DNA from: a virus
Taxonomy: Duplodnaviria > Heunggongvirae > Uroviricota > Caudoviricetes
Virus record (IMG/VR): IMGVR_UViG_3300033072_001087
Coordinates: 50,816-114,815 of that record
Reading direction: 5' to 3' (one strand)
DNA length: 64,000 nt
Each line of letters opens with the position of its first letter. Positions within the stretch are counted from its first letter, which is position 1. The notes below the pieces were generated by a model. That model had not been told where the DNA came from, did no database searches, and was given only the letters and a program-made list of their open reading frames with translations. Made by a program: the position numbers and the translations under genes. Below, one piece after another: positions 1 through 64,000 of this stretch.

Positions 1-9
1 GGCGGGGCG

Positions 10-1020
10 GTGTTGTATGTCGTCAAGTTAGATGATGACAATACTGCTGGCACACTGCGTTGGGCGTGTACAAGAGCGTTCAAGCGACATATCAAGGTTG
101 CGGTAACGGGCATCATTACGCTGCTCTCTGACCTTAATTGTGAGCCGGAGATGAATCTTGAGCCTGAAGATGGCTACGCTTTCATGACGCGGGGCGAACA
201 GTTCAGCGTCGGCAGCGATACCATCGTCAAAAACTGCCGGTTCACCAACGGCATACCGACGAACAATTGGGGCTATGCCGATGCGTTCGCGCTGCGCTCG
301 GAGGCGGACGGCGTGGTCATGCTCAACTGCGAAGTTCTCGGCGGAGCAGATAGCTGCATCGAGCATCTGGGGCAAAACCTGCTGCTGTACCGGACGCTGG
401 TCGCCGACGCCTTCTACAACGAAAAGGGCATCAACGTGACGCAGGGCGGTGAGGGCTTCACGATGCTTGAGTGCGTGGTTGCCGATGTCAGCGACCGCCC
501 GCCGACGTTTTTCAGCGGAGGCAGGGTCGATCTGTTTCGCAACATCTTTGCCTTCAATGGCACGCCAACCAACTTTGAGGTACGTGACGGTTCTGTGCAA
601 GTGAATGCGAAAAACAACCTCATGATCCCGCGCCGTAATCCGAACCCAAACGTAACTTATCATATGTTCAATACCCCTGTCGGATCGCATATCGATCCTG
701 ACTTAGTTTCGGCATCGGGCATTTATCTAGAAGGCAATACTATTGATATTGACGCCGAAGCAACACAGGCAGACATGATTCAGCCAAGTGATCGCCCCTC
801 GGTCGGTCAAGTAATGACACCTTACACAGATCAATATTATCCATTGGCATCCGTTGGAGCGATGGATGAGGCTAGTGTTCTAGCAAATGTTGGCGCTATG
901 CCGCGCGACTCGTGGGCGCAGACGGTCATTGATGAAATCGCAAGTCGCTCATGGTCGGCGCAGGTTTTACATCAAGATGCGCGCGACGGGTATCCTGATT
1001 TAGAATCGTTGTTCGAGTGA
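10..1020 (+). CDS. Right-handed parallel beta-helix (pectate-lyase-fold) protein, C-terminal portion. Possibly a tail-spike/depolymerase-like protein. The 5' end may lie outside the window.
   Basis: Repeated NxxxxNG / N-C-x-V-x-G-G-x-D beta-helix rungs (NCRFTNG, NCEVLGGADSCIEH), Asn ladders. The ORF runs from the window edge. Confidence 0.4.
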   Translation: MLYVVKLDDDNTAGTLRWACTRAFKRHIKVAVTGIITLLSDLNCEPEMNLEPEDGYAFMTRGEQFSVGSDTIVKNCRFTNGIPTNNWGYADAFALRSEADGVVMLNCEVLGGADSCIEHLGQNLLLYRTLVADAFYNEKGINVTQGGEGFTMLECVVADVSDRPPTFFSGGRVDLFRNIFAFNGTPTNFEVRDGSVQVNAKNNLMIPRRNPNPNVTYHMFNTPVGSHIDPDLVSASGIYLEGNTIDIDAEATQADMIQPSDRPSVGQVMTPYTDQYYPLASVGAMDEASVLANVGAMPRDSWAQTVIDEIASRSWSAQVLHQDARDGYPDLESLFE

Positions 1021-1024
1021 TGAT

Positions 1025-1279
1025 TTATTCGTCCATTTCGCCCGTAATCCAGACGGCAACGATGGATATGCCGTGCGGAAAGAGTATGACAGCTTCGCCA
1101 CCATAAATCGGGATGCGCGGCGGCGTGTTGTCTTGCCCGACGATGTACGTCATGATTGTTTTTAGCGCTTCTTCCGCTTCTTCGTAGCTGTTCATCTCAA
1201 ATTCGAGTGTCGGGCGCTTTGCGGCGTCCGAATAGGCGATACAGAGTTTTGCGTCGGATGAATACTGTGAATTTGCCAC
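1025..1279 (-). CDS. Hypothetical protein (84 aa).
   Basis: ORF in a compact minus-strand gene array. No recognisable motifs. Confidence 0.3.
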   Translation of the reverse strand: MANSQYSSDAKLCIAYSDAAKRPTLEFEMNSYEEAEEALKTIMTYIVGQDNTPPRIPIYGGEAVILFPHGISIVAVWITGEMDE

Positions 1280-1280
1280 G

Positions 1281-1742
1281 TTAGCCTCGTGCTTTATCGA
1301 ACGCTTCTACTAGATCGGCGATACTGTCCCACACCAATTCGTCGTCAATGTATCCGGCGACGAGTTTTGTGTAGCTGATGCCCGGTTTTTCCGCGCGCTT
1401 CTCCAGAAAAAAGCGGTAGGTGTTGACAAACGGCAGGATAACCGATGTTGGCAGCACAACTCTCTCTCCTAGTTCGTGGCTTTCCAAGTAATCTGCGTGG
1501 TCATGCCCGAAAACAAGGCTGAACGCACGCCGAAAATCACCAATACGCGGTTGAGCATAGCCATTCCACACCGGGTCACTGTCTTTTTGCCACAAAAACG
1601 AGTCTGCGATGCTCGCAAATGGTCTCAGCGCGTCGATCAAGTCGCTAACTTTCGCTGCCAGCTGCAGCGAATCGTCGCTTCTGCGCTGTTTTTCAGCCGC
1701 CAATTCCGCTTTTAGCTGTTCGATTTCCTGTTCTTTAGTCAC
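1281..1742 (-). CDS. Hypothetical protein with N-terminal coiled coil.
   Basis: 153-aa ORF with a KEQEIEQLKAELAAEKQRR coiled-coil N-terminus. Stop/start-coupled with its neighbours. Confidence 0.35.
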   Translation of the reverse strand: MTKEQEIEQLKAELAAEKQRRSDDSLQLAAKVSDLIDALRPFASIADSFLWQKDSDPVWNGYAQPRIGDFRRAFSLVFGHDHADYLESHELGERVVLPTSVILPFVNTYRFFLEKRAEKPGISYTKLVAGYIDDELVWDSIADLVEAFDKARG

Positions 1743-2062
1743 GCGTTTTCCTCACTTTCCAACACAAGATACACGGGCATGTCTGCTAAAACCCCGTACG
1801 CAGTCGCCCATTTTATGTACAGATCGACTTTTTCGGGGTTGATTCTACCGATCCGAAATGGGTCCGGTTTCTCTTTCTTGATGATATTGCATCGCTGGCA
1901 CAAGAGCTGAAGATTTTCCAGCGTGTTTCCGCCGCCAGCGATTTTGGGGATGATATGATCGATGGTCAGATCTTCCACCTTTTTGCGGCGACGGCAATGC
2001 GCACAGCGATCGGAGTCTCGCGCGATCAGTTTTTGCCGTGTCGCGCGCGCGTCGAATGGCAT
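1739..2062 (-). CDS. HNH endonuclease.
   Basis: CAHCRRRK...DHIIPKIAGGGNTLENLQLLCQRCN is a canonical HNH motif (Cys pairs, His, Asn). Confidence 0.8.
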   Translation of the reverse strand: MPFDARATRQKLIARDSDRCAHCRRRKKVEDLTIDHIIPKIAGGGNTLENLQLLCQRCNIIKKEKPDPFRIGRINPEKVDLYIKWATAYGVLADMPVYLVLESEENA

Positions 2063-2073
2063 GAGAAAACCCC

Positions 2074-2427
2074 TTAGAGCTTTCTCGCAGTATCTACGAT
2101 CTTTGAGATCGCGGCCGAAACGATTAGCATGGCGGCATCGTCGTTTTTAGGCAGCCCAACATCGTCCTTCCTGAGTAGATTGAGGATAACCCGTGTCGAA
2201 TTTGGCGGGAGTGGTGTTCCATCTAAACGACGCTTCACAACCGCGCGCGCCGAAAGAACGCTTGGCAAGGCGCTAATTTCGGCGTCTGGATTGGAGATAA
2301 ACACCGCCAGTTCGAGTTCGTCGGTGAACATTCCGTACTTCATAATGTACTCCAATACACTGTGTCGATGTCTTTTGCATAGGCTAGCAAAACGCCAAAC
2401 CCTTTCGGATAACCGGCGCGCCCCCAC
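2074..2427 (-). CDS. Hypothetical protein.
   Basis: 117-aa ORF within the minus-strand operon. Confidence 0.3.
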   Translation of the reverse strand: MGARRLSERVWRFASLCKRHRHSVLEYIMKYGMFTDELELAVFISNPDAEISALPSVLSARAVVKRRLDGTPLPPNSTRVILNLLRKDDVGLPKNDDAAMLIVSAAISKIVDTARKL

Positions 2428-2849
2428 TCTTCGAATGTAGCCATTCCGGTTTTAGGTGTTACCCTAGAGATGTCATTTGTGTCCATAAAAAACTCTGTGA
2501 CTTGTGGCGCAAGGTAGTACATTTGCATGTCTTGTCCGACGTGGCGCACATACACAACCGCCGTCTTTGCGCTGATCTCTCGGTATTTGTCCTCATAGAG
2601 CGCACACAGATATTTGCCAATGATCTTCTCAAGCGCTTGGCACTTGCAAACGACGCGTTGAGATAAAATGGTTGAAAGCGACGTGATGAGTTCGGCGATC
2701 TGCGTCGGGTTAACGGCGATAAACGGTCTGTTTTCGCTGTGATCGCCAAGTCCGACCGATAGAAATAGCTGCTGCTCATCACCGTTGATGTACGTATATG
2801 CGGCTTCGACGTGAAGATCGCCTATAGCCCTGTTGTAGATTTTGTTCAT
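2340..2849 (-). CDS. Hypothetical protein. The start is probably downstream of the annotated one, because it overlaps the neighbouring ORF.
   Basis: 169-aa ORF, translationally coupled to the downstream gene. Confidence 0.3.
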   Translation of the reverse strand: MNKIYNRAIGDLHVEAAYTYINGDEQQLFLSVGLGDHSENRPFIAVNPTQIAELITSLSTILSQRVVCKCQALEKIIGKYLCALYEDKYREISAKTAVVYVRHVGQDMQMYYLAPQVTEFFMDTNDISRVTPKTGMATFEEWGRAGYPKGFGVLLAYAKDIDTVYWSTL

Positions 2850-3364
2850 TACAGTTTCCCCTTCGGTGCCTGTTCAAGCAAGTCCACCGCTTTTGCGATC
2901 TCTTCGTCCGTATGTGGTGTGCCGCCTGTGTTCATCTCGATGTACCATCTCACCACATCGCGATACGTCTTCAGATCGTTTACGTAGATGTCGAAATACG
3001 CCTCAAGTTGATTTAGGCTGTCTTCGTAGTCACGCAGCAGCGTTCCGAAAGCGGGGATTTCGTTGTGCAAAAAGCGCAGCACCGCATTTGTACGCTGTTT
3101 GCCGTCCACAAGATACATCGGCGCTTTAAATGCGCCCATCCAATCCGCTTGGTTGAAATAGATGGCGCGGCCGGATTTACCGCCGCGTAGAATATACTCG
3201 ATATAGGCGATTTGCTGCGCTTCCGTCCAAACATGAAGGCGTTGAAAATCCGCATCGACCAGCGTAGGACGCCGCGCAAGCCAATCTTCAAGGTAGAGCC
3301 AAGGCTGCGTGACGTGATAGCTTGGCGAACGGGTGAATTGGGGGATATTTTGGAATTTAGGCAT
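2849..3364 (-). CDS. DUF262 / ParB-like nuclease-domain protein.
   Basis: VDGKQRTNAV resembles the DGQQR motif of DUF262 (GmrSD N-terminal / ParB-Srx fold). Confidence 0.5.
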   Translation of the reverse strand: MPKFQNIPQFTRSPSYHVTQPWLYLEDWLARRPTLVDADFQRLHVWTEAQQIAYIEYILRGGKSGRAIYFNQADWMGAFKAPMYLVDGKQRTNAVLRFLHNEIPAFGTLLRDYEDSLNQLEAYFDIYVNDLKTYRDVVRWYIEMNTGGTPHTDEEIAKAVDLLEQAPKGKL

Positions 3365-3869
3365 GGTTAGGTGCGATCAAGTCGCAATCGACCCCATAAG
3401 CAGACAGAGCGGTCCGGTAGAATGGATTGTTGGCTATTGCGGCGACGAGTTCGGGTGGAAGCTTCTTGCTTGGCTGCTGCAGCCCTCTGACTTTGATCTC
3501 AGGAAGCCGAACGACGTTCTCAAATACGATCGTCGTTTCCATGCCGCAGAACCGTTCCCTCCAGTAATCTCTTACGACGAACTTACTCCGATCCGCTTCC
3601 GGCATTGTCAAGAACGTATCCCCGATCGCCGCAGCGTGCGCCAAACCATAGACCACGCCGCGCGGCATATTCTTGACATCCAAGTGTTTCGCCCAGTCAA
3701 GATAGCGCCAGCTGTTCCACAGCGCGACGCTGGCATGAAGAAAGACCAGATCGCCCGGTTGAATCCAGATGGCGTGTCTTGTTTTGGACGAAATCAGCCC
3801 ATTGATGACCGCCTCGGTCCACGGCTGCCGATTGCTCATAATCCAGATTGCCACAACCTTACTCCTCAA
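3357..3869 (-). CDS. Hypothetical protein.
   Basis: 170-aa ORF, coupled to its neighbours. Confidence 0.35.
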   Translation of the reverse strand: MRSKVVAIWIMSNRQPWTEAVINGLISSKTRHAIWIQPGDLVFLHASVALWNSWRYLDWAKHLDVKNMPRGVVYGLAHAAAIGDTFLTMPEADRSKFVVRDYWRERFCGMETTIVFENVVRLPEIKVRGLQQPSKKLPPELVAAIANNPFYRTALSAYGVDCDLIAPNHA

Positions 3870-4197
3870 TCAGATTGTCAGCGCGCAAGCGCAACGCGTC
3901 GGTATACTCGTACACTGCCTCTTTTACCTTTTCGCGTACCGGTTTGGAATTGATTGCATCGTTGAATCTGTCTATATTGAACGGAAACTCGATGTCTTTG
4001 ATGTAGCGCCCTCGTTTTCCACCGATTTTCATGCGCGTTGCCATAAAATAGTTCCACGTTATTGATCGATAACTCATACACTCGACTTTGTATTCAAATT
4101 CGTCCTTTTGGAACCTTACACTCTTTACCGATACATATCGAGGGTCCGCGAATATTTCCATTACAGTGTCGAGTAGGGCGATGTTGAACATCGACAT
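3859..4197 (-). CDS. Hypothetical protein.
   Basis: 112-aa ORF. Confidence 0.3.
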   Translation of the reverse strand: MSMFNIALLDTVMEIFADPRYVSVKSVRFQKDEFEYKVECMSYRSITWNYFMATRMKIGGKRGRYIKDIEFPFNIDRFNDAINSKPVREKVKEAVYEYTDALRLRADNLIEE

Positions 4198-4198
4198 G

Positions 4199-4894
4199 CT
4201 ATTTCCCCCTCCATGCTAATGCGTCGTATGTTTTCCCGAATAAAAGACGGTTGTTGCCGGGAAATCGATCGGAGCCTTGCTTGTGAAAAAACGCCGCCCC
4301 GTCTCTCATCGCGATTTGCCGAACATCTTCCGCCCATTGCGGATCGAATGGACGACGACTTGTACCGCTTTCAGCTCCGGTAATGACTCCATCGACGCCA
4401 TTCAGGTTGATTTCACCGAGCGATCCCAACAACGGCTCGATGCTCAAGTATTTGTGCTGTGCCGGAATTCGTCGTAACCAGTCGATGCGCCATGTATAGT
4501 CGGCGTTCTCAACCGATGTGCCGAGCCATATATTCGGCAACCAATTCAGATACGGGGATAAATAGTAGGCGCGTTCGATGCGCTTGGTCAACAGCAAAAA
4601 GGTTACATCCGGGCGCATTGCCAGCGCATTAAAGTGCCAGTGCAGGTAGCGCAACGGCATATCCTCGTGAAACAGGTCATACATATCTCCGACAAAAACC
4701 TCCGCGCTTTTCGGCAGTGCGCGCAGTTCGTTCATCGCTTTTTGCCGCCACACAAACGTATCCGCTGCCGCTTGCGGATAACGTGCAGACAGTTCCAGCA
4801 TGTAACAATGCTTGCAGCCGGGTGAAATGCGCGTGCAGTACCATTTCACGAAATTCAGCGAGTGCGTACACCACGCGATGCTTGTTTTGCCCAT
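4199..4894 (-). CDS. Phage Gp37/Gp68 family protein (DUF5131).
   Basis: N-terminus TSIAWCTHSLNFVKWYCTRISPGCKHCY matches the TKIEWT..WNP..GC..VSPGC.NCY signature of the Gp37/Gp68 family. Confidence 0.7.
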   Translation of the reverse strand: MGKTSIAWCTHSLNFVKWYCTRISPGCKHCYMLELSARYPQAAADTFVWRQKAMNELRALPKSAEVFVGDMYDLFHEDMPLRYLHWHFNALAMRPDVTFLLLTKRIERAYYLSPYLNWLPNIWLGTSVENADYTWRIDWLRRIPAQHKYLSIEPLLGSLGEINLNGVDGVITGAESGTSRRPFDPQWAEDVRQIAMRDGAAFFHKQGSDRFPGNNRLLFGKTYDALAWRGK

Positions 4895-4900
4895 CTTTGC

Positions 4901-5155
4901 TTACCTTCTTTTGATGTTAAACTCGGCGGCTTGCTCATCGCTTATGACCCACAAATGACGACGGTTTGTCTCATTGACCAAGTTGCTCGATGCAGGAAAT
5001 AGCTCAATCGCAAATGTCTCTTCGCCGACCATTTCGTTTTTGATTTGCTGTAATACGTCCCACTCGGCGACTATTGGCTGTCCATCACGCCGCTGAATGA
5101 CAATATGTTTGCCGTCCACGCTGCTTGCAGTATAGGTATCCCATATATCTTGCAT
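4901..5155 (-). CDS. Hypothetical protein.
   Basis: 84-aa ORF. Confidence 0.3.
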   Translation of the reverse strand: MQDIWDTYTASSVDGKHIVIQRRDGQPIVAEWDVLQQIKNEMVGEETFAIELFPASSNLVNETNRRHLWVISDEQAAEFNIKRR

Positions 5156-5194
5156 CGCCCACCTTCGTTCACATGGTATAAAATCTATCGAAAA

Positions 5195-5575
5195 CTACTT
5201 CGCAATCTCGTAGAGCGCAGCTAATAACGCCAATGCTGCGCGTTCTGCGATTGAGATGGCATAGTCCTGTCTGGAAACACCGTGATATTCGCCGTTCTTG
5301 CGATAGGTCAGAACGACTCGTCCGTCATCGTGGAATGTGATGTCGAACCCTTTTTCTTGGCATACTTCAACGACCACATTGAGATCGGAGTGGTAATCTG
5401 GAACCCTCACGCTTGCCATAACAATCTCAACGCCTTGCGCATCGCGAGTAATTCCATTTTCTTGAATCTGAGTTTTTAATGGGTGTTCGTACCAGTAATC
5501 GTTGTATTCCGCAACGTATACTGGCTTGAGTCCTAAGTGTACTGCGATTTCTATGTCGATGCTTCTGGCGTTCAT
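5195..5575 (-). CDS. Hypothetical protein. The start was moved to the internal ATG at 5575 (MNARSIDIEI...).
   Basis: The upstream part of the long ORF covers a GC-rich hairpin and is unlikely to be coding. Confidence 0.35.
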   Translation of the reverse strand: MNARSIDIEIAVHLGLKPVYVAEYNDYWYEHPLKTQIQENGITRDAQGVEIVMASVRVPDYHSDLNVVVEVCQEKGFDITFHDDGRVVLTYRKNGEYHGVSRQDYAISIAERAALALLAALYEIAK

Positions 5576-5614
5576 AGCGCTCCTGTGAACAATTGTTCTC
5601 ACCGTAGACGCGGC

Positions 5615-5646
5615 GGAGGGGCGGCCACGCACATAGCCGCCCCTCC
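5615..5646. promoter_or_regulatory. GC-rich stem-loop (11-bp perfect stem ggaggggcggc/gccgcccctcc, 10-nt loop) in the leader of the minus-strand operon.
   Basis: Inverted repeat read directly from the sequence. No flanking T-tract on either strand. Confidence 0.5.
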
Positions 5647-5806
5647 CGTAAGCCACACTTACACACAAGGAGTGGGGTGAAAGGAGTAAACCCCCCACAC
5701 AAAAATTTTACCACAAACATCTTGAGAAAGATATGCTAGAATTGCTTAAGATAGGATTGATAAACGCGCTGAGTTTACGCAACTGTTAACTAATGAGGTA
5801 GTAAGA

Positions 5807-7105
5807 GTGAAAAAATACAAAGTTACGGAACGCAAGATCACCGATTACCAGCCTGACCCAACAAATCCGAATTTGGGTTCTGAGGAGGGATTGGCATTCA
5901 TAGAAAAGAGCTTGCGTGAAGTCGGCGGTGGGAGATCGTTGGTTGCGGACGAGAAAGACATTCTTGTTGCCGGAAATAAGACGCAGGAAGCTGCGGTCAA
6001 TGCGGGGATTACCGATGTCATTGAGATCGAGACTGAAGGGGATGTACTGATCGTTCACAAGCGGCGCGATTGGGACGCAGAACAATTGAACGGCGAAGCG
6101 CGACGCTATACGTTTCTCGACAATCGCGCATCCGAATTGTCGATGCGTTGGAATCCCGAACAGGTCAAACTGAATCTCGACGCTGGTATGAAACTGACAG
6201 ATGTGTTTGATCCGTTGACGCTCAAAAAGCTCATGAATAGCATCACCGGCGAAAACAGCGGTGCGGATCCGAACCGCACATCGAAAGGGCAGGTGGATAA
6301 AGCCGAGCAGATCCGCGCAAAGTGGAATGTCGAGAGCGGACAGGTCTGGCAAATTCCAAGCAAGTTCCGCGATGGGGCAGTGCATCGCGTGATGTGCGGA
6401 GACAGTGCGCAAACGGCGGATGTAGAAAAACTGATGCAAGGGATTATCCCCGATTTGTCGGTCACGTCGCCGCCCTATGCGGTAGGCAAAGACTACGAAG
6501 GCGCAACGCTGCAGGACTGGCGCGCGATTATCGCCGGAGTCTTCGGGGTTATGAGCGCGTGGGGGAATATCTGGTTTGTCAATTTGGGCGATCAAAAGAT
6601 CGGCGATGATGGCTTTGAGCATCACACCTACGGTGAGATGGTCGATCATTTTGAACGATCTTACGGATACAAGATTCTCACCACGCGTATCTGGAAGAAG
6701 GATGCCGCGTGGCAAGCCGCGCCGTACTGGAATACGACCTACAAGGCGGTTGATGAATTTGAGTATCTTGGTGTCTTTGCCAAAGACAAACCTAAGCACA
6801 TCATTCGTGTCGAAGGGCAGGAATACAACGACTGGGCAATACGCGGCGTTTGGGATATTCCATCGGTCCGCGCCAATACGCTGCATTCCGCACAGTTCCC
6901 GGTTGAAATTCCAATCCGTGCTATCCGGTTGTACACCGATTTTGGGGGGACGGTTCACGATCCGTTTGGCGGAAGCGGGACGACATTGGAAGCCGCCGAA
7001 CGATTGGGAAGAACCGCCTATCTGATGGAAAAGCAGCCGCATTACGCGGCAGTCATTTTAGACCGTGCGGAGAGCATGGGACTGGAGCCGAAATGCGATG
7101 AGTGA
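5807..7105 (+). CDS. ParB-like nuclease domain fused to an N4/N6 DNA methyltransferase.
   Basis: N-terminal ParB-like region. Methyltransferase motif IV SPPY (VTSPPYAVGKDY) and motif I HDPFGGSGTT. GTG start with a gagg RBS. Confidence 0.8.
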   Translation: MKKYKVTERKITDYQPDPTNPNLGSEEGLAFIEKSLREVGGGRSLVADEKDILVAGNKTQEAAVNAGITDVIEIETEGDVLIVHKRRDWDAEQLNGEARRYTFLDNRASELSMRWNPEQVKLNLDAGMKLTDVFDPLTLKKLMNSITGENSGADPNRTSKGQVDKAEQIRAKWNVESGQVWQIPSKFRDGAVHRVMCGDSAQTADVEKLMQGIIPDLSVTSPPYAVGKDYEGATLQDWRAIIAGVFGVMSAWGNIWFVNLGDQKIGDDGFEHHTYGEMVDHFERSYGYKILTTRIWKKDAAWQAAPYWNTTYKAVDEFEYLGVFAKDKPKHIIRVEGQEYNDWAIRGVWDIPSVRANTLHSAQFPVEIPIRAIRLYTDFGGTVHDPFGGSGTTLEAAERLGRTAYLMEKQPHYAAVILDRAESMGLEPKCDE

Positions 7106-7691
7106 TACGACTTACGAATGGGAAAGACAGAGTAACGAGTCAGAAGATCAGTATCGCGCTTTTCTGATCTACCGTGATTTGGGGCTGAGTCGCTCACTCC
7201 AAAAGGCATGGAAACAATATTCGCCGGATGCAACAGATAATCCTTCATCCGCGTTTTCCGGGTGGTCTTCGCGGCATAAGTGGCGCGATCGCGCGCGCGA
7301 ATGGGATCGGCATCTACAGCGCCTTGAAGATGCGACACAGGAAAACGAGTTTAAGGCAGTTCGCCGTGCGGAGAAAAAGAATCGGCTGGAGATGCTCAAT
7401 GCCCTGCGTTTAACGGCGACATATCTAGCCAACATCACGATTGGCGATGACAAGAAGTTCACAAAGTCGGCTGACATTAAAAACGCGGCAGGCGTGATCG
7501 CCATGTATCTTGAGCAGTCGCGGATTGAGATGGGCGAGGCGGTCAAGGGCGGTCAAGAAATTACGGTAAACGCAAATACAAAGGTGGATGTCAGTGATGC
7601 AGTCGCAACAGCCAGAGAGCGGCTTCAATCTCTCGTTGCTGAAAAGCCTGCCAAAGCAGAAGCAGCAAGAGATAATAAGCTCGTTCAGTGA
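7098..7691 (+). CDS. Putative terminase small subunit.
   Basis: Position immediately upstream of, and overlapping, the large terminase. Helix-rich N-terminus. ATGAGTGA start/stop overlap with the upstream gene. Confidence 0.4.
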   Translation: MSDTTYEWERQSNESEDQYRAFLIYRDLGLSRSLQKAWKQYSPDATDNPSSAFSGWSSRHKWRDRAREWDRHLQRLEDATQENEFKAVRRAEKKNRLEMLNALRLTATYLANITIGDDKKFTKSADIKNAAGVIAMYLEQSRIEMGEAVKGGQEITVNANTKVDVSDAVATARERLQSLVAEKPAKAEAARDNKLVQ

Positions 7692-8973
7692 CGAGGAAAT
7701 CCTACAACTCCTATACTCGTGGGAGTTTATGGCGCGTCCAAACCAGCTGCCACCGAAAGGCGACTGGCGCATTTGGCTTTTGATGGCGGGCCGCGGGTTC
7801 GGGAAAACGCGAGTGCTGTCAGAGTGGGCGCGGCTCATGGCACACAAAATGCCGGGCAGTCGTGGAGCAATTATCGCAGCCACCGCCGCCGACTCGCGTG
7901 ATACCGTCGTTGAAGGGCATTCCGGTATTCTGAACGTGTGTCCGCCTTGGGACCGTCCTACGTATCAGCCGACTAAGCGTCTCGTGCTTTGGGGCAATGG
8001 ATCGCGCGCGACGTTATTCAGTGCGGATGAGCCGAACCGATTGCGTGGTCCGCAGTTTCATTGGGCGGTATGCGACGAGCTAGCGGCGTGGCGCTACCAG
8101 AGCGCTTGGGATATGTTGGAGTTCGGTTTGCGTTTGGGGCAAAACCCGCAGGTGGTTGTGGCGACGACTCCGAAACCCGTTGCGCACTTGCGACGTTTGG
8201 TTAAAGACTCTGAGGATCCCGAAAACAAGATCTTCATCACGACGGGATCGATGTACGAAAACATCGATAACCTTGCGCCGACGTTCATCCGCGCGATTCT
8301 GCGCAAATATGAAGGTACGCGGCTTGGGGAGCAAGAAATTCACGCTGTTCTTCATGAGGATGCCAAATATTCGCTCTGGAAAAGCACGATGTTCGAGCGC
8401 GAGGGCTTCCGTTTTACGGATATTCCGCCGCTGGAGCGCATTGTTGTGGCGGTGGATCCGGCGATCAAGTCTGGATCGGAACGCAATGATGATGAATTGG
8501 ACGACAAGGTAACAGAGACGGGAATCATCGTTGTTGGCGTTGATCGGCGCGATCACGGGTACGTCCTTGAAGACGCGACGATCGCCGGGTCGCCGAAAGA
8601 GTGGGCGGACGAAGCGGTGCGAATGTACAAGAAATACAAAGCGGATCGAATCGTTGTCGAAATCAACAACGGCGGTGAAATGGTGGCGCATACCATTCGC
8701 ACAAGTGATCCGAATGTAGCGATTGCCGAAGTAAGCGCTTCGCGTTCAAAGCAAACACGCGCCGAACCGGTTGTCGCGTTATACGAGCAATGGCGTATTC
8801 ATCATCGCGGTGTTTTAGCCGATTTAGAGACGCAGATGGTGCAGTGGGAGCCGGGCGCAAAGTCTCCCGATCGTATGGATGCGCTTGTATGGGGACTCAG
8901 CTACCTTCTGATTAATGATCAAGAGGAAGCCTTAGAAATGATGCAGGGGCATTATGAGCATGTTAGTCGATAA
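7588..8973 (+). CDS. Terminase large subunit.
   Basis: Walker A-like LMAGRGFGKT, Walker B VCDELAAW, and C-terminal nuclease-like acidic motifs (VVAVDPA...). Confidence 0.85.
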   Translation: MSVMQSQQPESGFNLSLLKSLPKQKQQEIISSFSDEEILQLLYSWEFMARPNQLPPKGDWRIWLLMAGRGFGKTRVLSEWARLMAHKMPGSRGAIIAATAADSRDTVVEGHSGILNVCPPWDRPTYQPTKRLVLWGNGSRATLFSADEPNRLRGPQFHWAVCDELAAWRYQSAWDMLEFGLRLGQNPQVVVATTPKPVAHLRRLVKDSEDPENKIFITTGSMYENIDNLAPTFIRAILRKYEGTRLGEQEIHAVLHEDAKYSLWKSTMFEREGFRFTDIPPLERIVVAVDPAIKSGSERNDDELDDKVTETGIIVVGVDRRDHGYVLEDATIAGSPKEWADEAVRMYKKYKADRIVVEINNGGEMVAHTIRTSDPNVAIAEVSASRSKQTRAEPVVALYEQWRIHHRGVLADLETQMVQWEPGAKSPDRMDALVWGLSYLLINDQEEALEMMQGHYEHVSR

Positions 8974-10375
8974 TATCCGCAAAGGGGCAGGGGGATTCCT
9001 GCGCAGCATGATCGGATCGGTCGGCGGCTTTGCCGTCTCGCGCTACGATTATCAAGCCTATTTTTCAACGCGCGATGTGTCGCGTTCTGATTACCAGACT
9101 TTTGATCGGATGCGCCGCGCTAAAGCGCGCGGTTTTGAGTTATCGGGGCTGTTCCTCAAGCCGATGGCATCGAAGGTTGCTTCGTGGGTCTTAGGTGCTC
9201 CGCCAGAATACAAGTTCCCTGATCGAAAGACTGAGATCGCGGTTGAAGACTGGTGGCGGCGTAATCATGCCGATGTATTGAGAGCCTACGAAGAGTCGGT
9301 CAATCTTGGCGATTGCTACGCAGTTATCAACGCCGATCTGACCGTAACCGTCGTGCCACCGCATGTAGTCAAAAAGATTGTTGACAAGAAGAATTTCAGC
9401 AAAATCATCGGCTATAAAATTACCGAGCGGTATCCCGATCCTGATAAACCGTCCAGCATTATGACCATCACCGACGAATATTACGCCACGCACCGTTGGC
9501 ATACGCGTGAGATCAATGGTAAACAAGTCTTCCGAAAAAGCTACAAAAACCTGATTGGCATCAATCCGGTGGTGCATATCAAGAATCAGTTGGGCGCGGA
9601 TGAGGAAAACGGCAGACCGGAAGGCGAAGCGCTGGTCGCGTTGTTACAAATCTACAATGAAACGTTGGTCGCAGCACTGAAGGGGAATATCCGGCAGGGC
9701 AGACCGACGCCCGTCATTCAGAAGATGGGAACCGCTTCGCAGCTTAAAGCGTTCTGGGAAAAGTTTGGCAAAACCGAAACCATTACGCTTCCAAACGGAA
9801 GAACAGAGACCATCACCACGATTCCGTTCGATCCCGATCAATTGTTGACAGTAGGCGGCGAGTCTGAGTTCAAGTACGAAGCACCCGGCTCTTTCAGCGC
9901 GGATACCGTTGCGCTGTTGCAAATCTTGTTTTATCTGATTGTGCAGTTCAGCGAAATCCCCGAATTTATTTGGGGCAATGCGATTGGCGCAAGCAAGGCG
10001 AGCGCCGAATCGCAGATCGAACCGTTCGTTAAGTGGTTGGGGAAAAAGCGATCGCGCGCCCATTCATGGCTCAATTCAATAGCGACAATTGTCTTAGCAT
10101 ACATTTCGCTATATGATGATAGTGTCAATCGAGATTCGCTTCCAAGTATTCAGTGGAAGCCGCTCACAAGCGCAGATGGACGCTTGACACTCGATACGGT
10201 TATCTGGGCATGGAGTCAGAATCTCTTTGACAACGAAACAGCAGTCGCTTTGCTGCCAGTCGGGATTAGCAATCCTAAAGCCGTTCTTGCCAAAGGATTA
10301 GCAGAACCACGACACATGCAAGCGCCAGTAACTACAGATAACAAGAGTGACGACACTGGTGGGAAACCTCAATGA
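8954..10375 (+). CDS. Putative portal protein.
   Basis: 473-aa ORF directly after the large terminase, of the size and position expected for a portal. No diagnostic motif recognised. Confidence 0.5.
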   Translation: MSMLVDNIRKGAGGFLRSMIGSVGGFAVSRYDYQAYFSTRDVSRSDYQTFDRMRRAKARGFELSGLFLKPMASKVASWVLGAPPEYKFPDRKTEIAVEDWWRRNHADVLRAYEESVNLGDCYAVINADLTVTVVPPHVVKKIVDKKNFSKIIGYKITERYPDPDKPSSIMTITDEYYATHRWHTREINGKQVFRKSYKNLIGINPVVHIKNQLGADEENGRPEGEALVALLQIYNETLVAALKGNIRQGRPTPVIQKMGTASQLKAFWEKFGKTETITLPNGRTETITTIPFDPDQLLTVGGESEFKYEAPGSFSADTVALLQILFYLIVQFSEIPEFIWGNAIGASKASAESQIEPFVKWLGKKRSRAHSWLNSIATIVLAYISLYDDSVNRDSLPSIQWKPLTSADGRLTLDTVIWAWSQNLFDNETAVALLPVGISNPKAVLAKGLAEPRHMQAPVTTDNKSDDTGGKPQ

Positions 10376-10926
10376 GTGCAAGCGCGTTAGAGCAGACATT
10401 CTCGTTGTACTGGCAGACGCATTATCCCGATGCGCCGCAGCCGCGACGAGAATACCTCTTCCATCCACAGATGGATTATCGTTTCGATTTTGCGTGGCGC
10501 GATCATTTGGTCGCGCTTGAGATTCAGGGCGGCGCGTTCACAGGCGGTAAGCACGGACGCGGCAACGGGCTAACTTCCGATTTCAAGAAAAATAATGCCG
10601 CTATTGCGTTGGGCTGGCGCATTATCTACGCCTCAAGCCCAATGCTGCGTGGCGTTGCAATTACCGAACTCGGCGAGATTATCGCAGATCTGGTTTGGAC
10701 TCCCTTCTCAATTGCTGATTTGGATCGTTCGCGTTGGACAGCCGTCATTCGCAATCTTAAGCCTAAAGACAGCGAGATGATGCGGGGAATTTGCGTTCAA
10801 CGCGTGAGTGCAGGTAAGTACACTGTTGAGAAAAATGGACTCAACCGGGTGTTTACCAAAAAGAAGCTCAAGCTGCACGAGCTTCAAAGCGGCGTATTGG
10901 ACTATATACTAGGCGATCAACCATGA
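10372..10926 (+). CDS. DUF559 / Vsr-like PD-(D/E)xK endonuclease-domain protein.
   Basis: YRFDFAWRDHLVALEIQGG resembles the DUF559 core (RxDF...LaIEvDG). Confidence 0.4.
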   Translation: MSASALEQTFSLYWQTHYPDAPQPRREYLFHPQMDYRFDFAWRDHLVALEIQGGAFTGGKHGRGNGLTSDFKKNNAAIALGWRIIYASSPMLRGVAITELGEIIADLVWTPFSIADLDRSRWTAVIRNLKPKDSEMMRGICVQRVSAGKYTVEKNGLNRVFTKKKLKLHELQSGVLDYILGDQP

Positions 10927-12122
10927 AAATCCTCTTCTACACCCCGACAGTCGGGCGCGGCGGCGTACATCGCGTCGTGGAAACCGTCTTGGCGCAAATT
11001 GTCAAACAGTATCCACAGCACACCTATCATGCTTTAGGGCAGCGCTACAACGAAGTTGGCGATAAAGTCAAATATCCGTGTGCGCTTACACAGATTCGCC
11101 CGGTCAAGAAGCTGCCAGATCACCCGGAACAATTCAAGTTCTTACTCGACAACGCGGACGTGTTTTATCAGCACTTAGCCGAAATTGCGCCCAAGTACGA
11201 TCTGATTTACGCGCCGTCGATCTGGTGGGGGCTTCCGAAAGGGGAGTGGGAGATCACTACGCCGTTGGTTGCGACTATCCCCGATTTCGCTTTCGACATC
11301 ATGAATATGGGGTCGATTGCGCAGCACTTTCGATCGGTGATCCGAAAACTTGGCGAATTCAGCAACACACTCGTCGTCCACAGCCGCTATTGGCAGCAGC
11401 ACGCGCAGCAAACCTACGGCACTCAAAACATCGAAGTTATCGAACATACGCGTGATTTCCTGAGTAAATCGTTCGATTACTCGTTCGCGGAAGGCGTACG
11501 GGTAAGAGAGAAATACGGGCTGCCGAACGAATATGTCTTGGCGTTTCATTGCTATGGACACAAAGACCCGATCACGATTTTGCACGGGCAGTTGTATGCG
11601 CGTTCGCGCTCGCCGTATGTGCCGCCATTGGTGATCGCCGGACTTGAAACCGAACAATACGTAGAGGGCGCGCCCATAAAAGGCGGAGCCGAGTCTCACG
11701 TACATGAGGTTCGACGAGCTATTCGCGAGATTAAGGCGACGCTTGGGCGCGACTTGTGGATCCTTGGCAAGTTACCGGATGAGGATATTGGCGGCTTATA
11801 CGCGATGGCGATGTGTGCGGTTTCCGCGTCGGTCTCGGAGGGCGACTTGCCGGGAACTGCGTTTGAGGCAATTGAGTCGCGCACGCCGTTCATTTGTTCC
11901 GATTTTCCGATTTTCACCGAAAAGCTGGGTGAAGACTGCGCGTGGATTTTCCCGCGCCGCAATGCGAACAAGTACGGGCAAGCGCTGATCGAGTGCGTCG
12001 AAAATCGCGAAGAAGCGCTTCGCCGTGTCAACAATGCACTAGAGCGTACCGGTAAGCGCTCGGTAAAAGACGTGGCAGCCGAGTACATGACTCTATTTGA
12101 AAAGGCGGTCAGTGATGTATAG
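10923..12122 (+). CDS. Glycosyltransferase family 1 (GT4-type).
   Basis: N-terminal MKILFYTPTVGRGGVHRVV (GT4 N-domain) and C-terminal E..GTAFEAIESRTPFICSD (E-x7-E-like) motif. Confidence 0.75.
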   Translation: MKILFYTPTVGRGGVHRVVETVLAQIVKQYPQHTYHALGQRYNEVGDKVKYPCALTQIRPVKKLPDHPEQFKFLLDNADVFYQHLAEIAPKYDLIYAPSIWWGLPKGEWEITTPLVATIPDFAFDIMNMGSIAQHFRSVIRKLGEFSNTLVVHSRYWQQHAQQTYGTQNIEVIEHTRDFLSKSFDYSFAEGVRVREKYGLPNEYVLAFHCYGHKDPITILHGQLYARSRSPYVPPLVIAGLETEQYVEGAPIKGGAESHVHEVRRAIREIKATLGRDLWILGKLPDEDIGGLYAMAMCAVSASVSEGDLPGTAFEAIESRTPFICSDFPIFTEKLGEDCAWIFPRRNANKYGQALIECVENREEALRRVNNALERTGKRSVKDVAAEYMTLFEKAVSDV

Positions 12123-13092
12123 GGTAGCGGTTACAGGCGTCGGCGGCGGCTGTGGACAGGCGATTGTCAAGGCGCTGCGCATGTCGAAACTCCCGTTGGA
12201 AATTTTTAAGGTAGACATCACCCCATTATCGGCTGGATTGTTTTTCAGTGATGCAGGTTTAAGCGCGGTGCTTCCCGCGCCGGAAAAGTCGCTGACGGAG
12301 TGGGAACAGTTCATCGACGAGTTCGGCATTGATGCGATCATTCCGGGTTCGGATCACGATTTGCTGCCGTTGTCGATCGCCTTCTCGCGGTCGGTCGCGT
12401 TGGTAGCAAAACCATCGTTTGTTCGGATCGCGAATGATAAGGCTGAAACATATCGTACCGGTATTTATGCAATTCCGTCGATTTACGCGGCCGCAAATAC
12501 CGATGACATCCTTGCCTTTGCCGAAGCGCACGGCTTTCCGCTGATCGTTAAACCGCGCAACGGAATGACATCGCGCGGTGTTTCGCTGGTCAACGATCTA
12601 GAGGAACTGCTGTTTTACTGGAAGCACACAGCCAATCCGATTGTACAAAAGTACATCGACGGCGATGAATACACTTGCGCGGTCTATTTTTCACGTAGAG
12701 GCGAACCGGTCGCATTCTTCCAGATGCGGCGCTGGTTATATGCAGGATCGACTTATCGCGCGGAAGTGACGCATCACCCCATTGTTGAAGAATTTATGCG
12801 CTGCACGGCGGTTGCTTTGCAGCGGTATCGTCCGACCGGCCCAGTGAATTTGCAAATGCGATTGGACGCCAATAACACACCACATCTACTGGAAATCAAT
12901 GCGCGTTGTTCGGGTTCGACCGCAATGCGCGCGCATTTTGGCTACAACGAGCCAGAGATGCTGCTGCGTGAATATTGCGCAGGTGAAGACATCGAAATGC
13001 CAAAAACGCGAGATGGGGTCGCGATGCGTTATTGGGATGAATTGTACGTTGATAACGCGACGATCGAGGACATCAAAGGATTCAACCGGTGA
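12115..13092 (+). CDS. ATP-grasp domain enzyme.
   Basis: FPLIVKPRNGMTSRGVSLV and LEINARCSGST are ATP-grasp signatures. The ATG at 12115 overlaps the GT stop codon. Confidence 0.7.
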   Translation: MYRVAVTGVGGGCGQAIVKALRMSKLPLEIFKVDITPLSAGLFFSDAGLSAVLPAPEKSLTEWEQFIDEFGIDAIIPGSDHDLLPLSIAFSRSVALVAKPSFVRIANDKAETYRTGIYAIPSIYAAANTDDILAFAEAHGFPLIVKPRNGMTSRGVSLVNDLEELLFYWKHTANPIVQKYIDGDEYTCAVYFSRRGEPVAFFQMRRWLYAGSTYRAEVTHHPIVEEFMRCTAVALQRYRPTGPVNLQMRLDANNTPHLLEINARCSGSTAMRAHFGYNEPEMLLREYCAGEDIEMPKTRDGVAMRYWDELYVDNATIEDIKGFNR

Positions 13093-13994
13093 AAATCTTA
13101 GTGACAGGCGGAGCCGGGTACGTTGGCTCTGTATTAATTGGGGATATGCTCAATCTTGGTTACTCGGTGGTCTGTTATGATCGACTTGATCACGGAATAT
13201 CCCCGATTGCGGGGTATCTAGAACACCCGAATTTTGCGCTAATTGTCGATGACATCCGGCGCGGCTACGCGCTGCAGCAAGCGCTTTTGAAAGCGGATGC
13301 GGTCATTCATTTGGCTGCGCTGGTGGGGTATCCGATTTGTGAGCAATCACCGAAGGAGGCCGAAGGCATTAACCTTTTCGGATCGATCATGCTCAATGAG
13401 TCGCGATCGAAACATCAGCGTGTAATCTACGCGAGTACCGAGAGCGTTTACGGTGGCGTCAAAAATGCCGATAATGGCATATTGCACGAGTGGATGCAGA
13501 CCGATCCGCATTCAGTGTATGCGCGCACGAAATTGGACTCGGAATCCCCATTTTTGGATAAGGGGAATGCGGTTGTGTTTCGTTTCGCCACCGGATATGG
13601 GTTATCACCAAGAATGCGCGCTGATACGATGGTCAATGATTTTACCCGCCAGATTGTAAGGTCTGGAACGCTGTCGTTGTATGAGCCAAATGTATTGCGG
13701 TCGTTTGTTCATGTGCGGCAAATGGCGCGTGTTCTCCTACATGGACTTGGTGCATTTGAGGGATTATACAACGTTAGCGAGATCGGACTGCGCAAAGAAG
13801 CGTTGGTCAAGAAAATAATCGATCAAGTCGGCTACGGGCATGTAACCTATGGAGAGGGTGCGGATCTAGAGATGCGCGACTACTTCATGGATTGCAGCAG
13901 ACTACGCGAAAGTGGATTTGAGTTTCAGCCGATCCACATGGAATCGGCGATTAAAGCGATGGCGAGGTACTTTACACATGATACCGCTTGCTAA
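13089..13994 (+). CDS. NAD-dependent epimerase/dehydratase (SDR family).
   Basis: MKILVTGGAGYVGSVL Rossmann motif plus a YxxxK-type region. GTGA overlap with the upstream gene. Confidence 0.8.
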   Translation: MKILVTGGAGYVGSVLIGDMLNLGYSVVCYDRLDHGISPIAGYLEHPNFALIVDDIRRGYALQQALLKADAVIHLAALVGYPICEQSPKEAEGINLFGSIMLNESRSKHQRVIYASTESVYGGVKNADNGILHEWMQTDPHSVYARTKLDSESPFLDKGNAVVFRFATGYGLSPRMRADTMVNDFTRQIVRSGTLSLYEPNVLRSFVHVRQMARVLLHGLGAFEGLYNVSEIGLRKEALVKKIIDQVGYGHVTYGEGADLEMRDYFMDCSRLRESGFEFQPIHMESAIKAMARYFTHDTAC

Positions 13995-15063
13995 TCCAGA
14001 CATCACCAAAGTCGAACGCCGTCATGTCCTGCAGGCGCTTTGGTCAAACACCATTTCCGGCACGGGTCCACAAATTCGTGAATTTGAGGCGGCATGGGAA
14101 CAGCGCAGCGGGCGCAAACGCGCTTTCGCGGTGAGCAATGGCACCGTAGCGCTGGAGATCGCACTGCAAGCCATCGGCATTGGACCGGGGGATGAAGTAA
14201 TTGTTCCAGCATTGACATTCGCCGCGCCTGCTGCGGCGGTGCGCAGACTTGGAGCGACTCCGGTGTTTGCGGATGTTGGGGTGGATGCTGTAATCAACGT
14301 GCTATCGGTCGCCGAGCGAATTACCGAAAAGACGCGCGCAATCATCGCCGTCGATACGCTTGGCAACATCCCTGACTACAATGCGTTGATGGATCTGGCC
14401 TTCTATTACGGACTGACCGTCATCGAAGACGCGGCTGAAGCACATGGATCGAGTCGTTTGGGAAAACTCAGCGGAACCTTCGGACACATCTCGACCTTTT
14501 CTTTCCACGCCAACAAAACCATCACGACGGGCGAGGGCGGCATGATTCTACTAGACGACGACGACACGATCGGAGTCATTGAATTGATCCGCAATCATGG
14601 CATGAGAAAGCCATATATCCATGAAGTCGTCGGAACAAACGGTCGAATGACGAGCCTGACTGCGGCCCTCGGTATCGGGCAAATGCAGCGCTGGGACGAA
14701 ATCATGCAGCGTCGCAAAGAGATCGATCGCGCTTATGATGCTGTGCTACCAAGCGTGTATTATTCACTGCCCATATCGCCTAATACTTCCAGAATTGTGT
14801 GGCTGAAAACGATTTGCGTTCGGGATGAACATCACGACGGATTGCGCGATCGAATCGTCCACCGACTGCGGGAAGCGCAAATCGACGCGCGCGCCATCTG
14901 GCCGCCGTTGACCGGGCTGAAACCGTATCAGTCGGAGCCGCTGCCGGTTGCTGAAATCGTGAGCGGGAATTCGTTCTGGCTGCCCACCTATAATACATTG
15001 GGTGATGATGATATTTACCGGATTGGAGAGGAATTGAGGATCGCTTATGAACGAGAGAATTGA
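13978..15063 (+). CDS. DegT/DnrJ/EryC1/StrS-family PLP-dependent sugar aminotransferase.
   Basis: Motifs VIEDAAEAHGS and FSFHANKTITTGEGG (the PLP lysine region) are typical of DegT aminotransferases. Confidence 0.8.
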   Translation: MIPLANPDITKVERRHVLQALWSNTISGTGPQIREFEAAWEQRSGRKRAFAVSNGTVALEIALQAIGIGPGDEVIVPALTFAAPAAAVRRLGATPVFADVGVDAVINVLSVAERITEKTRAIIAVDTLGNIPDYNALMDLAFYYGLTVIEDAAEAHGSSRLGKLSGTFGHISTFSFHANKTITTGEGGMILLDDDDTIGVIELIRNHGMRKPYIHEVVGTNGRMTSLTAALGIGQMQRWDEIMQRRKEIDRAYDAVLPSVYYSLPISPNTSRIVWLKTICVRDEHHDGLRDRIVHRLREAQIDARAIWPPLTGLKPYQSEPLPVAEIVSGNSFWLPTYNTLGDDDIYRIGEELRIAYEREN

Positions 15064-15232
15064 TGCGCCAATGCGTGAAGTTCGCTGTCCGACGTGCAAC
15101 CATCTGTTGTTTTACGCAGATTCGTTGTCAAAACCGTACATCGAAATCAAGTGTTCATCGTGCAAGCATATCATCGCCGTTAATGGCGAAAATCAGGTCG
15201 TCAAGGTTGTGACGAAAAGAGTTGCGGAGTAG
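15047..15232 (+). CDS. Mu Com-like zinc-ribbon protein.
   Basis: VRCPTCNHLLFYADSLSKPYIEIKCSSCKHIIAV closely parallels Mu Com (RCKNCNKLLFKADSFDHIEIRCPRCKRHII). Confidence 0.6.
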   Translation: MNERIDAPMREVRCPTCNHLLFYADSLSKPYIEIKCSSCKHIIAVNGENQVVKVVTKRVAE

Positions 15233-15281
15233 CCTATTGCTATTCTGCAAAATAGTCTTACAATTGAGAAAGAATTAATTA

Positions 15282-15320
15282 GACGCCGTGAGCGCAATTC
15301 GTCTCACGGCGTCTTTTATT
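15282..15320 (+). terminator. Rho-independent terminator.
   Basis: Perfect 11-bp stem gacgccgtgag/ctcacggcgtc with a 10-nt loop, followed by TTTTATTT. Confidence 0.7.
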
Positions 15321-15331
15321 TGGAGAAAAGG

Positions 15332-16837
15332 ATGGAAACCGTCTATCTCAAGCTACCGGATGCGCTTAAGGAAGCGCTTGGAAGCATCAGCGGTGTGAAT
15401 GCTGAGAATTTGACGCTTCCAATCGCGACCATCCTAGACGACGCAGACGAAAACGCCGTCAGCGAAGCGCTGGATTATTTTGCGCAAGTCAGTGGCAAAG
15501 TCACAGGCAAAATCTCGTCACTCAGTCGTAATTTTGGCGATGAACAAGATCGGGTTGTAGTTGAACTTTTTTCAGAGAACTATAACTTTGGATACTTAGA
15601 TTTTGTTTTCTGGCTCTACGACATTAATGGTGCGGTAAGCAATCGGTTAAGTATCGAACTGATGACCATCGCGAAATCAGAGAGTATGCCGGGTGCAAGC
15701 TTATCGACGGAAATGTACGAATTTCGCGAATTGGTCTATCGCGACACAACGCGTGATTTAGCGGTCAAGGTACTCGGAGTAGGGGAGATGGCGAACGCGA
15801 AGCCAATGCTGGTCACAGAGAATCTACAGAAAAAAGACGGGCGATTGATGGTTGAAATGCGCGTCCGTGCGCAGTATGACCCATCGGCGTATCCCAAAAT
15901 CGCGCTGCCGTCCGATATTGTCGAAGGCAGCGGCGAAATGTTCATTACGCTGCCGGTGGCGGCGTTCGATGCGGAGTCCTTGAACGGACACACGTACCTT
16001 GAAAGTTCCGTCCGCGACATGCTCAACCAAATTAACGATCGCCGACCGGAATCCAACTGGGGGCATATCCCCGATCACGAGTTCTCGACGCGTTACGGCG
16101 CGCCACCAGTTCGCTGGCTGGCAGCGGTTGAGCAGGGCGGGACGATTTTTGCGCGCGGTCGCGTGTTGACGGACGAAGCGCGAACCTACTATGCCCGCGC
16201 TGACATGGACAAGGCGCGTGTTGGCACGAGTTTGTTTGCGTGGGTCGAAATGGAAGATGACCGCGTAATGCACATGGATCTGATCACGATTGATCTGGCG
16301 GATCCGGCACGAGTGGGTGTTCCGTTGACGGCGGCGCGTGCGGCTGTCAATGTTACCGAGATGAGTAAAGTCAAACAAGAGGCAGGAGCGGAAGAAATGC
16401 TGGAAGCGAAAGTGCGCGAACTGCTTGCGATTGACGAGTCTGCCGATGTCGAAAAGGAATTGGCGGCTGTAATCGAGTCAAGCAAGCTGGCACAGGAACA
16501 CGAAAAGGCGTTGGTTGAACTTGAGAACGAAAAAGTCGAATTGCAGTCGCAAATTGACGCGCTGAAGGAACAGGGCGCGGAATGGGCGAAGCAGTTTGTG
16601 GCGCTTTCGATCCCGGTTGAATTGGCGCGACAAACAGTTCTCGATCTGATGGATTTTTCGAAGATCGAAAACGTCGAACAAGCAAAGGAACAGCTGAAGG
16701 CGATCAAATCGCGTGCAGATGTTATTGCGCTCATCAAGGCTGGCGTGGTTGAAGAGTCCGGCCCTCCACAAAAACGCGGCACTGACGATGGTAGTGCTGG
16801 CGGCAAGTTCTTCAAGATTCCAGAAAGAGAGGAATAG
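15332..16837 (+). CDS. Head morphogenesis protein with a long C-terminal coiled coil (putative scaffold or protease-scaffold fusion).
   Basis: Sits between the portal region and the decoration/capsid genes. C-terminal heptad-rich segment (VRELLAIDESADVEKELAAVIESSKLAQEHEKALVELENEKVELQSQIDALKEQ). ATG at 15332 with a ggagaaaagg RBS. Confidence 0.4.
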   Translation: METVYLKLPDALKEALGSISGVNAENLTLPIATILDDADENAVSEALDYFAQVSGKVTGKISSLSRNFGDEQDRVVVELFSENYNFGYLDFVFWLYDINGAVSNRLSIELMTIAKSESMPGASLSTEMYEFRELVYRDTTRDLAVKVLGVGEMANAKPMLVTENLQKKDGRLMVEMRVRAQYDPSAYPKIALPSDIVEGSGEMFITLPVAAFDAESLNGHTYLESSVRDMLNQINDRRPESNWGHIPDHEFSTRYGAPPVRWLAAVEQGGTIFARGRVLTDEARTYYARADMDKARVGTSLFAWVEMEDDRVMHMDLITIDLADPARVGVPLTAARAAVNVTEMSKVKQEAGAEEMLEAKVRELLAIDESADVEKELAAVIESSKLAQEHEKALVELENEKVELQSQIDALKEQGAEWAKQFVALSIPVELARQTVLDLMDFSKIENVEQAKEQLKAIKSRADVIALIKAGVVEESGPPQKRGTDDGSAGGKFFKIPEREE

Positions 16838-16840
16838 TTC

Positions 16841-17218
16841 ATGGCTGGAAATCTGACGTACTTTGAAAGCGACGGCAAGTCAGTCACGGTCGATCTGACC
16901 TCGACAGTGCCGAAAGATCAGATCGCTTATGTTAGCGGTTTCTTGGGCATCGCGCTTCAATCCGGCGACAGCGGCGACTCGATTGCGCTGAATGTCGATC
17001 ATCGCGAGTATCAGTTTGTCGTGCCATCGGGCTTGTCGGTGTCGAAGGGCGATATTGTCTACATTGACACCGCCGATCTCACCGGCCATCTTCCAGACGA
17101 CACGGCATGGTCAACATCGGCTGGCTCTGGGAAAATTCGTTTGTGCAAGGCGACCTCGGCGAAGGACGCCAACAACATCGTTACAGGCATTCTTCTTGCA
17201 GGAGAACACGCGTCATGA
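16841..17218 (+). CDS. DUF2190-like head decoration protein.
   Basis: 125 aa. Pattern Y..DGK.V...S.G...VSGF.GIAL.SGDSGDSIAL resembles DUF2190 proteins found between protease and capsid genes. Confidence 0.5.
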   Translation: MAGNLTYFESDGKSVTVDLTSTVPKDQIAYVSGFLGIALQSGDSGDSIALNVDHREYQFVVPSGLSVSKGDIVYIDTADLTGHLPDDTAWSTSAGSGKIRLCKATSAKDANNIVTGILLAGEHAS

Positions 17219-18231
17219 AGATTATTTCTAAAGAGCAACTGATCAAGAGCCGCGACGTTGCTGCCGTAAGCGGCGAAGTCGATCTGAGAAAAGAACTCAG
17301 AATCGTTGAAAATTCGCCGGGGCGGACGGTGGTCGAGTTTGTCGGCACCGACGACTTCCGCGCCGAATGGTATGATCGTCAGCGCTACGAAGTTGACGCC
17401 GGACGCGACAGCGAACCGCTGCTGTATCAGCCGCTCTACCAAGAGACGGTTGATGCGTCGCTCCCACGCAACGTCACGGTCTTTCGTATCGGGCCGGGCG
17501 CTGTGGTCTTCGAAGAAATCTACGAAGGCGGCGAAGTCAAGTTCGTGACTGTCAATCAGTCCAACTATTCGGTTCAGATGCACCACTATGCGGTCGGTCT
17601 CGAATACGGGAAAGACCTCGTGATGTACAACGAACTGTGGAACTTGCCGATCATCGAACGTCAGGCGGGGATCGCGTTTAACGCGCTCAAGAATCACATC
17701 CACCTGAATCCGTTCATCAGCTATTCCTATGGCGCTGCCAATCAGACCGCCGCCAACACAGGCGGGGATTCGATTGTCGAGAATTACCTGCGCACGCTGG
17801 AAGACGCTGTGACGAACGCGACGGAAGATACAACCAATCCGCGCCGTGGCCCGTACTGGATTTTGTGCAGTACCGCCAATTTGTTCACGCTAGAACGCGC
17901 TTTGACGCGTGTGCCGCAAGAAGGCTTCACGCTGCAGTCGTCAGTGATGAACATGGTTCAGGGCATCATCGCCTACAACGGCTGGAGCGGAATGCGCGGA
18001 CACAAGGCAACCAGCTACAGCGGCGTCAGCGCCAACAAGTTGTACCTGATCGATGCGTCGGACAAGCTGCGTAATCTGCGCTCATTCGTCAAGCAGGATC
18101 TTGCGCCGACGATGGGCAACGAAGACGTGAGCCGCTTCATTTTGGAACAGGTCGTGTGGGACACGTACTTCACGATGTACGCCGACATTCCGGCGACGAC
18201 GGAAGAAGTGACGCTGCCAACAACGGCGTAA
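17215..18231 (+). CDS. Major capsid protein (HK97-like).
   Basis: 339-aa ORF immediately after the decoration-like gene, at the canonical position. No motif-level proof. Confidence 0.55.
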   Translation: MKIISKEQLIKSRDVAAVSGEVDLRKELRIVENSPGRTVVEFVGTDDFRAEWYDRQRYEVDAGRDSEPLLYQPLYQETVDASLPRNVTVFRIGPGAVVFEEIYEGGEVKFVTVNQSNYSVQMHHYAVGLEYGKDLVMYNELWNLPIIERQAGIAFNALKNHIHLNPFISYSYGAANQTAANTGGDSIVENYLRTLEDAVTNATEDTTNPRRGPYWILCSTANLFTLERALTRVPQEGFTLQSSVMNMVQGIIAYNGWSGMRGHKATSYSGVSANKLYLIDASDKLRNLRSFVKQDLAPTMGNEDVSRFILEQVVWDTYFTMYADIPATTEEVTLPTTA

Positions 18232-18233
18232 TC

Positions 18234-19247
18234 ATGAACATCTTCGCGCACACATGGGAACTTGCCGACAGCTATGGAAGGCTTGCCATTGAAACCGCAG
18301 ACGCCATTGAGCGCGTCTGCGGCGTGCAGGTTAATCGGGTCGGCGAACACAAACTTAACAAGCCAATCAAGCCCATGTTTGGCGGGGTTCTGACGGCGTA
18401 TCCGACGCAGTTTTGGAAGTACGGCCCGTTGTCGGAATTTGGAACACGAGTTGCGCTGACGATGTTTGAGTCAGACGCGCTGCCGATGGATTGGATCGAT
18501 CCGTTAAATGGTTGCGATACGGTAATTGTGCCGTCTAAGTGGCTGGTGGACGTATTTAAGTCCAGCGGGGTAACGAAGCCGGTATACGCGGAATCCATCG
18601 GAGTGAGCAGCGCGTTTCGATATGTCAAACGCAAGTCGAGTCCGGTGTTTAAGTTCTTGGCGATCGGCGATCACGCGGGTCGTAAGGGCGTGCATGATGT
18701 CCTATTCGAGTTCGTCCGGGCTTTCGGGGATCGGGATGATGTGCATCTATTCATCAAGACGCGCCACGCAACAATGGCGGGGTTTATGAACAAAAACATC
18801 ACGTTGATCAACGAAGAACTGAACGACGCGGATATGGCACGGCTGTATTGGGAATGTGACTGCATGGTGTTCCCGACGAAAGGTGAAGGGTTCGGGCTTC
18901 CGCCGCGCGAGTTTGCGGCGACCGGTGGAATCGCGCTGGTCACGAATTGGGGCGGCACGGCAGATGACATCGAACGTTGGGGAATACCGTTGCCATACAC
19001 GCTGGAAAGCGCGTGGGCGGGCGGCAAATTCGAAGGTATTGGGCGTTGGGCGCAGGTAGATCGCGTCCATTTGCGCACGCTGATGCAGTGGGTAGCGGCA
19101 ATGCCGTATGCTGCACGAATGGCGCTTGGCGCGGCATACGCTGAGAATGTCGCAGAGATGTACACATGGGATCGGTTCGGCAAGCGCGTTTACGAGATAT
19201 GGAGTGAGGCAAATGCCAACAGCCACACAGTACGCGCGGGTGCGTAG
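18234..19247 (+). CDS. Glycosyltransferase family 1 (GT4-type), second copy.
   Basis: FPTKGEGFGLPPREFAATGGIALVTNWGG is the GT4 C-terminal EX7E-type motif. Starts 3 nt after the capsid gene stop. Confidence 0.65.
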   Translation: MNIFAHTWELADSYGRLAIETADAIERVCGVQVNRVGEHKLNKPIKPMFGGVLTAYPTQFWKYGPLSEFGTRVALTMFESDALPMDWIDPLNGCDTVIVPSKWLVDVFKSSGVTKPVYAESIGVSSAFRYVKRKSSPVFKFLAIGDHAGRKGVHDVLFEFVRAFGDRDDVHLFIKTRHATMAGFMNKNITLINEELNDADMARLYWECDCMVFPTKGEGFGLPPREFAATGGIALVTNWGGTADDIERWGIPLPYTLESAWAGGKFEGIGRWAQVDRVHLRTLMQWVAAMPYAARMALGAAYAENVAEMYTWDRFGKRVYEIWSEANANSHTVRAGA

Positions 19248-19623
19248 CGACCTCAAGTGGAGCGCCTTAACCGACGCGCAGATCGATGATTGGTATGCAC
19301 GCGCCGAAGCGCGTTATGACACGCTCACCGACGCGGTTGAGGCGCAGGTGCGAATTTACGGCGTCCGTGAACTTATCATGGAAGCCGCAAAGAATGTCGA
19401 TTACAAGCAGGGGCAAAGTTCGGAGAGCCTATCGCAGCAGGTAGTGAACCTGTCCAAATACGCGCTGCCGATCTTCAAAAACGACTTGCTTGAAGCGCTT
19501 GAAGCCGGGTATCCGAACGCGATGTGGGGAGCGCTGCGCCGTCCGCGTTCAACTATTGTCGAGTACCCGGAGGATATGTTCGATTATCTGACGGATCCGG
19601 TGTTGTTAACGAGTGTGTCATGA
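19213..19623 (+). CDS. Putative head-tail connector protein.
   Basis: Position in the structural operon. ggagtgagg RBS. Confidence 0.35.
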   Translation: MPTATQYARVRSDLKWSALTDAQIDDWYARAEARYDTLTDAVEAQVRIYGVRELIMEAAKNVDYKQGQSSESLSQQVVNLSKYALPIFKNDLLEALEAGYPNAMWGALRRPRSTIVEYPEDMFDYLTDPVLLTSVS

Positions 19624-19985
19624 GTCTGTCCGACTGGCGTTCTTCAGATGTTACGGCGATTAGCGAAACGGATCGCGCGGTTTCGATCTGGCGCATGATC
19701 TCGCGTAAGCCGACTGTGATTTCAATTCAGCGGCGCGACGGGACTGCAGTAGCGGATCAGACCGTGAGAATCGAGTACGAGCAGCGCCAGATCGAACGCG
19801 GCGGAATGCTGACGACGGCGGAACGAAACAAGACGACGGTGTTTGGAGTGCGTAATCATCCGACGATCGCCGACACGGATATTCAGGAAGGGGATGTGTT
19901 CGCGTATCAGAACGCGGATTATGTGGTGATGTCAATCTCGTGGTATTCCGGCGAGGTACAGGCGCTATGCGAACAAAGGAACTAG
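19620..19985 (+). CDS. Putative head closure / head-tail adaptor protein.
   Basis: Position in the operon. ATGA overlap with the upstream gene. Confidence 0.35.
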   Translation: MSLSDWRSSDVTAISETDRAVSIWRMISRKPTVISIQRRDGTAVADQTVRIEYEQRQIERGGMLTTAERNKTTVFGVRNHPTIADTDIQEGDVFAYQNADYVVMSISWYSGEVQALCEQRN

Positions 19986-20407
19986 TTTCCATCAAGTGGA
20001 AGTTCAAAGGGGGTAACAAATATTCTACCAGACTGAGTTCTGCGTTGAGGTTCTATGATTACGACGATCTTTTTCACAATACAGTGGAAAGCATACTCAC
20101 ACGGGCTGCGGATGATATTACGGATTGGATGAAAGCAAACGCGCCGTGGACCGATCGCACAGGAAAAGCGCGCGCTTCGTTGAAAGCGCAAATGGGTGAC
20201 TTTTGGCTTGCAGGAACAGATTACGAGTCGAACTACAAGAGTTCGACGCAAGTAATCATCGGTTATGTTGCCACCGCAGATCCGGTATGGTACGCGTGGT
20301 ATCTGGAAACTATACAGGCTGGTAAGTGGGCAATTGTTGGTCCTGCGTTGGATGAATGGGGTCCAATTATTTGGCAGCGCGTGAAGACTGCATTGGGGAT
20401 GCTCTGA
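19967..20407 (+). CDS. HK97 gp10-family tail-component protein.
   Basis: APWTDRTGKARASL matches the TG.LR.S motif of the HK97 gp10 family. Confidence 0.5.
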   Translation: MRTKELVSIKWKFKGGNKYSTRLSSALRFYDYDDLFHNTVESILTRAADDITDWMKANAPWTDRTGKARASLKAQMGDFWLAGTDYESNYKSSTQVIIGYVATADPVWYAWYLETIQAGKWAIVGPALDEWGPIIWQRVKTALGML

Positions 20408-20414
20408 GGCGAAC

Positions 20415-20858
20415 ATGAGTCTTGAAAATAATGTCAGGGATTTTTTAAAAAGTGATGCAACGTTGGTTGCGCTGCTCACAGGCGGTATCTATTCATTCAG
20501 CGATGATGCCAAAACTAATGGTATCAATCGAAATGATACGCCGGGAGCGTATGGCACGAGTGGGCTAAAGCCGTGTGCGGTTGTGAAGTGTCCACAAGAG
20601 CGTATTTGGGGCGGAATTAACGACGGCAAAGTTCATTCACGAAGCGCGCGTTGCGAAATATATCTTTACGACGACGGCAAGCGCAAACGAGACGATGCGA
20701 TCGAAGCGGCCAAGACGAGACTGGAAGCCATTTTCGACGCTGAGTTTCATACCACTATCGGGCATAGCCGATTGCTTGGCTATGTGGAGGGGCGAGACAT
20801 AGAAATGTTGAACGCGCTTTTTTCACGCGCGGACTTTCAAATAGTAGGAGTAAGGTAA
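20415..20858 (+). CDS. Putative tail completion/terminator protein (DUF3168-like).
   Basis: Position plus an N-terminal ATLVALLTGGIY-type segment. Confidence 0.35.
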   Translation: MSLENNVRDFLKSDATLVALLTGGIYSFSDDAKTNGINRNDTPGAYGTSGLKPCAVVKCPQERIWGGINDGKVHSRSARCEIYLYDDGKRKRDDAIEAAKTRLEAIFDAEFHTTIGHSRLLGYVEGRDIEMLNALFSRADFQIVGVR

Positions 20859-21440
20859 ATGGCTAACATTTTTGGATTTGGCGGTCCACAGTACGACGTA
20901 GACGATGTGAAGATCGCTGTCAACAATGGCGATGGCACGTTCGGCCCACTTGTCGATGTCCCTTCGGTTGACTTGTTCCAAGTCGGTATTCGTATGAAGT
21001 CGGCAGAAATGCGCGGCGATGCCAGAATCACGGCGGTCGCGTCGCAAATCGAAGCGGTCGAGTTCCAGATGCGCATGGGTTCGTTCGGGCTGGATGTTTA
21101 CGAGATTTTGTTCGGCGTATCGAACAGTGAATCTGGAACGACGCCGGATCGCTACAAGGAGATCGAGCTTGGCGCTGGCACCAGAATGCCGTACTTCGCG
21201 ATTGTCGGACGTTCGTTGGCGGGTGAAACGAGCGGTGGCACGATGATCTTTGTGCCTTACGTCAAGATCATGCAGACGGTATCGGTGCGCGTTGAGTACA
21301 ACTCGTTCTCGATGCCAGAAGTGACGGCACTTGCACTTGGAGATCCGGTCTTGGAAGATAACTCCAGTAGACCGCTGGTGCTGAAGATCAAGGAATACGA
21401 AACGCTGCCTGCGATCACGATCCCGCTGCCGGGTGGTTGA
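20859..21440 (+). CDS. Putative major tail protein.
   Basis: 193-aa ORF directly upstream of the chaperone pair and tape measure. Confidence 0.5.
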   Translation: MANIFGFGGPQYDVDDVKIAVNNGDGTFGPLVDVPSVDLFQVGIRMKSAEMRGDARITAVASQIEAVEFQMRMGSFGLDVYEILFGVSNSESGTTPDRYKEIELGAGTRMPYFAIVGRSLAGETSGGTMIFVPYVKIMQTVSVRVEYNSFSMPEVTALALGDPVLEDNSSRPLVLKIKEYETLPAITIPLPGG

Positions 21441-21473
21441 TCATCAAATTGACGAATGGAGTAGGGAGTTAAC

Positions 21474-22019
21474 ATGGCTGAACACACGTATACGATTGAC
21501 GGAAAATGGCGGCTTGGGTGGGAGTTCAAACTCCCATCCGAGAACGTGGTGTTAATTCGCCCATTGGACGTGGCGCAGTTGCTTAAAAAACGTAAGACAC
21601 TGCCGCAAAATCTGATGCTGGTGGTTGAGCGGCTGTTCGACAACAAGCCGGTGGCTGAGAACGAGGATGAGGCAAATCAGATGGCGGCGGATGCGCTTGA
21701 GGGCATTGACCGCTTTGATCTGATGACGCACGACCGGCAGTATTGCGAGGCGCTGACATCGCTCATGTGGGTGTATCCGCGTATTGGCGAAGAAACGGAT
21801 TTGGAAAAGGGGGTGATCGCTCTCGATGACGTTCCGCTCGACGACTTGCGTTTTACGAGAGATCTCGCGTTCAAGACAGTGCAGGAGCTTCGATTTCTCT
21901 CTGACCAGCAAAGCAGTGGTGTGGAACTTGTACTCGGTCGCCAAAGCCAGCAATCGCCCGCCGTCACAGGTGATCAACCTGACGGAGACGGCGCGACATC
22001 TGACGGGGATGGATCGTGA
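21474..22019 (+). CDS. Tail assembly chaperone.
   Basis: Acidic 181-aa protein immediately upstream of the tape measure, overlapped by a second ORF in another frame. Confidence 0.45.
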   Translation: MAEHTYTIDGKWRLGWEFKLPSENVVLIRPLDVAQLLKKRKTLPQNLMLVVERLFDNKPVAENEDEANQMAADALEGIDRFDLMTHDRQYCEALTSLMWVYPRIGEETDLEKGVIALDDVPLDDLRFTRDLAFKTVQELRFLSDQQSSGVELVLGRQSQQSPAVTGDQPDGDGATSDGDGS

Positions 22020-22242
22020 CGATTTAGCCGCGTATCTGTTTGACGAGGCGGTATTGTGGTTTGGCTCTAAAATTGAAGCCAAACTCCACGTTCTCGACAA
22101 GAAGGGGAATCCAGTGTACAAGCTGGAATACCTACTGGCAGAACGCAAAATAAATCCGACCGCAAGAGAGGTTAAACAAGCGTTTGCGCAAGCATCCGGT
22201 GTAGGGGCAAACGGGTTCTTAAGCGGTGTCGAAATAGGCTAA
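21826..22242 (+). CDS. Overlapping out-of-frame ORF, a candidate frameshift extension of the tail chaperone.
   Basis: The ORF overlaps the chaperone's 3' end in the +1 frame, conserving the G/GT architecture. No slippery heptamer identified. Confidence 0.3.
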   Translation: MTFRSTTCVLREISRSRQCRSFDFSLTSKAVVWNLYSVAKASNRPPSQVINLTETARHLTGMDRDDLAAYLFDEAVLWFGSKIEAKLHVLDKKGNPVYKLEYLLAERKINPTAREVKQAFAQASGVGANGFLSGVEIG

Positions 22243-22244
22243 AT

Positions 22245-22267
22245 GAGGGCGATCATTGATCGCCCTC
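22245..22267 (+). promoter_or_regulatory. Stem-loop (10-bp stem gagggcgatc/gatcgccctc) between the chaperone ORFs and the tape measure.
   Basis: Inverted repeat read from the sequence, followed by ttcgtgtt. Confidence 0.4.
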
Positions 22268-22314
22268 TTCGTGTTATACTTAAGCCGTAAACTATTTAAA
22301 TTAAGGCGACAACT

Positions 22315-25300
22315 GTGGAGTTTAGAAGCGGGTATAACTTAGGCAGCGCGACCGCCGAAATTCGGGTTGATACGTCACAATTGACAACCGCGTTGTATCG
22401 CGCCCGTGACGCCGCAGACGACATTCAAGCGGCATTGACGCGTGTTGTTGCGTCGATTAACCAGCTGTACGCTGCTGGAGATACCGGCATGGCGGAATCG
22501 CTGCAAGCGCAAACCCAAGCGCTGAAGGCGATGACCGAGCAAATTAAAGCAGCGAACGCGGCCACAAAGCAAGCACAGGCGCAAGAACACAAAGAGCGCA
22601 TGGCGATGCTCGCCAATGAGTCGATGATGCTTGAGGCTGTCCACAAGCTGCAGATGGACAACATTCGAGAGGAAAGCTCGGCGTACAGTAGTCTCGCTAA
22701 AGCAATTACGTCGGCGCGGCGTCAGGCTGAAAACCGAGATAAAGTTCCGGCTTCGCTGCAGCGGGATCGCACAAACGCACAAGCCGAGTCGCGGCTTACC
22801 GCACTCAGAAATCAACTAGAGAAATACAACTCCGCTTTCATTGAAATGGCGCGTATTGAAGCGCAAATCGGGCAAACGTCAAATCAAAGAACAAAACAAA
22901 AGCTAGAGCAACAGCTTCAGGCGTACAAAGATTTTACCCAAAAGTTCGAGGCTGAAGTTCGGACGATTAACGCGCTGCGTTCGCAAATTAACAAAGATGC
23001 AGTTGGGTATGACTTATTAACCAGTAGGGAAAGAACTCGACTTAGAAAAGACATCTCTGTTGACAAAGCGGCTAGCGATATTGGGTTATCTACTGGCGAT
23101 CAAAGATTTAACACGCTAAGAGATGCGGAGTTCAAGAAGCAAGCTGCAGAACAAAAAGCAGCCATAGAGGAAATTGCAAGGATTAAGAAGGAAGCTGCCG
23201 CAGAGCGTGAGCGAATCGATACTAGTATTGCGCAAAACGCGAAAAAATCCGCTGCTGAACAACTTGCCGCTGATAAAGCTGCCGCCAAAGAGAAAGAGCG
23301 CGTTGAAAACGAGAAAGCTGCAATTAAGGCAAAAGTCCTAAAAGAAATTAGTGATTTTGAGCATTCCGCCCGCGTTGCTCAATTATCGGCGGATAAGTCC
23401 GCAGAAAAAGAAAGAGAGCGTATTGATAAAGAGCGGCTTGCAACCAGAAAGAAAGTCCTGAATGAAATAAGCGATTTTGAGGAATCTGTACGGGATGCAC
23501 AAAGACAAAAAGATGCGGAAACACGGAAGTTTCAAGGCCAAGAGTCTGTTGATAAAGATAAGCGCGCAGAGCGTTTTGTAAACACTTTACATAAAGAGCG
23601 ACAGCTACAGGACAAGGAGCAGGTTGAAAGCCAAAGAGCTATCGCCAAACTCAAAGCCGATATTGCCGCCAAATCTGCCGCTGACGCCGAAGCCGCATTG
23701 AGGAGGGAAATCGCTGCTGAGAAAGAAGCGAATAAAGAGCGCGCCGCTGCTCTCAGAAAGGCAAATGCTGACAAAAAGGCACAACTCGCGGAGGAAAAGA
23801 GACTCGCGGCTGAAAGCAAGTCTGTTGCCGAATCAAAAGTTGCTAACGCCACAAGATCCGTAGACGACGCGATGCGACGCGCTCGCGCATCCATGCGCAT
23901 GAGCGGCGAACAAATCTCGATCACGCGTTCCTACGATCGCGAATCACCGGATATTTCACAAGACACATCGCGGCTTATTCAGCTTAAAGCACGCCTGTCG
24001 GAATTGGATGCAGAAGCGATTGCGCTCAAACAACAGTTGCGCGCCGCGTTTGATGATCCGGCAACGCTCGATCAGCTCATTACCAAGATGAATGCGTTGC
24101 AAGCGGAAATCGACCAAACAACCAAAGACTCGCAACAAATGTACACCGCCATCAAGGGGCGCAACGATGCACTGATGGCGCGTAGTACTGTGTCTACCGA
24201 TTCTGATAAGCCGGTGATTGTTTCGCCGCTTGTCAAGCGTGAGGCGACGCGCGCGGCTATCGGCGAAGTCAATGCAACGATCAAGGAACTGCAGGCGCGA
24301 TTCAAAGCTGCGCGCGTCGGGCTGCCCATCACTGTCGATACGACACAGATGGAACGCTCGCTTGAAGACGCGATGGTGCCAATCCGCCAACTGCAATCCG
24401 CCTTTGCTGAACTCAAGCGTCAATTCAAAGACCTGACAAACGATCCCGAAGCACAGGGGCTTTTGATCCATCAATTTGAAGCGCTGGAAGCCGAAGCCCT
24501 ACGCCTGAAAGGGCAGATGGGTGCGCTGGATAACAGCATGGATCGCTTCGAGGCTTCGGCGCGGCGCGCAACCACCGGCGTACGGGGGTATTTCAACAAC
24601 CTACGCATCGAACTAGAGCGCATCAACCAAACATCGATCGGCGCAAATGTTCAACAGCTTGGGTATCAGTTGTTCCCGGCCGGGCTTGTCGCGACTGCGG
24701 GGGTTGCGCGTGGCGTCCAGACAGCGCAGACGCTTGAGGAAACCGAGATCGCGTTTCGCGGGATTGTCGGCGACCAAAAAGAGGCGTTGGCGCTCATGGA
24801 GTCGTTGGCGGACGAAGCGCGACGCTTTGGGCTGCCGGTTATTTCATCGGTGCCTGAATTTGCCAAGCTGCTGCCCATTGTCAGGAACTTGGGCTACGAC
24901 ATGGAGCAGTTTGTCGGTTTAGCCGCTAGACTGGCAACATTGAACCCGGCACAGGGGCTTGAAGGCGCTGTGCGCGCGATTTCGGAATTGGCGTCCGGCT
25001 CCGGTAATGACTTTGTTTCGATCGCGGAACGATTCAATATCGCGCGTTCCGCTTTGCGTCAGGCGATGGAAGAAACCGGACGCAACGTCCCTGAAGCGTT
25101 GGATCGCGTGCTGACCGCCTACGGACGCACCAACGAAGTGGCACTCGAATTTGGAGCCACCAGCCGCGCGTCGATGAACCGCGCGCGCGATGCGGTCGAT
25201 CAATTCCTTGCGGAATCGATGGAACCGCTGTTGGAAGCGTTCGTGCCGCTGTTGGAAAATGCGACCGGGTTGTTTAATGCGATTAACGAAGGCGGGGGCT

Positions 25301-27624
25301 TCCTACAGGGCTTTACTGGAATTGCGATGGCTGCAACCGCTGGCGCGGTGACACTAACCATCGCGCTGGGTCAGCTTATCATCGCGCTGGAAGCGATCAA
25401 GGCGGTCGGAACGGCGGGACTGTTATCTGCACTTGCCTCACCGGTTGGGTTGGCGATTGGCGGTGGGATTGCAGCGATCGCAGGTATTGTTGCGCTGAGT
25501 TCGGCGATTGATTCTCTAAATCAGGCGTCGCAAAATGCACTTAATCAGTCCATACGCCCGTTTGTTGACGAACTTGAACGCGCTGCTGCTCAACAACCGA
25601 CGACGACGACGGAACCCGTCGCGATGTCGGATGAGGACCGGACATTTGATTTTGGCGGCGTGGTGTCGCGTGGAAGAGAAATAGGCAGACCGCAATTTGA
25701 GGCTTTTGAACTTCCGAATGTCCCATCGCGCTTTACGCCCGAAATCTACACGCGCTTAAACGATGAAATTGAACGTCAATTCCAAATCGCAGCGCGAAAC
25801 TACGGGCGCGCATCACAATATATACGAAGCGAACAACTCGGCGTTCTTGGAAACTTTGCAACAGGGTTGAATGATCCAGCCTTGCGCGCGCAAACGAGAG
25901 GCGGCGAATTGGAGACCGCGCTTAGAGGCATGGTATTGACAGGTTCAGTAACCAGCCAATATGGACGCGGATTGATTGATTTACTAACCAGCAACGAAGA
26001 TATACCTATATCGCCAGAGCTGCTTCAAAATGTTCCGGTCGAAGAACTTCAAGCTATTTTACAAATTCTACCGGGCGTTAATCAAGAATACATCGCGCAA
26101 CTTCAGGCGACAATCGATCTGCAGCGGCAAGCAAATGAGGTTTGGGGTCAAAATGTTGACGCGGTAAATGAATCAAGAGAAGCGTTGCAAGCCGCATCAG
26201 AAGCCTATCGGCAGATAGCACAATCCGCACAGCTTCAGAGCGACGCTCTTGACGCCATTTACGCCGGTGCCGCTACGCGAGTTGGCGCAATGCTTAACGA
26301 AATACCGGGAGGCATTAGTCAAGAGACTCGCACCGGCATTTTGCAAGGGGTTTATGGCGCTAAACCGCAAGACCTTGCGGCGCTTGAAGAGGCGCTGCAA
26401 AGCTACGCCGATATGTACACCGACTTCATGCTGGACTCTATTCGCACCGCTGAAGACCGTGCGCGTTCGCAACTGCTAGAAATGGAAGACTTCTCGATTG
26501 GGCGGCTTCGTGCGCTAAATGATTTCGCGAGGGATGCACAGCGTGCGGAAGAGGATTATCAACGTTCGCGCCAACAGGCAATTGATGATTATTACGAACA
26601 AGAAGCAAAGGCGCAGGAGGAATACGAAAAGCAGGTCGCTGAAATCAATGGTAACTACGAAGAAGAGCGGCTGAAAGCGCTTGAAAATCATCTCATCGAC
26701 ATGCAGCGGATAGCGGCGGATGTCGATGAATCGATTGCGGCGCGTGATTTCCTTGCGGCGCAAAAACAGATTCGCTCGATGCGTGAACGTCAAGAGGACT
26801 TTGATCGCGAACAGGCGGAACGCAAAGAAGATCTCGATAAGCAGCTCGAAGATCTGATAGACAATCTTGAGGAACAACGCGCCGAACGCGAAAAGTCCTT
26901 CCGTGAACAGATGGCTGATACTGAGGCGCAGTACCGCCTACAGCGTCAACGCGCCGAAGAAGACTTCCGCCTATCGCTGCAGCGCGAGGACGAGGATCGC
27001 GCGCTGCGCCTACGTCGTCAGCAAGAGGAATACAATATTGTTGATCGGCGACGCGTTGAAGACTTTAATCGTCAAGTCGAACAGCTAATCGCGCACAATG
27101 AGGTCATGCGCTTTAATCAAGACTATTGGTTTGGTATTCTCGAAATGGATTATGGCGAACACATGGCGCGAATTCACGCGATGATGTCTCCAGCGGATTA
27201 TGTGGGATATGGCGGCGCAGCAGGGGGAATGGGCGGCACTGGTGGGCTGCCAGCGGATGTGTATCAAGCGCTGATTGACTTTTACAACTCCGCAGACCCG
27301 AATGCTGGCGCAGCGCGTCCGGGCGGCTGGATCCCGCAGTACGCGGATGGAGTAGACTTCATTACCAAAGAGGGGTTGGCGTACTTGCATTTTGGCGAAC
27401 GCGTGTCAAAGAGCGCAGACGGAGTTAGAGAGCGCACGGGCGTCATTGGGAACATCCCGAATATGTTTGCGCCAGTAGCGAATGTGAACGTGAAAGTGGA
27501 GTCGGGCGGGAAAATGTCGAAACGCGAAGAAATGGAATATGCGCGCAGACTCTCGAAACAGATCACGAGTGACGTGATGAATGCGTTTAACGGAGTCATT
27601 GATAATACACGGAGATCATCGTGA
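22315..27624 (+). CDS. Tape measure protein (1769 aa).
   Basis: Very long ORF at the TMP position with extensive coiled coil, internal tandem repeats, and hydrophobic Gly/Ala-rich TM-like segments (AMAATAGAVTLTIALGQLIIALEAIKAVGTAGLL). Confidence 0.85.
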   Translation: MEFRSGYNLGSATAEIRVDTSQLTTALYRARDAADDIQAALTRVVASINQLYAAGDTGMAESLQAQTQALKAMTEQIKAANAATKQAQAQEHKERMAMLANESMMLEAVHKLQMDNIREESSAYSSLAKAITSARRQAENRDKVPASLQRDRTNAQAESRLTALRNQLEKYNSAFIEMARIEAQIGQTSNQRTKQKLEQQLQAYKDFTQKFEAEVRTINALRSQINKDAVGYDLLTSRERTRLRKDISVDKAASDIGLSTGDQRFNTLRDAEFKKQAAEQKAAIEEIARIKKEAAAERERIDTSIAQNAKKSAAEQLAADKAAAKEKERVENEKAAIKAKVLKEISDFEHSARVAQLSADKSAEKERERIDKERLATRKKVLNEISDFEESVRDAQRQKDAETRKFQGQESVDKDKRAERFVNTLHKERQLQDKEQVESQRAIAKLKADIAAKSAADAEAALRREIAAEKEANKERAAALRKANADKKAQLAEEKRLAAESKSVAESKVANATRSVDDAMRRARASMRMSGEQISITRSYDRESPDISQDTSRLIQLKARLSELDAEAIALKQQLRAAFDDPATLDQLITKMNALQAEIDQTTKDSQQMYTAIKGRNDALMARSTVSTDSDKPVIVSPLVKREATRAAIGEVNATIKELQARFKAARVGLPITVDTTQMERSLEDAMVPIRQLQSAFAELKRQFKDLTNDPEAQGLLIHQFEALEAEALRLKGQMGALDNSMDRFEASARRATTGVRGYFNNLRIELERINQTSIGANVQQLGYQLFPAGLVATAGVARGVQTAQTLEETEIAFRGIVGDQKEALALMESLADEARRFGLPVISSVPEFAKLLPIVRNLGYDMEQFVGLAARLATLNPAQGLEGAVRAISELASGSGNDFVSIAERFNIARSALRQAMEETGRNVPEALDRVLTAYGRTNEVALEFGATSRASMNRARDAVDQFLAESMEPLLEAFVPLLENATGLFNAINEGGGFLQGFTGIAMAATAGAVTLTIALGQLIIALEAIKAVGTAGLLSALASPVGLAIGGGIAAIAGIVALSSAIDSLNQASQNALNQSIRPFVDELERAAAQQPTTTTEPVAMSDEDRTFDFGGVVSRGREIGRPQFEAFELPNVPSRFTPEIYTRLNDEIERQFQIAARNYGRASQYIRSEQLGVLGNFATGLNDPALRAQTRGGELETALRGMVLTGSVTSQYGRGLIDLLTSNEDIPISPELLQNVPVEELQAILQILPGVNQEYIAQLQATIDLQRQANEVWGQNVDAVNESREALQAASEAYRQIAQSAQLQSDALDAIYAGAATRVGAMLNEIPGGISQETRTGILQGVYGAKPQDLAALEEALQSYADMYTDFMLDSIRTAEDRARSQLLEMEDFSIGRLRALNDFARDAQRAEEDYQRSRQQAIDDYYEQEAKAQEEYEKQVAEINGNYEEERLKALENHLIDMQRIAADVDESIAARDFLAAQKQIRSMRERQEDFDREQAERKEDLDKQLEDLIDNLEEQRAEREKSFREQMADTEAQYRLQRQRAEEDFRLSLQREDEDRALRLRRQQEEYNIVDRRRVEDFNRQVEQLIAHNEVMRFNQDYWFGILEMDYGEHMARIHAMMSPADYVGYGGAAGGMGGTGGLPADVYQALIDFYNSADPNAGAARPGGWIPQYADGVDFITKEGLAYLHFGERVSKSADGVRERTGVIGNIPNMFAPVANVNVKVESGGKMSKREEMEYARRLSKQITSDVMNAFNGVIDNTRRSS

Positions 27625-28031
27625 GTAGTGTGCGAATTGCCAATGGACATGACAACGAAGCGAGTCTTGAGGAACTTCAGGATATTTTTTCAGGCACCGA
27701 TCCGCTGTTGTTTGCGGAATACACGGCGTATGACGCTGTTGAGACGGAATGGCACGACGCCGAAGCCGTCGAAATCGATGGTGATGGTAATCCGAAATTG
27801 ATCGGCTTGCCGTGGTGCGTCTGGAAATTCGGGCGGCTAACCGCTGCCGAAGTTGTGATGCTGAAGACGCTGGGGCCGAACGTAACCATTAATACGTATA
27901 ACAAGTCAGCAGGCGGATATACAGACTTCAACGCAGTCATGGACTATATTGAGGTTGGAGAATTGGATTGGGATATGGGCGGTTATGATGATGTCAATAT
28001 CACATTCCGCCGACTGGAAGAGATTTTCTGA
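27621..28031 (+). CDS. Putative tail protein.
   Basis: Position immediately after the TMP. No motifs. Confidence 0.35.
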   Translation: MSSVRIANGHDNEASLEELQDIFSGTDPLLFAEYTAYDAVETEWHDAEAVEIDGDGNPKLIGLPWCVWKFGRLTAAEVVMLKTLGPNVTINTYNKSAGGYTDFNAVMDYIEVGELDWDMGGYDDVNITFRRLEEIF

Positions 28032-31000
28032 TGAGCATTACAGTCTACGATCACGGATTGATACGGTCTGGCAAGCAGGTTGTTAAGCGTCGTATCTCTA
28101 TACCGACGCGCGAGTCCGTTTTCAGCGCCGTCGTAACCGGCATCGTACGCGATGATGTCAGCAATGCGATTATCGCCATCGAGTATGACACCGCAACCGG
28201 AGATTACGCCGACATTGAACCCGGCATGACATTGGATGTCGGTACGACAGCCGGGGCTTACGATGTTGGCATGGTCAGAATTAGGGGCTTTGCGACTTCC
28301 GATACCATCCTGATTGCGGAAACGGGGTTCTCTCTGCTTCCGGTTGAAGTTGGCGATCATCTGACGGCGCGCATGGAATTTCGGCTGCATCGCGTTTTGC
28401 CGCGCGGGGTAGGGGAGCGCACAGACGGCGCGACCTACACCAACGACTTCACGCTGTACATGGATTATGACGACGCCTACAGCGACCAAAATGACAGTCC
28501 GCCGCCTAAAGCCAACATCACGCGTTCCGCGACCAGTCAACTTGCGCCGAAACCGGCTGGATGGACAGATGACACGGATTATCGGCTTGTCACGGTCAGT
28601 TCGGCGAAAAGCGAAGCCTACAATGGGAAAACCATCACATCGCGGTTATGGGCGATCGGCGACTGCACGCTGGATACCGGCTACGCACTCACCGATACGA
28701 CGGTGGTGTTGAAAGTACCGGCTGGTTTTCGCTACATCAAGCTGGAAGTCACAGACAGCGATGGCAAGACCGGGTTGATGCGTTATCCCTTGTGGGCGCA
28801 TGATGATGCGTATTTGCCGCTGACAAGTTTTTCGGTGGTGAGTGACGACAGCGATACACTTGGCACCACCATGAATTTCGAGTTTTACGGAGAAGACGAC
28901 TCGGTAGACGAGTCGGTGCTGCCGCCCGGAACACTGCTTTGCTATTGGGAAGAGGCAAAATTCTTTAACACAGCGCCGCCAGATTTGTATCGCGACAGCT
29001 ATCTTGGCTGGGTGAATCGCGTCGCCACGACGCTTAAAATCGGAAAGCGCAGCACGCATCGCGTCGAAACCGCTGGTGTGGGCTGGTGGCTGAATGCGAT
29101 GGGCGGATCTTCGCTCTACATCTACGATCCGGGCGAAACACCGGACAAGTGGTATGAGATGCAGACCATTACCTGTGATAAAGTGGCCTATTTCATTCTG
29201 AAATGGTTTTCAAACGCGCTGGAGCTGTGCAATTTCTACGGCGGCTCAAACACCTATCGGAGCAAGGGCGAAGAAATCAGCATGGGAACCGTCTGGCAGC
29301 AACTTAATTACATGCTGGACGGCTATAAGGGAATTGCGGTGCCGGACTCTCTGAACGGCATTTGGGTCACGCGGCAGTATATGTACAAAAACGACGTTGA
29401 GCGCGGCATAACTGATGATGCCGCCAGCATGACGAGTGCCGATCTGGAAGGCGACACCGGCTTCGTTTGGGCGCAGAATTTTGTTCAGACGGTACAGGCA
29501 ATTGGCGGCGGATCGACCTACGACGGAACAACGCAGATGCTTTTTGCCAGCGCCGCGCCGTTAGCGCCGGGTTATGGCGCGTCGATTGATAATTCGCTTG
29601 CTGTGCGCTTGAATACGAGCGATCCGCAGTTGGAATTGAATGAGCTTACGGGACAACGCCGTGCTGAACTGGACAATCCAAATCGCGATCTCACCATCGA
29701 TACACTCTTGAACTTCGACGTGTTCGAGATGGCGTATGGCGAACCGATCGCCTTTACCTATGCGCATCCAAATATCGCCGGATTGTCGATTTTGACAAAA
29801 CTCGTCATCCGCAGCATTTCTCGTTCGCACAGCTCGGATTTCCGCGAACAACCAAAGCGGCTCTCAATCCGCGTCGATGCGGTGCCTGCGTGGACAGTTG
29901 GGGACACAAAGCCGGTTGAGGACGACAGTATTGACGATTGGGGTGGCGGTGGCGGCGATCCGCCGGTAATTGTTTTGCCACCGCCAGTCGATTGGAGCGG
30001 CGATGGGATACCGAGCGGGGCGGTTGTTCTCGCTTATTTCGGCACTGACAATTACGTGTATATCACGCGCAACTATCGCGCCACAAACCCAACGTGGTCG
30101 CGTTATGCCTTATCACTTGATGGGACGTTGATTGCGTTTGTCGTAGACGCGCGTTCGCCGTTGTATATGGGCAGCGGCACAGCAGTTCATGGCTGGATCG
30201 CTACAACGACTAAGATTTACAAGATCGAAGACATCTTCGGCGCGCGGACGCTGACGGCTTCCTTTACGTTCCGTTCCACTTCCAGTCTGCGCAGTATGGA
30301 TTTCTCGTATGGCGCAGCCAATCGCGGGCTTGTCGTAACAAATTACAACGACGGAGTCTACGAGACGCATACCAGTGATGGTAGTTCGTGGAGCAGCGAA
30401 GCATTAATCAGCGGGCATTTAGGAAACTCGAAAACGCTAGTGGCAACAGGCGGCGCACTTGGAATTGCGGTCAATCCATGCGGAACGGTCTTGTCGTATG
30501 AAGGAAGTGGGGAGTGGGTAGTTCAAGGAGAAAGCAACGGTGGCGGTTATTACAGTTTTGTTGGCGCATTAAGCGATAGTTCTTGTTTCGATTTTCAAAC
30601 GAGGGCGTGGAGTATTCCATTTGGTTTTGGAGGAGGGCATAGCTACATTAATTGCAGCGGGACACCAGTCGGTTCCGGCTCTTTTCATAACAACACATCA
30701 TTTGGTTTTATTACCAGCGGATTAATGTTCAGAATCGATTGGAACGCCTATTATCCGCCAACATTCCGAGTGCGAGTTGACGGATGGGTGGACGACGATG
30801 GCAGCGCGTATCAACCCGGCGCATTTTTGGGAAGCTCGCTTGTCGGGCTTGCCTATACGACTGCGAAAAACTCCACTGTGCAGGGCGGATACAAAGACGC
30901 ATCGGCATATGGCGCATCTTTTTCGCTTGATAGTACGGCGTGGGGGCATGGTGGTCATGCGGCAGGTGATATTTATGCAGGGTATGGTGGGGAAACGACC

Positions 31001-31435
31001 CTGTTTTATGGAGCGACTGTAAGTGGCGAAAGACGCCTGTATCGACGCAGATCGGGGATTGACTCGGACGTAAGTCCATCTTACGGTGGCACGAAATACG
31101 GACCGTGGCAATCGCGCCACCAAATCTATGTTTATCCACTTAATTCAAGCATCGTCATCTGCGTTGGCGGCAATGCCGATCAAAGCCTGTGCGGAGTCTG
31201 GGTGTCTCGAAATGAGGGTGCGACTTGGACAAACATCGTCACGCCTTCTAGTAGTAGTGACAGAATTGAACGCGCCGCATTTTCAGGTGACGATCCCGAT
31301 GTCATCTACCTGTATGGCAAAACGGGAAAGAATTATATTTCCACCGATTTTGGTGTAACATTGAAAGAGCGCACGGGGAATATTGCGCAAATGGCAAGCG
31401 TCGGAACTTTCGTCAATCTGTGCGGCGGTGCGTGA
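28031..31435 (+). CDS. Large tail/baseplate protein with BNR/Asp-box repeats (putative host-specificity protein).
   Basis: 1134 aa. Asp-box-like SRNEGATWTNI and SDGSSWSSE. Confidence 0.5.
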   Translation: MSITVYDHGLIRSGKQVVKRRISIPTRESVFSAVVTGIVRDDVSNAIIAIEYDTATGDYADIEPGMTLDVGTTAGAYDVGMVRIRGFATSDTILIAETGFSLLPVEVGDHLTARMEFRLHRVLPRGVGERTDGATYTNDFTLYMDYDDAYSDQNDSPPPKANITRSATSQLAPKPAGWTDDTDYRLVTVSSAKSEAYNGKTITSRLWAIGDCTLDTGYALTDTTVVLKVPAGFRYIKLEVTDSDGKTGLMRYPLWAHDDAYLPLTSFSVVSDDSDTLGTTMNFEFYGEDDSVDESVLPPGTLLCYWEEAKFFNTAPPDLYRDSYLGWVNRVATTLKIGKRSTHRVETAGVGWWLNAMGGSSLYIYDPGETPDKWYEMQTITCDKVAYFILKWFSNALELCNFYGGSNTYRSKGEEISMGTVWQQLNYMLDGYKGIAVPDSLNGIWVTRQYMYKNDVERGITDDAASMTSADLEGDTGFVWAQNFVQTVQAIGGGSTYDGTTQMLFASAAPLAPGYGASIDNSLAVRLNTSDPQLELNELTGQRRAELDNPNRDLTIDTLLNFDVFEMAYGEPIAFTYAHPNIAGLSILTKLVIRSISRSHSSDFREQPKRLSIRVDAVPAWTVGDTKPVEDDSIDDWGGGGGDPPVIVLPPPVDWSGDGIPSGAVVLAYFGTDNYVYITRNYRATNPTWSRYALSLDGTLIAFVVDARSPLYMGSGTAVHGWIATTTKIYKIEDIFGARTLTASFTFRSTSSLRSMDFSYGAANRGLVVTNYNDGVYETHTSDGSSWSSEALISGHLGNSKTLVATGGALGIAVNPCGTVLSYEGSGEWVVQGESNGGGYYSFVGALSDSSCFDFQTRAWSIPFGFGGGHSYINCSGTPVGSGSFHNNTSFGFITSGLMFRIDWNAYYPPTFRVRVDGWVDDDGSAYQPGAFLGSSLVGLAYTTAKNSTVQGGYKDASAYGASFSLDSTAWGHGGHAAGDIYAGYGGETTLFYGATVSGERRLYRRRSGIDSDVSPSYGGTKYGPWQSRHQIYVYPLNSSIVICVGGNADQSLCGVWVSRNEGATWTNIVTPSSSSDRIERAAFSGDDPDVIYLYGKTGKNYISTDFGVTLKERTGNIAQMASVGTFVNLCGGA

Positions 31436-32778
31436 TGAACGGGATTAAGCGTCGGTTTAGAGATAATGTAGCCTCCATTGTTAGTGGGCAAATCAAGCCC
31501 GATCCTTCAGGGATCGCACAATTGGGTTACACGATACGCGGCAAATATATGGTGGTAGACGACACCGACTCACGCTATATGTTTGCTCGGTTTATCGACG
31601 GCGGATTTGTGCGCGCGCGTCATGAGGGATTGATCGTCCCCAAGCCGGACAAGTATGTGCGCGTGGTCACAACCAATAGCATTACTTACTTAAAGCCGCT
31701 GACGAAAGAAGAGGAATTCTATTACGAAGGCGGCAACTCAACAACCGCGCAGGTCGGGATTCATTCACACAAACGCGGAACGCCTTACGAATTTGAGATC
31801 GACCCGTATTTGTTGGGCAACGGGCGAACTACGGTCTATGAAGATCTGAAGGTCAAAACGACACAAGCATGGTTTTGGGACAACGGCGCGTTCGATGGCA
31901 TGACAGAAGTTATCACCGATTTGTCCGTCTCGTTGCCCGGAGCCGCAAGTACGTGGTATTACGTGACACTTTCGATAGACCCCGCAACCAACGCGATTGA
32001 GATTGAAGAAGGCACAGAAAAATCGATTGCTATACCATTGCTTATGTCGGATATTCCCGTGCCAGATGCGGAAAACATTTGCTTATGTGCCATCAAATTG
32101 CGTTACGGCCAAACCGAGATTTACCCCGCTGACATTATTGACTTGCGCGGATCGCTGATTTCGCAAGCCATCGCGACGCTGCAGATCGGTGAAATGACCG
32201 GCGCGACATCTGGATATGACGGGGAAAGCGGCTTAGTGCCGCAGCCAGTAGCAGGGGAACAGGACAAGGCGCTGCTTGGCGATGGCACATTCGCATTTCG
32301 CCATCTGACATCTACGGCTTCAGAAACGCTCACCATTGCGTCTGGCGTGGTCACAGGTACTAGCACAGCCTCATACTTCAAAATAGCGGCTGAAAGCGGC
32401 ACGGCGGGCGATCTAGATACATTGACATTGACGGGTGCGCCGCGTCTAATCGTGCTGCAAGCGGATACAGGCGACACCATTACAGTCAAGCACAGCACGG
32501 ACAACATCGAACTGAACGGCGCTGTGGATTTTGAATTGAGCGGCGACAAGACGCTTGCGCTGTTCTGGGACGGCACGAATTTAGCGGATGTCGGCGCTGG
32601 TGGCGGTGGAGCAGGTGGCAGTTTCGCAACACTCTCTGATGTTGACGTATCAACACCGCCGACCGATGGGCAGGTGCCGGTTTGGGATGATGGCGACTCA
32701 AAATGGAAACCCGGAACAGTTTCCGGTGGCGATGAAAGCACAGCCGAAAAAGTATACGCGTATACCGTGTTTAGATAG
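31420..32778 (+). CDS. Tail fibre protein.
   Basis: 452 aa. Gly-rich C-terminal region GAGGGGAGGSFATLSDVDVSTP and a beta-rich repeat-like middle. Confidence 0.5.
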   Translation: MRRCVMNGIKRRFRDNVASIVSGQIKPDPSGIAQLGYTIRGKYMVVDDTDSRYMFARFIDGGFVRARHEGLIVPKPDKYVRVVTTNSITYLKPLTKEEEFYYEGGNSTTAQVGIHSHKRGTPYEFEIDPYLLGNGRTTVYEDLKVKTTQAWFWDNGAFDGMTEVITDLSVSLPGAASTWYYVTLSIDPATNAIEIEEGTEKSIAIPLLMSDIPVPDAENICLCAIKLRYGQTEIYPADIIDLRGSLISQAIATLQIGEMTGATSGYDGESGLVPQPVAGEQDKALLGDGTFAFRHLTSTASETLTIASGVVTGTSTASYFKIAAESGTAGDLDTLTLTGAPRLIVLQADTGDTITVKHSTDNIELNGAVDFELSGDKTLALFWDGTNLADVGAGGGGAGGSFATLSDVDVSTPPTDGQVPVWDDGDSKWKPGTVSGGDESTAEKVYAYTVFR

Positions 32779-32787
32779 GAGCTACAA

Positions 32788-33180
32788 ATGGCAGCAAGTC
32801 CAGAATTCGCAACCAATCCGGTTGTCGGAATGGCGCAGGTATCCACCGCCAATACGAACCGTGATGGAACGGGAACAGTCGTAGATGTACTGACTGGCGG
32901 CAGTAATGGGACGCTGATCAACAAGGTCAGAATTCAAGCGGTGGGAACGACGACCGCTGGCGTAATTCGTTTGTACCTGTATGATGGAACAAACACGCGA
33001 CTGATGAAAGAAATTCTTGTGACTGCGAAAACACCAAGCACGACAGTGGAAGCGTGGTCTACAACAGTCATGTTCAGCGGATATGACTTGCTTGTTTTGC
33101 CGAGCGCCTCGTGGGTCTTGAAGGCTTCTACCCACAACGCGGAAACCTTTAATATCTTCGCGGTAGGGGCTGAGCTGTGA
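32788..33180 (+). CDS. Hypothetical tail-fibre-associated protein.
   Basis: Position. Gly/Thr-rich. Confidence 0.3.
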   Translation: MAASPEFATNPVVGMAQVSTANTNRDGTGTVVDVLTGGSNGTLINKVRIQAVGTTTAGVIRLYLYDGTNTRLMKEILVTAKTPSTTVEAWSTTVMFSGYDLLVLPSASWVLKASTHNAETFNIFAVGAEL

Positions 33181-33602
33181 ACGGCGGGGTGATGGGATTT
33201 CCGAGCGGATTGGGGGGCGATATTCCAATCTCGTTCATGGCGCTCTTTTCAGGCACGCCAAACCTAAGCGCTTCAGTTCAACGGATGAACTTTCAAACCG
33301 TCATTCACGACGTTTACGGCGTCTATGACGCCGCGAATTCGCGTTTCAATGTGACACTGAGTGGTGTGTACTACATTTTCTTTAACGTCGCATCGAACAG
33401 CGGACCGGGAAAATACATTCGCTTTTATATCAATGGCGTTGATATTTTCCCAGCCATGATTGCTTTCGGCACGGTGGGAAATTTCAATCTCGGCATTTTA
33501 CACTATCTCCAAGCAGGGGATTACGTAGAGGTTTGGGGCGCTGCTGACAGCAACGCAGCAATGATCGGTTGGGGTAATTTTGGCGCGTTTATGGTGAGGT
33601 AG
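33177..33602 (+). CDS. C1q/TNF-like domain protein (putative receptor-binding tip).
   Basis: FSGT...FNVTLSGVYYIFFNVAS...YIRFYINGV...LQAGDYVEVW follows the C1q jelly-roll consensus (F.A.....G.Y.F.........L..GD.V.v). Confidence 0.45.
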   Translation: MNGGVMGFPSGLGGDIPISFMALFSGTPNLSASVQRMNFQTVIHDVYGVYDAANSRFNVTLSGVYYIFFNVASNSGPGKYIRFYINGVDIFPAMIAFGTVGNFNLGILHYLQAGDYVEVWGAADSNAAMIGWGNFGAFMVR

Positions 33603-33608
33603 CTATCT

Positions 33609-34538
33609 ATGACAGCACGGCGGCAGAACACAATCGCAATATTTTACGCATTGGCGCTCGGCGTCTTCGTCTTGATTCAGTACATCCGAATTTCACTTCC
33701 CGCTTGCACTACCTACTGTGTCGGATTGCACAACGCGATCCTCGATAACACGCTGACAAGCCCATTCGTCTACCGCGTGCTGTCACCCTTCGCGGTGAAT
33801 GTGCTGGTCGGGGGCGCGCGAGATTTCCAGACGGTTTCGATGGGCTATATCATTGCACACGCGATTGTATTCCCCGTGCTGTTTGTGCTGCTCTATCTGT
33901 GGCTACGGCGATGGTTGTCGTTGCCCGCGTCGGTCGCCGGTATCTCGATTGCGGCAGCGCTGTTCAACGTCATGTTGCCATTGTGGGCGGTCGCGCTCTA
34001 CAACGCGGTCGAAGCGGCGCTGTTGTGTGCTGCGCTCCTGCTTATCACGGATCAGCGGCGCTTGCGCTTCGGTTTGTTGTGCGCGATCACGGCACTGGCG
34101 GCACTCAATCGGGAAACATCGGTGCTGATTCCACTGGCATTCGCGGCATATACACTGCCAGTAAACCGGGATCGCCGATCATTGTTGCGATCTGCTGTGC
34201 TGTTAGGTATTTGGGGCGCGATCTTCGTCGGGATACGCATAATTCGAGGCTCCGCGCCGGACGATACTCCCATCGCGGTCGCGTGGAATATGAACACAAA
34301 CGGCGGGTGGTGGACAATCTCAGCGATTGAAAACAACCTGCCATTTATGTTCGTGTGGATTGCGGCGTTGGCATTTTACGGACGCGCTGCACCGGGGCTG
34401 AAAAGGATCGCGCTGGTAGCGCCGGTCTATGCCGGATTATTCCTAGTGTTCGCGCTTTGGAATGAGGTACGGCTCCTCTTGCCGCTACTGATTTTGCTTT
34501 TGCCAATCTCTCTGTTTCCAATCGATCAGAATCGTTAA
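33609..34538 (+). CDS. Polytopic integral membrane protein (about 8-9 TM helices). Possible GT-C-like or O-antigen-modifying enzyme.
   Basis: Hydrophobicity pattern only. Confidence 0.4.
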   Translation: MTARRQNTIAIFYALALGVFVLIQYIRISLPACTTYCVGLHNAILDNTLTSPFVYRVLSPFAVNVLVGGARDFQTVSMGYIIAHAIVFPVLFVLLYLWLRRWLSLPASVAGISIAAALFNVMLPLWAVALYNAVEAALLCAALLLITDQRRLRFGLLCAITALAALNRETSVLIPLAFAAYTLPVNRDRRSLLRSAVLLGIWGAIFVGIRIIRGSAPDDTPIAVAWNMNTNGGWWTISAIENNLPFMFVWIAALAFYGRAAPGLKRIALVAPVYAGLFLVFALWNEVRLLLPLLILLLPISLFPIDQNR

Positions 34539-34623
34539 CACAATAATTGAGATCGCGCAACCCCGATTGCCAATATTTGTGTTATAATCATTGTTGTGAA
34601 TGGGATAACACTGGTGGTCGGGA

Positions 34624-34986
34624 TTGGAAACTAACGGAACGAAGCGCGCGATTGCAACTATCTTTGGGTTGGCGATGGCACTTTTTGGTGCTTACATGCT
34701 CTCCATTCCGGAGTCATTAAAGCTCGGATCGCTGGCGCTGATTGTATCGCTGATCGGCGCGACTGGATATACGCTCATTGCCTTAGTGTTTATGCTGTAC
34801 GGGGTTATCTTAATTTTGCGTCGTCCGGCAAGGACGCCGATGTTCCTTCTTCTTACTACGCCTTATTCGCTTTACATCCTTTTCACAATCTTTGGTACTC
34901 TCCTCAACAATGGGCCGCTGCATGTGGGCTATTGGTTCGGGGCGCTTTACTTCGCGATTTGCATAGCATATTGGATGGCAGATTAA
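34624..34986 (+). CDS. Small 4-TM membrane protein (possible holin).
   Basis: Four hydrophobic segments in 120 aa. Confidence 0.3.
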   Translation: METNGTKRAIATIFGLAMALFGAYMLSIPESLKLGSLALIVSLIGATGYTLIALVFMLYGVILILRRPARTPMFLLLTTPYSLYILFTIFGTLLNNGPLHVGYWFGALYFAICIAYWMAD

Positions 34987-35619
34987 ATGACACCAGATCA
35001 ACTATTGCTTTTACTTTTTACAACGCTCGCCTCAATTATTACCTTCTTTTTGAGCCGCACGCGCAATTCAGCGCGTGCGCAAGAGTTCGTGCAAAAGTAT
35101 GCCGAAGAGAGCGATCGAAAGATCGAGGCGTTAGGGGCGGCGCTTGAAGACCAGCGCAAAGAGAATGTACGTCTGAAGGCGGAAGTCGAACACTTGAAAG
35201 ATGACAAAACGTTATCCGAAGGCATCATTGAGGACTTGCGTAAAGGCAAAGAGTCGCAAGAGGCGCGTATCGTCACACTAGAAAAGCAATTTGTAGATGT
35301 TCAAAACGAACGTGAAATCGAAAAAGCTAACTACAAACGGGACATCGACGCGCTGCGTCAAAAACTGGAAAAAACCGAGCGTGACTTGGCAGTTGTGCAA
35401 TCTGAGCGTAAGCAGCTGGCAACCGAGCGCGATGAACTGCTCAAGCGTGTTTCTGAGATCGAAACATTGGCGGAACGGCGCGCGGTCGAATTGGACGACA
35501 TGAAAAAGCGCCTTGAGACCGAACGCGTTGTGTTCAAAGAGTTCATTGAGCCGACCATCAATGACCTCTTTAAAACCATGAAAGACGCCGTAAATTCGGC
35601 AGTTAGGAATGAGGAATGA
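34987..35619 (+). CDS. N-terminal TM plus coiled-coil protein.
   Basis: TM segment followed by a long heptad coiled coil. Confidence 0.3.
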   Translation: MTPDQLLLLLFTTLASIITFFLSRTRNSARAQEFVQKYAEESDRKIEALGAALEDQRKENVRLKAEVEHLKDDKTLSEGIIEDLRKGKESQEARIVTLEKQFVDVQNEREIEKANYKRDIDALRQKLEKTERDLAVVQSERKQLATERDELLKRVSEIETLAERRAVELDDMKKRLETERVVFKEFIEPTINDLFKTMKDAVNSAVRNEE

Positions 35620-35963
35620 ATACCGAAACCCTGCTCATCATCATCACGATCGTCGTCGTTGGCGCGATCTTGGCGTATCTCCAGCGCAAGGCGCTGACGG
35701 ATGCGATTATCGAAATTGTCGAGAATCAGGACTTGGTGTCGAACATCGAGACCGTTGTCGAACAACAGCCGCAGGCAACACAAGATTTGGTCGCCGTCCT
35801 TCAACGTCAGCTTACCTTGATCGAAGGACTGGTTCGCGGTGCAGGCTTAATCGATACTCCTATTGGACGCGTCATTGATAAGATTGAGGACTCGGCACGC
35901 GAAATTACGGACGCCAATGGAGCCGAAAAGCCAAAAGAAGATCCTGAGACTCCGGCTGGTTAG
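35616..35963 (+). CDS. N-terminal TM plus helical protein.
   Basis: LLIIITIVVVGAILAYL TM segment, then helical. Confidence 0.3.
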   Translation: MNTETLLIIITIVVVGAILAYLQRKALTDAIIEIVENQDLVSNIETVVEQQPQATQDLVAVLQRQLTLIEGLVRGAGLIDTPIGRVIDKIEDSAREITDANGAEKPKEDPETPAG

Positions 35964-35974
35964 TATCTAGACAC

Positions 35975-35998
35975 AACAAGGGGCATACGCCCCTTGTT
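35975..35998. terminator. Strong stem-loop (10-bp stem aacaaggggc/gccccttgtt, 4-nt loop) at the end of the plus-strand late block.
   Basis: Perfect inverted repeat. No T-tract, so terminator status is uncertain. Confidence 0.45.
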
Positions 35999-36010
35999 AC
36001 TGGAAAGAAC

Positions 36011-37078
36011 ATGCCACCAACACGCGAAATCTACAAAGAATATACCCGCTTGCTCGAAGAACTGTCACTCTCGAAAAGGAGCGCGGCGCGCATGATAGCG
36101 GACAAGTACGGACTATCGCTCGATCCAACGCGGCGTCGGCTGCATCAATATGATGTGCGGCTTAAAGACGATCTCAGTAAATGGAAAGACGCGCTTTCAG
36201 ACCTTCGTCGGCAGAACCATTTTGTTGTCGGTCACGCCAGCGATATTCACGCCCCATTTCACGACCAACAAGCCCTCAACCTGTCTTATCAGACCACACA
36301 TCATCTACAACCCAATATCGTTGTCGTCGGCTCTGACTTCGCCGATTTTCCAACGATCAGCGCCTACGCGCCCGACCCGGACTTGGGCAACGAAGATATT
36401 CTCGAAACCATCCAACAGGCTTGGTGGCGGCACATTGACGACATTCGTAAAGCCGCGCCGAACGCGGTACTCGTCTGGATACGCGGGAACCACGAAGAAC
36501 GGCTTTGGCGTTTCATCAATGAAAGCGCACCGCAAATTCGTAATACGACGCGCGACGCCTTTATCAACCTCATCCGCTATCAAGGGAATGTCCTCTATCT
36601 AGGCGACATACCGGAAATCGAGATCGGCCCACTGACGGTGCTGCATGGCGACAACACTTGCATCGGCGACATGGCGGCGCGCAAGCTGCTGACGCATCGC
36701 CGTTTTCAAGGATTCTATATGTTCGGGCATAATCACAAGATTACCGAATACACCACGCAGGGCAATAATCGGTTGTCTGGCGCAGCGGGCGGCGGGCATC
36801 TTGGGCAGCGCATCCCGCATTACCAGCGCAACTCAAAATTCAATCACTGGATTCAAGGCACTTGCTACGGAATCGTAGATTGGAAAGCCGATTACGTGGC
36901 ATTTGAAAATCTCAAGTTTCAAGTGGATAATAAAGGCACGCTGCACACAAGCATCGGCAGCACTCACTTTACGGAGAGGAAATGTACATCTTCGCGCCAA
37001 ACTACCCAATGGCACAACGTTATGCAGAACTCCATCGAATCAAGTCCTTCGTCTACGTCACAGATGAATGCCAAGTAA
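36011..37078 (+). CDS. Metallophosphoesterase (calcineurin-like phosphatase) with N-terminal HTH-like segment.
   Basis: VVGHASDIHAPFHD (DxH), VVVVGSDFADF (GD), WIRGNHEE (GNH[DE]), FMFGHNH. Confidence 0.7.
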   Translation: MPPTREIYKEYTRLLEELSLSKRSAARMIADKYGLSLDPTRRRLHQYDVRLKDDLSKWKDALSDLRRQNHFVVGHASDIHAPFHDQQALNLSYQTTHHLQPNIVVVGSDFADFPTISAYAPDPDLGNEDILETIQQAWWRHIDDIRKAAPNAVLVWIRGNHEERLWRFINESAPQIRNTTRDAFINLIRYQGNVLYLGDIPEIEIGPLTVLHGDNTCIGDMAARKLLTHRRFQGFYMFGHNHKITEYTTQGNNRLSGAAGGGHLGQRIPHYQRNSKFNHWIQGTCYGIVDWKADYVAFENLKFQVDNKGTLHTSIGSTHFTERKCTSSRQTTQWHNVMQNSIESSPSSTSQMNAK

Positions 37079-37215
37079 CCAATGGCGACAAAATCCTCGC
37101 CATTGTCAAGGACAATCGTGGTGGTATTCCGCTCCCAAAACCCAAAGCCGAACTCCTCAAACGCCTTGAAAGCGCCTACCGACACCGCGTCGAGTATGTC
37201 GAACAATCGCAGTGA
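36982..37215 (+). CDS. Hypothetical small protein.
   Basis: 77-aa ORF overlapping the 3' end of the phosphoesterase gene. Weak support. Confidence 0.2.
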   Translation: MYIFAPNYPMAQRYAELHRIKSFVYVTDECQVTNGDKILAIVKDNRGGIPLPKPKAELLKRLESAYRHRVEYVEQSQ

Positions 37216-37225
37216 ACAATTGTTC
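37214..37225. promoter_or_regulatory. Cheo-box-like palindrome GAACAATTGTTC (GAAC-N4-GTTC), a candidate LexA/SOS operator.
   Basis: Perfect 12-bp palindrome matching the Gram-positive-type LexA box core, about 90 bp upstream of the ATG at 37312. Confidence 0.45.
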
Positions 37226-37265
37226 GCATTCTTTGGGCTTTACTATCTAAAAATCTTGTGCTAAA

Positions 37266-37300
37266 ATTACTGTACATTAGTAAGTCTAATGTACAGTAAT
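37266..37300. promoter_or_regulatory. Perfect inverted repeat with 15-bp arms and a 5-nt spacer (attactgtacattag taagt ctaatgtacagtaat), an operator-like site adjacent to the RBS.
   Basis: Read directly. Ends 5 nt before the aggag RBS of the ORF starting at 37312. Confidence 0.6.
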
Positions 37301-37311
37301 TAGGAGCTGTC

Positions 37312-37815
37312 ATGATTTCAACCAAAGACCTGAACAACTATAATCTAATCGGCGTATTTTCCGTCCGCGATCTGGCGACGATGTTCAATCCGCCAACCGG
37401 CACATATGTATATTTTAAGCGGTCTGATTTGGTTTGCTGTGGATTCGACGCGATCGTTATCGAAAGAGTCCTGCGCGAGAAGATGCACACAAAAGCCGCA
37501 TATGGGCTGGTATTTACCAACGAGGATCGAAAGGATCTACTTCTCGTAGACGGAAACGATATGATTTTCGCTTATGAGCCAAGAATGGCTGTTGAGTCAA
37601 CGAGCGGCTTGACGGAAGACGAACGCGCGGTACTCGACAACCTCGTCGCGGCTTGGGACGCGCACGCAAAACTGCCGGTGCAGCACCCGACGCACATGAA
37701 TGAATTTATGCAAGCCATTCACGCCGCACAACGGATTGTCATGTCGCGTCCAGTGGCACGCGCCGAAGGCTGGATAAAAGAAACCGCAAATACTCGTATC
37801 AATCTACCGGAGTAA
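37312..37815 (+). CDS. Hypothetical protein.
   Basis: 167-aa ORF with a good RBS (taggag). Confidence 0.4.
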   Translation: MISTKDLNNYNLIGVFSVRDLATMFNPPTGTYVYFKRSDLVCCGFDAIVIERVLREKMHTKAAYGLVFTNEDRKDLLLVDGNDMIFAYEPRMAVESTSGLTEDERAVLDNLVAAWDAHAKLPVQHPTHMNEFMQAIHAAQRIVMSRPVARAEGWIKETANTRINLPE

Positions 37816-37818
37816 GCA

Positions 37819-38325
37819 GTGACAAACCTAAAAGGCTATACGCTGAAGTTCGTAGTAACGGCTGGGGCGATTTCGTCCAGCTTTCCATCTGTAGATGTTG
37901 TCAAGTTTTTTCAGACGGAGAACGGGGTGATTATCGCGTATGAGTTAACAGACCCAAAGCAATATGACACGTCGCGGATCTCATTTCTCGATAAAACGTC
38001 GAACAAGCGCATTGTGCTGCACGTCAACGACATCGTGTTTGTGTTTGCAAGTCCCGATACGGCACAGAATCGGTATGTTGGCGAGCCGACGACGCAAGCT
38101 GAACGCTTTATGGATTCCGATTCGACCAAAAAGCGCAAGGCAATTATGGCTGCGCTTGACGTTTTAGCCGATGAGCGTGGGTTTGAGCATAATAAGGAAA
38201 TGGCGCGAGCGATGTTTGATCCGCACGGCATGACCGATCCATCGAAGGCGTACATGAAAAAGCTGGCTTCAGGAATTCTATCCATCGCGTTCGAGGAGCT
38301 TTACGAGGAGACCGGGCTGGCATGA
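37819..38325 (+). CDS. Hypothetical protein.
   Basis: 168-aa ORF in the operon. Confidence 0.35.
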   Translation: MTNLKGYTLKFVVTAGAISSSFPSVDVVKFFQTENGVIIAYELTDPKQYDTSRISFLDKTSNKRIVLHVNDIVFVFASPDTAQNRYVGEPTTQAERFMDSDSTKKRKAIMAALDVLADERGFEHNKEMARAMFDPHGMTDPSKAYMKKLASGILSIAFEELYEETGLA

Positions 38326-38816
38326 CAACGACATTCTTCCGTGATGTTCTGGACATGCAGGTGTGGCGGTTCACGGAAAAGACCGGAGTCGTCTTCGTAA
38401 ACGGCGCTCCGCGCTACATCAGCGAGCACCAAGACGTTGAACTGCGATTTGTCGGTTCAGTCGGCGATTCGGGCGTATTTCTTTGGGTAAACGGTAGTGG
38501 ATATAAGCCCGGAGATTGCGATCTATTCTCGATGCCTCTGAGTTATGCCGAGCCGGTCAATATCATCCGGTCGAAGATTTACATTGCCGGGTGTGATGAG
38601 CCGGTTTTGATCTACGAGTACGACAACGCGCCGTCGCGCTGGAAGAAGCTGCTTCACAGCGATGACGGGTACTATATCGCGCTTGTGCCGTTTGACATCG
38701 CGAAATACGGACTCAAGCAAGAACTTGGGTTCTTGCTAGGCAACAGCTGGTTTGGCGATACAGTCGTCATGTTCATCGAAAGACCTTATCAAATCTACAT
38801 TGGAGTCAAAGCGTGA
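38322..38816 (+). CDS. Hypothetical protein.
   Basis: 164-aa ORF, coupled. Confidence 0.35.
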   Translation: MTTTFFRDVLDMQVWRFTEKTGVVFVNGAPRYISEHQDVELRFVGSVGDSGVFLWVNGSGYKPGDCDLFSMPLSYAEPVNIIRSKIYIAGCDEPVLIYEYDNAPSRWKKLLHSDDGYYIALVPFDIAKYGLKQELGFLLGNSWFGDTVVMFIERPYQIYIGVKA

Positions 38817-39061
38817 ACGAGCAAGTCATCCTTACACTTTTGCTCATCGGGCTAATCGCGTTTGTCGTGCTGCGGTCGATTCCGCGAACTAATACCAACG
38901 GCGACGGGGCATTTAAACTGCGTGGCGGTTCTGGAGAGTATGAGGTTTGCATTGGTGGCAGGCGCGAACGCTATATCGTCAAAGCCACGAGCGGACGTGA
39001 GGCGATCCAGAAAGTCAGGATGTTCATAGAGACGAAAGGCGTTAAGCGTGTCGATCCATGA
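38813..39061 (+). CDS. Small protein with N-terminal TM segment.
   Basis: ILTLLLIGLIAFVVL TM segment. Confidence 0.3.
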   Translation: MNEQVILTLLLIGLIAFVVLRSIPRTNTNGDGAFKLRGGSGEYEVCIGGRRERYIVKATSGREAIQKVRMFIETKGVKRVDP

Positions 39062-39476
39062 TTTGATGAACGAGGCCATGAAGTGGCTTCGAACCTATAG
39101 CGTGAAAAGAGATGAGACCATTCCACATCTGGGATATTTTGTCGATCTCAACCTTGTGCGCGTGTTCTTTGTGCCGGTGCTTTTGCCACAGGAAGCACCG
39201 GCACTTGTGTTTCGGTGTATGCCAGAAGTGTTTGATAATGGTGAAATAAATACGTTTTCAGAAGACAATATCACCGAGATCGAAAACCTCTTTGAGTGGC
39301 TTGGTGAACCGATACTATCCGAATTTACAAACAACGAGCGGACAACGCATACGGTCGTTCTAGGCATCAACAGCCGCGCCGAAGTACGAGATGCGCTGGA
39401 TCGCTATATTGCACAGGGGATTTGGGATAACCTGTCAACGGCTGAAGCGCCGAATGGTTGGATGCAATATGTTTAA
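39048..39476 (+). CDS. Hypothetical protein.
   Basis: 142-aa ORF. Confidence 0.35.
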   Translation: MSIHDLMNEAMKWLRTYSVKRDETIPHLGYFVDLNLVRVFFVPVLLPQEAPALVFRCMPEVFDNGEINTFSEDNITEIENLFEWLGEPILSEFTNNERTTHTVVLGINSRAEVRDALDRYIAQGIWDNLSTAEAPNGWMQYV

Positions 39477-39621
39477 CAAGCTTAAGGGCGCAGCGCTTTT
39501 TCTATTCACGCGCTTTGCATATACGCAAAAATCTGCGGAAGACGTTATTTTTGTCGTTATTGCTATCGCACTGATCGTCATCATGGCATCTTGTGGTATC
39601 ATTATCCTCATCGCACGATGA
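39469..39621 (+). CDS. Small hydrophobic peptide (about 50 aa).
   Basis: FVVIAIALIVIMASCGIIILIA TM segment. Could be a membrane-active or lysis-related peptide. Confidence 0.25.
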   Translation: MFNKLKGAALFLFTRFAYTQKSAEDVIFVVIAIALIVIMASCGIIILIAR

Positions 39622-39636
39622 GGATAATCAATCTAG

Positions 39637-40170
39637 ATGAAAAGGTTCATGCAGCGTTACGCCGAAGGACGCACTTGGTTCGCTTTGTTTACGCGTGATA
39701 GCGACAGCCCACAGCCCTTTGCCATTGTTGATATACGCGACTCTGCGCTCTTGCGTAACTTCTTTTCGCGTGCATTTTCGCAGTATAACCACCGACTGAT
39801 TTCAGATTCGCTGATGCACTACATTGAACAGAGTGAATGGGATCGGCAAGGCTATTTTGACGCCATTATCCGCGTCGGTCGCCGCCACCCAAGTCGATCA
39901 CAAATGTTCCTACTGTCCTATGCGGCAACCCATACGGGATGGTTTCGCTTTCCCGAAGAAATGCGCGCCGACGTTTCCACTAAGAGCCTGTTTGTCTGCA
40001 CGGAACGGGGTTGGATGGCATGGAACGATGGCAACTATCGCATTACATCGGAAGGGCGTCGCGTCCTAAGAAATGCAATCCTAGATGAACGAGATCGAGA
40101 AAAATCAAGCCGGGATAAACGCCGCGCTCGGCAAAATCGCCAACGCGGCGGCGCAGGCGACAGCACTTGA
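39637..40170 (+). CDS. Hypothetical protein with basic C-terminal tail.
   Basis: 177-aa ORF. C-terminus RDKRRARQNRQRGG. Confidence 0.35.
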   Translation: MKRFMQRYAEGRTWFALFTRDSDSPQPFAIVDIRDSALLRNFFSRAFSQYNHRLISDSLMHYIEQSEWDRQGYFDAIIRVGRRHPSRSQMFLLSYAATHTGWFRFPEEMRADVSTKSLFVCTERGWMAWNDGNYRITSEGRRVLRNAILDERDREKSSRDKRRARQNRQRGGAGDST

Positions 40171-41080
40171 CACCTACAAATTAGACCTTGCCCCAAATAC
40201 ATTGGATCGTCAACGGCGCGATTTGTCGCTCTTTGCGGATTACTTGATGGGAAAAGGGATGCGCGTCGGCGATCTGTTCAACAGCGCCGAGGCGTGGCGT
40301 GGTATTACGTGGGGATTGGTCAAGGGGTTCGGGTTGTGGATGCAGCACAAGGGATACGCGTTGGGTTCGGTTGCGGTTAGATTTGCAACCGTCAAGCGCT
40401 ATGCCGCGCTTGCTGTACAATCTGGAATAATCGACGCAAATGAGGGCGCATTGATTAAATCCTTGCGCCCCTTTACGAACACACGCAATGTCGATGCAAA
40501 ACGCGCCAGAACACGTCTGGGCGCGAAAAAAGCCCATTCTACAGACTTGACGTTAGAGCAGCGAAAAACCCTCAAAGAACGCGCCTCCTCTACCCCACAA
40601 AGCGCGTGTTACGCCCTGCTCATGTGTTTACTTCTTGATCACGGTCTTAGAGTATCGGAGGTCATTCTGCTTACTGACGCGAACGTAGACACTACCCTGT
40701 GGACTCTCAGTTTCTATCGTCCAAAGGTTGATCGTCACGATATTCACCGCATGACGCAAGACACAATCCATGCTTACTTAGCCTACAAACCGTTTATAAT
40801 AGAAGGCGAGAAGCTGCTGCGTCAATCAGAACGCGGCGGCGCATTAGGCAAGCCCGGATTAACGCGTGGCGGCGTCGAACAAATCGTCAAACGACTTGGG
40901 AAAAACATCGGGGTCCCATCGCTCTCGCCCCATGATTGTCGGCATTCTTGGGCAACAGAATACGAGAAGAAACACACGCCGTTTGAACTGCGCGACGCAG
41001 GGGGCTGGAACAGCTTGGATATGCCAAATCGCTATGTCAACCGAAAACGAATCAGCAATCAAGGAGAGGACTTGGAATAA
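40085..41080 (+). CDS. Tyrosine recombinase / phage integrase.
   Basis: C-terminal catalytic region HDCRHSWATEY...GGWNSLDMPNRYV (R..H..R..Y). N-terminal SAM-like core-binding region. The true start may be downstream of 40085. Confidence 0.8.
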   Translation: MNEIEKNQAGINAALGKIANAAAQATALDTYKLDLAPNTLDRQRRDLSLFADYLMGKGMRVGDLFNSAEAWRGITWGLVKGFGLWMQHKGYALGSVAVRFATVKRYAALAVQSGIIDANEGALIKSLRPFTNTRNVDAKRARTRLGAKKAHSTDLTLEQRKTLKERASSTPQSACYALLMCLLLDHGLRVSEVILLTDANVDTTLWTLSFYRPKVDRHDIHRMTQDTIHAYLAYKPFIIEGEKLLRQSERGGALGKPGLTRGGVEQIVKRLGKNIGVPSLSPHDCRHSWATEYEKKHTPFELRDAGGWNSLDMPNRYVNRKRISNQGEDLE

Positions 41081-42285
41081 TGTTTGGCGTGAATATACTG
41101 GCGCAATTCCTCAAAGATCGAAATCGCGCCATTGACTTTGTGTACGATCTCAAGCCCAATGCGCTGTTGGTGATGGACGATCGACAGCTGGCATTAGATT
41201 TAGCGTTTTCGCCAAAACTGCCAACGACGACGGTTGTTTACCGCGCCTACGATCCACACGACGATTCGTGGCATCTAAGAAACAGCGCGAGCGAGATATG
41301 GAACTGGCACAAACGCTTCGCGCATCCGAAACTCGTCATGCAGATCTGGAACGAGCCGTCTGGATACGTGAACGTCGAAGCGTTGGTCGAAAAAGCGGTT
41401 GACATTGTGCATATGGCTTCTGCAGACAACTTAAGAGTGGTCATGCCGATGTGGGGCGTCGGACATCCCGATAACAAGTTGATCAGCAGTGGGGTTTTAG
41501 ATCCGCTGATCGAAACGCTCTACCAACACCCGGAACAGTATTACGGCGTTCATGAATACGCCAGAACATCCATTGCAGAAGCGATTGACGAAGACCATGT
41601 ACTGCGCTGTGTCGCTTTCTTGGAACGCGCAAAAAAGATCGGCTGCCCGATTGCGGCTCAGCGCATCATCGTCGGCGAATTTGGGCGTGACTACATGGGG
41701 CGCTATGAAGATGGCTATCGCGATAACATGACCAGCGAGGGCTATGCTGTCATGCACCGGAGTGCTGAAGAAGCATACCGCGCCTACGGCATCAACAAGG
41801 TTATTACGTTTTGCATGGGCAACGGCGGCGGCAATCGGTGGGAGAAGTTCAATATCGAAGGAGACGAGATCGTGCAAGACGCGCTTATCGACATCAACAC
41901 AAAATCAATCACGGAGCCCCCACCTGCGGTCGAACCGCCGGTTGAATCAAAGAAGTATTACGGCATCATTCAAACCACTGCTCTACGCGTGAATGTCAGA
42001 GAAGCCCCTTCCCTCAACGCGAAGGTTGTAACAACAGTCACGGGCGGAAATGTTGTCGAATACATGCCGGACTCGGTTGTGATGGATGAGAATGGGCGCG
42101 CATGGTTCATGCTGATTGAACCGCGCGGCTATCTTGCGTCATGGGCGGCTTGGGTTCAAAGCATTACAAGCGATCAAGGTTCTATCGATCGGATTGCCAA
42201 ACTTAACGATGACATCACGGATGCGCTGACACGCGCCGCAAGCGCTGTTGGCGAGATAAAAGACATACTGAACTCGATCAAGTAG
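41080..42285 (+). CDS. GH5-like glycoside hydrolase domain fused to a C-terminal SH3b domain (candidate lysin or depolymerase).
   Basis: QIWNEPSGY (GH5 NEP acid/base) and IIVGEFGR (GEFG nucleophile-like). C-terminal YYGIIQTTALRVNVREAPSLNAKVVTTVTGGNVVEY...DENGRAWFMLIE resembles bacterial SH3b. Confidence 0.5.
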   Translation: MFGVNILAQFLKDRNRAIDFVYDLKPNALLVMDDRQLALDLAFSPKLPTTTVVYRAYDPHDDSWHLRNSASEIWNWHKRFAHPKLVMQIWNEPSGYVNVEALVEKAVDIVHMASADNLRVVMPMWGVGHPDNKLISSGVLDPLIETLYQHPEQYYGVHEYARTSIAEAIDEDHVLRCVAFLERAKKIGCPIAAQRIIVGEFGRDYMGRYEDGYRDNMTSEGYAVMHRSAEEAYRAYGINKVITFCMGNGGGNRWEKFNIEGDEIVQDALIDINTKSITEPPPAVEPPVESKKYYGIIQTTALRVNVREAPSLNAKVVTTVTGGNVVEYMPDSVVMDENGRAWFMLIEPRGYLASWAAWVQSITSDQGSIDRIAKLNDDITDALTRAASAVGEIKDILNSIK

Positions 42286-42286
42286 C

Positions 42287-42326
42287 GATAGTCCCGGTCA
42301 TGACCGGGACTATCTAATTTTGTTGG
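42287..42326 (+). terminator. Rho-independent terminator.
   Basis: 13-bp perfect stem gatagtcccggtc/gaccgggactatc with a 2-nt loop, followed by taattttgttgg. Confidence 0.75.
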
Positions 42327-42483
42327 TTGAGATGATCCGCGTTCTATGTCCCGTCCCGTTTCTTAAACGCATCCATATCACCAGCCGCAAAATCTCGGTT
42401 AGCTTGAGGCACTTTATCAAGCGGGATTTCACGGGGTCTGTGCGGCACATATTCAAGATCGGAAGGCTTCAAAACTAAGCTGA

Positions 42484-43257
42484 TCAAGCAAAGTTATCTG
42501 CGAACATTGGCAGCGTGTAGGCAACGGATAGCCGCTTACGTGCTGTTACCGAGTGAACTGGCGAATTATCCCCAAGAATGTACCGTCGTCCCGTGTTCCG
42601 CGCAGCGACGCCGGTAGTGCCGCTGCCGCACGTTGGGTCTAAGACGACATCGCCAGATAGCGTATAGGTTCGTATAAGATACTCGATCAAGCTAACAGGC
42701 TTTTGCGTCGGATGCAGCCCGGTTTCGTTCGCAAATTGATGAACGGTCTTCGGGTATCTCCACCCCTCGTTGACTGTACCGAGCAAATCGAACTTGCCGT
42801 AGTTGGTCGTCTTGCCTTTCGTCTTTGCCTTGTACGGCGTTCCAGCTTCCATTTGCGGGAAATATACCGGTTCTTTCCGAGAGAAAATCAGAATGTTCTC
42901 GTGTGAGCGAAGCGGACGGCGGTTCGCATCCAAGAAGCCGCTTCCGCGCGGCTTCTCCCAAATCATCTCGTAGCGAAATAAGTCGAGTGCGCTCATAACC
43001 AACATACTCGTGAATGGTTGAGATCCGGTGAGCGCAATTACGCCGTCCGACTTGATGATGCGGCGGAAACGCCGCCACATCGGTTCAAGCGGAATCAGCG
43101 TATCCCAACTGTTTTGCGTTACCGCGTAGGGTAAATCTGCGAAGATGAAATCGACAACGACTCCCGCCTCGTAAATCCAGTCGCACAGCGAGAACAGGTC
43201 CAGAAAATGAACCGCGTTGAATAGATCTGAGGCCGTCCGCGCTGGCAGCAGGTTCAC
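42484..43257 (-). CDS. DNA methyltransferase (N4/N6 class).
   Basis: FADLPY-type motif IV and VLDPTCGSGTTGVAA motif I. Confidence 0.7.
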   Translation of the reverse strand: MNLLPARTASDLFNAVHFLDLFSLCDWIYEAGVVVDFIFADLPYAVTQNSWDTLIPLEPMWRRFRRIIKSDGVIALTGSQPFTSMLVMSALDLFRYEMIWEKPRGSGFLDANRRPLRSHENILIFSRKEPVYFPQMEAGTPYKAKTKGKTTNYGKFDLLGTVNEGWRYPKTVHQFANETGLHPTQKPVSLIEYLIRTYTLSGDVVLDPTCGSGTTGVAARNTGRRYILGDNSPVHSVTARKRLSVAYTLPMFADNFA

Positions 43258-43266
43258 GATAGCGTC

Positions 43267-44397
43267 CTAACGGTTGAGGCTCATCGGCATGATCACGCAA
43301 ACGAGTCCGTCATAGCTTTCTGGGCGAATCACCACCGGATGCGCCGCGCCGTGAGTCTCCAGAATAATGCGCTCGCTGTCGATGATATTCAGCACGTCGA
43401 TCAAGTAGCGAATGTTATACGCCACTTCCAGCGCTTCCCCTTCGACTCCGGCGTCGATCATGCCCTCACTATCACCGCGTTCGGCGCTGCGTCCCAAGAT
43501 CGATAACTGTCCCGGTTCACTGGGGCTGGCAGGCGGTTGTGCGATGAATCGCGCGCTGAAGTTGTTGTCGCGCGCAAAAATTTCGGCTCGCTTGCATTGA
43601 TTGAGCAGTTCATCGGCATATACCGTTATCGATGTACTGTAGGTTTTTGGAACAATAGCGTTGAAGTCTGGGAATTTACCGCTGATCAATTGCGACGTAA
43701 TGATCGTGCTTTCGTAATAAAACGCCACACCCTCTCGTTCATCGAGCATGGATAGTCCAAGCGGCCGCTCTTCATCGGTAATCACACGCGCTACTTCCGC
43801 TAACGTTCTTGCGGGAATGATCATCGGTTCACTTTCAGCGGACTCGTCAATTTGACTTGTCCGAACTGACAGACGATACCCATCCGCTGAAGTCATTGTC
43901 AGCGCGTTATTGCCGAACTGAGTATAGATGCCACCCAAAACAGGGCGAGAGTCTTCCTTCGCCGCAGCAAAGACTGTTTGCGTAATCATCTGCTTGAATA
44001 CGCCGGATGGTAGTTGTACGGACGCCCCTTTTGTTTCAGGAATCGGAGGGAATTCTGACGCCGCAATGCCCTTGATGTTCGATTTGGTCGTACCACAGCG
44101 GACATTAACCGTTTGCGTTTGCGCGTCAAGTATTAGATCGACTCGTTCAGATGACAGGTTATTGACTAATTCAGCGAATGTCTTAGCGGGAAGCGTAATC
44201 GCGCCGGGAACATCGATTTTCGCACCGACATAGGTTGTGATGCTCATTTCGAGGTTCGTTGCGACGAGTTTGAGGCGGGCATCTTCGGTCATCAACAGCA
44301 CGTTCGCCAAGACCGGCAGAGTCGGACGCGACTCGACAGCTTTGGCGACAATACTTAATCCTCTGGCGAGCTGATCTTGCAAGATTGAAACACGCAT
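43267..44397 (-). CDS. dnaN: DNA polymerase III beta subunit (sliding clamp).
   Basis: 376 aa. N-terminus MRVSILQDQLARGLSIVAKAV...PVLANVLL and the three-domain clamp pattern. Confidence 0.8.
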   Translation of the reverse strand: MRVSILQDQLARGLSIVAKAVESRPTLPVLANVLLMTEDARLKLVATNLEMSITTYVGAKIDVPGAITLPAKTFAELVNNLSSERVDLILDAQTQTVNVRCGTTKSNIKGIAASEFPPIPETKGASVQLPSGVFKQMITQTVFAAAKEDSRPVLGGIYTQFGNNALTMTSADGYRLSVRTSQIDESAESEPMIIPARTLAEVARVITDEERPLGLSMLDEREGVAFYYESTIITSQLISGKFPDFNAIVPKTYSTSITVYADELLNQCKRAEIFARDNNFSARFIAQPPASPSEPGQLSILGRSAERGDSEGMIDAGVEGEALEVAYNIRYLIDVLNIIDSERIILETHGAAHPVVIRPESYDGLVCVIMPMSLNR

Positions 44398-45242
44398 TAC
44401 GTTGACTCCTCATTGATTGTTAGGTTCGCGAACATCGGTAGTGTTCGGATTGGATCGTAATTCATCCACAGCGATTCCATCTTCTGCTTTGGCGTCCCTG
44501 TGCCGCTAACTGTATTTACGGCAAAGTCCCTGCGCGTATACCCGTTTAAAGCGGAATACAACGCATTATCGTAGCCGCTCAAAATGACATATGCCTTCTT
44601 GATCGCGTTTAAAGCGGCGACCAACCGTTCGTGATGCGCATCATCAACATCATTTTCATACCGCGCTTCGGTCCGCGTCGATAAAACATATGGCGGATCA
44701 AGATAAATCAACGTCCGTTCGCGGTCAAATTCGCCGATCAGTTCCAGTGCGTCGCGGTTGGTCACAATGACCGTCGATAGCCGCGCGTGTAATTCCGGCA
44801 TTTCATCGACCGATGACAGGAAATCGCTGACCGACTTGCTCGTATTACGGCGAACGGTTGTGTTGATTGAGAACCCCCCAATGCCATTATGCCGTGTCCG
44901 ATTGACGTACCAGAAACGGAATGCGCGCTCAACATCATCCAATTCGCCGCGCAGCGATACGCGGTACTCGTTCGATGTGCTTTCGTCATAGAGCGCTAAC
45001 TGACACAGGCGATAAAATTCCGCGAACAACGCCTCATCGCGCAGCACTTTGAATAAGGCGTAGACATTCCGATTCACGTCGTTGTAGAGTTCAATCGGAA
45101 CGCGCGGCTTGTTGAGCAGAACAACGCCGCTTCCGCCATACGCATCCACGAACGTGTCGTATAAGGACTCGTCAGGGAAATAAGACAACAATTGCGCGAT
45201 CATGCCGCCTTTTCCGCCAAAATACTTGACCGGTGCGTTCAT
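44397..45242 (-). CDS. dam: DNA adenine methyltransferase (Dam-like).
   Basis: KYFGGKGGM (motif I region), DAYGGSG, YLDPPYVLSTR (DPPY). Start placed at MNAPVKYFGGKG. Confidence 0.75.
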   Translation of the reverse strand: MNAPVKYFGGKGGMIAQLLSYFPDESLYDTFVDAYGGSGVVLLNKPRVPIELYNDVNRNVYALFKVLRDEALFAEFYRLCQLALYDESTSNEYRVSLRGELDDVERAFRFWYVNRTRHNGIGGFSINTTVRRNTSKSVSDFLSSVDEMPELHARLSTVIVTNRDALELIGEFDRERTLIYLDPPYVLSTRTEARYENDVDDAHHERLVAALNAIKKAYVILSGYDNALYSALNGYTRRDFAVNTVSGTGTPKQKMESLWMNYDPIRTLPMFANLTINEEST

Positions 45243-45562
45243 TTTGTATCTAGTAATTTTGGCATGTACAGCGCGTGTTTGCCCATCACCCATCCATCCG
45301 GCATCGCGAAGATTTTTATCTTAATCGCCCAATCCGCAAACGCTTTTGCCTCAAGCAGCATCTTGATCTTGCCATCATCAAGGTTGGTTGCAGTTTGTGC
45401 TGCAAACAAGAGAAGCAAGCAGTACGATGCGCGCCAATAGACCATTTCGCGCCACGCTTTAAACCAGCGGTAAAGCAAGTACAATGGCACAAGAAATATC
45501 GCGAAGAACCACCCAACATCCGCGTTCATGAAGGCTGTCCAATCGATAATGCTGGCGTTCAC
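45239..45562 (-). CDS. Small membrane protein.
   Basis: Hydrophobic segment DVGWFFAIFLVPLYLLY. Confidence 0.3.
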   Translation of the reverse strand: MNASIIDWTAFMNADVGWFFAIFLVPLYLLYRWFKAWREMVYWRASYCLLLLFAAQTATNLDDGKIKMLLEAKAFADWAIKIKIFAMPDGWVMGKHALYMPKLLDTK

Positions 45563-45960
45563 TCGATCGATTCCTTTGCGTAATAGCGTGCGATCATCGC
45601 GTCCGTCTTACCAGTCTCATCGATGATACCGGCGCGTTTGCCGTATATCATGTGATATGGCTTACGCGTACTCAAATCAAGATAGACCGGTGTATTCCGC
45701 GCGCCGAAATAGTCGCCGTAGCCGATAATCGGACCTTGCTCATGTTTCTTGAATCGCTTCGCCGCTGGCTGCGTCGATGCTTCAATGGCCACCTGCTTGA
45801 CCGCCTCGATAAAATCGGGGTGTCGTAATGTGCGATAGACCGACTCGATGACGTTTTCCCAGACAATCGGGATTTGTTCGCCCCGCTCATCGTATGCCGC
45901 ACCGACAATACCCAATCCGATCGCCAATTTCATTGTGTTTACAGCGTCATGATGCTTCAT
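45559..45960 (-). CDS. Hypothetical protein. Start moved to MKHHD to avoid overlap with the ligase.
   Basis: ORF. A possible H..HD..D HD-like motif, but too weak to call. Confidence 0.25.
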   Translation of the reverse strand: MKHHDAVNTMKLAIGLGIVGAAYDERGEQIPIVWENVIESVYRTLRHPDFIEAVKQVAIEASTQPAAKRFKKHEQGPIIGYGDYFGARNTPVYLDLSTRKPYHMIYGKRAGIIDETGKTDAMIARYYAKESIE

Positions 45961-47029
45961 CGTTACCCTCTGTGCGTTCCTTGAAAGCATTGCGGTAGAT
46001 AATAGGTTCAATCGACTTTCCCGACTTAAGCGCAAACAAATACCCATGTACATCTTTCGGGTAATTTGCTTGTACCCACAGCGCGAAGTCCCGTTGAGTT
46101 CCGCTCGGCGCAATTGATATTGCGTCCACGCACTCGTTTGTGATGCGTGTTACTGTTTCATCTATCTCTCTTTTCCAAGCACGAATTTGATCAAGGAACT
46201 CGTCTGGTACGCCATCAATTAGCTGCTCGTATTTGTCTTGCGCAACCGCATCAAGGATTCGGTTAAAGCTGCATCCCGTCAAAATGCGATGAGCCATTAC
46301 ATACGCATCCCCCTTGACTTTAAGACGCATATTGTCCGAATAGCGCAGCACCCAGCCCTCCTCATTCGCACTTAAAGATTGCGCCGCATTCAAAATGTCA
46401 TCTATACTATCGAAGGTGTAGGTTCGCGGACGCATAAACCCATACGCATTTGCTATAACATCTAATTCAGCCGCATAAAGCTCGTGACCTAATTGAATAT
46501 TGCGCCCGCCAAGCAGCACAACACCCTCGTAATCGCCGTAATTTACGACGATGCGGTTTTCTGGATAGATGATTTCAAATAACAGCGTAACCCTGCTGTC
46601 AAATGCGAAATTGGGATGATGTTGTTGAAACCATGCGCTCGCCCATTGTGCTTGAGCGCCGGTGAACGATCCGCGCGTTGCCATTTTCCATTGATCGTTG
46701 TGGAAATACAAAATACCAAGCGAACCATCCATCTTTTCCGTTATCTCGATCAAACGAGCGCCCGGCATAGGAAAGATTTGTCCGTAATTCCAGAACTTTG
46801 AGAACGGACGGGCTATGCACTCGCCGTTCTGAGTGTTAAAAATCAGCCCTCGTGAATTCGCTTCGAACCAGTTCCATCCTGACGGCGGCTTAAATTGTGC
46901 TGCTTGGGTGTAGTTGAATAACACTAACCCGTCGTGGTATGTAGCTGATACCTCTCCATACTGGCTCCAATCTTGTTCGCCGCGCTGGATTAACGACTGT
47001 ATATCGCCCAAGGACCGGATACTATTCAT
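45947..47029 (-). CDS. ATP-dependent RNA/DNA ligase-family nucleotidyltransferase.
   Basis: ITEKMDGSLG is the KxDG lysine-adenylylation motif I. 360 aa. Confidence 0.5.
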   Translation of the reverse strand: MNSIRSLGDIQSLIQRGEQDWSQYGEVSATYHDGLVLFNYTQAAQFKPPSGWNWFEANSRGLIFNTQNGECIARPFSKFWNYGQIFPMPGARLIEITEKMDGSLGILYFHNDQWKMATRGSFTGAQAQWASAWFQQHHPNFAFDSRVTLLFEIIYPENRIVVNYGDYEGVVLLGGRNIQLGHELYAAELDVIANAYGFMRPRTYTFDSIDDILNAAQSLSANEEGWVLRYSDNMRLKVKGDAYVMAHRILTGCSFNRILDAVAQDKYEQLIDGVPDEFLDQIRAWKREIDETVTRITNECVDAISIAPSGTQRDFALWVQANYPKDVHGYLFALKSGKSIEPIIYRNAFKERTEGNDEAS

Positions 47030-47820
47030 GATGCTCCCCCAAATAAGCTCAATTGCACAACGCCGTCTTTAAGCGGCTTATCCGTAGGAAATTCGGCGAT
47101 GCGCCGGTTTGCCATTTCGACATATTTTCCAGAACGATCGCAGCCTAAGAAACAACGCTTGTGTTTAAGCGCGGCTTCAGCAACCGTTCCGGATCCCATA
47201 TACGGATCAAGGATAACTTGCGCATTCGTCGTGCGAATGCAGCGGCTTGCCAATTCCAGCGGAAATGGCGCGGGATGTTCGGTACCAGAGGCTTGTGGAA
47301 TATCCCACACATCCGTCAACCCGGACGATCCTTCGACAAACGTAAAATCAGCCATCGCGATGATGTAAATGACCTCATAGCTAGGCAAGAAATAACCACG
47401 ATTGTGATTGACTCCACCAGATCGCCGCCAAATAATAATCTGACGCAGCGGCGCATCACCGATGATCTTTTCAGCGTGACGTTGGTATAACCCATTCTGC
47501 ACGCGCCACTTGTGGTTGTAGAATATGACCCCTGTTTTCGGGTTAATCACACGCAGCAGTTCGCGCATCACCTGCCGCTGCCAGTCAATGTACTCATCTT
47601 CCGGCAAATCGTCTGCGTAGCCGTCGTAGCCATTTGTGACTAATTCGCCATGCCATCCCGAAAGCGGCGGATGCTTGAATGAATTGCCGCTGCTGTTGCG
47701 GATATTGTATGGCGGCGAAGTCACGACCGAGTCAACAAAACCATCGGGAATTCGCTTAAGGTAATCTAAATCTTTCTCAACAGAAATTGTATTAAGTTGC
47801 GGTGGGAGTACCATCAGCAT
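47026..47820 (-). CDS. DNA methyltransferase (N4/N6 class, ParB-less).
   Basis: VVTSPPYNIRN motif IV and DPYMGSGTVAEAA motif I. Confidence 0.8.
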   Translation of the reverse strand: MLMVLPPQLNTISVEKDLDYLKRIPDGFVDSVVTSPPYNIRNSSGNSFKHPPLSGWHGELVTNGYDGYADDLPEDEYIDWQRQVMRELLRVINPKTGVIFYNHKWRVQNGLYQRHAEKIIGDAPLRQIIIWRRSGGVNHNRGYFLPSYEVIYIIAMADFTFVEGSSGLTDVWDIPQASGTEHPAPFPLELASRCIRTTNAQVILDPYMGSGTVAEAALKHKRCFLGCDRSGKYVEMANRRIAEFPTDKPLKDGVVQLSLFGGAS

Positions 47821-48421
47821 CGATCCGTCTTAGCTTGTACGTCGGGTAAGTACGTGTACATTCTGGAAAGCGAATATACGCTACATCGTCATCAACTCTA
47901 AAGATTTCACCGCTTGCGCCATCGAACGGCGCTACGCGGACCACATCCCCCACCATCACATGGGACTCAAGGTTATTCTTCACAGTCAGCGTTTCTAGTG
48001 GCAAATCAACTGCCGAACCGGACACCGAGACTAACGCCGATGTGCCGCGCACATCAAGTACACGGCACAAAATCCTTGCCGACTTGCCTTCAATCAAAGA
48101 ATCCGCGTACACATAAGCCCCGATCTCGATAAAGCCGATTTTGGGGTTGATGTCGCGCTCCACGAAATCGCGCAGCATCGCCTCGATCCGAAGCAGTTCC
48201 CCTTCTTTTCGGGTGTATACGCCAAGTCCGACCATCTTCACCAGCGCGCGAATGCGCCCGATCAAATATCCGCGCCGAAACGACTGCCCATCGTGTCTGC
48301 TTAACTTTACCTTATTTTTGCGCTGCCAGAGCGTTAATATCCGCTCTGGCGTCATCTCGCGCGCATTTCTGACAAACATCTCGCCGATGTCTTCGGCGAT
48401 TTTTTGGTACGTCTTCCGCAT
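47792..48421 (-). CDS. Hypothetical protein.
   Basis: 209-aa ORF. Confidence 0.35.
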   Translation of the reverse strand: MRKTYQKIAEDIGEMFVRNAREMTPERILTLWQRKNKVKLSRHDGQSFRRGYLIGRIRALVKMVGLGVYTRKEGELLRIEAMLRDFVERDINPKIGFIEIGAYVYADSLIEGKSARILCRVLDVRGTSALVSVSGSAVDLPLETLTVKNNLESHVMVGDVVRVAPFDGASGEIFRVDDDVAYIRFPECTRTYPTYKLRRIDADGTPTAT

Positions 48422-48428
48422 CGGTCAG

Positions 48429-48803
48429 CTAGTTCGTATACTTCGGCTTGGGCGCATTTTGCGCCATCTGCGCGCCTGTGACTGACGTGACCGCCTGTGC
48501 CAACGCAAACTCGACCTCGGTCTCGTAAATCATCTGCAGTAGCTCAAAGAGCGCTGACACGCGTGTCGCTTCCATGTCGTATTCGGCGATCGGCTCCCAT
48601 TCCACTTCATCGTTGAACACGAATGGAAGATACTCCCCGTCTCGTTCGACAAAGTTCACGTAACGGAACTTGTCTCCGTCCCGCTGTTCCACGATGTCAA
48701 TAAACTCGTCTGCGACTGGTACGCGCGCGATCAACAACCCGTGCGGGAATGTGTTTGGCGCTACCGGATTTCCAAGTTCTCCGCTTGCGTTCTGGTTATC
48801 CAC
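48429..48803 (-). CDS. Hypothetical protein, paralog A of a tandem pair.
   Basis: GELGNPVAPNTFPHGLLIARVPVADEFIDIVEQRDGDKFRYVNFVERDGEYL is a paralog of the next ORF. Confidence 0.4.
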   Translation of the reverse strand: MDNQNASGELGNPVAPNTFPHGLLIARVPVADEFIDIVEQRDGDKFRYVNFVERDGEYLPFVFNDEVEWEPIAEYDMEATRVSALFELLQMIYETEVEFALAQAVTSVTGAQMAQNAPKPKYTN

Positions 48804-49138
48804 TATGCACCAAACCCCTTGAGAATTTTTGCCATGCCCATCACAACGCTGTTCGCTTCATTGACCGACTTGCTCACAACCGACGCCATCGCCGCGTCCA
48901 GCATATGCCGATCCATCTTCTCAACCAGTTCTTGTGGGATGTCCATCGCTTGTTCTGTACGAATGTACTTGCCGTCTCGACCGCACACATAAACGTGGTA
49001 AGCCGGTTCGTTTTCGTCACCCTCGTCGATCAGATCGATAAATCCGGTGAATACGCTCTGGATTCTCGCTACCAATCTACCGCAGGGGTGCGTTTCGCGC
49101 TGCGCCGGTGTACCGATTTCGCCTATGTCAAAGTTCAT
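48803..49138 (-). CDS. Hypothetical protein, paralog B of a tandem pair.
   Basis: GEIGTPAQRETHPCGRLVARIQSVFTGFIDLIDEGDENEPAYHVYVCGRDGKYI aligns with the previous ORF. Confidence 0.4.
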   Translation of the reverse strand: MNFDIGEIGTPAQRETHPCGRLVARIQSVFTGFIDLIDEGDENEPAYHVYVCGRDGKYIRTEQAMDIPQELVEKMDRHMLDAAMASVVSKSVNEANSVVMGMAKILKGFGA

Positions 49139-49575
49139 TGCGTTTTCTCCTGTGTGAATATATCGTCAATTGACTCGCCGCATAACCGGATCGCCGCATA
49201 TAAGATCAACATTCCGGGTACGTACTTCCTGCGTTTGCCTAGTCCGATGGCGGAGGCTGTCTCTCTCAATCGCTTTCCCATCTGCGCCTGCAGCCCACGA
49301 ATGACACGCTTGTCTTCCGGTTCCATCCGCACGGATAAACGCCTGTAATCGTAGGCTGCACGGCTGTAATCCAGAAACAAGCCCGTGATCACGTCGCTAT
49401 CGGCGGTGAGAAACAGATTACGCTTGTCGCACTCAATCAGACAACGGCGAATGATCGCCTCTTTAGGAACAAGCCGCATCCCAATCGCCTCGAATTGAGG
49501 GCGAATTGCAGTGCCAACTTTCTCTAACGCCTCGTCGATCTTGGAATCGACGTAGTACCACGTTTTACTTACCAT
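49135..49575 (-). CDS. Hypothetical protein.
   Basis: 146-aa ORF. Confidence 0.35.
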   Translation of the reverse strand: MVSKTWYYVDSKIDEALEKVGTAIRPQFEAIGMRLVPKEAIIRRCLIECDKRNLFLTADSDVITGLFLDYSRAAYDYRRLSVRMEPEDKRVIRGLQAQMGKRLRETASAIGLGKRRKYVPGMLILYAAIRLCGESIDDIFTQEKTQ

Positions 49576-49624
49576 ACCTTACCCTACTGTTTAGAGGGAA
49601 TTATAGCACACGGTAGCATGAATT

Positions 49625-50143
49625 TCAAGGGTGAGGTTGATTGAATGTCAAGGCAAAAAAGGCGTCGGCGTCAATGTAGTTCGTTCCACCATTTTCTGCG
49701 GCTAGCTTATCCTCAATGCGATCACCGATGTAGACCGTTTCTTTGAGGTCGTACCCCAGCTTCTTTGCCAGAAAATGCAGCATTCCCGGCATTGGCTTCC
49801 GCCACTGCGGATCGAGCGAGAATCCATGTTCAGGGTGGTTGAGAGCGTACTGCATCTGTCGCGTATAAGCAACGGATGGATGCCACAGCGCCGCAGCGAA
49901 AGCATCAGCGTTCACCAATACGGATAGCGCCGATAGCTTGAGCAAGACATCGCCAAGCGTGACATAGCCGAGCGAAACCCCTGCTTGGTTCGTCGCAATG
50001 GCGATGGCGTTTCGCTTTGAGAGCCGACGGACCGCGCCTACGCGGTTGTAGTAGATGCTTTCCCCGAAAGACTTACCCGTGAGCGGCTTTGCGTTTTTCG
50101 AGTGTGCTAACGTGCCATCGAGATCAAAGATGTAAAGCATGGT
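49625..50143 (-). CDS. HAD-superfamily phosphatase.
   Basis: MLYIFDLDGTL (motif I DxDGT), and a late IGDRIEDKL...D motif. The N-terminal 150 aa of the track ORF are judged non-coding. Confidence 0.6.
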   Translation of the reverse strand, partial: TMLYIFDLDGTLAHSKNAKPLTGKSFGESIYYNRVGAVRRLSKRNAIAIATNQAGVSLGYVTLGDVLLKLSALSVLVNADAFAAALWHPSVAYTRQMQYALNHPEHGFSLDPQWRKPMPGMLHFLAKKLGYDLKETVYIGDRIEDKLAAENGGTNYIDADAFFALTFNQPHP

Positions 50144-50190
50144 GCCTCGTTTCTGGCGGATGCGTAGTGCATCCGCCAGTGCGTGTGTTC

Positions 50191-50391
50191 TTATTTCTTG
50201 ATACTGACTGAAACAAGCGGCTTTGATAGGCGGATGATGAGTAGCCATGCGATGAGCGCAATAGCACCCCAAAGCGGATTGACGCCAAATGTCCAGATCA
50301 CGATCGCCCATCCGATGATCCCGATAGACAGCATCACGCCAAGAAAAATCACGAATAGCGCCACGAATAACAACCCAAACAGCGTCTTCAT
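50191..50391 (-). CDS. Small two-TM membrane protein.
   Basis: 66 aa, two clear hydrophobic helices. Immediately downstream of the SPFH gene. Confidence 0.4.
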   Translation of the reverse strand: MKTLFGLLFVALFVIFLGVMLSIGIIGWAIVIWTFGVNPLWGAIALIAWLLIIRLSKPLVSVSIKK

Positions 50392-50402
50392 GACAGACTC
50401 CT

Positions 50403-51695
50403 TTAAGCCGGAGGTGTTGGCGAGACAGGAACGGCGGTCGGTGCAACAGGCGGAATGAACGGCATGACGCTATCGCTGTCCATGATGTCCGGCAGCTGTC
50501 CGTCCCATCGGCGCACAGCTTCCAGATAGATCGAGTCTGGGTTCTCTGCAAGCGCTTCGGCTTGTGCGCGCTGGACTTCGGCATTCGCCTGCCCAGCAAT
50601 CACAGTCGCGGTTGCTGCGGCTTGACCACTGACAACGAGCGCATTGTTATAGATCGCAGTCTGTGTCGCACCAGCAATCGCTGCATTTTGTTGTTCCTCG
50701 CGGATGTAGGACTCGTCAATCGCCTCTTGGATGCGAACATTGTCATAAACCAACCCATTCATGCCGCCCAAGACTTCAATGGTAATGCCGTCCTGTGCAA
50801 ATGCGGCCGCCACTTCTGTGCGTGCGATTTCCCAAATCATCGATTTTTCACGCTGTGCCTGATCGACCGTGCGCTGCCCAAACTCGCGATCCAGAACCAC
50901 CTGCACGCGATCACGCACAACCGAGTCCAGCACCGAACCGAGATCGCGCGCATAGCGAACAGTCGCAAGCGGATCGCTAACCGCAATCGTCCCGTAGTGC
51001 GCCAGATACAGCGCGGCGTCTTCGGCGGCAATACGCGCGGTAATCACCGCGCCCACTGCGATCCCTTGACTATCGACGCTCTCAACCATCAACGCTTCGA
51101 CGGAGTCGGCGTCTTGACCGGGCAGGATTTGTGTCCACTCGCGCGATACTTCGGTTAGCGGCACAAGAATAACCGTGTGACTCGGACGCCAGACGCCCGG
51201 CAGATCAAGGAATCCGCCTGTCTTTACCCATGAACGCGTGATCGGAATCTGTGGACGAAGATCGCTCAAGTTTTCCCAATACTGTTCATTATGTTCGATT
51301 TCGCTGGCGTCATCAATGCCAGCCGTCAGACTTACCGTAAATGCAGCATAATTCGACTCGACCGCCACAAATTCGCGCGGCGGCGAACATGCGCCAGCAC
51401 CAATCGCGACAATCAATACCACCGCAGACAACACGACCGATTTGGCGAACCGCTTGATCAGCGGCACCAGCACATCGATCGCTTGAAATAGAAACGCCAC
51501 AATCACCGACAGCCCAACGATATTGAGCAGCACGTTTTGAATGGCATAACGCGATGCTTCGACTTCACTGTAATTCCCTCGCGCACCTTCGATGGTGAGC
51601 CGCGCCGCCGCTTCCGTCATGCTTGGCATCACAATGCCGTAGATGATGAGCATGACCAAAAGTAACACTGCCAGAATTCCCGCTTTGCGCATCAT
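50403..51695 (-). CDS. SPFH/band-7 (stomatin/HflKC-like) membrane protein.
   Basis: N-terminal TM ILAVLLLVMLIIYGIV, then an SPFH-like core and an Ala/Gln-rich C-terminal coiled coil (AIAGATQTAIYNNALVVSGQAAATATVIAGQANAEVQRAQAEALAENPD). ATGA coupling to the upstream gene. Confidence 0.45.
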   Translation of the reverse strand: MMRKAGILAVLLLVMLIIYGIVMPSMTEAAARLTIEGARGNYSEVEASRYAIQNVLLNIVGLSVIVAFLFQAIDVLVPLIKRFAKSVVLSAVVLIVAIGAGACSPPREFVAVESNYAAFTVSLTAGIDDASEIEHNEQYWENLSDLRPQIPITRSWVKTGGFLDLPGVWRPSHTVILVPLTEVSREWTQILPGQDADSVEALMVESVDSQGIAVGAVITARIAAEDAALYLAHYGTIAVSDPLATVRYARDLGSVLDSVVRDRVQVVLDREFGQRTVDQAQREKSMIWEIARTEVAAAFAQDGITIEVLGGMNGLVYDNVRIQEAIDESYIREEQQNAAIAGATQTAIYNNALVVSGQAAATATVIAGQANAEVQRAQAEALAENPDSIYLEAVRRWDGQLPDIMDSDSVMPFIPPVAPTAVPVSPTPPA

Positions 51696-52188
51696 TCGAT
51701 TATCTCCAGACCTTTTCTCTTGTACAAGTCGATACGTTGTTCGGTCCACGCGTGCCGATCCAGCACGCGGCATACCCTATTTCGGATGTCATCGGCGTAA
51801 TACGACCACAATGACCATTCGTCCCGTTCATCCAGCACCAGCACACATGATGAGGCGGACAAGTCCGGTGTCAGCAGTAATTCAGCCTCACAGGATTGCG
51901 CCGGATGAATGATTTGCCACGCATCCCCCCGGAAATTGAGGTTGGTTCCGCGCTTGTAGTGCGTGATTTCGCCTGTTTCGTGCAGCGCGCACAAGCGCTT
52001 GTGCCAGCGGAAATACGCCGTCCAATCCTTCGCATATAGGTCAATATCGCCATAGAAGTCCGCTTGCCCTGTCAGCCACAGCGGATAGCCCCCTGCGATC
52101 ATCAAGCCGCTGCCGACCATTTCGCGCAGCAGCGGCTCGTGTCGAATGGCGCGGCGCAATTCAAGGCGTTCGATCTGTCCGTTCGCCA
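51692..52188 (-). CDS. Minimal nucleotidyltransferase-fold protein.
   Basis: GGYPLWLTGQADFYGDIDLY is a G[GS]-x9-13-DxD NTase motif. Start at 52188 with a ggag RBS. Confidence 0.4.
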
Positions 52189-52487
52189 TTGCATTCTCCG
52201 TAGTACAGCACTTGGTATTCCCGCGCTCTCCACGCGTTTTGCATGATATACGCCCCGTCATTCCGCTTGTACACGATGTATTGACGATTGAACGACGAAT
52301 CGACGCTGATAATTTGCGGGACTCCGTTTTCAATGCACACATCGTCAAGAATTGGCGTTCCGCGACTATCGCCGCTATTAGGCGGAAGCAAGATAATAAC
52401 CGTGATAAACACGGCGACCGCAAGAACTACCCCAACAAGAGCAGGGAATAGATCGTGCGCGATTAGACGCCGCAGCATTTTTCTCAT
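52161..52487 (-). CDS. Small protein with N-terminal TM anchor.
   Basis: ALVGVVLAVAVFITVIILL. Confidence 0.3.
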   Translation of the reverse strand: MRKMLRRLIAHDLFPALVGVVLAVAVFITVIILLPPNSGDSRGTPILDDVCIENGVPQIISVDSSFNRQYIVYKRNDGAYIMQNAWRAREYQVLYYGECNGERTDRTP

Positions 52488-53536
52488 TGCCACCACTTCC
52501 AATCGACGCGCGTGATGTTCAGCGGCACAAATTCGCGCTGCCAACCGAGTTCGTCGTACATCACGCGGTCAAAAAGCGCGAACAATTGTTCAGGCTTGTA
52601 CAGCCGCGCGTGCTTGTCCGCCAACGTACATGCCCTGAAGTATTTGACCATCGGTTCGGGCATATCCTGACACGCCCAAAGCATACACTTCGCCGCCATG
52701 TAAATATCGCTGGCAGGTACGGTATCGGTACTCCCAAGCAGCGTTTCGGTCGGATAAAAGTTCTCCCACCGGTCGATCATGTACGAGAACTTCGCGCCCG
52801 CCTCGACCGCGCATGTCCAGTCGATCAGGTAGCCGCGATGCTGTCCGCCGCCACCGATGCCACCGGGTTTGAGCAGGATGTTATCCGGCACTACCGCCCC
52901 GTGCAAGTAGCCAAAGGCGTGCGGGATGGTCAGCGCAGCCAGAACCCGCCGCCAGATCCACGAAATCGCTTTCACAGGAACATGACGATCATAGATGTCA
53001 GCAAGCGTTGTCAGCGAAATCAGTTCATCGCCCTTCACATCATCGCTGTAGGCGAGAATGTGATAGTAGCCGTCGTCGTCCATGTCGCTTTCGACGAGGC
53101 GCGGAATGTACTTGAACGCTTCGCCTTCGTACAACGGCAGCGCGTTGATCCGGTTTAGGATGGCTTCTTCGCGGTCGAACAAGTCTTTGTCGCCGGTGAG
53201 AAGCCGTTTTGTGACCGTCCCATCCGCATTCAACGTGACGGACGCGATTTCGCCGACGCCGAGCATGTGTGAATCATCTTCGACCCACAGCTCATATTTC
53301 GCGTTCAAGTCGGCGATGAAGTCCTCCGCCAGCCCGTACACTTCCTTGTCGCCCATGTGTGCATCGGGGTGATAGGACTTCACAAGCCGCCGCCGAACGT
53401 CGTCAATTTGCGCTTCGACGTTCCCAAAAACCATCGCCGGTGTCGATTGGCGCATCTGTGCGTGCAGTGAACGCAGTTGATCGCGTACGGGCAATTGCTG
53501 AAAAGTTTGCAGGTTCATGTGCGACTCCATTCGCAT
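52484..53536 (-). CDS. J-domain (DnaJ-like) fused to a protein-kinase-like fold.
   Basis: RRRLVKSYHPDAHMGD carries the HPD tripeptide of J-domains. YLHGAVVPDNILL resembles the kinase catalytic loop (HRDLKPENILL, with the Asp replaced), and YLIDWT is DFG-like. Confidence 0.4.
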   Translation of the reverse strand: MRMESHMNLQTFQQLPVRDQLRSLHAQMRQSTPAMVFGNVEAQIDDVRRRLVKSYHPDAHMGDKEVYGLAEDFIADLNAKYELWVEDDSHMLGVGEIASVTLNADGTVTKRLLTGDKDLFDREEAILNRINALPLYEGEAFKYIPRLVESDMDDDGYYHILAYSDDVKGDELISLTTLADIYDRHVPVKAISWIWRRVLAALTIPHAFGYLHGAVVPDNILLKPGGIGGGGQHRGYLIDWTCAVEAGAKFSYMIDRWENFYPTETLLGSTDTVPASDIYMAAKCMLWACQDMPEPMVKYFRACTLADKHARLYKPEQLFALFDRVMYDELGWQREFVPLNITRVDWKWWQ

Positions 53537-54663
53537 ACGCGCCGTCCATGCCCCATGATTTTCACGGGAGCGAATGCGGCGACTTCGATTAGCTCAACCA
53601 ATGACTTCAGCGAGTGTACTTCGATGTAGTCTTTCATTCCGATTCGATCTGTTCCGCGCAAATCGATAACATTCCATAGCTGTTCTGGATTGAATCGATC
53701 AACATGCGACAATGCGATTTCGTGAATGCCGCCCAGAATGTTGTCTGCGGCGTAACGCAGCAGCTTGCGGTCAAGCCAGCCAACGCGCCATGCTCCTTGT
53801 AGTTCCGGTAGTCCGTCGTGATTGTGTCGCTCGACTATTGCCTTACGATCGAGCATATGACTCTCTGACGGGAACGGTCCAACGCCATGCCGCGTGGCAT
53901 AGATGCGGGTTACGCCAACCCGCTTGACCTGTGTGCCGGACGGAATCATCTCCAGAGCGCCTGAAAATGTCGTATCGCTCGACGTGACATATGGGCGATA
54001 GCCGCGATCGCAATCCAACAGCGCTCCTTGTGCGCCTTCAAAGATAACGTGATCAAAGCCGCCGAGTACACTTTCGTCCGAAACGGCGGTCACGACGTTA
54101 TTCAATGCGTCGATCAAATCATCGCCGATTTCCCGATAGAAACTCTCCACCGGACAAATGCGCGCTTCAAGGTACTGCAGCTTCTCATAGACTCTTTGCG
54201 GATCGTTGATCAGATCGCATACGCGCAGCGCCATATCGGGATGGGTTTCTGCCCAGCGCTTCGTGGTGCCTACCCCATTCGCCGTCGTACCGCGCTTGTG
54301 TATGCTGGCGTTGATCAGCGACGTGTACTTGTGATACTCTGTCACGACCAACGCTTGCGGATGAACGATCAGCGCCGGATTTTCACCTAATAGGCGCAGC
54401 CGTTTGTATTCTGCCCACGCCTCGATCGGATCGAAACACACATGCCGACCAAGATACGTGGAAGCGCCCTCAAACGTGCCGCTTCCGAATTGACGGAAGG
54501 TGTGATGGCGAAAATCGTCCGATGTGACGTTGTGCGCAGCGTTCGCGCCACCGTTGTACCGCGCTACCATCTTAGCAGCGTGCTGGCGCGTCAAAAACGC
54601 GGTCGTCATGCCTTTACCTTCGTCGCCGAACCCAAGTCCGGCGACTACCGTTGCGCTTTTCAT
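53515..54663 (-). CDS. Adenylosuccinate synthetase homolog (PurA-like / possibly PurZ-like).
   Basis: GFGDEGKGMTTAFL (GDEGKGK P-loop), YNGGANAAHN (GGxNAGH), IFEGAQGALLDCDRGYRPYVTSSDTT (very close to PurA [25 protein letters not shown]), ATRHGVGPFPSE. At 382 aa it is shorter than bacterial PurA. Confidence 0.75.
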   Translation of the reverse strand: MKSATVVAGLGFGDEGKGMTTAFLTRQHAAKMVARYNGGANAAHNVTSDDFRHHTFRQFGSGTFEGASTYLGRHVCFDPIEAWAEYKRLRLLGENPALIVHPQALVVTEYHKYTSLINASIHKRGTTANGVGTTKRWAETHPDMALRVCDLINDPQRVYEKLQYLEARICPVESFYREIGDDLIDALNNVVTAVSDESVLGGFDHVIFEGAQGALLDCDRGYRPYVTSSDTTFSGALEMIPSGTQVKRVGVTRIYATRHGVGPFPSESHMLDRKAIVERHNHDGLPELQGAWRVGWLDRKLLRYAADNILGGIHEIALSHVDRFNPEQLWNVIDLRGTDRIGMKDYIEVHSLKSLVELIEVAAFAPVKIMGHGRRVCEWSRT

Positions 54664-55722
54664 TTACAGCCTGCGAAGTGTGTGTGATTGATCAGCGGTG
54701 ACGATCGAACCCGCGCCGAACAGCGTCAGCGCGCGATCGATGACTTGCAGCCCATTGCTCGTCGCGGTGTTGCCATTCGACAGGGCTTCCATGATTTGCT
54801 TCTTGCTTGCGCCTGCCGTGCGCGCGATCAACGCGGTTGTAAGTTCCGACATATCGGAAGCGTCCGCCATCTTGATCGTGCGTTCCGCGCCCAACAAGCC
54901 GCTCCAACGCGCAAAACAGTTGTCGCGGAAATCAGACCCGTAGCCGTCGCTTTCCGAACAAAGCACGCCAAACACATCATATTTCTTCTTGACTTCAGCG
55001 ACTAATTCTTCGATCTCCATATCCCGAAACGCCTCCTTTGGAAGCTCGCCGACAGTCGAACGCTGCATTTTGTCGCTCATCTCACCGTTACTGATAGTGC
55101 CGATGGGCTTGTCCCGATACAGACTGCGCAAGCGCGAGGCGTAGATTCGATCGTAAGGAAGCTCGTCGAACATGATGACAAGGATGCCTTTGCGCCCGTC
55201 TTTCCAGATTTCAAGATCGTTCTGGTAAGCAGCCGCCCACAACGCGGCTTCATAGGCTTCGTGCCCATTGCCGTAGCCGCGTCCCGCTGGCCACAGACGC
55301 TCAAGCCACTTGGTCATCACCGACAGATCGGCTTCGAATTGCGACAACTGCAGCGCCCCATCCGCATTATCGCCGTAATAATCGTCAACCGCGCCGATTT
55401 GGAGGTTTGGATGAAACTCCTCCGGGATAAGGTATTCCCACAGCCCGTGAATCTGCGGCATGTCGTCCATGATCTTCCGCGCTGCCTCCGCGTTCGATCC
55501 GGTCACGTCAACAATCAGACTCGCCGAAATCAACGTCTTGTCCGACCGATCTTTCGGCTTGAGCGAATAGCGTTTGCCGCCGAACGCCGGATCCAACGCT
55601 GGATGCAGGCTGCTGCCAGTCTGTACGGTTTTGCCGTTATAGCTGAAGACCGTGCCTCCCGTTGACCGATACGCCGAAACCGCTTGCGCGGTTTGCTGCG
55701 CGTTACCGCGTGATGCTCCCAT
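54664..55722 (-). CDS. von Willebrand factor A-like domain protein.
   Basis: LIVDVTGSN is a MIDAS-like DxSxS variant. Weak. Confidence 0.35.
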   Translation of the reverse strand: MGASRGNAQQTAQAVSAYRSTGGTVFSYNGKTVQTGSSLHPALDPAFGGKRYSLKPKDRSDKTLISASLIVDVTGSNAEAARKIMDDMPQIHGLWEYLIPEEFHPNLQIGAVDDYYGDNADGALQLSQFEADLSVMTKWLERLWPAGRGYGNGHEAYEAALWAAAYQNDLEIWKDGRKGILVIMFDELPYDRIYASRLRSLYRDKPIGTISNGEMSDKMQRSTVGELPKEAFRDMEIEELVAEVKKKYDVFGVLCSESDGYGSDFRDNCFARWSGLLGAERTIKMADASDMSELTTALIARTAGASKKQIMEALSNGNTATSNGLQVIDRALTLFGAGSIVTADQSHTLRRL

Positions 55723-55778
55723 GTGATCGTCCTTTCATATCCTATATTGAACTATTATAACACACCGCGCTTGTTAGT

Positions 55779-57404
55779 TCAAGCCCCAAGTGTGCCACTT
55801 AAGAGTTCCAGCACTTGTGCTTTTTCCGCCACCCATTCTAGAATACTCTCTGGTAATTCAGAGAGAATTTCATCGATAGAGCGCAAGCGTAGGTGCGCTG
55901 CCATCAATAATAAATCCTGTGGGGTGATTGTGTCATCCCCTACAAAATCGGGGTAATATTGTGTAACATACTCCAATGGCTCTAGCGCATCCTGATCGAT
56001 CGCCTGTTCAACGACGGAAAAGAGCGTCGGATCATGAAAATCGCCGCGATCAAGCAAGCGTAGGTTGTGACTGCGAAACTCGCGTTTCAAGTACCAGTGA
56101 TGCGTGAGGTATCCATAAGCAACCGACTGCTCCAGCATGTGTGAGTCGGGAACGGGCGCAACAATGGTGACGGGCTGTTTTATGGACGGCGTTTCGCGAA
56201 TAGAATCGATCGGCAATGACAGCGACAGCGCGATCTTCTGCTGTGCGTCGATTCGTTCCAAGTGATTAGAAGAGGAAAGCAGTTCAATCAGCCGCAGCGC
56301 CGCGTTTTTGCGTTCTTGAAACGATTGTGGATTGCCGCGCAGTTCATGGGCGATCATGTAATCCACAACTGGAATCGCCTGCGCGATCGCGCTTGCCCAT
56401 GTCCCCGCCTTCACTAGATCGTCCGGATCCGCGCCCTGCGGAAGTTCTGCTACCCACAAGTCATAAGCTGTCTTCGCCAACTGCGCGATCCCACCGACCG
56501 TCGCGCTCTCCCCCGCCTTGTCACCATCCAGCGCGAGAATGGTTTTGCTCTTGCCGATGAGTTTTGCCTGTGCGTCGGTCAGTTGTGTACCCATCTGCGC
56601 GACGACATCCCGATACCCCGCCAAATGACACTGAATGACATCGAAATAGCCTTCTACCAGCACCATTGAACGTGTTGAGCGAATGACGGATTTGCCCTGC
56701 ACGTAGCCGTACAGGATGGAGCCACGATCAAAGATTTCGGTGCGTGGCGTATTTAAGAATTTCGGCTGCACATCATCGCTCAATGAGCGCCCGGAAAAGC
56801 CGACGATCGCGCCACTTGCATCGAATAACGGAATAATCAACCGTCCGCGAAACAATTCCGTAATTCCGTGTTCGCCTTTATGCAGCAACCCGATTGCCAA
56901 CAATTCGCTTTCCTTGAAGCCCCGCTTTTCGAGTGTTTTTGCGACGCCCCAACGCGGTGAATAGCCCAAGCGAAATTCGCTCATGAGCGCTTCGCCAAGC
57001 CCACGCGCTTCAAGGTGATCGCGCGCTGGATTAGATGTTTCGACAAGCGACTGACTGTACAATTCAGCCGCCGCCGCCAACGCGTCGTAAAGCCGCTGCT
57101 TGTGCCGCGATCCCTGCCGTTGAATTTCGACTCCCGCTTCTTTCGCAAGATTCTCAATCGCGGTTGCCAGATCCCAACCGTGTTTGAGCCGCGCGAAATC
57201 AATGACATCGCCGCCCGTTGCGCACGCCCCAAAACAGCGCCATTTCCCCGTATCCGCGTTGAGAACAAAAGAAGGCGTCGAATCGTCGTGCAGCGGACAG
57301 CGGCATTTGTAGCGATTGGTTCCGGTTTGCTTGACGTCTGGCGCGAACTGCCGTACATACGACAGCAGATCGATTTTGTTCTTAATATCTTCGATTGTGG
57401 ACAA
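55779..57404 (-). CDS. dnaG: DNA primase.
   Basis: Zinc-binding CHC2 region YKCRCPLHDDSTPSF...WRCFGAC, TOPRIM LVEGYFDVI...DGDKAG. Confidence 0.85.
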   Translation of the reverse strand: MSTIEDIKNKIDLLSYVRQFAPDVKQTGTNRYKCRCPLHDDSTPSFVLNADTGKWRCFGACATGGDVIDFARLKHGWDLATAIENLAKEAGVEIQRQGSRHKQRLYDALAAAAELYSQSLVETSNPARDHLEARGLGEALMSEFRLGYSPRWGVAKTLEKRGFKESELLAIGLLHKGEHGITELFRGRLIIPLFDASGAIVGFSGRSLSDDVQPKFLNTPRTEIFDRGSILYGYVQGKSVIRSTRSMVLVEGYFDVIQCHLAGYRDVVAQMGTQLTDAQAKLIGKSKTILALDGDKAGESATVGGIAQLAKTAYDLWVAELPQGADPDDLVKAGTWASAIAQAIPVVDYMIAHELRGNPQSFQERKNAALRLIELLSSSNHLERIDAQQKIALSLSLPIDSIRETPSIKQPVTIVAPVPDSHMLEQSVAYGYLTHHWYLKREFRSHNLRLLDRGDFHDPTLFSVVEQAIDQDALEPLEYVTQYYPDFVGDDTITPQDLLLMAAHLRLRSIDEILSELPESILEWVAEKAQVLELLSGTLGA

Positions 57405-57612
57405 GCCGTATCCCTCGTGTGACGCGCGGCGTATAATGAATACGCCCCTGCTTCGCCAGTTTCAAAACGTGCCAACGCGCCGTACCTACATTCATATCGA
57501 ATTTCTCGGCAATATCGTACAGCGATGGCGAACAATCTTGGTCATAGATGAAATCGCGAATAAAGATCTCCATCTCTTGCCGTAATTGCCGTCCTTCTAA
57601 CCCCTTACGCAT
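57382..57612 (-). CDS. LexA-like winged-helix DNA-binding protein (DBD only, no protease domain).
   Basis: QEMEIFIRDFIYDQDCSPSLYDIAEKFDMNVGTARWHVLKLAKQGRI follows the LexA N-terminal domain pattern. 76 aa. Confidence 0.45.
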   Translation of the reverse strand: MRKGLEGRQLRQEMEIFIRDFIYDQDCSPSLYDIAEKFDMNVGTARWHVLKLAKQGRIHYTPRVTRGIRLVHNRRY

Positions 57613-57624
57613 GGCGATACCAAC

Positions 57625-58242
57625 CTACCCTATATCGAACAACTGCATCTGTTTTACCATATCCAACGCCTCTGGAATTGACTCCATTGGCATTTGTTTG
57701 CGTTTGCTAATTTTCGCGAAGGTAAACGGTCGTCCGATTCCCAATCTCCACGTAAACCAGACCGATGCGAATTGACTACTGCTGCCCTCAAAGCCGATGT
57801 TTGGCATTCCGTAGTCGATACGCTTATTCATGAACACGAACTCGAACCCGTAGCGATCAAAGAGCGCCTGCGCCTGCCCGGATCCCAATACATCGAGTGG
57901 CATGATCAGCGCAAATGGCTTATCCAGCAAATAGGCGCGTGTCAGCCATTTATACTTTATGCTGAACGGCGGATTTGTGACCATGACATCGTAGTGATCA
58001 GGAACGCTTTCACTCAGAAAGTAGTTCTGTCCGGTCAAAAGATCGCCGCTAATGACCTTATGTCCGTTTGTCAAGAGCGTCCGTTCAATATAACCACCCC
58101 CTCGCGCTGGTTCCCAAATCACCCACTCCGGCTTCAAGTACGGAAGAATCGGATCGAGCGCGTAATCAGGAGTTTGGCACTGATCGCGTCGATTTACGGT
58201 CGATCCGTTCGACTGCTTGTCGTTGCGCTTGGGCTTGCTCAT
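57625..58242 (-). CDS. N6-adenine DNA methyltransferase.
   Basis: MVTNPPF (NPPF motif IV) and an upstream EPARGGG motif-I-like region. Confidence 0.7.
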   Translation of the reverse strand: MSKPKRNDKQSNGSTVNRRDQCQTPDYALDPILPYLKPEWVIWEPARGGGYIERTLLTNGHKVISGDLLTGQNYFLSESVPDHYDVMVTNPPFSIKYKWLTRAYLLDKPFALIMPLDVLGSGQAQALFDRYGFEFVFMNKRIDYGMPNIGFEGSSSQFASVWFTWRLGIGRPFTFAKISKRKQMPMESIPEALDMVKQMQLFDIG

Positions 58243-59702
58243 ATCCCGCTACCGGCATACTCATCGGCGTCAAAGATCTTCATGTAAGACGTGTCGATGC
58301 GGAACAAAATATCATCATGCGTATCGACATTGCGCCCTTTGGCGATGATAAGTTCCGCTTCGTGCGGATCGCCATATCCCTTGTTCTTTTGTAGCTTCGA
58401 TGGACGCCACAGAAACAGGACGCCATCGGCATTGTCCTGCGCGGCTGAAGTGCCAAACAGATCATTCATGTTGAATTTGTCGTCTTCGCTGCGCCCTTCG
58501 TAATTTCGGTTCATTTGCGTGGCGCAGATCAACGGCGCGTGTGCAAAATCTTTCTTTGACCACTTGTCGATTCGCGTGAACATCGCCGCCATTTCCGATG
58601 GCGTATCCGTTCCGCCAGCAAACTTGGTCGTCTTCGCGTAGTCAAGGAATAGAATGTCAAAGCCCGGATTATAGAATGCGCTGTAAATCTCGCTCTCCAA
58701 TTCATCCAGCGTCGGGCTTACCTTGCGTAGAATCGTGAATTGTCCGCTGCCGACCAGCGTTGCGACGCGCTGCTGCGCTTCCGCCAGCCGCTCCAGTTCG
58801 TCTCCCTGAAAATCGCGTTTTTGATAGTGCGTGTAATCTATGCGTCCAAGATTGCAAATCAGGCGATCGATAAACTCGTTGGGGTCCATTTCCAGTGTCA
58901 CGTACAGAACGCGATACCCCGCCATCGCGGCGTTGAGCGCCCAATTCATCATGACTACCGTCTTCCCCCAGCCTTGCGGCGCAGAGAAGATATAGAGTCG
59001 CCCGCGCTGCCAGCCCAACAACGCCTCATCCATCGCTTTGAGTCCGGTTGTGATGCCCGGCTTAAACGACGGATCGGCGATCTCGGCTTTGACCTGTTCG
59101 ATACGCTTTTGTACTGTATCCACAGCGTCATACAACGATTGCCCGCTCATGCTGTCAAGCCGCATTTGCAGTTGACGTTCGGCGGAGCGAATTTCTGCCA
59201 GCGCGGATGGCAAATCGCGCTGCGAATCGTCAAGAATACTAAGCGCATGTTGGCTCAAATACATAAACCCACGACGGACGGATAAACGCATCAAAGCGTC
59301 CGCGTAGGATTGCACAGAAAGCCCCTTTACAGACGCGATCAGCGTGTTTAGGTAGCTATCCCCCCCAACGTAATCCAGAACCGATCTAGCCCCATTTTTG
59401 ACCGATTCCAAGCGTGTTCTGAGAGTTGTTAGATCGACGTGCTGCCCATCGCGTGCGATTGCTTGCATCGCCTTGTAAATCGTGCCGTTTTGCACGAAAT
59501 AGAAATCTCTGTAATCGAGTCCGCCGATGCTTTTCATCAGCGCCGATGTATCAGCGCTTGGCGACTGCCCCTTGAGCAGAATCGCGCCTAACAGCGATTG
59601 TTCAAGTGTGCGATCGGACGGATAATCAGGATCCTTTTTGTTGCCGACAACGACTTTCGTTGGCGTCGAAATCTGGTTGTTGACCCAAATATCGATGGTC
59701 AT
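58239..59702 (-). CDS. dnaB: Replicative DNA helicase (DnaB family).
   Basis: N-terminal EQSLLGAILLKG, Walker A IFSAPQGWGKT, RecA-like core. Confidence 0.85.
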   Translation of the reverse strand: MTIDIWVNNQISTPTKVVVGNKKDPDYPSDRTLEQSLLGAILLKGQSPSADTSALMKSIGGLDYRDFYFVQNGTIYKAMQAIARDGQHVDLTTLRTRLESVKNGARSVLDYVGGDSYLNTLIASVKGLSVQSYADALMRLSVRRGFMYLSQHALSILDDSQRDLPSALAEIRSAERQLQMRLDSMSGQSLYDAVDTVQKRIEQVKAEIADPSFKPGITTGLKAMDEALLGWQRGRLYIFSAPQGWGKTVVMMNWALNAAMAGYRVLYVTLEMDPNEFIDRLICNLGRIDYTHYQKRDFQGDELERLAEAQQRVATLVGSGQFTILRKVSPTLDELESEIYSAFYNPGFDILFLDYAKTTKFAGGTDTPSEMAAMFTRIDKWSKKDFAHAPLICATQMNRNYEGRSEDDKFNMNDLFGTSAAQDNADGVLFLWRPSKLQKNKGYGDPHEAELIIAKGRNVDTHDDILFRIDTSYMKIFDADEYAGSGI

Positions 59703-59704
59703 GT

Positions 59705-60703
59705 TCAGCCTCGCGGGGTTGATGCAAGACGCGCGATCTCGTCACGCTTCCTGAAAAACTCGGCGATTTTCTCTGGATCGGCTGGTGCCATTTTCGTCTC
59801 CTGTGCTGGTTTGATGCGCTTGAGCAGTCGTTCGCGCGCAACCCGGACCGCCGTGTCGCTGCGTTCGTGCGCCAAAAACGCCTCAAAGTGATGTTGGATG
59901 GTTTCGGGCTTGGTCGGAATCGGTGTATCACCGTACATCATGCGCCAATATGCGCCGAATGCCTCGACGTGTGGTGCTGTTACTTCGCCGTCGATCTTAA
60001 AATCACCCCATTTTCCCGTACCCCGCCCTTGAAAATAAGCGATCAACTTGCCCGGAAACGGCCCGGCCTTGAGCCGGTAAGCAACGCAAACCGCATCCAT
60101 CCACGCACGATGACTCGCGAGTATTTCGTCGTCGCTTTGCGACGACAGATCTTTTAAATCTTTTTTCTTTTCTTTGTCTTTATCTTTGTCTTTAGGTCCT
60201 ATAGGCCCCGGGACTTTAGCCTTAAGAGACAAGAGAAGAGAGTCTAGGATCCGCGCGCGCGCGTCCGAAGGCAGCACCGCTAAATCTGGCTGTGCTTCAA
60301 GGTTTTCCCTCAACTGTTCAGCAAGCACCGCTAAATCTGGCTGTGCTTCTTCGACGGTTTCGGGCAGCACCGCTAAATCTGACGATGCTTTCGCTGCGAC
60401 ATATTCAAGGTTATCGACGTGACGATCTTGCAGTTCGATGCGGGTTGAAATGCCCCGCGCGGCTTCTGATTTGGTGGGTGTTGTGCATTTAAGATAGCCA
60501 AGCCGTTCAAGCGACTCGCGTGCTTCGCGTGTTTTGCTGACACTCATCTTACAGGCTGCGGCGGTTGTCTCAAGGGACTCGTCGCTGTTTGCGCCGAGCG
60601 ATAGATAATGACCGAGAAGCCGATGCTCGTATGGGTCAAGCTCTTCCGCCAGCATCGGCATGGTGTAGTCGTAGCGGGGAGCGGTTGAAATAATGGTTTG
60701 CAT
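59705..60703 (-). CDS. Replication initiation protein (HTH N-terminus) containing internal repeats.
   Basis: Position upstream of dnaB. wHTH-like N-terminus. Repeated peptide (Q)PDLAVL(AEQ) three times. Confidence 0.45.
   Translation of the reverse strand: MQTIISTAPRYDYTMPMLAEELDPYEHRLLGHYLSLGANSDESLETTAAACKMSVSKTREARESLERLGYLKCTTPTKSEAARGISTRIELQDRHVDNLEYVAAKASSDLAVLPETVEEAQPDLAVLAEQLRENLEAQPDLAVLPSDARARILDSLLLSLKAKVPGPIGPKDKDKDKEKKKDLKDLSSQSDDEILASHRAWMDAVCVAYRLKAGPFPGKLIAYFQGRGTGKWGDFKIDGEVTAPHVEAFGAYWRMMYGDTPIPTKPETIQHHFEAFLAHERSDTAVRVARERLLKRIKPAQETKMAPADPEKIAEFFRKRDEIARLASTPRG
60273..60391. repeat. Three direct repeats of about 26 bp (agcaccgctaaatctggctgtgcttc), a candidate origin with iterons inside the initiator gene.
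   Basis: Copies at 60273-60298 and 60324-60349 are identical. The third, at 60366-60391, has a few mismatches. Confidence 0.5.
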
Positions 60704-60762
60704 GAGTTGTTCTCAATAGACCATAGAGGGACACAGAGTCCCTCTATGGCGCTTGCTTTTGG

Positions 60763-62163
60763 TTAGAACGGGATGTCTGCCATCGAGAGGCTGACGCCGA
60801 CAACTTCCATGTAGGCGCGATCCGCTTCGCCGCGCTTTTCCCATGTCAGCAGTACCAGCTTGTCGAGTGACAGCTTGCTTTTCAGACCTTCGTCCTGTAG
60901 GTTTTGCAGTCCGGTCTCGTCGATTTCGGCAAAGATTTCACGCAGCTTTGTGCGTCCGGCGTGATAGCTCAGATCGCCGATAACCGTGTGGAACACGATC
61001 GGTTTGCCCTTGCCTGCATAACTGACATCACGCGCTGTCACCGGGAGAAGGCGCTTGACAACTTCGGCGATAATCCCTGCCCGCGCCGCTTCTTCCGATG
61101 CAAAGCCTCTTACGTCGGATACCGGAGCGCTGATGAGGATGAGTTCGGCGGGAGTTTCAAAGTTTGCCTGACACCACGCGTCAAGATGCGCGATGGACTG
61201 TTCGTCCCATGTGAATTTCGGCTTTGGCTTGTTGTTTGCCGCAAGCGATTGCAGGTGCGCATCCATCGCCGCCAAGAACGAATCGACGGTTGGATAAGTC
61301 TTGAGATCAAGTTCGCTAAAGCCCTTGATCGGATGTCCAAGCATTTCGCCCGTTTCCTTGAGTGCCGCTTCCCAATCGACGTTCTTCGGCTTGCCCTTTT
61401 CGGTGAACTCGTGTTTGCGCCAGTATGCGGCGAAGGCTTGCTTGGCGGTGTCGTCCGTAATCCAATGCTTGATTTCAGCGGAGCCGCCGTTCCCGCTGGC
61501 TGCGCCCGCTGCCGAGTCTGGCGCGGGTGTTGCTGACTCCCCGTGTTTCGGGAGCGCGCGTAAAGGGGGCGTTGTCGATCTAACCTCCTCAACTTCGCCG
61601 ACTACCGTCATGTTGCCTTCGGCGTCTACATCTACGTCCGCTCCTAATTCATCTGGCGTGTACAAGCCTAAGATGACATCGGGGAACACGACACGGGCGC
61701 AAGCAGCGACCGCGCGCCATTTGAGCATTGTCTTCGGCTGTTTCTTGTAGTTCTCTTTGGCAGCCAGCCCCAATTTCTGAGCATCGTCCATCGAGAAACT
61801 TTCGGTGTGCGCCGCGCGCCCTGAGCGCTTCATGGTGACGATGGCGACCGTATCGCTGCAGTCAAATTCGATGTTTTCCAGAAGCCCGCTAGCGTTGATC
61901 ATCGCCAACATCAACTGCGGCGACGCCGCAGGCTTGCCATTGATGACGTTGATGTTGTTGATGCTCGTCCAGTAGGATAAGCCATATTCAGCGCCCATCA
62001 TGATAATGGCGGCTGCTTGCTGTTCGCTGCGGATGTGGGATGGCATGAACCCGCTCCGCACAAGCACCGACGAGATTTGGATAATGGTGTTGAGGTCATT
62101 CATGTCGCGTGGCACGCCAACAATACCCTTCGGCTGTGTCGTCGTTATTGCCATGTCTACCAT
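60763..62163 (-). CDS. RecT-like single-strand annealing protein with a C-terminal extension.
   Basis: N-terminal 200 aa (SQLLMAMINASGLLENIEFDCSDTVAIVTMKR...YKKQPKTMLKWRAVA) fits the RecT-family pattern. The C-terminal 250 aa are unassigned. Confidence 0.5.
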   Translation of the reverse strand: MVDMAITTTQPKGIVGVPRDMNDLNTIIQISSVLVRSGFMPSHIRSEQQAAAIIMMGAEYGLSYWTSINNINVINGKPAASPQLMLAMINASGLLENIEFDCSDTVAIVTMKRSGRAAHTESFSMDDAQKLGLAAKENYKKQPKTMLKWRAVAACARVVFPDVILGLYTPDELGADVDVDAEGNMTVVGEVEEVRSTTPPLRALPKHGESATPAPDSAAGAASGNGGSAEIKHWITDDTAKQAFAAYWRKHEFTEKGKPKNVDWEAALKETGEMLGHPIKGFSELDLKTYPTVDSFLAAMDAHLQSLAANNKPKPKFTWDEQSIAHLDAWCQANFETPAELILISAPVSDVRGFASEEAARAGIIAEVVKRLLPVTARDVSYAGKGKPIVFHTVIGDLSYHAGRTKLREIFAEIDETGLQNLQDEGLKSKLSLDKLVLLTWEKRGEADRAYMEVVGVSLSMADIPF

Positions 62164-62354
62164 ACTGCGTCTCCCGCAATAATTAATTTGGCGATTACGA
62201 AAGAATAAGGCGCAATGCTCGTAAGCCGTGCGCCCTTAGTTTTTCTCAATATTGTATCGGGTTTGTTTGCCATTGACCATTGAGACTTGTTTTGCTCTTT
62301 TATCCCTGCTATCATTTATTCTATCACCTTAAATCTCTCAAGGCAAGGGTCAAA

Positions 62355-62594
62355 ATGTCAAGGAAAATAGGATCGGGATTTATAAAAGAAGGCGAAACAG
62401 CAGTGCATGTTCGTCTTAAATCTGACGTTCACGGCGCTGCGGCGTTGTTGATCGAAACCAACACGGCGCATAAGGGCAAGACGGTTGAAATGGTACTGGA
62501 CGAAATGCTGCGCGAAGAATTACGGCTGCATATCGAAGCGTACCAAAAAATAGAAAATGCAAAGCAGAAGGCTTTAGCGCATCTGGTCGAGTAG
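62355..62594 (+). CDS. Small protein (about 80 aa) at the start of a plus-strand unit divergent from recT.
   Basis: ORF following a 190-bp AT-richer intergenic region. Confidence 0.3.
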   Translation: MSRKIGSGFIKEGETAVHVRLKSDVHGAAALLIETNTAHKGKTVEMVLDEMLREELRLHIEAYQKIENAKQKALAHLVE

Positions 62595-62671
62595 GTGGTA
62601 TAATAGACGGCATCAGTGATGTCCGTTTATGTGTGGGAAAATGACCACAACAACCTCTCAAGGATAAGCCA

Positions 62672-63586
62672 ATGAGCCTAGCAGTACGAACGGCGGATGG
62701 TCTTGACGACCAGACCGCTATTACGAGTCGGTCGGAACGGTTAAAGGCGCTTGAGGCGCGAATCGAAACCAACAAGCGTGCGTTCATTCAGGTCGGCATG
62801 GATCTAGCCGAGATCCATGCCGATCGTTTGTATAAAGAGTCGGGTTATGCCAACTGGAACCAATACTGCCGCGATCGGTGGGGCTTCAGCGGACGCAAGG
62901 GTTATTTCCAGATCGGTGCGGCATTGATTGCGATGGAAATTGAAACCGATACCCCCGCCACCAGCGAATCACAGGTGCGCCCTTTGACGCTTGACGGCTT
63001 GAGCGATGACGCGCGCAGCATCATCTGGAATCGCGCCGCCCAAGACGAACGCACGACCGGAGACGCGCCAACCGCTAAAGTCGTGACTGAACACCGCGAT
63101 CGCTTTATTGTCGAAGCCTGCCCCTACGAATACATCAAAGAGTCTGTGAACAATTGTTCACTTCAACCAAAAGACGCCGCCGCCTTGATCGTTGCTTTGG
63201 ATTCCGCCCCGAATCGCGTTGTGCGCGATGCGTTGGCCAGTGCCAAAATCCAAGACAAGTCTTTGGCGTTGGAATTGGTTCGACTCTACAACGATAATTC
63301 ATCGACGTTCGGCGAAGTCATGGCTTCCCGTCACATTCAAGTCGAAGATACCGCGATTCCGCTTGAGAAAGCGCGTGTCGGCGATCTGCGCGTACTCTTG
63401 GATGCAAAGGCAAAAGAGCATCGCGCAGCCGCGCAAGCCGAACGCGATGCTGACAAGCGGGTGACGCCGATCTCGTTGGTGATTTACCGTAACGATCCGC
63501 GCGCCACGTACCGCGAACTGCAGCGCGCGTTGACGACCGACGATCTTCGCGGACTAAAAACCATCCTAAACGCGGCGGATGTTTGA
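62672..63586 (+). CDS. Hypothetical protein.
   Basis: 304-aa ORF. Confidence 0.35.
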   Translation: MSLAVRTADGLDDQTAITSRSERLKALEARIETNKRAFIQVGMDLAEIHADRLYKESGYANWNQYCRDRWGFSGRKGYFQIGAALIAMEIETDTPATSESQVRPLTLDGLSDDARSIIWNRAAQDERTTGDAPTAKVVTEHRDRFIVEACPYEYIKESVNNCSLQPKDAAALIVALDSAPNRVVRDALASAKIQDKSLALELVRLYNDNSSTFGEVMASRHIQVEDTAIPLEKARVGDLRVLLDAKAKEHRAAAQAERDADKRVTPISLVIYRNDPRATYRELQRALTTDDLRGLKTILNAADV

Positions 63587-63760
63587 GCCTAGTAGATAGA
63601 GCAGGTTGCAAAGCTGTAGAAACACAAGGGAAGCCACGCCGGTGAATACAACAGCGGGGTTTTCCTTGTGGGTGTCAGCCACAAGCATAGTTACGCCGTA
63701 GGCGATCATGATTCCGATGGTGAATAGGATGTACTTGATCGCTCTGATGTCTTTTTCCAT
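63566..63760 (-). CDS. Small membrane protein.
   Basis: YILFTIGIMIAYGVTMLVA TM segment. Confidence 0.3.
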   Translation of the reverse strand: MEKDIRAIKYILFTIGIMIAYGVTMLVADTHKENPAVVFTGVASLVFLQLCNLLYLLGSNIRRV

Positions 63761-64000
63761 GTTCTTATTCCTCTGTCATTTCGTGATATGATTTTGCCAG
63801 CCCGTACTTGCGTGCGATGTTCCACAAATCATCAGCAATCGCATCGATTTGTGTTGCATTGGCGTAACGCAAATAGCGGTCGATGTCTTCAACCGCATAC
63901 CGCGCTTTGCCGATACGCCAACCACGAAAGAAGTCCCGTTTTTCCCGACCAGTCAGCTTTCGACCGATTTCTTGTTCGCGTTCGGCAAGCGCTTCGTGTA

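What the first reader, a model, noticed from the sequence alone, without database searches (positions are those of the whole stretch)
10372..15320. Sugar/amino-sugar biosynthesis cassette inserted inside the head-morphogenesis operon
Five genes sit between the portal gene and the scaffold/capsid genes: a GT4 glycosyltransferase, an ATP-grasp ligase, an SDR NDP-sugar epimerase/dehydratase, a DegT-family PLP aminotransferase and a Com-like zinc ribbon. They are closed by a strong terminator and preceded by a DUF559 nuclease-like gene, which hints at mobile insertion. Dehydratase plus DegT aminotransferase is the standard route to an amino-deoxy-sugar, and an ATP-grasp ligase could amidate it with an amino acid. 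Placement in the structural operon suggests virion glycosylation, which is rare outside a few mycobacteriophages, or DNA hypermodification.
Basis: partly seen in the sequence, partly recalled or inferred. Interest (0 to 1): 0.85.

Follow-up and report, generated by a model that had tools for sequence, protein, structure and literature searches.

The report
Phage head-module amino-sugar glycosylation cassette
A group of uncultivated phages, probably infecting Chloroflexota, carries between its portal and capsid genes a conserved enzyme set that should make an N-acylated amino sugar and attach it to a target, most likely the phage head, though the target has not been shown.

Summary
Between portal (8954-10375) and prohead protease/scaffold (15332-16837) lie six translationally coupled genes. 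They encode a DUF559-like protein, a GT4 glycosyltransferase, an ATP-grasp ligase, an SDR, a DegT aminotransferase and a Mu-Com-like zinc ribbon. A conserved hairpin terminator closes the block.

The cassette is not a recent mobile insertion. Its composition is unremarkable. The same order recurs in at least nine other metagenomic phages, with portal identity down to 31%, and every one with sequence past the capsid gene also has the post-capsid transferase. Relatives with that transferase alone, or with neither, also exist.

In sister lineages a PglD-like acetyltransferase, sometimes fused to GT4, replaces the ATP-grasp. This argues that the ATP-grasp N-acylates the 4-amino sugar. The SDR lacks the 4,6-dehydratase acid/base pair and is closest to PDB 6VO6, which I recall as the C4-dehydrogenase Cj1427. 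DegT is closest to GDP-perosamine synthase.

Best reading (about 0.5): a late-expressed, self-contained pathway that glycosylates a head protein. The acceptor is unproven. DNA modification and host-envelope modification are less likely.

This is a new variant of known viral glycosylation systems.

The parts
8954..10375 (+). Portal protein (context; upstream boundary)
   Evidence: phrog_64 portal, E 6e-8. It is 31-67% identical to the portals of related loci. Its stop codon overlaps the next start codon as ATGA.
10372..10926 (+). 184-aa protein with an N-terminal DUF559/Vsr-like (PD-(D/E)xK-type) domain; role unknown
   Evidence: phrog_503, E 1e-20, with no direct Pfam hit. The family has 7272 representatives. 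Of 44 homologues, 15 hit DUF559 and 8 hit REase_MTES_1575. It is present only in the close clade, loci L003-L007.
10923..12122 (+). GT4-family retaining glycosyltransferase (cassette transferase)
   Evidence: Pfam hits. AlphaFold pLDDT 94.5 with a GT-B fold, and Foldseek neighbours MshA, BshA, WaaG and PglA. The family is small, with 48 hits. All six whose contigs were looked up are phage loci with this cassette, apart from one distant polysaccharide-cluster homologue. In some lineages it is fused to a PglD-like acetyltransferase.
12115..13092 (+). ATP-grasp ligase, inferred to N-acylate the 4-amino sugar
   Evidence: Pfam ATPgrasp_Ter, and NCBIfam NF009402 above its cutoff. Bacterial homologues lie in nonulosonic-acid and bacillosamine-type sugar clusters. 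A hexapeptide acetyltransferase takes its position in L015, L016, L023 and L024.
13089..13994 (+). Extended SDR, inferred nucleotide-sugar C4-dehydrogenase
   Evidence: Sequence features are GGAGYVG, S116-T117-x-S119 and Y144xxxK148. The best PDB match is 6VO6/6VO8, E 2.5e-46. No conserved dehydratase D/E-E pair is present.
13975..15063 (+). DegT-family PLP sugar aminotransferase
   Evidence: Pfam E 1e-96. Catalytic Lys181 lies in the SFHANK motif. The best PDB match is GDP-perosamine synthase, E 1e-61. The best NCBIfam matches are LegC and PseC, both below their cutoffs.
15047..15232 (+). Mu-Com-like CxxC...CxxC zinc ribbon
   Evidence: phrog_13819 gpCom, E 4.7e-9. Pfam Zn_ribbon_Com scores 21.5 against a cutoff of 22.9. 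It is present at the 3' end of the cassette in the window, L002, L003, L005, L007 and L015.
15237..15264 (+). Promoter-like element TTGCTA-16-TACAAT in a conserved spacer
   Evidence: Consensus scan. The spacer is more conserved at the DNA level than the flanking genes. L015 has TTGAAC...TATAAT at the same place.
15281..15322 (+). Intrinsic terminator: hairpin 15281-15314 plus T-run
   Evidence: Sequence. Folding energy -33.6 kcal/mol, z-score -5.3. 94% of cells are paired, and two pairs show compensatory changes across six phages. No Rfam family matches.
15332..16837 (+). Prohead protease/scaffold-like protein (context; downstream boundary)
   Evidence: ATG preceded by GGAG. Weak PHROG head hits. 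The core, residues 187-340, is conserved in all relatives.
16841..17218 (+). Head decoration (cement) protein (candidate acceptor)
   Evidence: Pfam Phage_cement_2 and phrog_122.
17215..18231 (+). Major capsid protein (candidate acceptor)
   Evidence: 30% identity over 99% of its length to the capsid proteins of C. difficile and Bacillus phages. 42-75% identity to related loci.
18234..19247 (+). Second glycosyltransferase (GT2), starting 2 nt after the capsid gene's stop codon; part of the system
   Evidence: phrog_2170 glycosyltransferase, E 3.7e-23. Canonical EX7E motif at residue 218. It sits directly after the capsid gene in L003-L007, L014, L015, L001, L022 and L024.

Best explanation
The block is a vertically inherited, late-expressed glycosylation module built into the head-assembly operon of a siphovirus-type phage lineage. 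The hosts are probably Chloroflexota.

Proposed mechanism:
1. The SDR oxidises C4 of a host nucleotide-sugar. The sugar is probably GDP-linked, such as GDP-mannose or GDP-heptose. (Inferred.)
2. The DegT enzyme transaminates the 4-keto sugar with glutamate to give the 4-amino-4-deoxy sugar. If the SDR behaves like Cj1427, the 2-oxoglutarate released here could re-oxidise its bound NADH. (Inferred.)
3. The ATP-grasp ligase amidates the new 4-amine with a carboxylic or amino acid. In sister phages a PglD-like acetyltransferase does this job. (Inferred from comparative genomics.)
4. The soluble GT4 transfers the N-acyl amino sugar. It works together with the second soluble glycosyltransferase encoded directly after the capsid gene.
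5. The acceptor is most likely a head surface protein, either the capsid or the decoration protein, giving the virion a glycan coat. (Inferred from gene position only.)

Shown here: gene identities, catalytic motifs, translational coupling, the terminator, and conservation and co-occurrence across phages. The Com-like zinc ribbon and the conserved promoter-like/terminator spacer probably tune expression at the junction with the protease/scaffold gene.
For: -
- Motifs are DegT Lys181, the SDR S-T-x-S/YxxxK and the GT2 EX7E.
- None of the cassette proteins has a TM segment, and composition matches the neighbouring genes.
- Overlapping start and stop codons link the block to the portal gene, and GT2 starts 2 nt after the capsid stop.
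- The same order, portal-cassette-protease/scaffold-decoration-capsid-GT2, occurs in L002-L007, L014, L015, L023 and L024. L016 is a partial case. Identities broadly fall with those of the head genes.
- The cassette was never seen without GT2 (8 of 8 informative loci). GT2 occurs alone in L001 and L022, and neither occurs in L018-L021.
- The ATP-grasp and the PglD-like acetyltransferase occupy the same slot.
- A bacterial cluster places homologues of both DegT and the ATP-grasp (38% identity each) side by side, next to PglF- and PglD-like genes.
- Established precedents exist. Mimivirus R141/L136/L142 plus glycosyltransferases glycosylate its fibres (PMC4691112). Mycobacteriophage glycosyltransferases modify capsid and tail-tube proteins (PMC11600133).
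Against: - There is no direct evidence for the acceptor.
- No Ser/Thr/Asn position in the capsid or decoration protein tracks the presence of the transferases.
- The Thr/Ser-rich capsid C-terminus is also present in relatives without transferases.
- Fold comparison gives only generic GT4 neighbours, which act on small molecules, lipids and glycans.
- The most distant cellular GT4 homologue sits in an ABC-transporter polysaccharide cluster.
- GT2 homologues in L001 and L024 also match Pfam 'GT4 in conflict systems'.
- The GDP-sugar assignment rests on nearest characterised homologues at modest identity. The identity of PDB 6VO6 as Cj1427 is recalled, not verified here.
- All loci are metagenomic, and no phage of the group has been cultured.
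Confidence: 0.5

Rival explanations
1. The enzymes modify a host envelope glycan (cell wall, S-layer or lipid-linked polysaccharide). The purpose would be superinfection exclusion, masking of receptors on debris, or serotype conversion.
For: Cellular homologues of GT4, DegT and the ATP-grasp all lie in polysaccharide or nonulosonic-acid clusters. The window encodes a tyrosine integrase, so the phage may be temperate. Phage glycosyltransferases that convert serotype are well established (general knowledge; also noted in PMC12619734).
Against: The genes are embedded in, and translationally coupled to, the late head operon. They are not near the integrase and lack their own promoter. The module has no initiating phosphoglycosyltransferase, flippase, polymerase or membrane protein. 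The relatives found as prophage-like loci in genome bins (L018-L021) lack both transferases. GT2 stays next to the capsid gene even where capsid identity has fallen below detection.
Confidence: 0.2
2. The module hypermodifies phage DNA by attaching the amino sugar to a modified base, to evade restriction.
For: The block lies next to the terminase and portal genes. The phage invests heavily in DNA modification, with at least five methyltransferase-like genes and a PurZ-like gene. Com in phage Mu regulates a DNA-modification gene (established knowledge). GT-B transferases glycosylate DNA in T-even phages.
Against: No dCMP or dUMP hydroxymethylase, or other sugar-acceptor base pathway, was found among the window ORFs scanned. 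Known DNA glycosyltransferase genes are expressed early or in the middle of infection and sit with nucleotide metabolism genes, not in the head operon (established knowledge). GT2 is tied to the capsid gene, not to replication genes. Only 64 kb of an approximately 115 kb genome was seen, so this cannot be excluded.
Confidence: 0.1
3. The enzymes make a soluble product: a nucleotide-sugar, a glycosylated small molecule such as a thiol, or a metabolite. That product would reprogramme the host or poison competitors, with no macromolecular acceptor.
For: The nearest structural neighbours of GT4 include MshA, BshA and LmbT, which glycosylate small molecules. All the proteins are soluble.
Against: Two separate transferases are tied to head genes over long evolutionary distances, which is hard to explain for a metabolite pathway. 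Structural neighbours share only 13-19% identity.
Confidence: 0.1
4. The block is a recently acquired selfish or moron insert, carried in by the DUF559-like nuclease, with no role in the phage life cycle.
For: The DUF559-like domain belongs to a nuclease-fold family. A terminator closes the block. Some relatives lack the cassette.
Against: GC, GC3 and codon usage match the neighbours. All the genes are intact and in the same order in phages whose cassette proteins are only 35-54% identical. More distant phages (L014, L015, L023, L024) have the cassette at the same site without the DUF559-like gene. The terminator and spacer are also conserved in L015.
Confidence: 0.05

Closest known systems
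Mycobacteriophage virion glycosylation (Che8, Corndog and cluster O; Freeman et al. 2023, as cited in PMC11600133)
   Same: Phage-encoded glycosyltransferases, in cluster O with a methyltransferase, modify capsid and tail-tube proteins. In the same way, GT2 sits by the capsid gene, and in relative L001 a methyltransferase follows it.
   Different: As far as I recall, those phages use host nucleotide-sugars and encode no SDR/DegT/N-acylase route. They infect Actinobacteria. Their acceptor is a C-terminal tail, whereas here no tail tracks the transferases. Glycosylation is unproven here.
Mimivirus nine-gene glycosylation cluster: R141 dehydratase, L136 aminotransferase, L142 N-acetyltransferase and glycosyltransferases (PMC4691112)
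   Same: The logic is the same: oxidise or dehydrate a nucleotide-sugar, transaminate at C4, N-acylate, then transfer to a virion surface structure.
   Different: That is a eukaryotic giant virus using UDP-glucose and a true 4,6-dehydratase, with acetyl-CoA-dependent acylation. Here the virus is a tailed phage, the SDR lacks the dehydratase pair, and an ATP-grasp replaces the acetyltransferase in this lineage.
Campylobacter Pgl pathway: PglF/PglE/PglD making UDP-diNAcBac, then the GT4 enzyme PglA
   Same: A 4-keto sugar, a DegT aminotransferase, a PglD-type N-acyl step and a GT4 transferase together feed protein glycosylation. PglD_N/hexapeptide domains occur in the sister cassettes, and PglA is among the fold neighbours.
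   Different: The Pgl pathway assembles the glycan on a lipid carrier and transfers it in the periplasm with an oligosaccharyltransferase. No such components are present here.
Cj1427 (GDP-heptose C4-dehydrogenase) and GDP-perosamine synthase
   Same: These are the best solved relatives of the SDR (E 2.5e-46) and of DegT (E 1e-61). Cj1427 makes a 4-keto GDP-sugar using 2-oxoglutarate (PMC10680097 and PMC9978623).
   Different: The matches are family-level only, and substrate and nucleotide are not established. That PDB 6VO6 is Cj1427 is from memory.
Phage Mu Com (translational activator of mom)
   Same: The protein is 61 aa with RCxxCxxLLFxADS...IEIxCxxCK, and matches gpCom in PHROGs.
   Different: No mom-like gene follows. 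Pfam scores just below its cutoff. The target RNA is unknown.
T-even phage DNA glucosyltransferases and other DNA-glycosylating GT-B enzymes
   Same: They are soluble, phage-encoded GT-B enzymes.
   Different: They sit among early nucleotide-metabolism genes and need a hydroxymethyl-pyrimidine. None was found among the window ORFs scanned.

Membership tests
CAZy GT4-type retaining GT-B glycosyltransferase (10923-12122) | Two Rossmann-like domains (GT-B fold) | tested here: met
   AlphaFold pLDDT 94.5. Foldseek gives TM 0.65-0.75 to MshA, BshA, WaaG, PglA and PimA.
CAZy GT4-type retaining GT-B glycosyltransferase (10923-12122) | Pfam Glycos_transf_1 above the gathering score | tested here: met
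   31.7 bits against a cutoff of 26.4.
CAZy GT4-type retaining GT-B glycosyltransferase (10923-12122) | EX7E motif in the C-terminal domain | tested here: inconclusive
   The cassette GT4 has E306-x8-E315, one residue longer than the canonical motif. GT2 (18234-19247) has the canonical EGFGLPPRE at residue 218.
DegT/DnrJ/EryC1/StrS sugar aminotransferase (13975-15063) | Family profile match over the full length | tested here: met
   Pfam E 1e-96, covering positions 2-359 of 360.
DegT/DnrJ/EryC1/StrS sugar aminotransferase (13975-15063) | PLP-binding lysine (aminotransferase) rather than histidine (dehydratase type) | tested here: met
   SFHANK with Lys181. The interpretation rests on established knowledge of the family.
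DegT/DnrJ/EryC1/StrS sugar aminotransferase (13975-15063) | Equivalog-level assignment (PseC, LegC, ArnB, WecE) | tested here: not met
   All NCBIfam equivalogs score below their cutoffs. The best is LegC, at 239 against 420.
Extended SDR nucleotide-sugar enzymes (13089-13994) | GxxGxxG plus the Ser/Thr-Tyr-Lys triad | tested here: met
   GGAGYVG at residue 7, S116/T117 and Y144xxxK148, all invariant in seven phages.
NDP-hexose 4,6-dehydratase | Conserved acid/base pair next to the catalytic Thr (TDE or TSE) | tested here: not met
   The motif is S-T-(E/G)-S. Glu is present only in the window and L002, with Gly elsewhere.
Cj1427-like C4-dehydrogenase | Closest characterised relative | tested here: met
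   6VO6/6VO8 has E 2.5e-46, against 3e-16 for the next best. That the entry is Cj1427 is recalled, not verified.
Cj1427-like C4-dehydrogenase | Tightly bound NADH recycled by 2-oxoglutarate; a GDP-sugar substrate | not testable with these tools
   Needs an enzyme assay.
ATP-grasp ligase (12115-13092) | ATP-grasp profile match; NCBIfam NF009402 above its cutoff | tested here: met
   ATPgrasp_Ter E 1.5e-13. NF009402 scores 237 against 218.
ATP-grasp ligase (12115-13092) | Identity of the carboxylate and amine substrates | not testable with these tools
   There is only indirect evidence: exchange with a PglD-like acetyltransferase, and bacterial sugar-cluster contexts.
Mu Com zinc ribbon (15047-15232) | Four-Cys ribbon with a Com-like sequence | tested here: met
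   Two CxxC pairs are present. phrog_13819 has E 4.7e-9.
Mu Com zinc ribbon (15047-15232) | Pfam Zn_ribbon_Com at the gathering score | tested here: inconclusive
   21.5 bits against a cutoff of 22.9. Several relatives are flagged with this family in precomputed hits.
Mu Com zinc ribbon (15047-15232) | Followed by a mom-type modification gene whose translation it activates | tested here: not met
   The next gene is the protease/scaffold.
DUF559 / Vsr-like endonuclease fold (10372-10926) | Direct profile match | tested here: not met
   No Pfam hit even at E 10, and no NCBIfam hit.
DUF559 / Vsr-like endonuclease fold (10372-10926) | Transitive homology and conserved D...E(x)Q/K core | tested here: inconclusive
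   15 of 44 homologues hit DUF559. D39, E50, H61 and K73 are conserved. The profile hits 3HRL only at E 0.24. The single-sequence model is too poor to use, pLDDT 38.
Phage virion glycosylation system | Phage-encoded glycosyltransferases expressed with the structural genes | tested here: met
   Two transferases lie inside the head operon with coupled reading frames. Expression itself was not measured.
Phage virion glycosylation system | Glycan present on a virion protein | not testable with these tools
   Needs mass spectrometry or staining of virions.
Phage virion glycosylation system | An acceptor feature in a structural protein that co-occurs with the transferases | tested here: not met
   No discriminating Ser/Thr/Asn column exists in the capsid or decoration protein. 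The C-terminal TLP(T/S)(S/T) is also present in relatives without transferases.
Rho-independent terminator (15281-15322) | G+C-rich hairpin followed by a U-run, conserved with covariation | tested here: met
DNA sugar hypermodification system | A pathway making a hydroxymethylated or otherwise glycosylatable base | tested here: not met
   None was found among the window ORFs scanned. The rest of the approximately 115 kb genome was not seen.

The most novel reading that the evidence does not exclude
These phages build a glycan coat on the capsid from a sugar they synthesise themselves. In this lineage the sugar is a 4-amino sugar amide-linked to an amino acid or other acid by an ATP-grasp ligase. 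This would be the first tailed-phage counterpart of the autonomous glycosylation of giant viruses. The N-acyl group is swapped between lineages (ATP-grasp versus acetyltransferase, sometimes with a sulfotransferase), as if under diversifying pressure. A Com-like RNA-binding protein would couple glycan synthesis to head assembly.
Probability: 0.3. Interest if true: 0.8.

Novelty: new variant of a known kind. Interest (0 to 1): 0.6.

Why it matters
Virion glycosylation in bacteriophages is documented for only a few actinobacteriophages, and those depend on host sugars.

This module makes and transfers its own N-acylated amino sugar. It is hard-wired into the head operon and conserved across a broad, uncultured phage group that appears to infect Chloroflexota. 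If it acts on the virion, self-sufficient virion glycosylation would not be confined to giant viruses.

It would also provide an ATP-grasp sugar-amine ligase of unknown specificity and a compact C4-oxidase/aminotransferase pair for glyco-engineering.

The lineage-to-lineage exchange of the acylating enzyme suggests that the glycan's chemistry is under selection, for example by host defences, grazers or adsorption to host sheaths and exopolymers.

Tried and rejected
- Megablast of the 10-kb region against GenBank phages found nothing.
- tblastn of the ATP-grasp and DegT against cultured phages found only unrelated contexts. One example is the 'Aphanizomenon phage Yong-DA' record, which looks like a plasmid carrying an exopolysaccharide cluster.
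- An IMG/VR scan with the ATP-grasp alone found nothing.
- The idea that the Thr/Ser-rich capsid C-terminus is the acceptor, as in mycobacteriophages, was rejected. Relatives without transferases have the same tail.
- A search for any capsid or decoration-protein column that tracks transferase presence gave no Ser/Thr/Asn signal.
- The recent horizontal insertion idea was rejected on composition and synteny.
- The SDR as a classical 4,6-dehydratase was rejected on motif grounds.
- Direct Pfam and PDB assignment of the 184-aa protein failed. The single-sequence AlphaFold model was unusable, pLDDT 38.
- Fold search of GT4 against the PDB and viral models gave only generic GT-B neighbours, with no clue to the acceptor.
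- Rfam has no family for the conserved spacer.
- A long-range helix that sequesters the scaffold ribosome-binding site appears in the window's own fold. It is not in the consensus fold, so it was not pursued.
- Papers confirming that PDB 6VO6 is Cj1427 could not be retrieved.
- Literature searches for a described equivalent found none.

Full report
**Observation.** The + strand of the window carries a classical siphovirus late operon.
- DNA methyltransferase (5807-7105).
- Small terminase (7065-7691, phrog_6299).
- Large terminase (7588-8973).
- Portal (8954-10375).
- The six ORFs of the finding.
- A protease/scaffold-like protein (true start probably ATG 15332, ending at 16837).
- A decoration ('cement') protein (16841-17218).
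- The major capsid protein (17215-18231).
- Connector genes, the major tail protein, chaperones and a 1769-aa tape measure protein.

- A 184-aa protein (10372-10926).
- A GT4 glycosyltransferase (10923-12122).
- An ATP-grasp protein (12115-13092).
- An extended SDR (13089-13994).
- A DegT aminotransferase (13975-15063, Pfam E 1e-96).
- A Com-like zinc ribbon (15047-15232).

Each gene overlaps the next by 4-20 nt, beginning with an ATGA overlap on the portal stop codon. A 12-14 bp G+C-rich hairpin at 15281-15314, followed by a T-run, closes the block.

It matches phrog_2170 at E 3.7e-23, has a canonical EX7E motif, and starts two bases after the capsid stop codon.

**The DUF559 label.** The 184-aa protein hits nothing directly in Pfam, NCBIfam or PDB sequences. 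An exhaustive HMMER search shows that its N-terminal ~100 residues belong to a very large family, with 7272 cluster representatives. Of 44 aligned members, 15 reach Pfam DUF559 and 8 reach REase_MTES_1575. The family profile's only PDB hit is the endonuclease-like protein 3HRL, at E 0.24. D39, E50, H61 and K73 are conserved. The nuclease-fold reading is therefore reasonable but only transitive.

**Not a recent insertion.** GC, GC3 and codon usage in the six genes are indistinguishable from the neighbouring genes. None of the proteins has a transmembrane segment.

The same order recurs in metagenomic contigs of 115-126 kb (L003-L007) and in a 6-kb fragment (L002). That order is methylase, terminases, portal, 184-aa gene, GT4, ATP-grasp, SDR, DegT, Com, protease/scaffold, decoration, capsid, second transferase.

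Identities against the window:

| Proteins | Loci | Identity |
|---|---|---|
| Cassette enzymes (GT4, ATP-grasp, SDR, DegT) | L002 | 67-73% |
| Cassette enzymes (GT4, ATP-grasp, SDR, DegT) | L003-L007 | 45-54% |
| Large terminase, portal, capsid | L003-L007 | 65-75% |

More distant phages keep the cassette at the same site without the 184-aa gene.
- L014: GT4, ATP-grasp, SDR, DegT.
- L015: an acetyltransferase::GT4 fusion, a second GT4, a sulfotransferase-like gene, SDR, DegT, Com.
- L016: an acetyltransferase::GT4 fusion and DegT.
- L023 and L024: a Mu-F-like head protein, GT4, a hexapeptide acetyltransferase, DegT. Portal identity here is only 31%.

Every cassette-bearing locus with sequence beyond the capsid gene also has the post-capsid transferase (8 of 8). 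Two relatives have that transferase alone (L001, where a methyltransferase follows it, and L022). Four have neither (L018-L021).

The relatives lacking both are nested, by capsid identity (59-64%), between cassette-bearing lineages. Ancestral presence with later loss is therefore the simplest history. These counts are few and phylogenetically dependent, so they are indicative only.

**Host.** Capsid relatives are found on contigs of Chloroflexia, Phototrophicaceae and Anaerolineae genome bins. One lies in the middle of a 572-kb contig. The group therefore probably infects Chloroflexota. No close relative exists among GenBank phages; the best capsid identity is 30%.

**Enzymology.**
- *DegT.* It carries the PLP lysine (SFHANK, Lys181), so it is an aminotransferase rather than a dehydratase-type member (plus established family knowledge). 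Its best solved relative is GDP-perosamine synthase (E 1e-61). Its best NCBIfam models are LegC and PseC, both below their cutoffs.
- *SDR.* It has GxxGxxG and an invariant S116/T117/S119/Y144/K148. The residue after the catalytic Thr is Glu only in two phages and Gly in the other five, so the acid/base pair of 4,6-dehydratases is absent. Its one strong solved relative is 6VO6/6VO8, at E 2.5e-46 against 3e-16 for the next best. I recall this entry as C. jejuni Cj1427. Cj1427 oxidises GDP-glycero-manno-heptose at C4 using 2-oxoglutarate (PMC10680097 and PMC9978623). I could not verify the PDB-to-protein link here.
- *SDR-DegT coupling.* A C4-dehydrogenase feeding a 4-aminotransferase is coherent. 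It would even be cofactor-coupled, because transamination releases 2-oxoglutarate. This is inference.
- *ATP-grasp.* It passes the NCBIfam 'carbamoyl-phosphate-synthase-like protein' model NF009402, but no characterised relative is close. Three observations argue that it N-acylates the amino sugar.
  1. Its slot is filled by a PglD-like hexapeptide acetyltransferase in sister cassettes, in two cases fused to GT4 itself.
  2. In one bacterial cluster, homologues of both DegT and the ATP-grasp (38% identity each) sit side by side. PglF-like, PglD-like and FemAB genes lie next to them.
  3. Other bacterial homologues lie in nonulosonic-acid clusters.
- *GT4.* It models confidently (pLDDT 94.5) as a GT-B enzyme. 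Its nearest structures are MshA, BshA, WaaG, PglA and PimA. This confirms the family but not the acceptor.

**Acceptor.** The case for a head protein is positional. Both transferases are soluble, embedded in and coupled to the late head operon, and have stayed there over large evolutionary distances. One is always immediately after the capsid gene.

Against this, I found no acceptor signature. The Thr/Ser-rich capsid C-terminus also occurs in relatives without transferases. No Ser/Thr/Asn column in the capsid or decoration protein tracks the transferases.

*Host-envelope modification* is disfavoured for three reasons. The module has no membrane or lipid-carrier components. It sits away from the integrase. 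The prophage-like relatives are the ones lacking the transferases.

*DNA glycosylation* has no positive support. No hydroxymethylase was found among the window ORFs scanned, and the location is atypical. However, only about half of the genome was seen, and the phage clearly invests in DNA modification.

I put virion glycosylation at about 0.5, envelope modification at 0.2, and DNA and small-molecule products at about 0.1 each.

**Regulatory junction.** The 100-nt spacer between Com and the protease/scaffold gene is better conserved at the DNA level than the flanking genes. It holds a promoter-like TTGCTA-16-TACAAT (15237-15264) and then the terminator.

L015, whose capsid is only 42% identical, has TTGAAC...TATAAT and an equivalent hairpin at the same place. 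The hairpin shows compensatory changes, and 94% of cells are paired. No Rfam family matches.

The Com-like protein resembles Mu Com closely in sequence pattern but is not followed by a mom-like gene. A role in translational or antitermination control of the head genes is speculation.

**Comparison and novelty.** Three systems work most similarly.
- The Mimivirus R141/L136/L142 glycosylation cluster (PMC4691112).
- The Campylobacter PglF/E/D and PglA route.
- The glycosyltransferases of cluster O and F mycobacteriophages, which decorate capsid and tail-tube proteins (PMC11600133).

The present module differs in four ways.
- It is a tailed-phage system that makes its own modified sugar.
- It uses a non-dehydratase SDR.
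- It uses an ATP-grasp in place of an acetyltransferase.
- It is hard-wired between the portal and scaffold genes.

I found no description of it in the searchable literature. I rate it a new variant of a known kind, with interest about 0.6. It is real, conserved and testable, but its key claim, the acceptor, is unproven.

Noticed in passing
window 53515-54663 (-), with 52484-53536 (-) and 54664-55722 (-): An adenylosuccinate-synthetase homologue (Pfam E 1e-49) matches the PHROG family annotated as the PurZ-type enzyme (phrog_1211, E 1e-60). It is flanked by a kinase-like gene (phrog_3043) and an unknown gene (phrog_2971). The phage may therefore have a 2-aminoadenine (Z) genome. The best solved relatives are cellular PurA, so this is undecided.
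   Followed up: partly
window 5807-7105 (+), 42484-43257 (-), 44397-45293 (-), 47026-47820 (-), 57625-58242 (-): At least five DNA methyltransferase-like genes are present (three N6_N4_Mtase, one Dam-type D12, one phrog_799). This is a heavy investment in DNA methylation.
   Followed up: no
window 15233-15331: The spacer between Com and the protease/scaffold gene is more conserved at the DNA level than the flanking genes. It contains a promoter-like element directly followed by a terminator, an arrangement reminiscent of antitermination-controlled late promoters. The same layout occurs in the distant relative L015.
   Followed up: partly
window 45947-47029 (-) and 49625-50599 (-): A T4-type RNA ligase and a polynucleotide-kinase 3'-phosphatase/HAD protein form a likely RNA (tRNA) repair pair.
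   Followed up: no
window 40085-41080 (+), 41080-42285 (+), 50403-51773 (-): A tyrosine integrase, an SH3-domain protein (possible lysin) and an SPFH/Band7 protein are present. The integrase suggests a temperate lifestyle despite the roughly 115 kb genome.
   Followed up: no
L001 356-1690: A related IMG/VR phage carries two genes with EAD1 (effector-associated) domains, one of them fused to a CHAT protease domain, just upstream of its terminase. It also has a 1236-aa Mu-F-like head protein where the window has the sugar cassette.
   Followed up: no
L015 13019-13753: A sister cassette contains a sulfotransferase-like gene (Pfam Sulfotransfer_2, E 7e-6) between a second GT4 and the SDR. This hints at a sulfated glycan in that lineage.
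   Followed up: no
L018 8200-8300 and other intergenic spacers: The prophage-like locus in a Chloroflexia genome bin is peppered with copies of a palindrome, GGGCGCACAGCCGTGCGCCC. These look like REP/MITE-type repeats.
   Followed up: no
L001 11983-13119 and L024 16808-17920: The post-capsid transferases of two relatives also match Pfam PF20706, 'GT4 in conflict systems' (E 5e-5 and 3e-10). The window's copy does not reach it.
   Followed up: partly

What the first reader, a model, noticed from the sequence alone, without database searches (positions are those of the whole stretch)
15047..15232. Mu Com-like zinc ribbon terminating the sugar cassette
The residue pattern RCPTCNHLLFYADS...IEIKCSSCKHII closely mirrors Mu Com, the translational activator of the Mom DNA-modification gene. 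Here it is not followed by mom but by a terminator and the scaffold gene. It may control translation of a modification enzyme, which would fit the DNA-modification alternative for the cassette, or be a relic.
Basis: partly seen in the sequence, partly recalled or inferred. Interest (0 to 1): 0.6.

Follow-up and report, generated by a model that had tools for sequence, protein, structure and literature searches.

The report
Com-like regulator guarding the scaffold gene
A small zinc-ribbon protein related to phage Mu's RNA-binding regulator Com sits just before a phage scaffold gene, and its likely RNA docking site overlaps a transcription stop signal, so it probably switches capsid-gene expression on rather than controlling a DNA-modification enzyme.

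Summary
The ORF is real: 15047-15232, 61 aa, with the residues quoted. It is a Com-family zinc ribbon. Its best match among 50,697 phage records is Mu Com, PHROG gpCom gives E=4.7e-9, and an HMM of 40 PF10122 proteins built without it gives E=6.4e-15. Pfam's own cut-off is missed by 1.4 bits.

The "sugar-cassette / modification enzyme / relic" reading is not supported. The 99-nt leader between com and the scaffold gene holds four elements:
- a sigma-70-like promoter (15237-15264);
- a Mu-type Com RNA hairpin, CGC|CGUGA|GCG (15284-15294);
- a strong terminator (15281-15321) whose 5' arm contains that hairpin;
- the scaffold ribosome-binding site and start.

This leader is more conserved than the flanking genes (82% versus 64-73% nt identity in relative L118). 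The layout recurs in relatives L118, L121 and L088. L088 has a different sugar gene and a second copy before its tape-measure gene. It also recurs in an unrelated HK97-type lineage, as com, hairpin/terminator, prohead protease.

Com-type hairpins lie next to com in 12 of 35 Com clusters (P=2e-7). They overlap 5 of 9 com-adjacent terminators versus 1 of 43 others.

Most likely Com binds the nascent hairpin and blocks terminator formation, releasing scaffold and capsid expression. This is inferred, not shown.

The parts
15047..15232 (+). Com-family CCCC zinc-ribbon gene (61 aa). Cys14, 17, 36 and 39 align with Mu Com Cys6, 9, 26 and 29.
   Evidence: ORF and translation. PHROG gpCom E=4.7e-9. Best phage hit is Mu Com. 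21/40 identity to Mu Com. Independent Com HMM E=6.4e-15, the only hit in the window. Invariant R13, C14, C17, L20, L21, E33, C36, C39 across 41 family members. AlphaFold model is all-beta, pLDDT 73.
15237..15264 (+). Sigma-70-like promoter TTGCTA-16 nt-TACAAT, starting 5 nt after the com stop. The predicted transcript start near 15271 lies about 10 nt before the hairpin.
   Evidence: Consensus scan, 9 of 12 matches; on its own this is no better than chance. Both hexamers are kept while the spacer diverges in L118 and L121. Equivalent elements stand at the same place in L088 (TTGACA-18-TACAAT, 11/12), in L088 before the tape measure (TGcTATAAT) and in L109 (TTGACC-17-TAGAAT with TG).
15284..15294 (+). 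Com-type RNA hairpin CGC|CGUGA|GCG. The stem is closed by C-G and the loop is C-N2-GA; it contains CC(N)2GAG. It lies wholly within the 5' arm of the terminator.
   Evidence: Matches the Mu Com target AUGC|CUGCGA|GCAU and the published motif (PMC6483171). It is the only structure the nascent RNA 15271-15299 forms. Only 9 such hairpins lie on the + strand of the 64-kb window. It is invariant in L118 and differs only at a loop N position in L121. Family-wide association with com genes: P=1.8e-7.
15281..15321 (+). Intrinsic-terminator-like hairpin (15281-15314; 14 pairs with one bulge) followed by UUUAUUU.
   Evidence: Leader fold of -23.8 kcal/mol. For 15225-15350, -45.5 kcal/mol with z=-6.3. 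One of only two strong + strand terminators in the window. A G-C to A-U compensatory change in L121 and G-U wobbles in L118 keep the stem.
15322..16837 (+). Shine-Dalgarno GGAG (15322-15325) and ATG 15332 of the 501-aa scaffold-like head protein, the proposed regulated gene. It is followed by a cement/decoration protein (16841-17218) and the major capsid protein (17215-18231).
   Evidence: ORFs. Weak PHROG head-protein hit and a coiled-coil C-terminal part. Phage_cement_2. phrog_3116 for the capsid protein. Homologues stand at the same place in L088, L118 and L121. SD and AUG are unpaired in the leader fold.
18295..18322 (+). Possible second Com site: a 10-bp hairpin CCGCAGACGC|CAUUGAGC|GCGUCUGCGG showing CC(N)3GAG in its loop. 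It lies 64 nt after the capsid gene stop, inside the 5' part of a glycosyltransferase-like ORF. Low confidence.
   Evidence: Shares GACGCC-N2-3-GAGCG with the leader; these are the only two occurrences in the window on either strand. Fold. Not found at the matching place in L088.

Best explanation
The ORF encodes a Com-family RNA-binding zinc ribbon. Its target is the leader of the scaffold gene immediately downstream, not a DNA-modification gene. A promoter just after the com stop, and read-through from the terL-portal-sugar-com operon, both transcribe a short leader. The first structure this leader can form is a Mu-type Com hairpin (15284-15294). Without Com, the same bases become the 5' arm of a strong intrinsic terminator (15281-15321), and transcription stops 10 nt before the scaffold ribosome-binding site. 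With Com bound to the nascent hairpin, the terminator cannot form, and RNA polymerase reads on into the scaffold, cement and capsid genes. Com is the last gene of the upstream operon. The circuit would therefore delay bulk scaffold and capsid synthesis until the portal and packaging proteins, and Com itself, have been made. Shown here: family membership by sequence; the hairpin, terminator and promoter-like elements; their mutual exclusivity; their conservation; and the statistical link between Com genes and Com-type hairpins. Inferred: zinc and RNA binding by this protein, that binding prevents termination, and the timing rationale.
For: (1) Com family by sequence. (2) The Mu Com target hairpin was verified in Mu. 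The published recognition rule is CC(N)2-3GAG / GAG(N)2CC in a hairpin loop closed by C-G (PMC6483171). (3) Such a hairpin lies 52 nt after the com stop and is the only fold of the nascent 5' arm. The full leader folds into a -23.8 kcal/mol terminator that uses the same bases. (4) Strict Com-type hairpins lie within -80..+260 nt of the com stop in 12 of 35 Com clusters, against 5.5% expected (P=1.8e-7). Their density is 1.88/kb near com against 0.14/kb elsewhere. (5) They overlap the 5' side of 5 of 9 terminators just downstream of com genes, against 1 of 43 other terminators (Fisher P=2.7e-4). That single exception is a second promoter-hairpin-terminator module in front of the tape-measure gene of the Com-encoding relative L088. 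(6) The same layout occurs in two unrelated phage lineages. One is window/L118/L121/L088. The other is the HK97-type L001/L106/L109, arranged portal, 147 aa, Com, hairpin/terminator, Peptidase_S78, capsid. (7) The leader is 82% identical between the window and L118. The com ORF is 64%, the scaffold gene 73%, and the epimerase and GT4 genes 66-68%. Conserved blocks fall on the -35, the -10, the hairpin, the 3' arm and the SD. A compensatory G-C to A-U change keeps the terminator stem in L121. (8) SD and AUG are unpaired in the leader fold, so the only strong structural block is the terminator. (9) The literal published motif occurs in 5 of 7 head-type leaders, against 0.89 expected (P=2e-4).
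Against: Nothing here shows binding or antitermination. The Com hairpin stem is only 3 bp (-2.2 kcal/mol) against a -23.8 kcal/mol terminator, so the effect must be kinetic and protein-dependent. I fixed the strict hairpin definition after seeing Mu and the window, though the underlying motif comes from the literature. The independent lineages with the full hairpin-in-terminator layout number only two. Other head-type loci lack it: L005 and L098 have a terminator without the motif, and L112 has no terminator. L037 and L043 carry only the literal motif. Mu Com itself acts on translation, not termination. The window promoter scores only 9/12, a level that is common by chance. The host and its promoter type are unknown. 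Pfam's curated cut-off is narrowly missed.
Confidence: 0.5

Rival explanations
1. Mu-like translational activation. Com binds the leader hairpin and, by opening the adjacent stable stem 8 nt upstream of the SD, gives ribosomes access or a standby site on the scaffold mRNA. Transcription is not affected.
For: This is the established mode of action of Mu Com (PMC6483171). The hairpin lies 37-41 nt before the start codon in every head-type leader. The terminator stem ends only 8 nt from the SD. In read-through transcripts, weak long-range pairings that enclose the terminator and touch the SD are predicted in the window and in L088.
Against: SD and AUG are unpaired in the leader fold, unlike the Mu inhibition structure, which pairs the start codon. 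A U tract follows the stem in all leaders of both lineages. Translational masking has no need of that feature.
Confidence: 0.2
2. The hairpin plus U tract is an ordinary operon-end terminator or a 5' mRNA stabiliser for the highly expressed scaffold-capsid message. Com only binds it to regulate its own transcript's stability or 3' end, or does nothing here.
For: Terminators between phage gene blocks are common. Com-adjacent terminators without the motif exist in L005, L098 and L056. A 5'-proximal stem about 10 nt from the predicted transcript start could protect the mRNA.
Against: A promoter placed upstream of, not after, the terminator recurs in the window, L118, L121, both L088 modules and L109. 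The Com motif is specifically enriched in com-adjacent terminators. The second L088 module is far from com.
Confidence: 0.15
3. Com controls translation of a DNA- or sugar-modification enzyme: a cassette gene, the post-capsid glycosyltransferase, or one of the methyltransferases.
For: All characterised Com homologues precede Mom or DNA adenine methyltransferases (PMC3299994); my survey shows the same in L111, L101, L103, L036 and L116. The window has three DNA methyltransferase genes. A possible second Com hairpin lies in the 5' part of a glycosyltransferase-like ORF at 18295-18322.
Against: No Com-type hairpin, even with a 2-bp stem, lies near the start of any cassette gene or of the 5807 methyltransferase. 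None lies on the - strand near 45293 or 47820. Com is downstream of the cassette, whereas in classical loci it is upstream of its target with the hairpin inside its own 3' end. Com and the leader persist without the cassette.
Confidence: 0.07
4. Com acts on DNA or on RNA polymerase at the leader promoter, as a Q- or Ogr-like late activator, rather than on RNA.
For: The layout of regulator gene, promoter, promoter-proximal terminator and late genes mirrors lambda Q-PR'-tR' (my own knowledge). NCBI names the family 'Com family DNA-binding transcriptional regulator'.
Against: Published experiments show RNA binding for Com (PMC6483171). There is no Pfam hit to Ogr_Delta or to Q families. The conserved Com-type element lies in the transcribed region and has hairpin covariation across loci.
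Confidence: 0.05

Closest known systems
Bacteriophage Mu Com, translational activator of mom (PF10122, PHROG 13819)
   Same: About 60-aa CCCC zinc ribbon with 53% identity over the 40-residue finger. The signature E-x-R-C-x2-C-N-x-L-L...IEIKC-x2-CK is shared. A cognate RNA hairpin (C-G closing pair, loop C-N2-3-GA) is encoded next to the com gene, on the same strand and upstream of the regulated gene.
   Different: The target is a scaffold head gene, not a DNA-modification gene. The hairpin lies 52 nt after the com stop rather than inside the com 3' end. It is embedded in the 5' arm of an intrinsic terminator rather than abutting a stem that pairs the start codon. There are 18 rather than 16 residues between the two Cys pairs. 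The likely level of control is transcription termination rather than translation.
Com homologues of FluMu, Pnm1 and Pseudomonas phage B3 with DNA adenine methyltransferases (Drozdz et al. 2012, PMC3299994)
   Same: Family members whose target is not mom, showing that Com regulators are re-used for other genes.
   Different: There the com gene overlaps or abuts a methyltransferase gene with no terminator between them (gaps of -8 to -59 nt in L101, L103 and L036).
RNA-binding antiterminators of the BglG/SacY/LicT type (RAT hairpin overlapping a terminator)
   Same: The logic is the same: a small protein-bound hairpin shares bases with the 5' arm of a leader terminator, so binding and termination exclude each other.
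   Different: The protein fold is unrelated (CAT/PRD domains versus a zinc ribbon), and there is no sign of sugar-phosphotransferase control. The comparison rests on my own knowledge of that family and was not tested here.
Lambda Q with PR'-tR'
   Same: A regulator gene is followed at once by a constitutive-looking promoter, a promoter-proximal terminator and the late structural genes.
   Different: Q binds promoter DNA and rides on RNA polymerase. No sequence similarity was found. Here the conserved element is an RNA hairpin of the Com type.

Membership tests
Com family (Pfam PF10122 Zn_ribbon_Com / PHROG 13819) | Significant match to family profiles | tested here: met
   PHROG 13819 E=4.7e-9 and phrog_6417 E=1.5e-7. 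An HMM of 40 PF10122 proteins without the query gives 50.2 bits, E=6.4e-15. Best hit in 50,697 phage records is Mu Com. Caveat: Pfam's own model gives 21.5 bits, 1.4 below its gathering score.
Com family (Pfam PF10122 Zn_ribbon_Com / PHROG 13819) | Four zinc-ligand cysteines in two CxxC knuckles aligned with Mu Cys6, 9, 26, 29 | tested here: met
   C14, C17, C36 and C39 are invariant columns in alignments with Mu Com and 40 relatives. The spacer is 18 residues against 16 in Mu. The ligand positions in Mu are from PMC3299994.
Com family (Pfam PF10122 Zn_ribbon_Com / PHROG 13819) | Cognate RNA hairpin (CC(N)2-3GAG in a loop closed by C-G) encoded beside the gene | tested here: met
   CGC|CGUGA|GCG at 15284-15294. 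The same kind of hairpin lies beside com in 12 of 35 clusters (P=1.8e-7).
Com family (Pfam PF10122 Zn_ribbon_Com / PHROG 13819) | Zinc binding and sequence-specific RNA binding | not testable with these tools
   Needs purified protein. The AlphaFold model shows only a five-strand beta fold at pLDDT 73. No solved Com structure was found by sequence or by fold.
Mu com-mom type translational control module | com lies directly upstream of, and overlaps or abuts, a DNA-modification gene (Mom or a DNA methyltransferase) | tested here: not met
   The downstream gene is a scaffold-like head protein, 99 nt away behind a terminator. The upstream gene is a DegT aminotransferase.
Mu com-mom type translational control module | Com hairpin adjacent to a stem that pairs the target's SD or start codon | tested here: not met
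   SD and AUG are unpaired in the leader fold. The only strong stem is the terminator, which ends 8 nt before the SD. In Mu, CCCAC pairs with the GUG start, GUGGG.
Protein-dependent leader antitermination (binding hairpin overlapping a terminator) | Intrinsic terminator between promoter and regulated gene | tested here: met
   A 14-pair GC-rich stem plus UUUAUUU at 15281-15321. It is conserved with a compensatory change.
Protein-dependent leader antitermination (binding hairpin overlapping a terminator) | Protein-binding hairpin and terminator share bases and so exclude each other | tested here: met
   15284-15294 lies wholly in the terminator 5' arm. The same overlap occurs in L088 (two sites), L001, L106, L109, L118 and L121.
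Protein-dependent leader antitermination (binding hairpin overlapping a terminator) | Promoter upstream of the leader | tested here: inconclusive
   The window match is 9/12, which is chance level. Against that, the hexamers are conserved while the spacer diverges in L118 and L121. Better matches occupy the same place in L088 (11/12) and L109 (10/12 with TG).
Protein-dependent leader antitermination (binding hairpin overlapping a terminator) | Read-through depends on the protein | not testable with these tools
   Needs in vitro transcription or reporter assays.

The most novel reading that the evidence does not exclude
Com-family zinc ribbons are not only translational activators of DNA-modification genes. 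They would form a widespread class of phage RNA-binding antiterminators that gate structural-gene blocks (scaffold or prohead protease plus capsid, and tape measure) through Com hairpins built into leader terminators. Some genomes would carry several such sites, forming a small Com regulon that orders virion assembly.
Probability: 0.4. Interest if true: 0.75.

Novelty: new variant of a known kind. Interest (0 to 1): 0.6.

Why it matters
In the literature I could search, Com is described only as the translational activator of mom and of a few phage methyltransferases. This locus and its relatives suggest the same tiny RNA-binding module has been rewired to a different control point, an intrinsic terminator, and to different targets, the head and tail structural genes.

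If confirmed, it would matter in three ways:
- It would add a new, very small (about 45-70 aa) protein-RNA antitermination switch to the phage regulatory repertoire.
- It would explain strong terminators in the middle of morphogenesis operons.
- It would give annotation pipelines a reason not to read "Com" as evidence for DNA modification.

The Com protein and its RNA hairpin are already used as a tool for tethering proteins to RNA (my own knowledge). Natural variants with different hairpin specificities would extend that toolbox.

Tried and rejected
- **Word-indexed protein search with the single sequence:** found only itself. The exact-sequence contig look-up found nothing.
- **Near-identical DNA in the phage collection:** none.
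- **Relatives via the scaffold protein in viral contigs and via the capsid protein in GTDB genomes:** none.
- **PDB search by sequence and Foldseek on the AlphaFold model:** no Com structure and no significant fold match. The ribbon is too small for this to discriminate.
- **Rfam on 14900-18500:** nothing for the leader.
- **RNAalifold on a cross-lineage leader alignment:** uninformative. The Com motif and the terminator are in different registers in the two lineages, so I did not use the count of structure pairs or a covariance model.
- **A second promoter/hairpin/terminator module before the window's tape-measure gene, as in L088:** not found. There is a hairpin at 22245-22270, but it has no Com motif and a poor U run.
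- **Com as part of a frameshift product or a structural protein:** considered and dropped. It has its own SD and start, and homologues are free-standing.
- **The consensus promoter hit alone:** rejected as evidence, because it is at chance level.
- **GAG-UAG-CC across the com stop (15227-15234) as a second half-site:** noted, but it does not meet the published spacing, so it is not claimed.
Full report
**1.

The window has an ORF at 15047-15232 (+). It encodes the 61-aa protein MNERIDAPMREVRCPTCNHLLFYADSLSKPYIEIKCSSCKHIIAVNGENQVVKVVTKRVAE. A GAGGA Shine-Dalgarno lies 5 nt upstream, and the ORF overlaps the stop of the preceding gene by 17 nt.

The family scans give:
- PHROG 13819 "gpCom control of modification", E=4.7e-9, and phrog_6417 "translational regulator", E=1.5e-7.
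- Pfam PF10122 Zn_ribbon_Com, 21.5 bits, just under its gathering score of 22.9.
- NCBIfam, only generic zinc-ribbon models.

tblastn against 50,697 phage records ranks Mu Com and its near-identical relatives first (48% identity over 82% of the query, E=7e-4). Pairwise BLASTP gives 21/40 identities, with a two-residue insertion between the Cys pairs.

I built an HMM from 40 PF10122 proteins, leaving this sequence out. It scores the ORF at 50.2 bits (E=6.4e-15) and hits no other of the 716 ORFs of the window. A profile that does include the ORF retrieves 2032 database proteins, and nearly all of those listed carry PF10122. C14, C17, C36 and C39 are invariant across the family. They align with the Mu zinc ligands Cys6, 9, 26 and 29 (PMC3299994).

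The AlphaFold model is a small all-beta fold at pLDDT 73. Neither sequence nor fold searches of the PDB are informative.

**2. Context**

The + strand carries these genes, in order:

| Coordinates | Gene |
|---|---|
| 5807-7105 | ParB-N/N6_N4 DNA methyltransferase |
| 7588-8973 | large terminase |
| 8954-10375 | portal |
| 10372-10926 | 184-aa protein (phrog_503) |
| 10923-12122 | GT4 glycosyltransferase |
| 12097-13092 | ATP-grasp enzyme |
| 13089-13994 | NAD-dependent epimerase |
| 13912-15063 | DegT aminotransferase |
| 15047-15232 | Com-like ORF |
| 15233-15331 | 99-nt non-coding leader |
| 15332-16837 | 501-aa scaffold-like protein |
| 16841-17218 | cement protein |
| 17215-18231 | major capsid protein |

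Genes from the terminase to com are packed with overlapping stops and starts. The window is part of a large phage that carries its own replication genes.

**3. Com-like genes recur in front of head genes, without sugar genes**

I scanned IMG/VR, GTDB genomes and metagenome contigs with the protein and with small alignments. I also made contig look-ups. Together these gave 116 Com ORFs in 35 clusters at 70% core identity.

As the literature describes (PMC3299994), many overlap or abut Mom or DNA methyltransferase genes. These include Mu, L050, L116, L111, L101/L099/L096, L103, L036 and the FluMu type.

A second recurrent context is the head module:

| Locus | Gene order |
|---|---|
| L001, L106-108, L109 | portal, 147 aa, Com, Peptidase_S78 prohead protease, HK97 capsid |
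| L005 | Com, head maturation protease, major head protein |
| L043/44 | Com, Mu-like gpI protease |
| L037 group | Com, 111 aa, DUF4355 scaffold |
| L098 | Com, DUF4355 scaffold |
| L112/113 | SPP1-type portal, minor capsid protein, Com, Phage_scaffold, capsid |

A third context is directly upstream of the tape-measure gene (L008, L009, L010).

**4. Relatives of this phage keep Com and the leader while the sugar genes vary**

- **L118.** Its Com is 58% identical by phmmer and 55% in a global alignment. It has the same four sugar genes, then Com, a 100-nt leader, the scaffold gene and the cement gene.
- **L121.** Its Com is 49% identical. It has Com, a leader and a scaffold homologue.
- **L088.** Its capsid protein is 48% identical. 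Its gene order is a minor head protein, a single 225-aa GT2/TAGT-like glycosyltransferase, Com, a leader and then the scaffold gene.

Com therefore travels with the scaffold gene, not with a particular sugar cassette.

**5. Anatomy of the leader**

Directly after the com stop lies TTGCTA-16 nt-TACAAT (15237-15264). About 16 nt further on is a 14-pair hairpin (15281-15314), followed by UUUAUUU. Then come GGAG (15322-15325) and ATG 15332.

The hairpin region folds far better than shuffled sequence (z=-6.3). It is one of only two strong + strand terminators in the window.

The window and L118 compare as follows:

| Region | nt identity |
|---|---|
| Leader | 82% |
| com ORF | 64% |
| Scaffold gene | 73% |
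| Epimerase and GT4 genes | 66-68% |

Conserved blocks fall on the -35, on the -10 with the first transcribed bases, on the 5' arm and loop, on the 3' arm, and on the SD and start. The promoter spacer diverges. In L121, a G-to-A change in the 5' arm is matched by a C-to-U change in the 3' arm.

**6. The Com target motif sits inside the terminator**

In Mu, Com binds the hairpin AUGC|CUGCGA|GCAU. I verified this sequence at L006 1308-1321. The hairpin lies next to a stem that pairs the mom start codon. SELEX and probing define the motif as CC(N)2-3GAG / GAG(N)2CC in a hairpin loop closed by C-G, often in two copies (PMC6483171).

The window leader contains CGC|CGUGA|GCG at 15284-15294. This meets that rule and lies wholly within the terminator's 5' arm. 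It is the only structure that the nascent RNA 15271-15299 forms (-2.2 kcal/mol), whereas the full leader folds into the terminator (-23.8 kcal/mol).

The same overlap occurs in these loci:

| Locus | Hairpin |
|---|---|
| L118 | identical to the window |
| L121 | CGC\|CAUGA\|GCG |
| L088 | GCGC\|CCAGA\|GUGC |
| L001 | GUGC\|CGUUGA\|GCGC |
| L106 | GUGC\|CAACGA\|GCGC |
| L109 | GUGC\|CCAAGA\|GCGC |

In L001, L106, L109 and L088 the leaders carry tandem GAG(Y)GCC repeats, like the bipartite SELEX product.

**7. Statistics**

- The literal published motif occurs in 5 of 7 head-type leaders, against 0.89 expected from dinucleotide shuffles (P=2e-4).
- The strict structural motif has a stem of at least 3 bp closed by C-G and a loop C-N2-3-GA. 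Its density is 1.88/kb within -80..+150 of com stops and 0.14/kb elsewhere on the same strands.
- At cluster level, 12 of 35 clusters have it within -80..+260, against 5.5% expected (P=1.8e-7).
- In classical methyltransferase and Mom loci it lies inside the com 3' end (-43 to -79). In head-type loci it lies after the stop (+1 to +195).
- Five of the 9 terminators within 260 nt downstream of a com gene carry it on their 5' side, against 1 of 43 other terminators (Fisher P=2.7e-4).
- That one exception is itself informative. In L088, a second module precedes the 1008-aa tape-measure gene: TGcTATAAT, 14 nt, GCGCGC|CAAGA|GUGUGU overlapping a terminator, U6, SD and ATG. This echoes the loci where com itself sits before the tape measure.
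- In the window, strict hairpins number 9 on the + strand and 4 on the - strand. The chance of one falling in the 99-nt leader is therefore about 1%.

**8. What the locus does not show**

No Com-type hairpin, even with a 2-bp stem, lies near the start of any sugar gene or of the 5807 methyltransferase. None lies near the two - strand methyltransferase genes at 44397-45293 and 47026-47820. The SD and AUG of the scaffold gene are unpaired in the leader fold. The Mu arrangement of a start-codon-pairing stem is therefore absent.

**9. Interpretation**

The most economical reading is that Com binds the nascent hairpin and keeps the 5' arm from pairing with the 3' arm. Transcripts from the leader promoter, and read-through transcripts from the terL-portal-sugar-com operon, then continue into the scaffold, cement and capsid genes. 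This is the logic of RAT/terminator antitermination, carried out by a Com zinc ribbon. It would make scaffold and capsid synthesis wait for the products of the upstream operon. That timing would suit portal-nucleated procapsid assembly; this last point is my inference.

Translational activation in the Mu manner remains a real alternative. Both effects could coexist, because the stem ends 8 nt from the SD. Binding, zinc dependence and antitermination are all untested.

**10. Limits**

- Only two independent lineages show the complete hairpin-in-terminator layout.
- L005 and L098 have terminators without the motif, and L112 has no terminator. L037 and L043 have only the literal motif.
- I set the structural motif definition after looking at Mu and the window.
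- The window promoter alone is at chance level.
- The host is unknown.
- I found no paper in the held library that describes Com homologues before head or tail genes, or as antiterminators. That library is incomplete.

**11. Verdict**

The proposed link to the sugar cassette or to DNA modification is not supported. What is there is a Com-family regulator paired with a conserved promoter, Com-hairpin and terminator leader of the scaffold gene. This is a new variant of a known kind of system.

Noticed in passing
L088 14917-15013: The closest distant relative has a second copy of the module in front of its 1008-aa tape-measure gene (PF10145): extended -10 promoter, Com-type hairpin overlapping a terminator, U tract, SD. 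A third similar hairpin, GCGC|CCCAGA|GCGU, lies at 13328-13341.
   Followed up: partly
window 18234-19247 (+): Directly after the major capsid gene lies a GT1/GT4-like glycosyltransferase ORF (EGFGLPPREFAATGG motif), conserved in L088 (11057-12064). Together with the four-gene amino-sugar cassette between the portal and com, this suggests virion (capsid) glycosylation rather than DNA modification.
   Followed up: no
window 53515-54663 (-): A 382-aa adenylosuccinate-synthetase homologue sits in the replication module (PF00709, E=1.4e-49). It scores far below the curated cut-offs of both PurA (153 versus 402 bits) and PurZ (64.5 versus 300 bits). It is a possible divergent PurZ-like enzyme, which would point to 2-aminoadenine DNA.
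   Followed up: partly
window 5807-7105 (+), 44397-45293 (-), 47026-47820 (-): There are three DNA methyltransferase genes: a ParB-N/N6_N4 fusion, a Dam-family gene and a CcrM-like N6_N4 gene. None has a Com-type hairpin at its 5' end.
   Followed up: yes
L088 7985-9616: The scaffold homologue carries an N-terminal 2H-phosphoesterase-like domain with two HITL motifs. Hits to Acb1 (PF23474, E=3.6e-4) and LigT are weak. The window protein lacks this domain.
   Followed up: no
L088 7002-7679: The single glycosyltransferase upstream of Com in L088 matches TET-associated glycosyltransferase PF20691 (30.4 bits, cut-off 27.5) as well as GT2.
   Followed up: no
window 20536-20552 (+): A 6-bp Com-type hairpin, AUACGC|CGGGA|GCGUAU, lies inside ORF 20415-20858. 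Its core, GCCGGGAGCG, is one mismatch from the leader. No terminator follows it, and it may be chance.
   Followed up: partly
L008/L009 6010-6150, L010 5161-5310: Com-like genes lie between the tail-chaperone region and the tape-measure gene (PhageMin_Tail in L008, followed by a Dit-like gene). These include the relatives closest to the query in IMG/VR (51-52% identity). The 29-nt spacer has a hairpin but no strict Com motif.
   Followed up: partly
proteins P0020, P0124, P0126, P0128, P0129, P0138: Some database proteins carry two or more Com-like ribbons in tandem (109-113 aa with 2 matched stretches; 472 aa with 5). Others carry a ribbon at the N-terminus of a roughly 500-aa protein.
   Followed up: no
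window 22245-22270 (+): A 10-bp hairpin, GAGGGCGAUC-AUU-GAUCGCCCUC, follows the stop of the gene before the 1769-aa tape measure. It has a poor U run and no Com motif.
   Followed up: yes

What the first reader, a model, noticed from the sequence alone, without database searches (positions are those of the whole stretch)
18234..19247. Second GT4 glycosyltransferase encoded immediately after the major capsid gene
It starts 3 nt after the capsid stop codon, i.e. it is co-translated with head proteins. Together with the upstream cassette this points to the capsid (or decoration protein) as the glycosylation target. The two glycosyltransferases could add successive sugars.
Basis: inference. Interest (0 to 1): 0.75.

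Follow-up and report, generated by a model that had tools for sequence, protein, structure and literature searches.

The report
Capsid-gene-coupled phage glycosyltransferase
A sugar-adding enzyme gene sits two bases after the major capsid gene of an uncultured temperate phage, and almost all its relatives keep it there, so the phage probably coats its own head with sugars, although no experiment has yet shown what the enzyme modifies.

Summary
Window 18234-19247 (+) encodes a 337-aa enzyme with a confident GT-B fold (pLDDT 94.7). Its EX7E pair (E218/E226) and an RK motif are invariant in 36 homologues. The closest solved structure is the chlorovirus GT4 enzyme B736L.

The gene before it (17215-18231) is a true major capsid protein: E=1e-40 to phiCD508 gp49, whose capsid has been solved by cryo-EM. 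The gene before that matches the phiCD508 decoration protein gp48. The glycosyltransferase ATG lies 2 nt after the capsid TAA. It has no Shine-Dalgarno sequence and no promoter-like or terminator-like site in between.

The order scaffold/protease-like, decoration, capsid, GT recurs in 65 of 68 related metagenomic loci. Those assigned to genome bins are mostly Chloroflexota. The upstream amino-sugar cassette occurs only in the closest relatives, so it is accessory.

Best reading, about 0.5 confidence: a core head-module enzyme that puts the first sugar on the capsid or decoration protein, with variable neighbouring genes elaborating the glycan. The target is inferred, not shown.

Phage virion glycosylation is already known in mycobacteriophages, but the one Che8 enzyme compared (gp108) showed no similarity, all three have GT-A-type Pfam matches, and they lie far from the capsid gene. 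I rate this a new variant of a known kind, of moderate interest.

The parts
18234..19247 (+). Glycosyltransferase, 337 aa, GT-B fold, GT4-like. This is the reported feature.
   Evidence: for the ORF and family matches. AF2 pLDDT 94.7. Foldseek top hit 3oy2, chlorovirus B736L, E=1e-15. Profile against PDB sequences: B736L at 3.8e-14. More than 500 homologues.
18885..18911 (+). EX7E catalytic/donor-binding motif: E218-GFGLPPR-E226.
   Evidence: Read directly from the sequence. E218, G219, G221, P224, R225 and E226 are invariant in 36 homologues.
18681..18686 (+). R150-K151 motif at the start of the C-terminal Rossmann domain.
   Evidence: Invariant in alignment A1. A role in binding the donor phosphate is inferred from general knowledge of GT4 enzymes and was not tested.
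17215..18231 (+). Major capsid protein, 338 aa. Its TAA stop lies 2 nt before the glycosyltransferase ATG.
   Evidence: PDB 9gay_A phiCD508 gp49 MCP, E=1.1e-40. phrog_3116 at 4e-55. The ATGA overlap with the previous gene is seen in the sequence.
16841..17218 (+). Capsid decoration/cement protein, 125 aa.
   Evidence: Pfam Phage_cement_2, 28.3 bits, above the cut-off. PDB 9gay_C phiCD508 gp48, E=1.8e-9.
15320..16837 (+). 505-aa first gene of the head operon, probably a prohead protease and scaffold fusion (inferred).
   Evidence: Weak phrog_10 hit. C-terminal coiled-coil-like sequence. It occupies the position of phiCD508 gp46 scaffold and gp47 protease. It is conserved upstream of cement and MCP in relatives.
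19213..19623 (+). Next gene, 136 aa, probably the head-tail adaptor (inferred from position). Its start overlaps the glycosyltransferase 3' end by 35 nt.
   Evidence: Sequence and ORF list. Strong Shine-Dalgarno sequence ggagtgagg. The same overlap is present in relatives. No family hit.
15237..15264 (+). Promoter-like site ahead of the head operon. It is the only one on the + strand between 14.5 and 21.4 kb.
   Evidence: This is a consensus match only. None lies between the MCP and the glycosyltransferase.
22245..22267 (+). Strong terminator-like hairpin (10-pair stem, 7 G-C pairs) downstream of the head, connector and tail-tube genes.
   Evidence: This is a consensus match only.
10923..15063 (+). 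Accessory amino-sugar cassette: GT4-like glycosyltransferase (10923-12122), ATP-grasp ligase (12097-13092), NAD-dependent epimerase/dehydratase (13089-13994) and DegT/LegC/PseC-type aminotransferase (13912-15063).
   Evidence: The cassette is present only in the closest relatives L001 and L003.

Best explanation
The gene encodes an active, soluble GT-B (GT4-like, probably retaining) glycosyltransferase that is a core member of the head-morphogenesis operon of a temperate, uncultured siphophage lineage. Relatives assigned to genome bins sit mostly in Chloroflexota.

Proposed mechanism.
- The gene is transcribed with the scaffold/protease-like, decoration and capsid genes.
- It is translated at a low level by ribosomes that terminate at the capsid stop codon and restart 2 nt later.
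- The enzyme transfers a sugar from a nucleotide-sugar, probably one the host supplies, to a head protein: the major capsid protein or the decoration protein. It thereby starts a surface glycan.
- Variable neighbouring genes then build on or diversify that glycan. In this phage these are the amino-sugar cassette and the upstream GT4-like enzyme. In relatives they are GT2 enzymes and methyltransferases.

Status of each step. Shown: enzyme fold and catalytic motifs, capsid identity of the neighbour, operon structure, and conservation of the arrangement. Inferred: the acceptor, the donor, the order of sugar addition, and the translational coupling.
For: 1. Fold and catalytic residues. AF2 pLDDT 94.7. 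GT4 enzymes dominate the top Foldseek hits, and protein Ser-O-GlcNAc transferases SdgB and GtfC are among them. EX7E and RK are invariant in 36 homologues.

2. The neighbours are experimentally defined capsid components. MCP matches phiCD508 gp49 at E=1e-40 and the decoration protein matches gp48 at E=2e-9 (PMC11948020).

3. Synteny.
- 65 of 68 loci with a strong homologue and enough upstream DNA carry scaffold-like, cement, MCP and GT on one strand, usually within about 100 nt. These loci are not fully de-replicated; 45 have distinct enzyme sequences.
- Conversely, every MCP-seeded locus with at least 42% MCP identity and at least about 860 nt of downstream DNA has the enzyme downstream. The exception is one phage (L113/L173), where it lies about 9.5 kb further along the same contig.
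- The 2-nt gap recurs in L001-L004 and L007.

4. Operon context. There is no promoter-like or terminator-like site between MCP and GT. The GT has no Shine-Dalgarno sequence, while cement, MCP, adaptor and tail tube do.

5. Conserved acceptor. The acceptor-side N-domain is as conserved as the donor-side C-domain (majority frequency 0.59 versus 0.62), even though the neighbouring glycan genes differ between relatives. This fits a conserved acceptor such as a head protein.

6. A hotspot for glycan genes. In L039 a sugar C-methyltransferase and a GT2-methyltransferase fusion are inserted between MCP and GT. L012 carries two tandem copies of the enzyme.

7. Precedent. Mycobacteriophages glycosylate capsid and tail-tube proteins with their own enzymes (Freeman 2023, as cited in PMC11256854, PMC11600133 and PMC12363180).
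Against: - No direct evidence for any acceptor.
- No sequence feature of MCP or the decoration protein distinguishes phages with the enzyme from those without. The C-terminal EEIT[WL]P motif also occurs in relatives lacking the enzyme, and both the start of that motif (QEIS) and the Ser/Thr loop occur in phiCD508.
- Pairwise identities of the enzyme track MCP only weakly (r=0.46), against r=0.83 for MCP and cement. The enzyme is therefore exchanged among relatives rather than co-evolving tightly with the capsid.
- Most characterised GT4 enzymes act on lipids, small molecules or glycans rather than proteins.
- The acceptor of the closest solved relative, B736L, is unknown, and its role in capsid glycosylation is doubted (PMC9614988).
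- The one Che8 enzyme compared, gp108, showed no similarity, and Pfam assigns all three Che8 enzymes to GT-A-type families. The precedent is therefore an analogy, not homology.
Confidence: 0.5

Rival explanations
1. The enzyme glycosylates another virion protein, such as the tail tube, connector or fibres, or several virion proteins at once. Its place after the capsid gene would then reflect only late co-expression.
For: Mycobacteriophage enzymes modify both capsid and tail-tube proteins (PMC11600133, PMC12363180). In one sub-lineage (L147-type loci) a more divergent copy lies 1.4-2.1 kb downstream of MCP, after three small ORFs with no family match that may be connector genes (position only). 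The weak enzyme-MCP co-variation is compatible with a target other than MCP.
Against: The tightest and most frequent linkage is to MCP, with gaps of 2-100 nt in most loci. The tail-tube protein of this phage has no conspicuous Ser/Thr-rich extension.
Confidence: 0.15
2. The enzyme modifies a host envelope glycan, lipid or cell-wall polymer late in infection. This could mask receptors so that progeny are not lost on debris, or exclude superinfecting phages. It would not modify a phage protein.
For: Most characterised GT4 enzymes act on lipid-linked, membrane or small-molecule acceptors: PimA, MshA, BshA and GlgM, and the weak NCBIfam hit to a phosphatidylglycerol GlcN synthase. The phage is temperate, with an integrase at 40085-41080, and relatives lie in large Chloroflexota MAG contigs.
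Against: Lysogenic-conversion genes are normally variable morons with their own promoters. This gene has no promoter or Shine-Dalgarno sequence of its own, sits inside the late head operon, and is positionally conserved in 65 of 68 loci. The N-domain is near neutral (pI 7.8), and no basic membrane-binding surface was identified, although none was specifically sought.
Confidence: 0.2
3. The enzyme glycosylates phage DNA (hydroxymethyl-pyrimidine bases) before or during packaging, as T4 glucosyltransferases and the 5hmC-glycan systems do.
For: Phage DNA glycosyltransferases can have a GT-B fold (bioRxiv 10.1101/2023.12.21.572611). The phage invests heavily in DNA modification, with four DNA methyltransferases and a PurA/PurZ-like gene.
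Against: No thymidylate-synthase-like hydroxymethylase, TET/5mYOX or C5-cytosine methyltransferase was found in the 64-kb window. T4 beta-GT is not among the top 50 structural matches. Known DNA glycosyltransferases sit next to those enzymes rather than in head operons. The window covers only 64 kb of a 114.8-kb contig, so absence is not complete.
Confidence: 0.05
4. The protein is a catalytically inactive GT-fold protein recruited as an assembly factor or minor head component.
For: Its position lies between the capsid and connector genes, where head-completion proteins are usually encoded.
Against: EX7E, RK and many donor-site residues are invariant over deep divergence. That is hard to explain without catalysis.
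Confidence: 0.03

Closest known systems
Mycobacteriophage virion glycosylation (Che8 gp108-110, Corndog gp38, Myrna; Freeman et al. 2023, Cell Host Microbe 31:1216)
   Same: The phage encodes its own glycosyltransferases, sometimes with methyltransferases, that decorate capsid and tail-tube proteins. Glycan genes vary between related phages. This is the same kind of process as proposed here.
   Different: Che8 gp108-110 give GT-A-type Pfam matches (GT2 with a methyltransferase, GT2, GT25). The one enzyme compared, gp108, shows no similarity to this family (hhalign probability 0.2%), and no mycobacteriophage appears in tblastn. In Che8 these genes lie at the far right end of the genome, not beside the capsid gene. 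Glycosylation there is proven; here it is inferred. The primary paper could not be read, because it is not held.
Chlorovirus NY-2A B736L / PBCV-1 A546L (GT4, PDB 3OY2/3OY7)
   Same: This is the closest solved structure by both sequence profile (E=3.8e-14) and fold (E=1e-15, TM 0.78). The match includes the family-specific segment after EX7E (AW...GxG.WA.PD). It is a virus-encoded enzyme in a virus that glycosylates its own capsid protein.
   Different: Only about 16% identity. B736L binds GDP-mannose, yet its acceptor is unknown and its role in capsid glycosylation is questioned (PMC9614988). It belongs to a eukaryotic giant virus and has no linkage to an HK97-type capsid gene.
Bacterial GT4 protein O-glycosyltransferases (SdgB, GtfA/GtfC of serine-rich adhesin systems)
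   Same: GT-B/GT4 enzymes that transfer the first sugar directly to Ser/Thr of a folded or repeat protein in the cytoplasm. They appear among the structural matches (7ec1, 9hu9).
   Different: Lower-ranked matches at 13-15% identity. Their substrates are Ser-rich repeats, which the capsid and decoration proteins here lack.
phiCD508/phiCD27-type head module (C. difficile myophages)
   Same: Homologous MCP (gp49) and decoration protein (gp48) in the same gene order: scaffold/protease, decoration, MCP, adaptor.
   Different: In phiCD508 the adaptor gp50 follows MCP directly and there is no glycosyltransferase (PMC11948020). MCP identity is about 31%. The enzyme gene is therefore an insertion specific to the metagenomic lineage.
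Glycosyltransferases of Streptomyces (e.g. Comrade gp19/gp20) and Rhodococcus (Peregrin gp60) phages
   Same: These are the only cultured-phage homologues, at 27-33% identity over 57-77% of the protein. Authors have suggested virion glycosylation for the Rhodococcus phages (PMC13313380).
   Different: They are not adjacent to capsid genes and lie next to ribonucleotide reductase or endolysin genes. Their function is untested.

Membership tests
GT-B fold glycosyltransferases, GT4-like (Pfam Glycos_transf_1 clan) | Two Rossmann-like domains with a C-terminal helix crossing back to the N-domain | tested here: met
   AF2 model with pLDDT 94.7 and alternating strand-helix topology in two halves plus long C-terminal helices. 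380 PDB matches at E<=1e-3; all of the top 50 are GT-B enzymes.
GT-B fold glycosyltransferases, GT4-like (Pfam Glycos_transf_1 clan) | EX7E motif in the C-terminal domain | tested here: met
   E218-GFGLPPR-E226, invariant in 36 homologues.
GT-B fold glycosyltransferases, GT4-like (Pfam Glycos_transf_1 clan) | Score above the Pfam gathering threshold for PF00534 or PF13692 | tested here: inconclusive
   26.2 versus 26.4 bits and 25.9 versus 27 bits for the window protein. Most homologues carry precomputed PF00534/PF13692 hits.
GT-B fold glycosyltransferases, GT4-like (Pfam Glycos_transf_1 clan) | CAZy GT4 assignment and a retaining mechanism | not testable with these tools
   No CAZy/dbCAN models or biochemistry are available here. 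Nearly all of the nearest solved relatives are GT4 retaining enzymes.
Phage virion-protein glycosylation systems (mycobacteriophage type) | Phage-encoded glycosyltransferase(s) expressed with the structural genes | tested here: met
   The gene lies inside the head operon with no separate promoter or terminator.
Phage virion-protein glycosylation systems (mycobacteriophage type) | Homology to the validated enzymes (Che8 gp108-110) | tested here: not met
   Che8 enzymes give GT2/GT25 Pfam matches. hhalign against gp108 gives probability 0.2%. No mycobacteriophage hit in tblastn. gp109 and gp110 were not compared directly.
Phage virion-protein glycosylation systems (mycobacteriophage type) | Glycan covalently attached to capsid or tail proteins | not testable with these tools
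   Requires MS or glycan staining of virions or co-expressed proteins.
Phage DNA glycosyltransferases (T4 alpha/beta-GT; 5hmC-glycan systems) | Encoded beside hydroxymethyl-pyrimidine-forming enzymes (dCMP/dUMP hydroxymethylase, or C5-MT plus 5mYOX) | tested here: not met
   None were found among the window ORFs scanned. The neighbours are capsid and connector genes. Only 64 kb of the 114.8-kb contig was examined.
Phage DNA glycosyltransferases (T4 alpha/beta-GT; 5hmC-glycan systems) | Structural similarity to T4 beta-GT | tested here: not met
   T4 beta-GT is not among the top 50 Foldseek PDB matches.
Lysogenic-conversion (moron) glycosyltransferases | Sporadic presence, own promoter or terminator, location outside core operons | tested here: not met
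   Present at the same position in 65 of 68 related loci. No promoter-like or terminator-like site flanks it. No Shine-Dalgarno sequence of its own.

The most novel reading that the evidence does not exclude
Capsid glycosylation is an obligatory, ancestral step of head assembly in a large, entirely uncultured clade of temperate phages, apparently of Chloroflexota. It would be carried out by a GT-B enzyme that is translationally slaved to the capsid gene, arose independently of the mycobacteriophage enzymes, and shares ancestry with glycosyltransferases of giant and archaeal viruses. The conserved enzyme would be a new type of capsid-specific protein O-glycosyltransferase, and the swappable neighbouring cassettes would generate glycan 'serotypes' on phage heads.
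Probability: 0.35. Interest if true: 0.7.

Novelty: new variant of a known kind. Interest (0 to 1): 0.55.

Why it matters
Self-glycosylation of phage particles has been demonstrated only recently and only in a few actinobacteriophages, where it shields virions from antibodies. If this reading is right, three things follow.

- Virion glycosylation would be a hard-wired part of head assembly in a widespread environmental phage lineage, using an unrelated enzyme fold. It would therefore have arisen more than once and outside any animal-immunity context. That raises the question of what it does in sediments, sludge and soils. Possibilities include particle stability, adhesion to matrix or sheath polysaccharides, and evasion of host surface traps.
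- It offers a compact, testable pair, one capsid gene and one enzyme gene 2 nt apart. Such a pair could be used to study how a soluble GT-B enzyme recognises an HK97-fold protein, and possibly to glyco-engineer phage capsids.
- It gives a practical annotation rule. In this lineage the GT-B gene after the capsid gene is a core head-module gene, not an auxiliary metabolic gene or moron as PHROGs labels it.

Tried and rejected
- Near-identity DNA search of 20 kb of the structural region against 50,697 phage genomes gave no match. There is no cultured close relative.
- I looked for an acceptor signature in MCP. The C-terminal motif EEIT[WLF]P[TS][SA] is strikingly conserved next to the enzyme. It is also present in relatives that lack the enzyme (L171-L181), and phiCD508 gp49 has the corresponding QEIS stretch before ending two residues later. 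It was rejected as a discriminator.
- I looked for a signature in the decoration protein. The conserved Ser/Thr-rich loop (AWSTSAGSGK) has a counterpart in phiCD508 gp48 (TTTSASN). Rejected.
- A co-evolution (mirror-tree) test of enzyme against MCP gave only a weak correlation: r=0.46 and rho=0.25, against 0.83 and 0.75 for MCP and cement. It does not support tight co-evolution and is reported as a caveat.
- Homology to the validated mycobacteriophage enzymes was not found. The GT2-methyltransferase fusions in relatives L007 and L039 resemble Che8 gp108 in domain composition but not in sequence.
- The two glycosyltransferases in the window are not detectably similar (BLASTP E=0.2), so they are not paralogues.
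- The top hits of the whole-library profile search are giant multi-GT proteins. Their scores are sums over 3-6 domains, so they are not closer relatives.
- The primary paper on virion glycosylation (PMC10527164) is not held. Statements about it come from papers that cite it.
- The 505-aa first gene of the operon has no significant match to solved structures. The protease/scaffold assignment rests on position, a weak PHROG hit and sequence character only.
Full report
**Observation**

The ORF at 18234-19247 (+) is real and encodes 337 aa. The preceding ORF ends with TAA at 18229-18231 and the ATG is at 18234, so the two genes are 2 nt apart.

Evidence that the product is a glycosyltransferase:
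- It scores just under the Pfam cut-offs for Glycos_transf_1 (26.2 versus 26.4 bits) and Glyco_trans_1_4 (25.9 versus 27).
- It matches PHROG 2170 'glycosyltransferase' at 3.7e-23.
- An AlphaFold2 model built on 36 homologues is very confident, with pLDDT 94.7 and pTM 0.91, and has the two Rossmann-like halves of a GT-B enzyme.
- The best Foldseek PDB match is the chlorovirus NY-2A enzyme B736L (3oy2, E=1e-15, TM 0.78). It is followed by the GT20-type VldE and then by GT4 enzymes BshA, MshA, PimA and GlgM. The protein O-GlcNAc transferases SdgB and GtfC also appear.
- A profile of the family also finds B736L first by sequence alone, at E=3.8e-14. The alignment extends through a family-specific segment after the catalytic motif.
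- In the alignment of 36 homologues (40-58% identity), E218-x7-E226 and R150-K151 are invariant.

**The neighbour really is the major capsid gene**

- The long ORF 17107-18231 listed mechanically begins too early. Relatives place the start at the ATG at 17215, which overlaps the stop of the previous gene as ATGA.
- This 338-aa protein matches chain A of PDB 9gay at E=1.1e-40 over residues 33-333. That chain is gp49, the major capsid protein of Clostridioides difficile phage phiCD508.
- The 125-aa gene before it (16841-17218) matches the trimeric decoration protein gp48 of the same cryo-EM structure (E=1.8e-9) and Pfam Phage_cement_2.
- In phiCD508 the order is portal gp45, scaffold gp46, protease gp47, decoration gp48, MCP gp49, adaptor gp50, with no glycosyltransferase (PMC11948020).
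- The window has the same order, with a 505-aa scaffold/protease-like gene at 15320-16837. The glycosyltransferase is inserted between MCP and the presumed adaptor gene (19213-19623), whose start overlaps the glycosyltransferase 3' end by 35 nt.

**Operon context**

- There is no sigma-70-like promoter or intrinsic-terminator-like site between MCP and the glycosyltransferase.
- The only promoter-like site on the + strand upstream is at 15237-15264, in the 257-nt gap before the head operon. A strong terminator-like hairpin follows the tail-chaperone region at 22245-22267. These are consensus matches only.
- The cement, MCP, adaptor and tail-tube genes have clear Shine-Dalgarno sequences. The glycosyltransferase has none (caacaacggcgtaatcATG).
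- With a 2-nt gap, this suggests translation by termination-reinitiation from capsid-gene ribosomes. That would give a small, fixed fraction of the capsid protein output, as one would want for an enzyme acting on a highly abundant substrate. This step is inferred.

**Conservation of the arrangement**

This is the most informative result.
- The protein has more than 500 homologues in the 5.8-billion-protein collection. All but the query come from metagenomes or MAGs.
- Looking up five homologues of 40-58% identity gave the same local order every time: a 510-576-aa protein, a cement protein of about 125 aa, MCP, then the glycosyltransferase. The glycosyltransferase starts 3-4 nt after the end of the MCP gene, and connector and tail genes follow.
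- I then fetched 79 viral-contig loci and 26 genome loci seeded on the glycosyltransferase, and scored all ORFs with HMMs built from the six seed modules. Of 68 loci with a strong glycosyltransferase (E<1e-90) and enough upstream DNA, 65 have the MCP family upstream on the same strand, mostly within 100 nt. The loci are not fully de-replicated; 45 have distinct glycosyltransferase sequences together with all four genes.
- Seeding on MCP instead gave the converse. Every locus with at least 42% MCP identity and at least about 860 nt of downstream DNA has the enzyme downstream, either adjacent or 0.4-2.1 kb away. The one exception is a phage present in two samples, where it lies about 9.5 kb further along the same contig. 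MCPs of 30-37% identity are mixed.
- No cultured phage has an MCP more than 31% identical. The only cultured-phage homologues of the enzyme, in Streptomyces and Rhodococcus phages at 27-33% identity, are not next to capsid genes.

**Core enzyme and accessory cassette**

It is found only in the closest relatives, L001 and L003.
- Other relatives have different genes between portal and head operon: a GT2 enzyme, methyltransferases, a GT2-methyltransferase fusion, or nothing.
- In L039 a sugar C-methyltransferase and a GT2-methyltransferase fusion are inserted between MCP and the glycosyltransferase. L012 has two tandem copies of the glycosyltransferase.
- The head module is thus a hotspot for glycan genes, in which the post-capsid enzyme is the constant element.
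- Its acceptor-side N-domain is as conserved as its donor-side C-domain, with mean majority frequency 0.59 versus 0.62. This fits a conserved acceptor despite variable glycan chemistry.
- From this I infer that the conserved enzyme initiates the glycan on a conserved protein, using a common nucleotide-sugar, and that the variable genes elaborate it.

**Rivals**

- Lysogenic conversion or host-envelope modification. Points in favour: most GT4 enzymes act on lipids, small molecules or glycans, and the phage is temperate, with an integrase at 40085-41080 and relatives in 572-kb and 675-kb Chloroflexota MAG contigs. Points against: the gene has no expression signals of its own, lies in the late operon and is positionally fixed, which is not how morons behave. 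I give this about 0.2.
- DNA glycosylation. No hydroxymethyl-pyrimidine pathway was found in the window. There is no structural resemblance to T4 beta-GT in the top 50 matches. Known DNA glycosyltransferases have a different genomic context. I give this about 0.05, noting that only 64 kb of the 114.8-kb contig was seen.
- Another virion protein as target, about 0.15.
- A non-catalytic role is contradicted by the invariant catalytic residues.

**Caveats on the favoured reading**

- Nothing computed here identifies the acceptor.
- The conserved MCP C-terminus (…EEIT[WL]P[TS][SA]) also occurs in relatives without the enzyme, and phiCD508 has the aligned QEIS stretch without the tail. The Ser/Thr loop of the decoration protein also occurs in phiCD508.
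- Pairwise identities of the enzyme correlate only weakly with those of MCP (r=0.46, against 0.83 for MCP and cement). The enzyme gene is therefore exchanged among related phages.

**Comparison with what is known**

- Virion glycosylation by phage-encoded enzymes is established for mycobacteriophages Che8, Corndog and Myrna (Freeman et al. 2023, known to me through PMC11256854, PMC11600133 and PMC12363180; the primary paper is not held).
- Che8 gp108-110 give GT-A-type Pfam matches: GT2 with a methyltransferase, GT2, and GT25. They lie at the right genome end. gp108, the one compared, shows no similarity to this family, with hhalign probability 0.2%.
- The closest solved relative, chlorovirus B736L, binds GDP-mannose but has no known acceptor (PMC9614988).
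- Structural neighbours among viral proteins include glycosyltransferases of uncultured Caudovirales, lipothrixviruses and giant viruses.
- The case is best described as a new variant of a known kind. It is probably the same process, virion self-glycosylation, but with a different enzyme fold, a different genomic logic (core and capsid-coupled) and a different, uncultured host range.

**Verdict**

- Interest is 0.55.
- Confidence in the full mechanistic statement is about 0.5.
- Confidence that this is an active GT-B glycosyltransferase belonging to the head operon is about 0.9.

Noticed in passing
window 53515-54663 (-): A 382-aa adenylosuccinate-synthetase-like protein (Pfam Adenylsucc_synt, 1.4e-49). 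It falls far below the NCBIfam cut-offs for both PurA (153 versus 402 bits) and PurZ (64.5 versus 300 bits). It could be a divergent PurZ-type enzyme, the marker of 2-aminoadenine 'Z' genomes. No DatZ or MazZ partner was looked for.
   Followed up: partly
window 5807-7105 (+), 42484-43257 (-), 44397-45293 (-), 47026-47820 (-): Four DNA methyltransferase genes in one phage: three of the N6_N4_Mtase family and one D12/Dam class. This points to heavy investment in DNA modification.
   Followed up: no
window 45947-47029 (-) and 49625-50599 (-): A T4-type RNA ligase and a polynucleotide kinase-phosphatase/HAD protein. Together they suggest an RNA (tRNA) repair pair that would counter host anticodon nucleases.
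   Followed up: no
window 15047-15232 (+); L001 6793-6963; L003 6783-6956: A small (56-61 aa) zinc-ribbon protein with sub-threshold similarity to Mu Com (PF10122, 21.5 versus 22.9 bits). It is encoded just before the head operon and is conserved in the closest relatives. Mu Com is a translational activator of a modification gene, so it might regulate the head and glycan genes.
   Followed up: partly
loci L087-L095, L098, L099, L101 (genome contigs): Homologues of the enzyme in binned genomes are mostly in Chloroflexota MAGs (Anaerolineae, Ardenticatenia, Aggregatilineales, Litorilinea). Two lie in contigs of 572 kb and 675 kb, which suggests integrated prophages and points to the likely host phylum. 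A few are in MAGs labelled Gammaproteobacteria or Pseudomonadales.
   Followed up: partly
window 40085-41080 (+): A tyrosine integrase (Phage_integrase, 2.5e-14) after the tail and lysis region, so the phage is probably temperate.
   Followed up: no
proteins P0121, P0122, P0125 and others: The whole-library profile search is topped by giant proteins of 1,000-5,000 aa that carry 3-6 tandem GT4-like domains plus GT2 domains and TPR repeats. Their high scores are sums over domains. Their origin and function were not examined.
   Followed up: partly
L012 4540-7065; L039 3525-7050; L147 5951-8495: Variants of the MCP-GT junction. L012 has two tandem copies of the enzyme. L039 has a sugar C-methyltransferase and a GT2-methyltransferase fusion inserted between MCP and the enzyme. 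L147-type loci have three small ORFs with no family match, possibly connector genes, before a more divergent 380-aa copy of the enzyme.
   Followed up: partly
window 18190-18228 and the MCP C-termini of more than 60 loci: The last roughly 10 residues of MCP, (V/T)EE(I/V)T(L/W/F)P(T/S)(S/A), are unusually conserved across the lineage. They are also conserved in relatives lacking the enzyme, so the reason is unknown.
   Followed up: yes
window 10923-12122 (+): In a pairwise alignment, the upstream GT4-like enzyme appears to have SEGDLPGTAFE where EX7E is expected. That is eight residues between the glutamates and a different context. This was seen by eye only and not checked against its own homologues.
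   Followed up: no
window 50403-51773 (-): An SPFH/Band-7 domain protein (456 aa) among the replication and modification genes, which is unusual for a phage.
   Followed up: no
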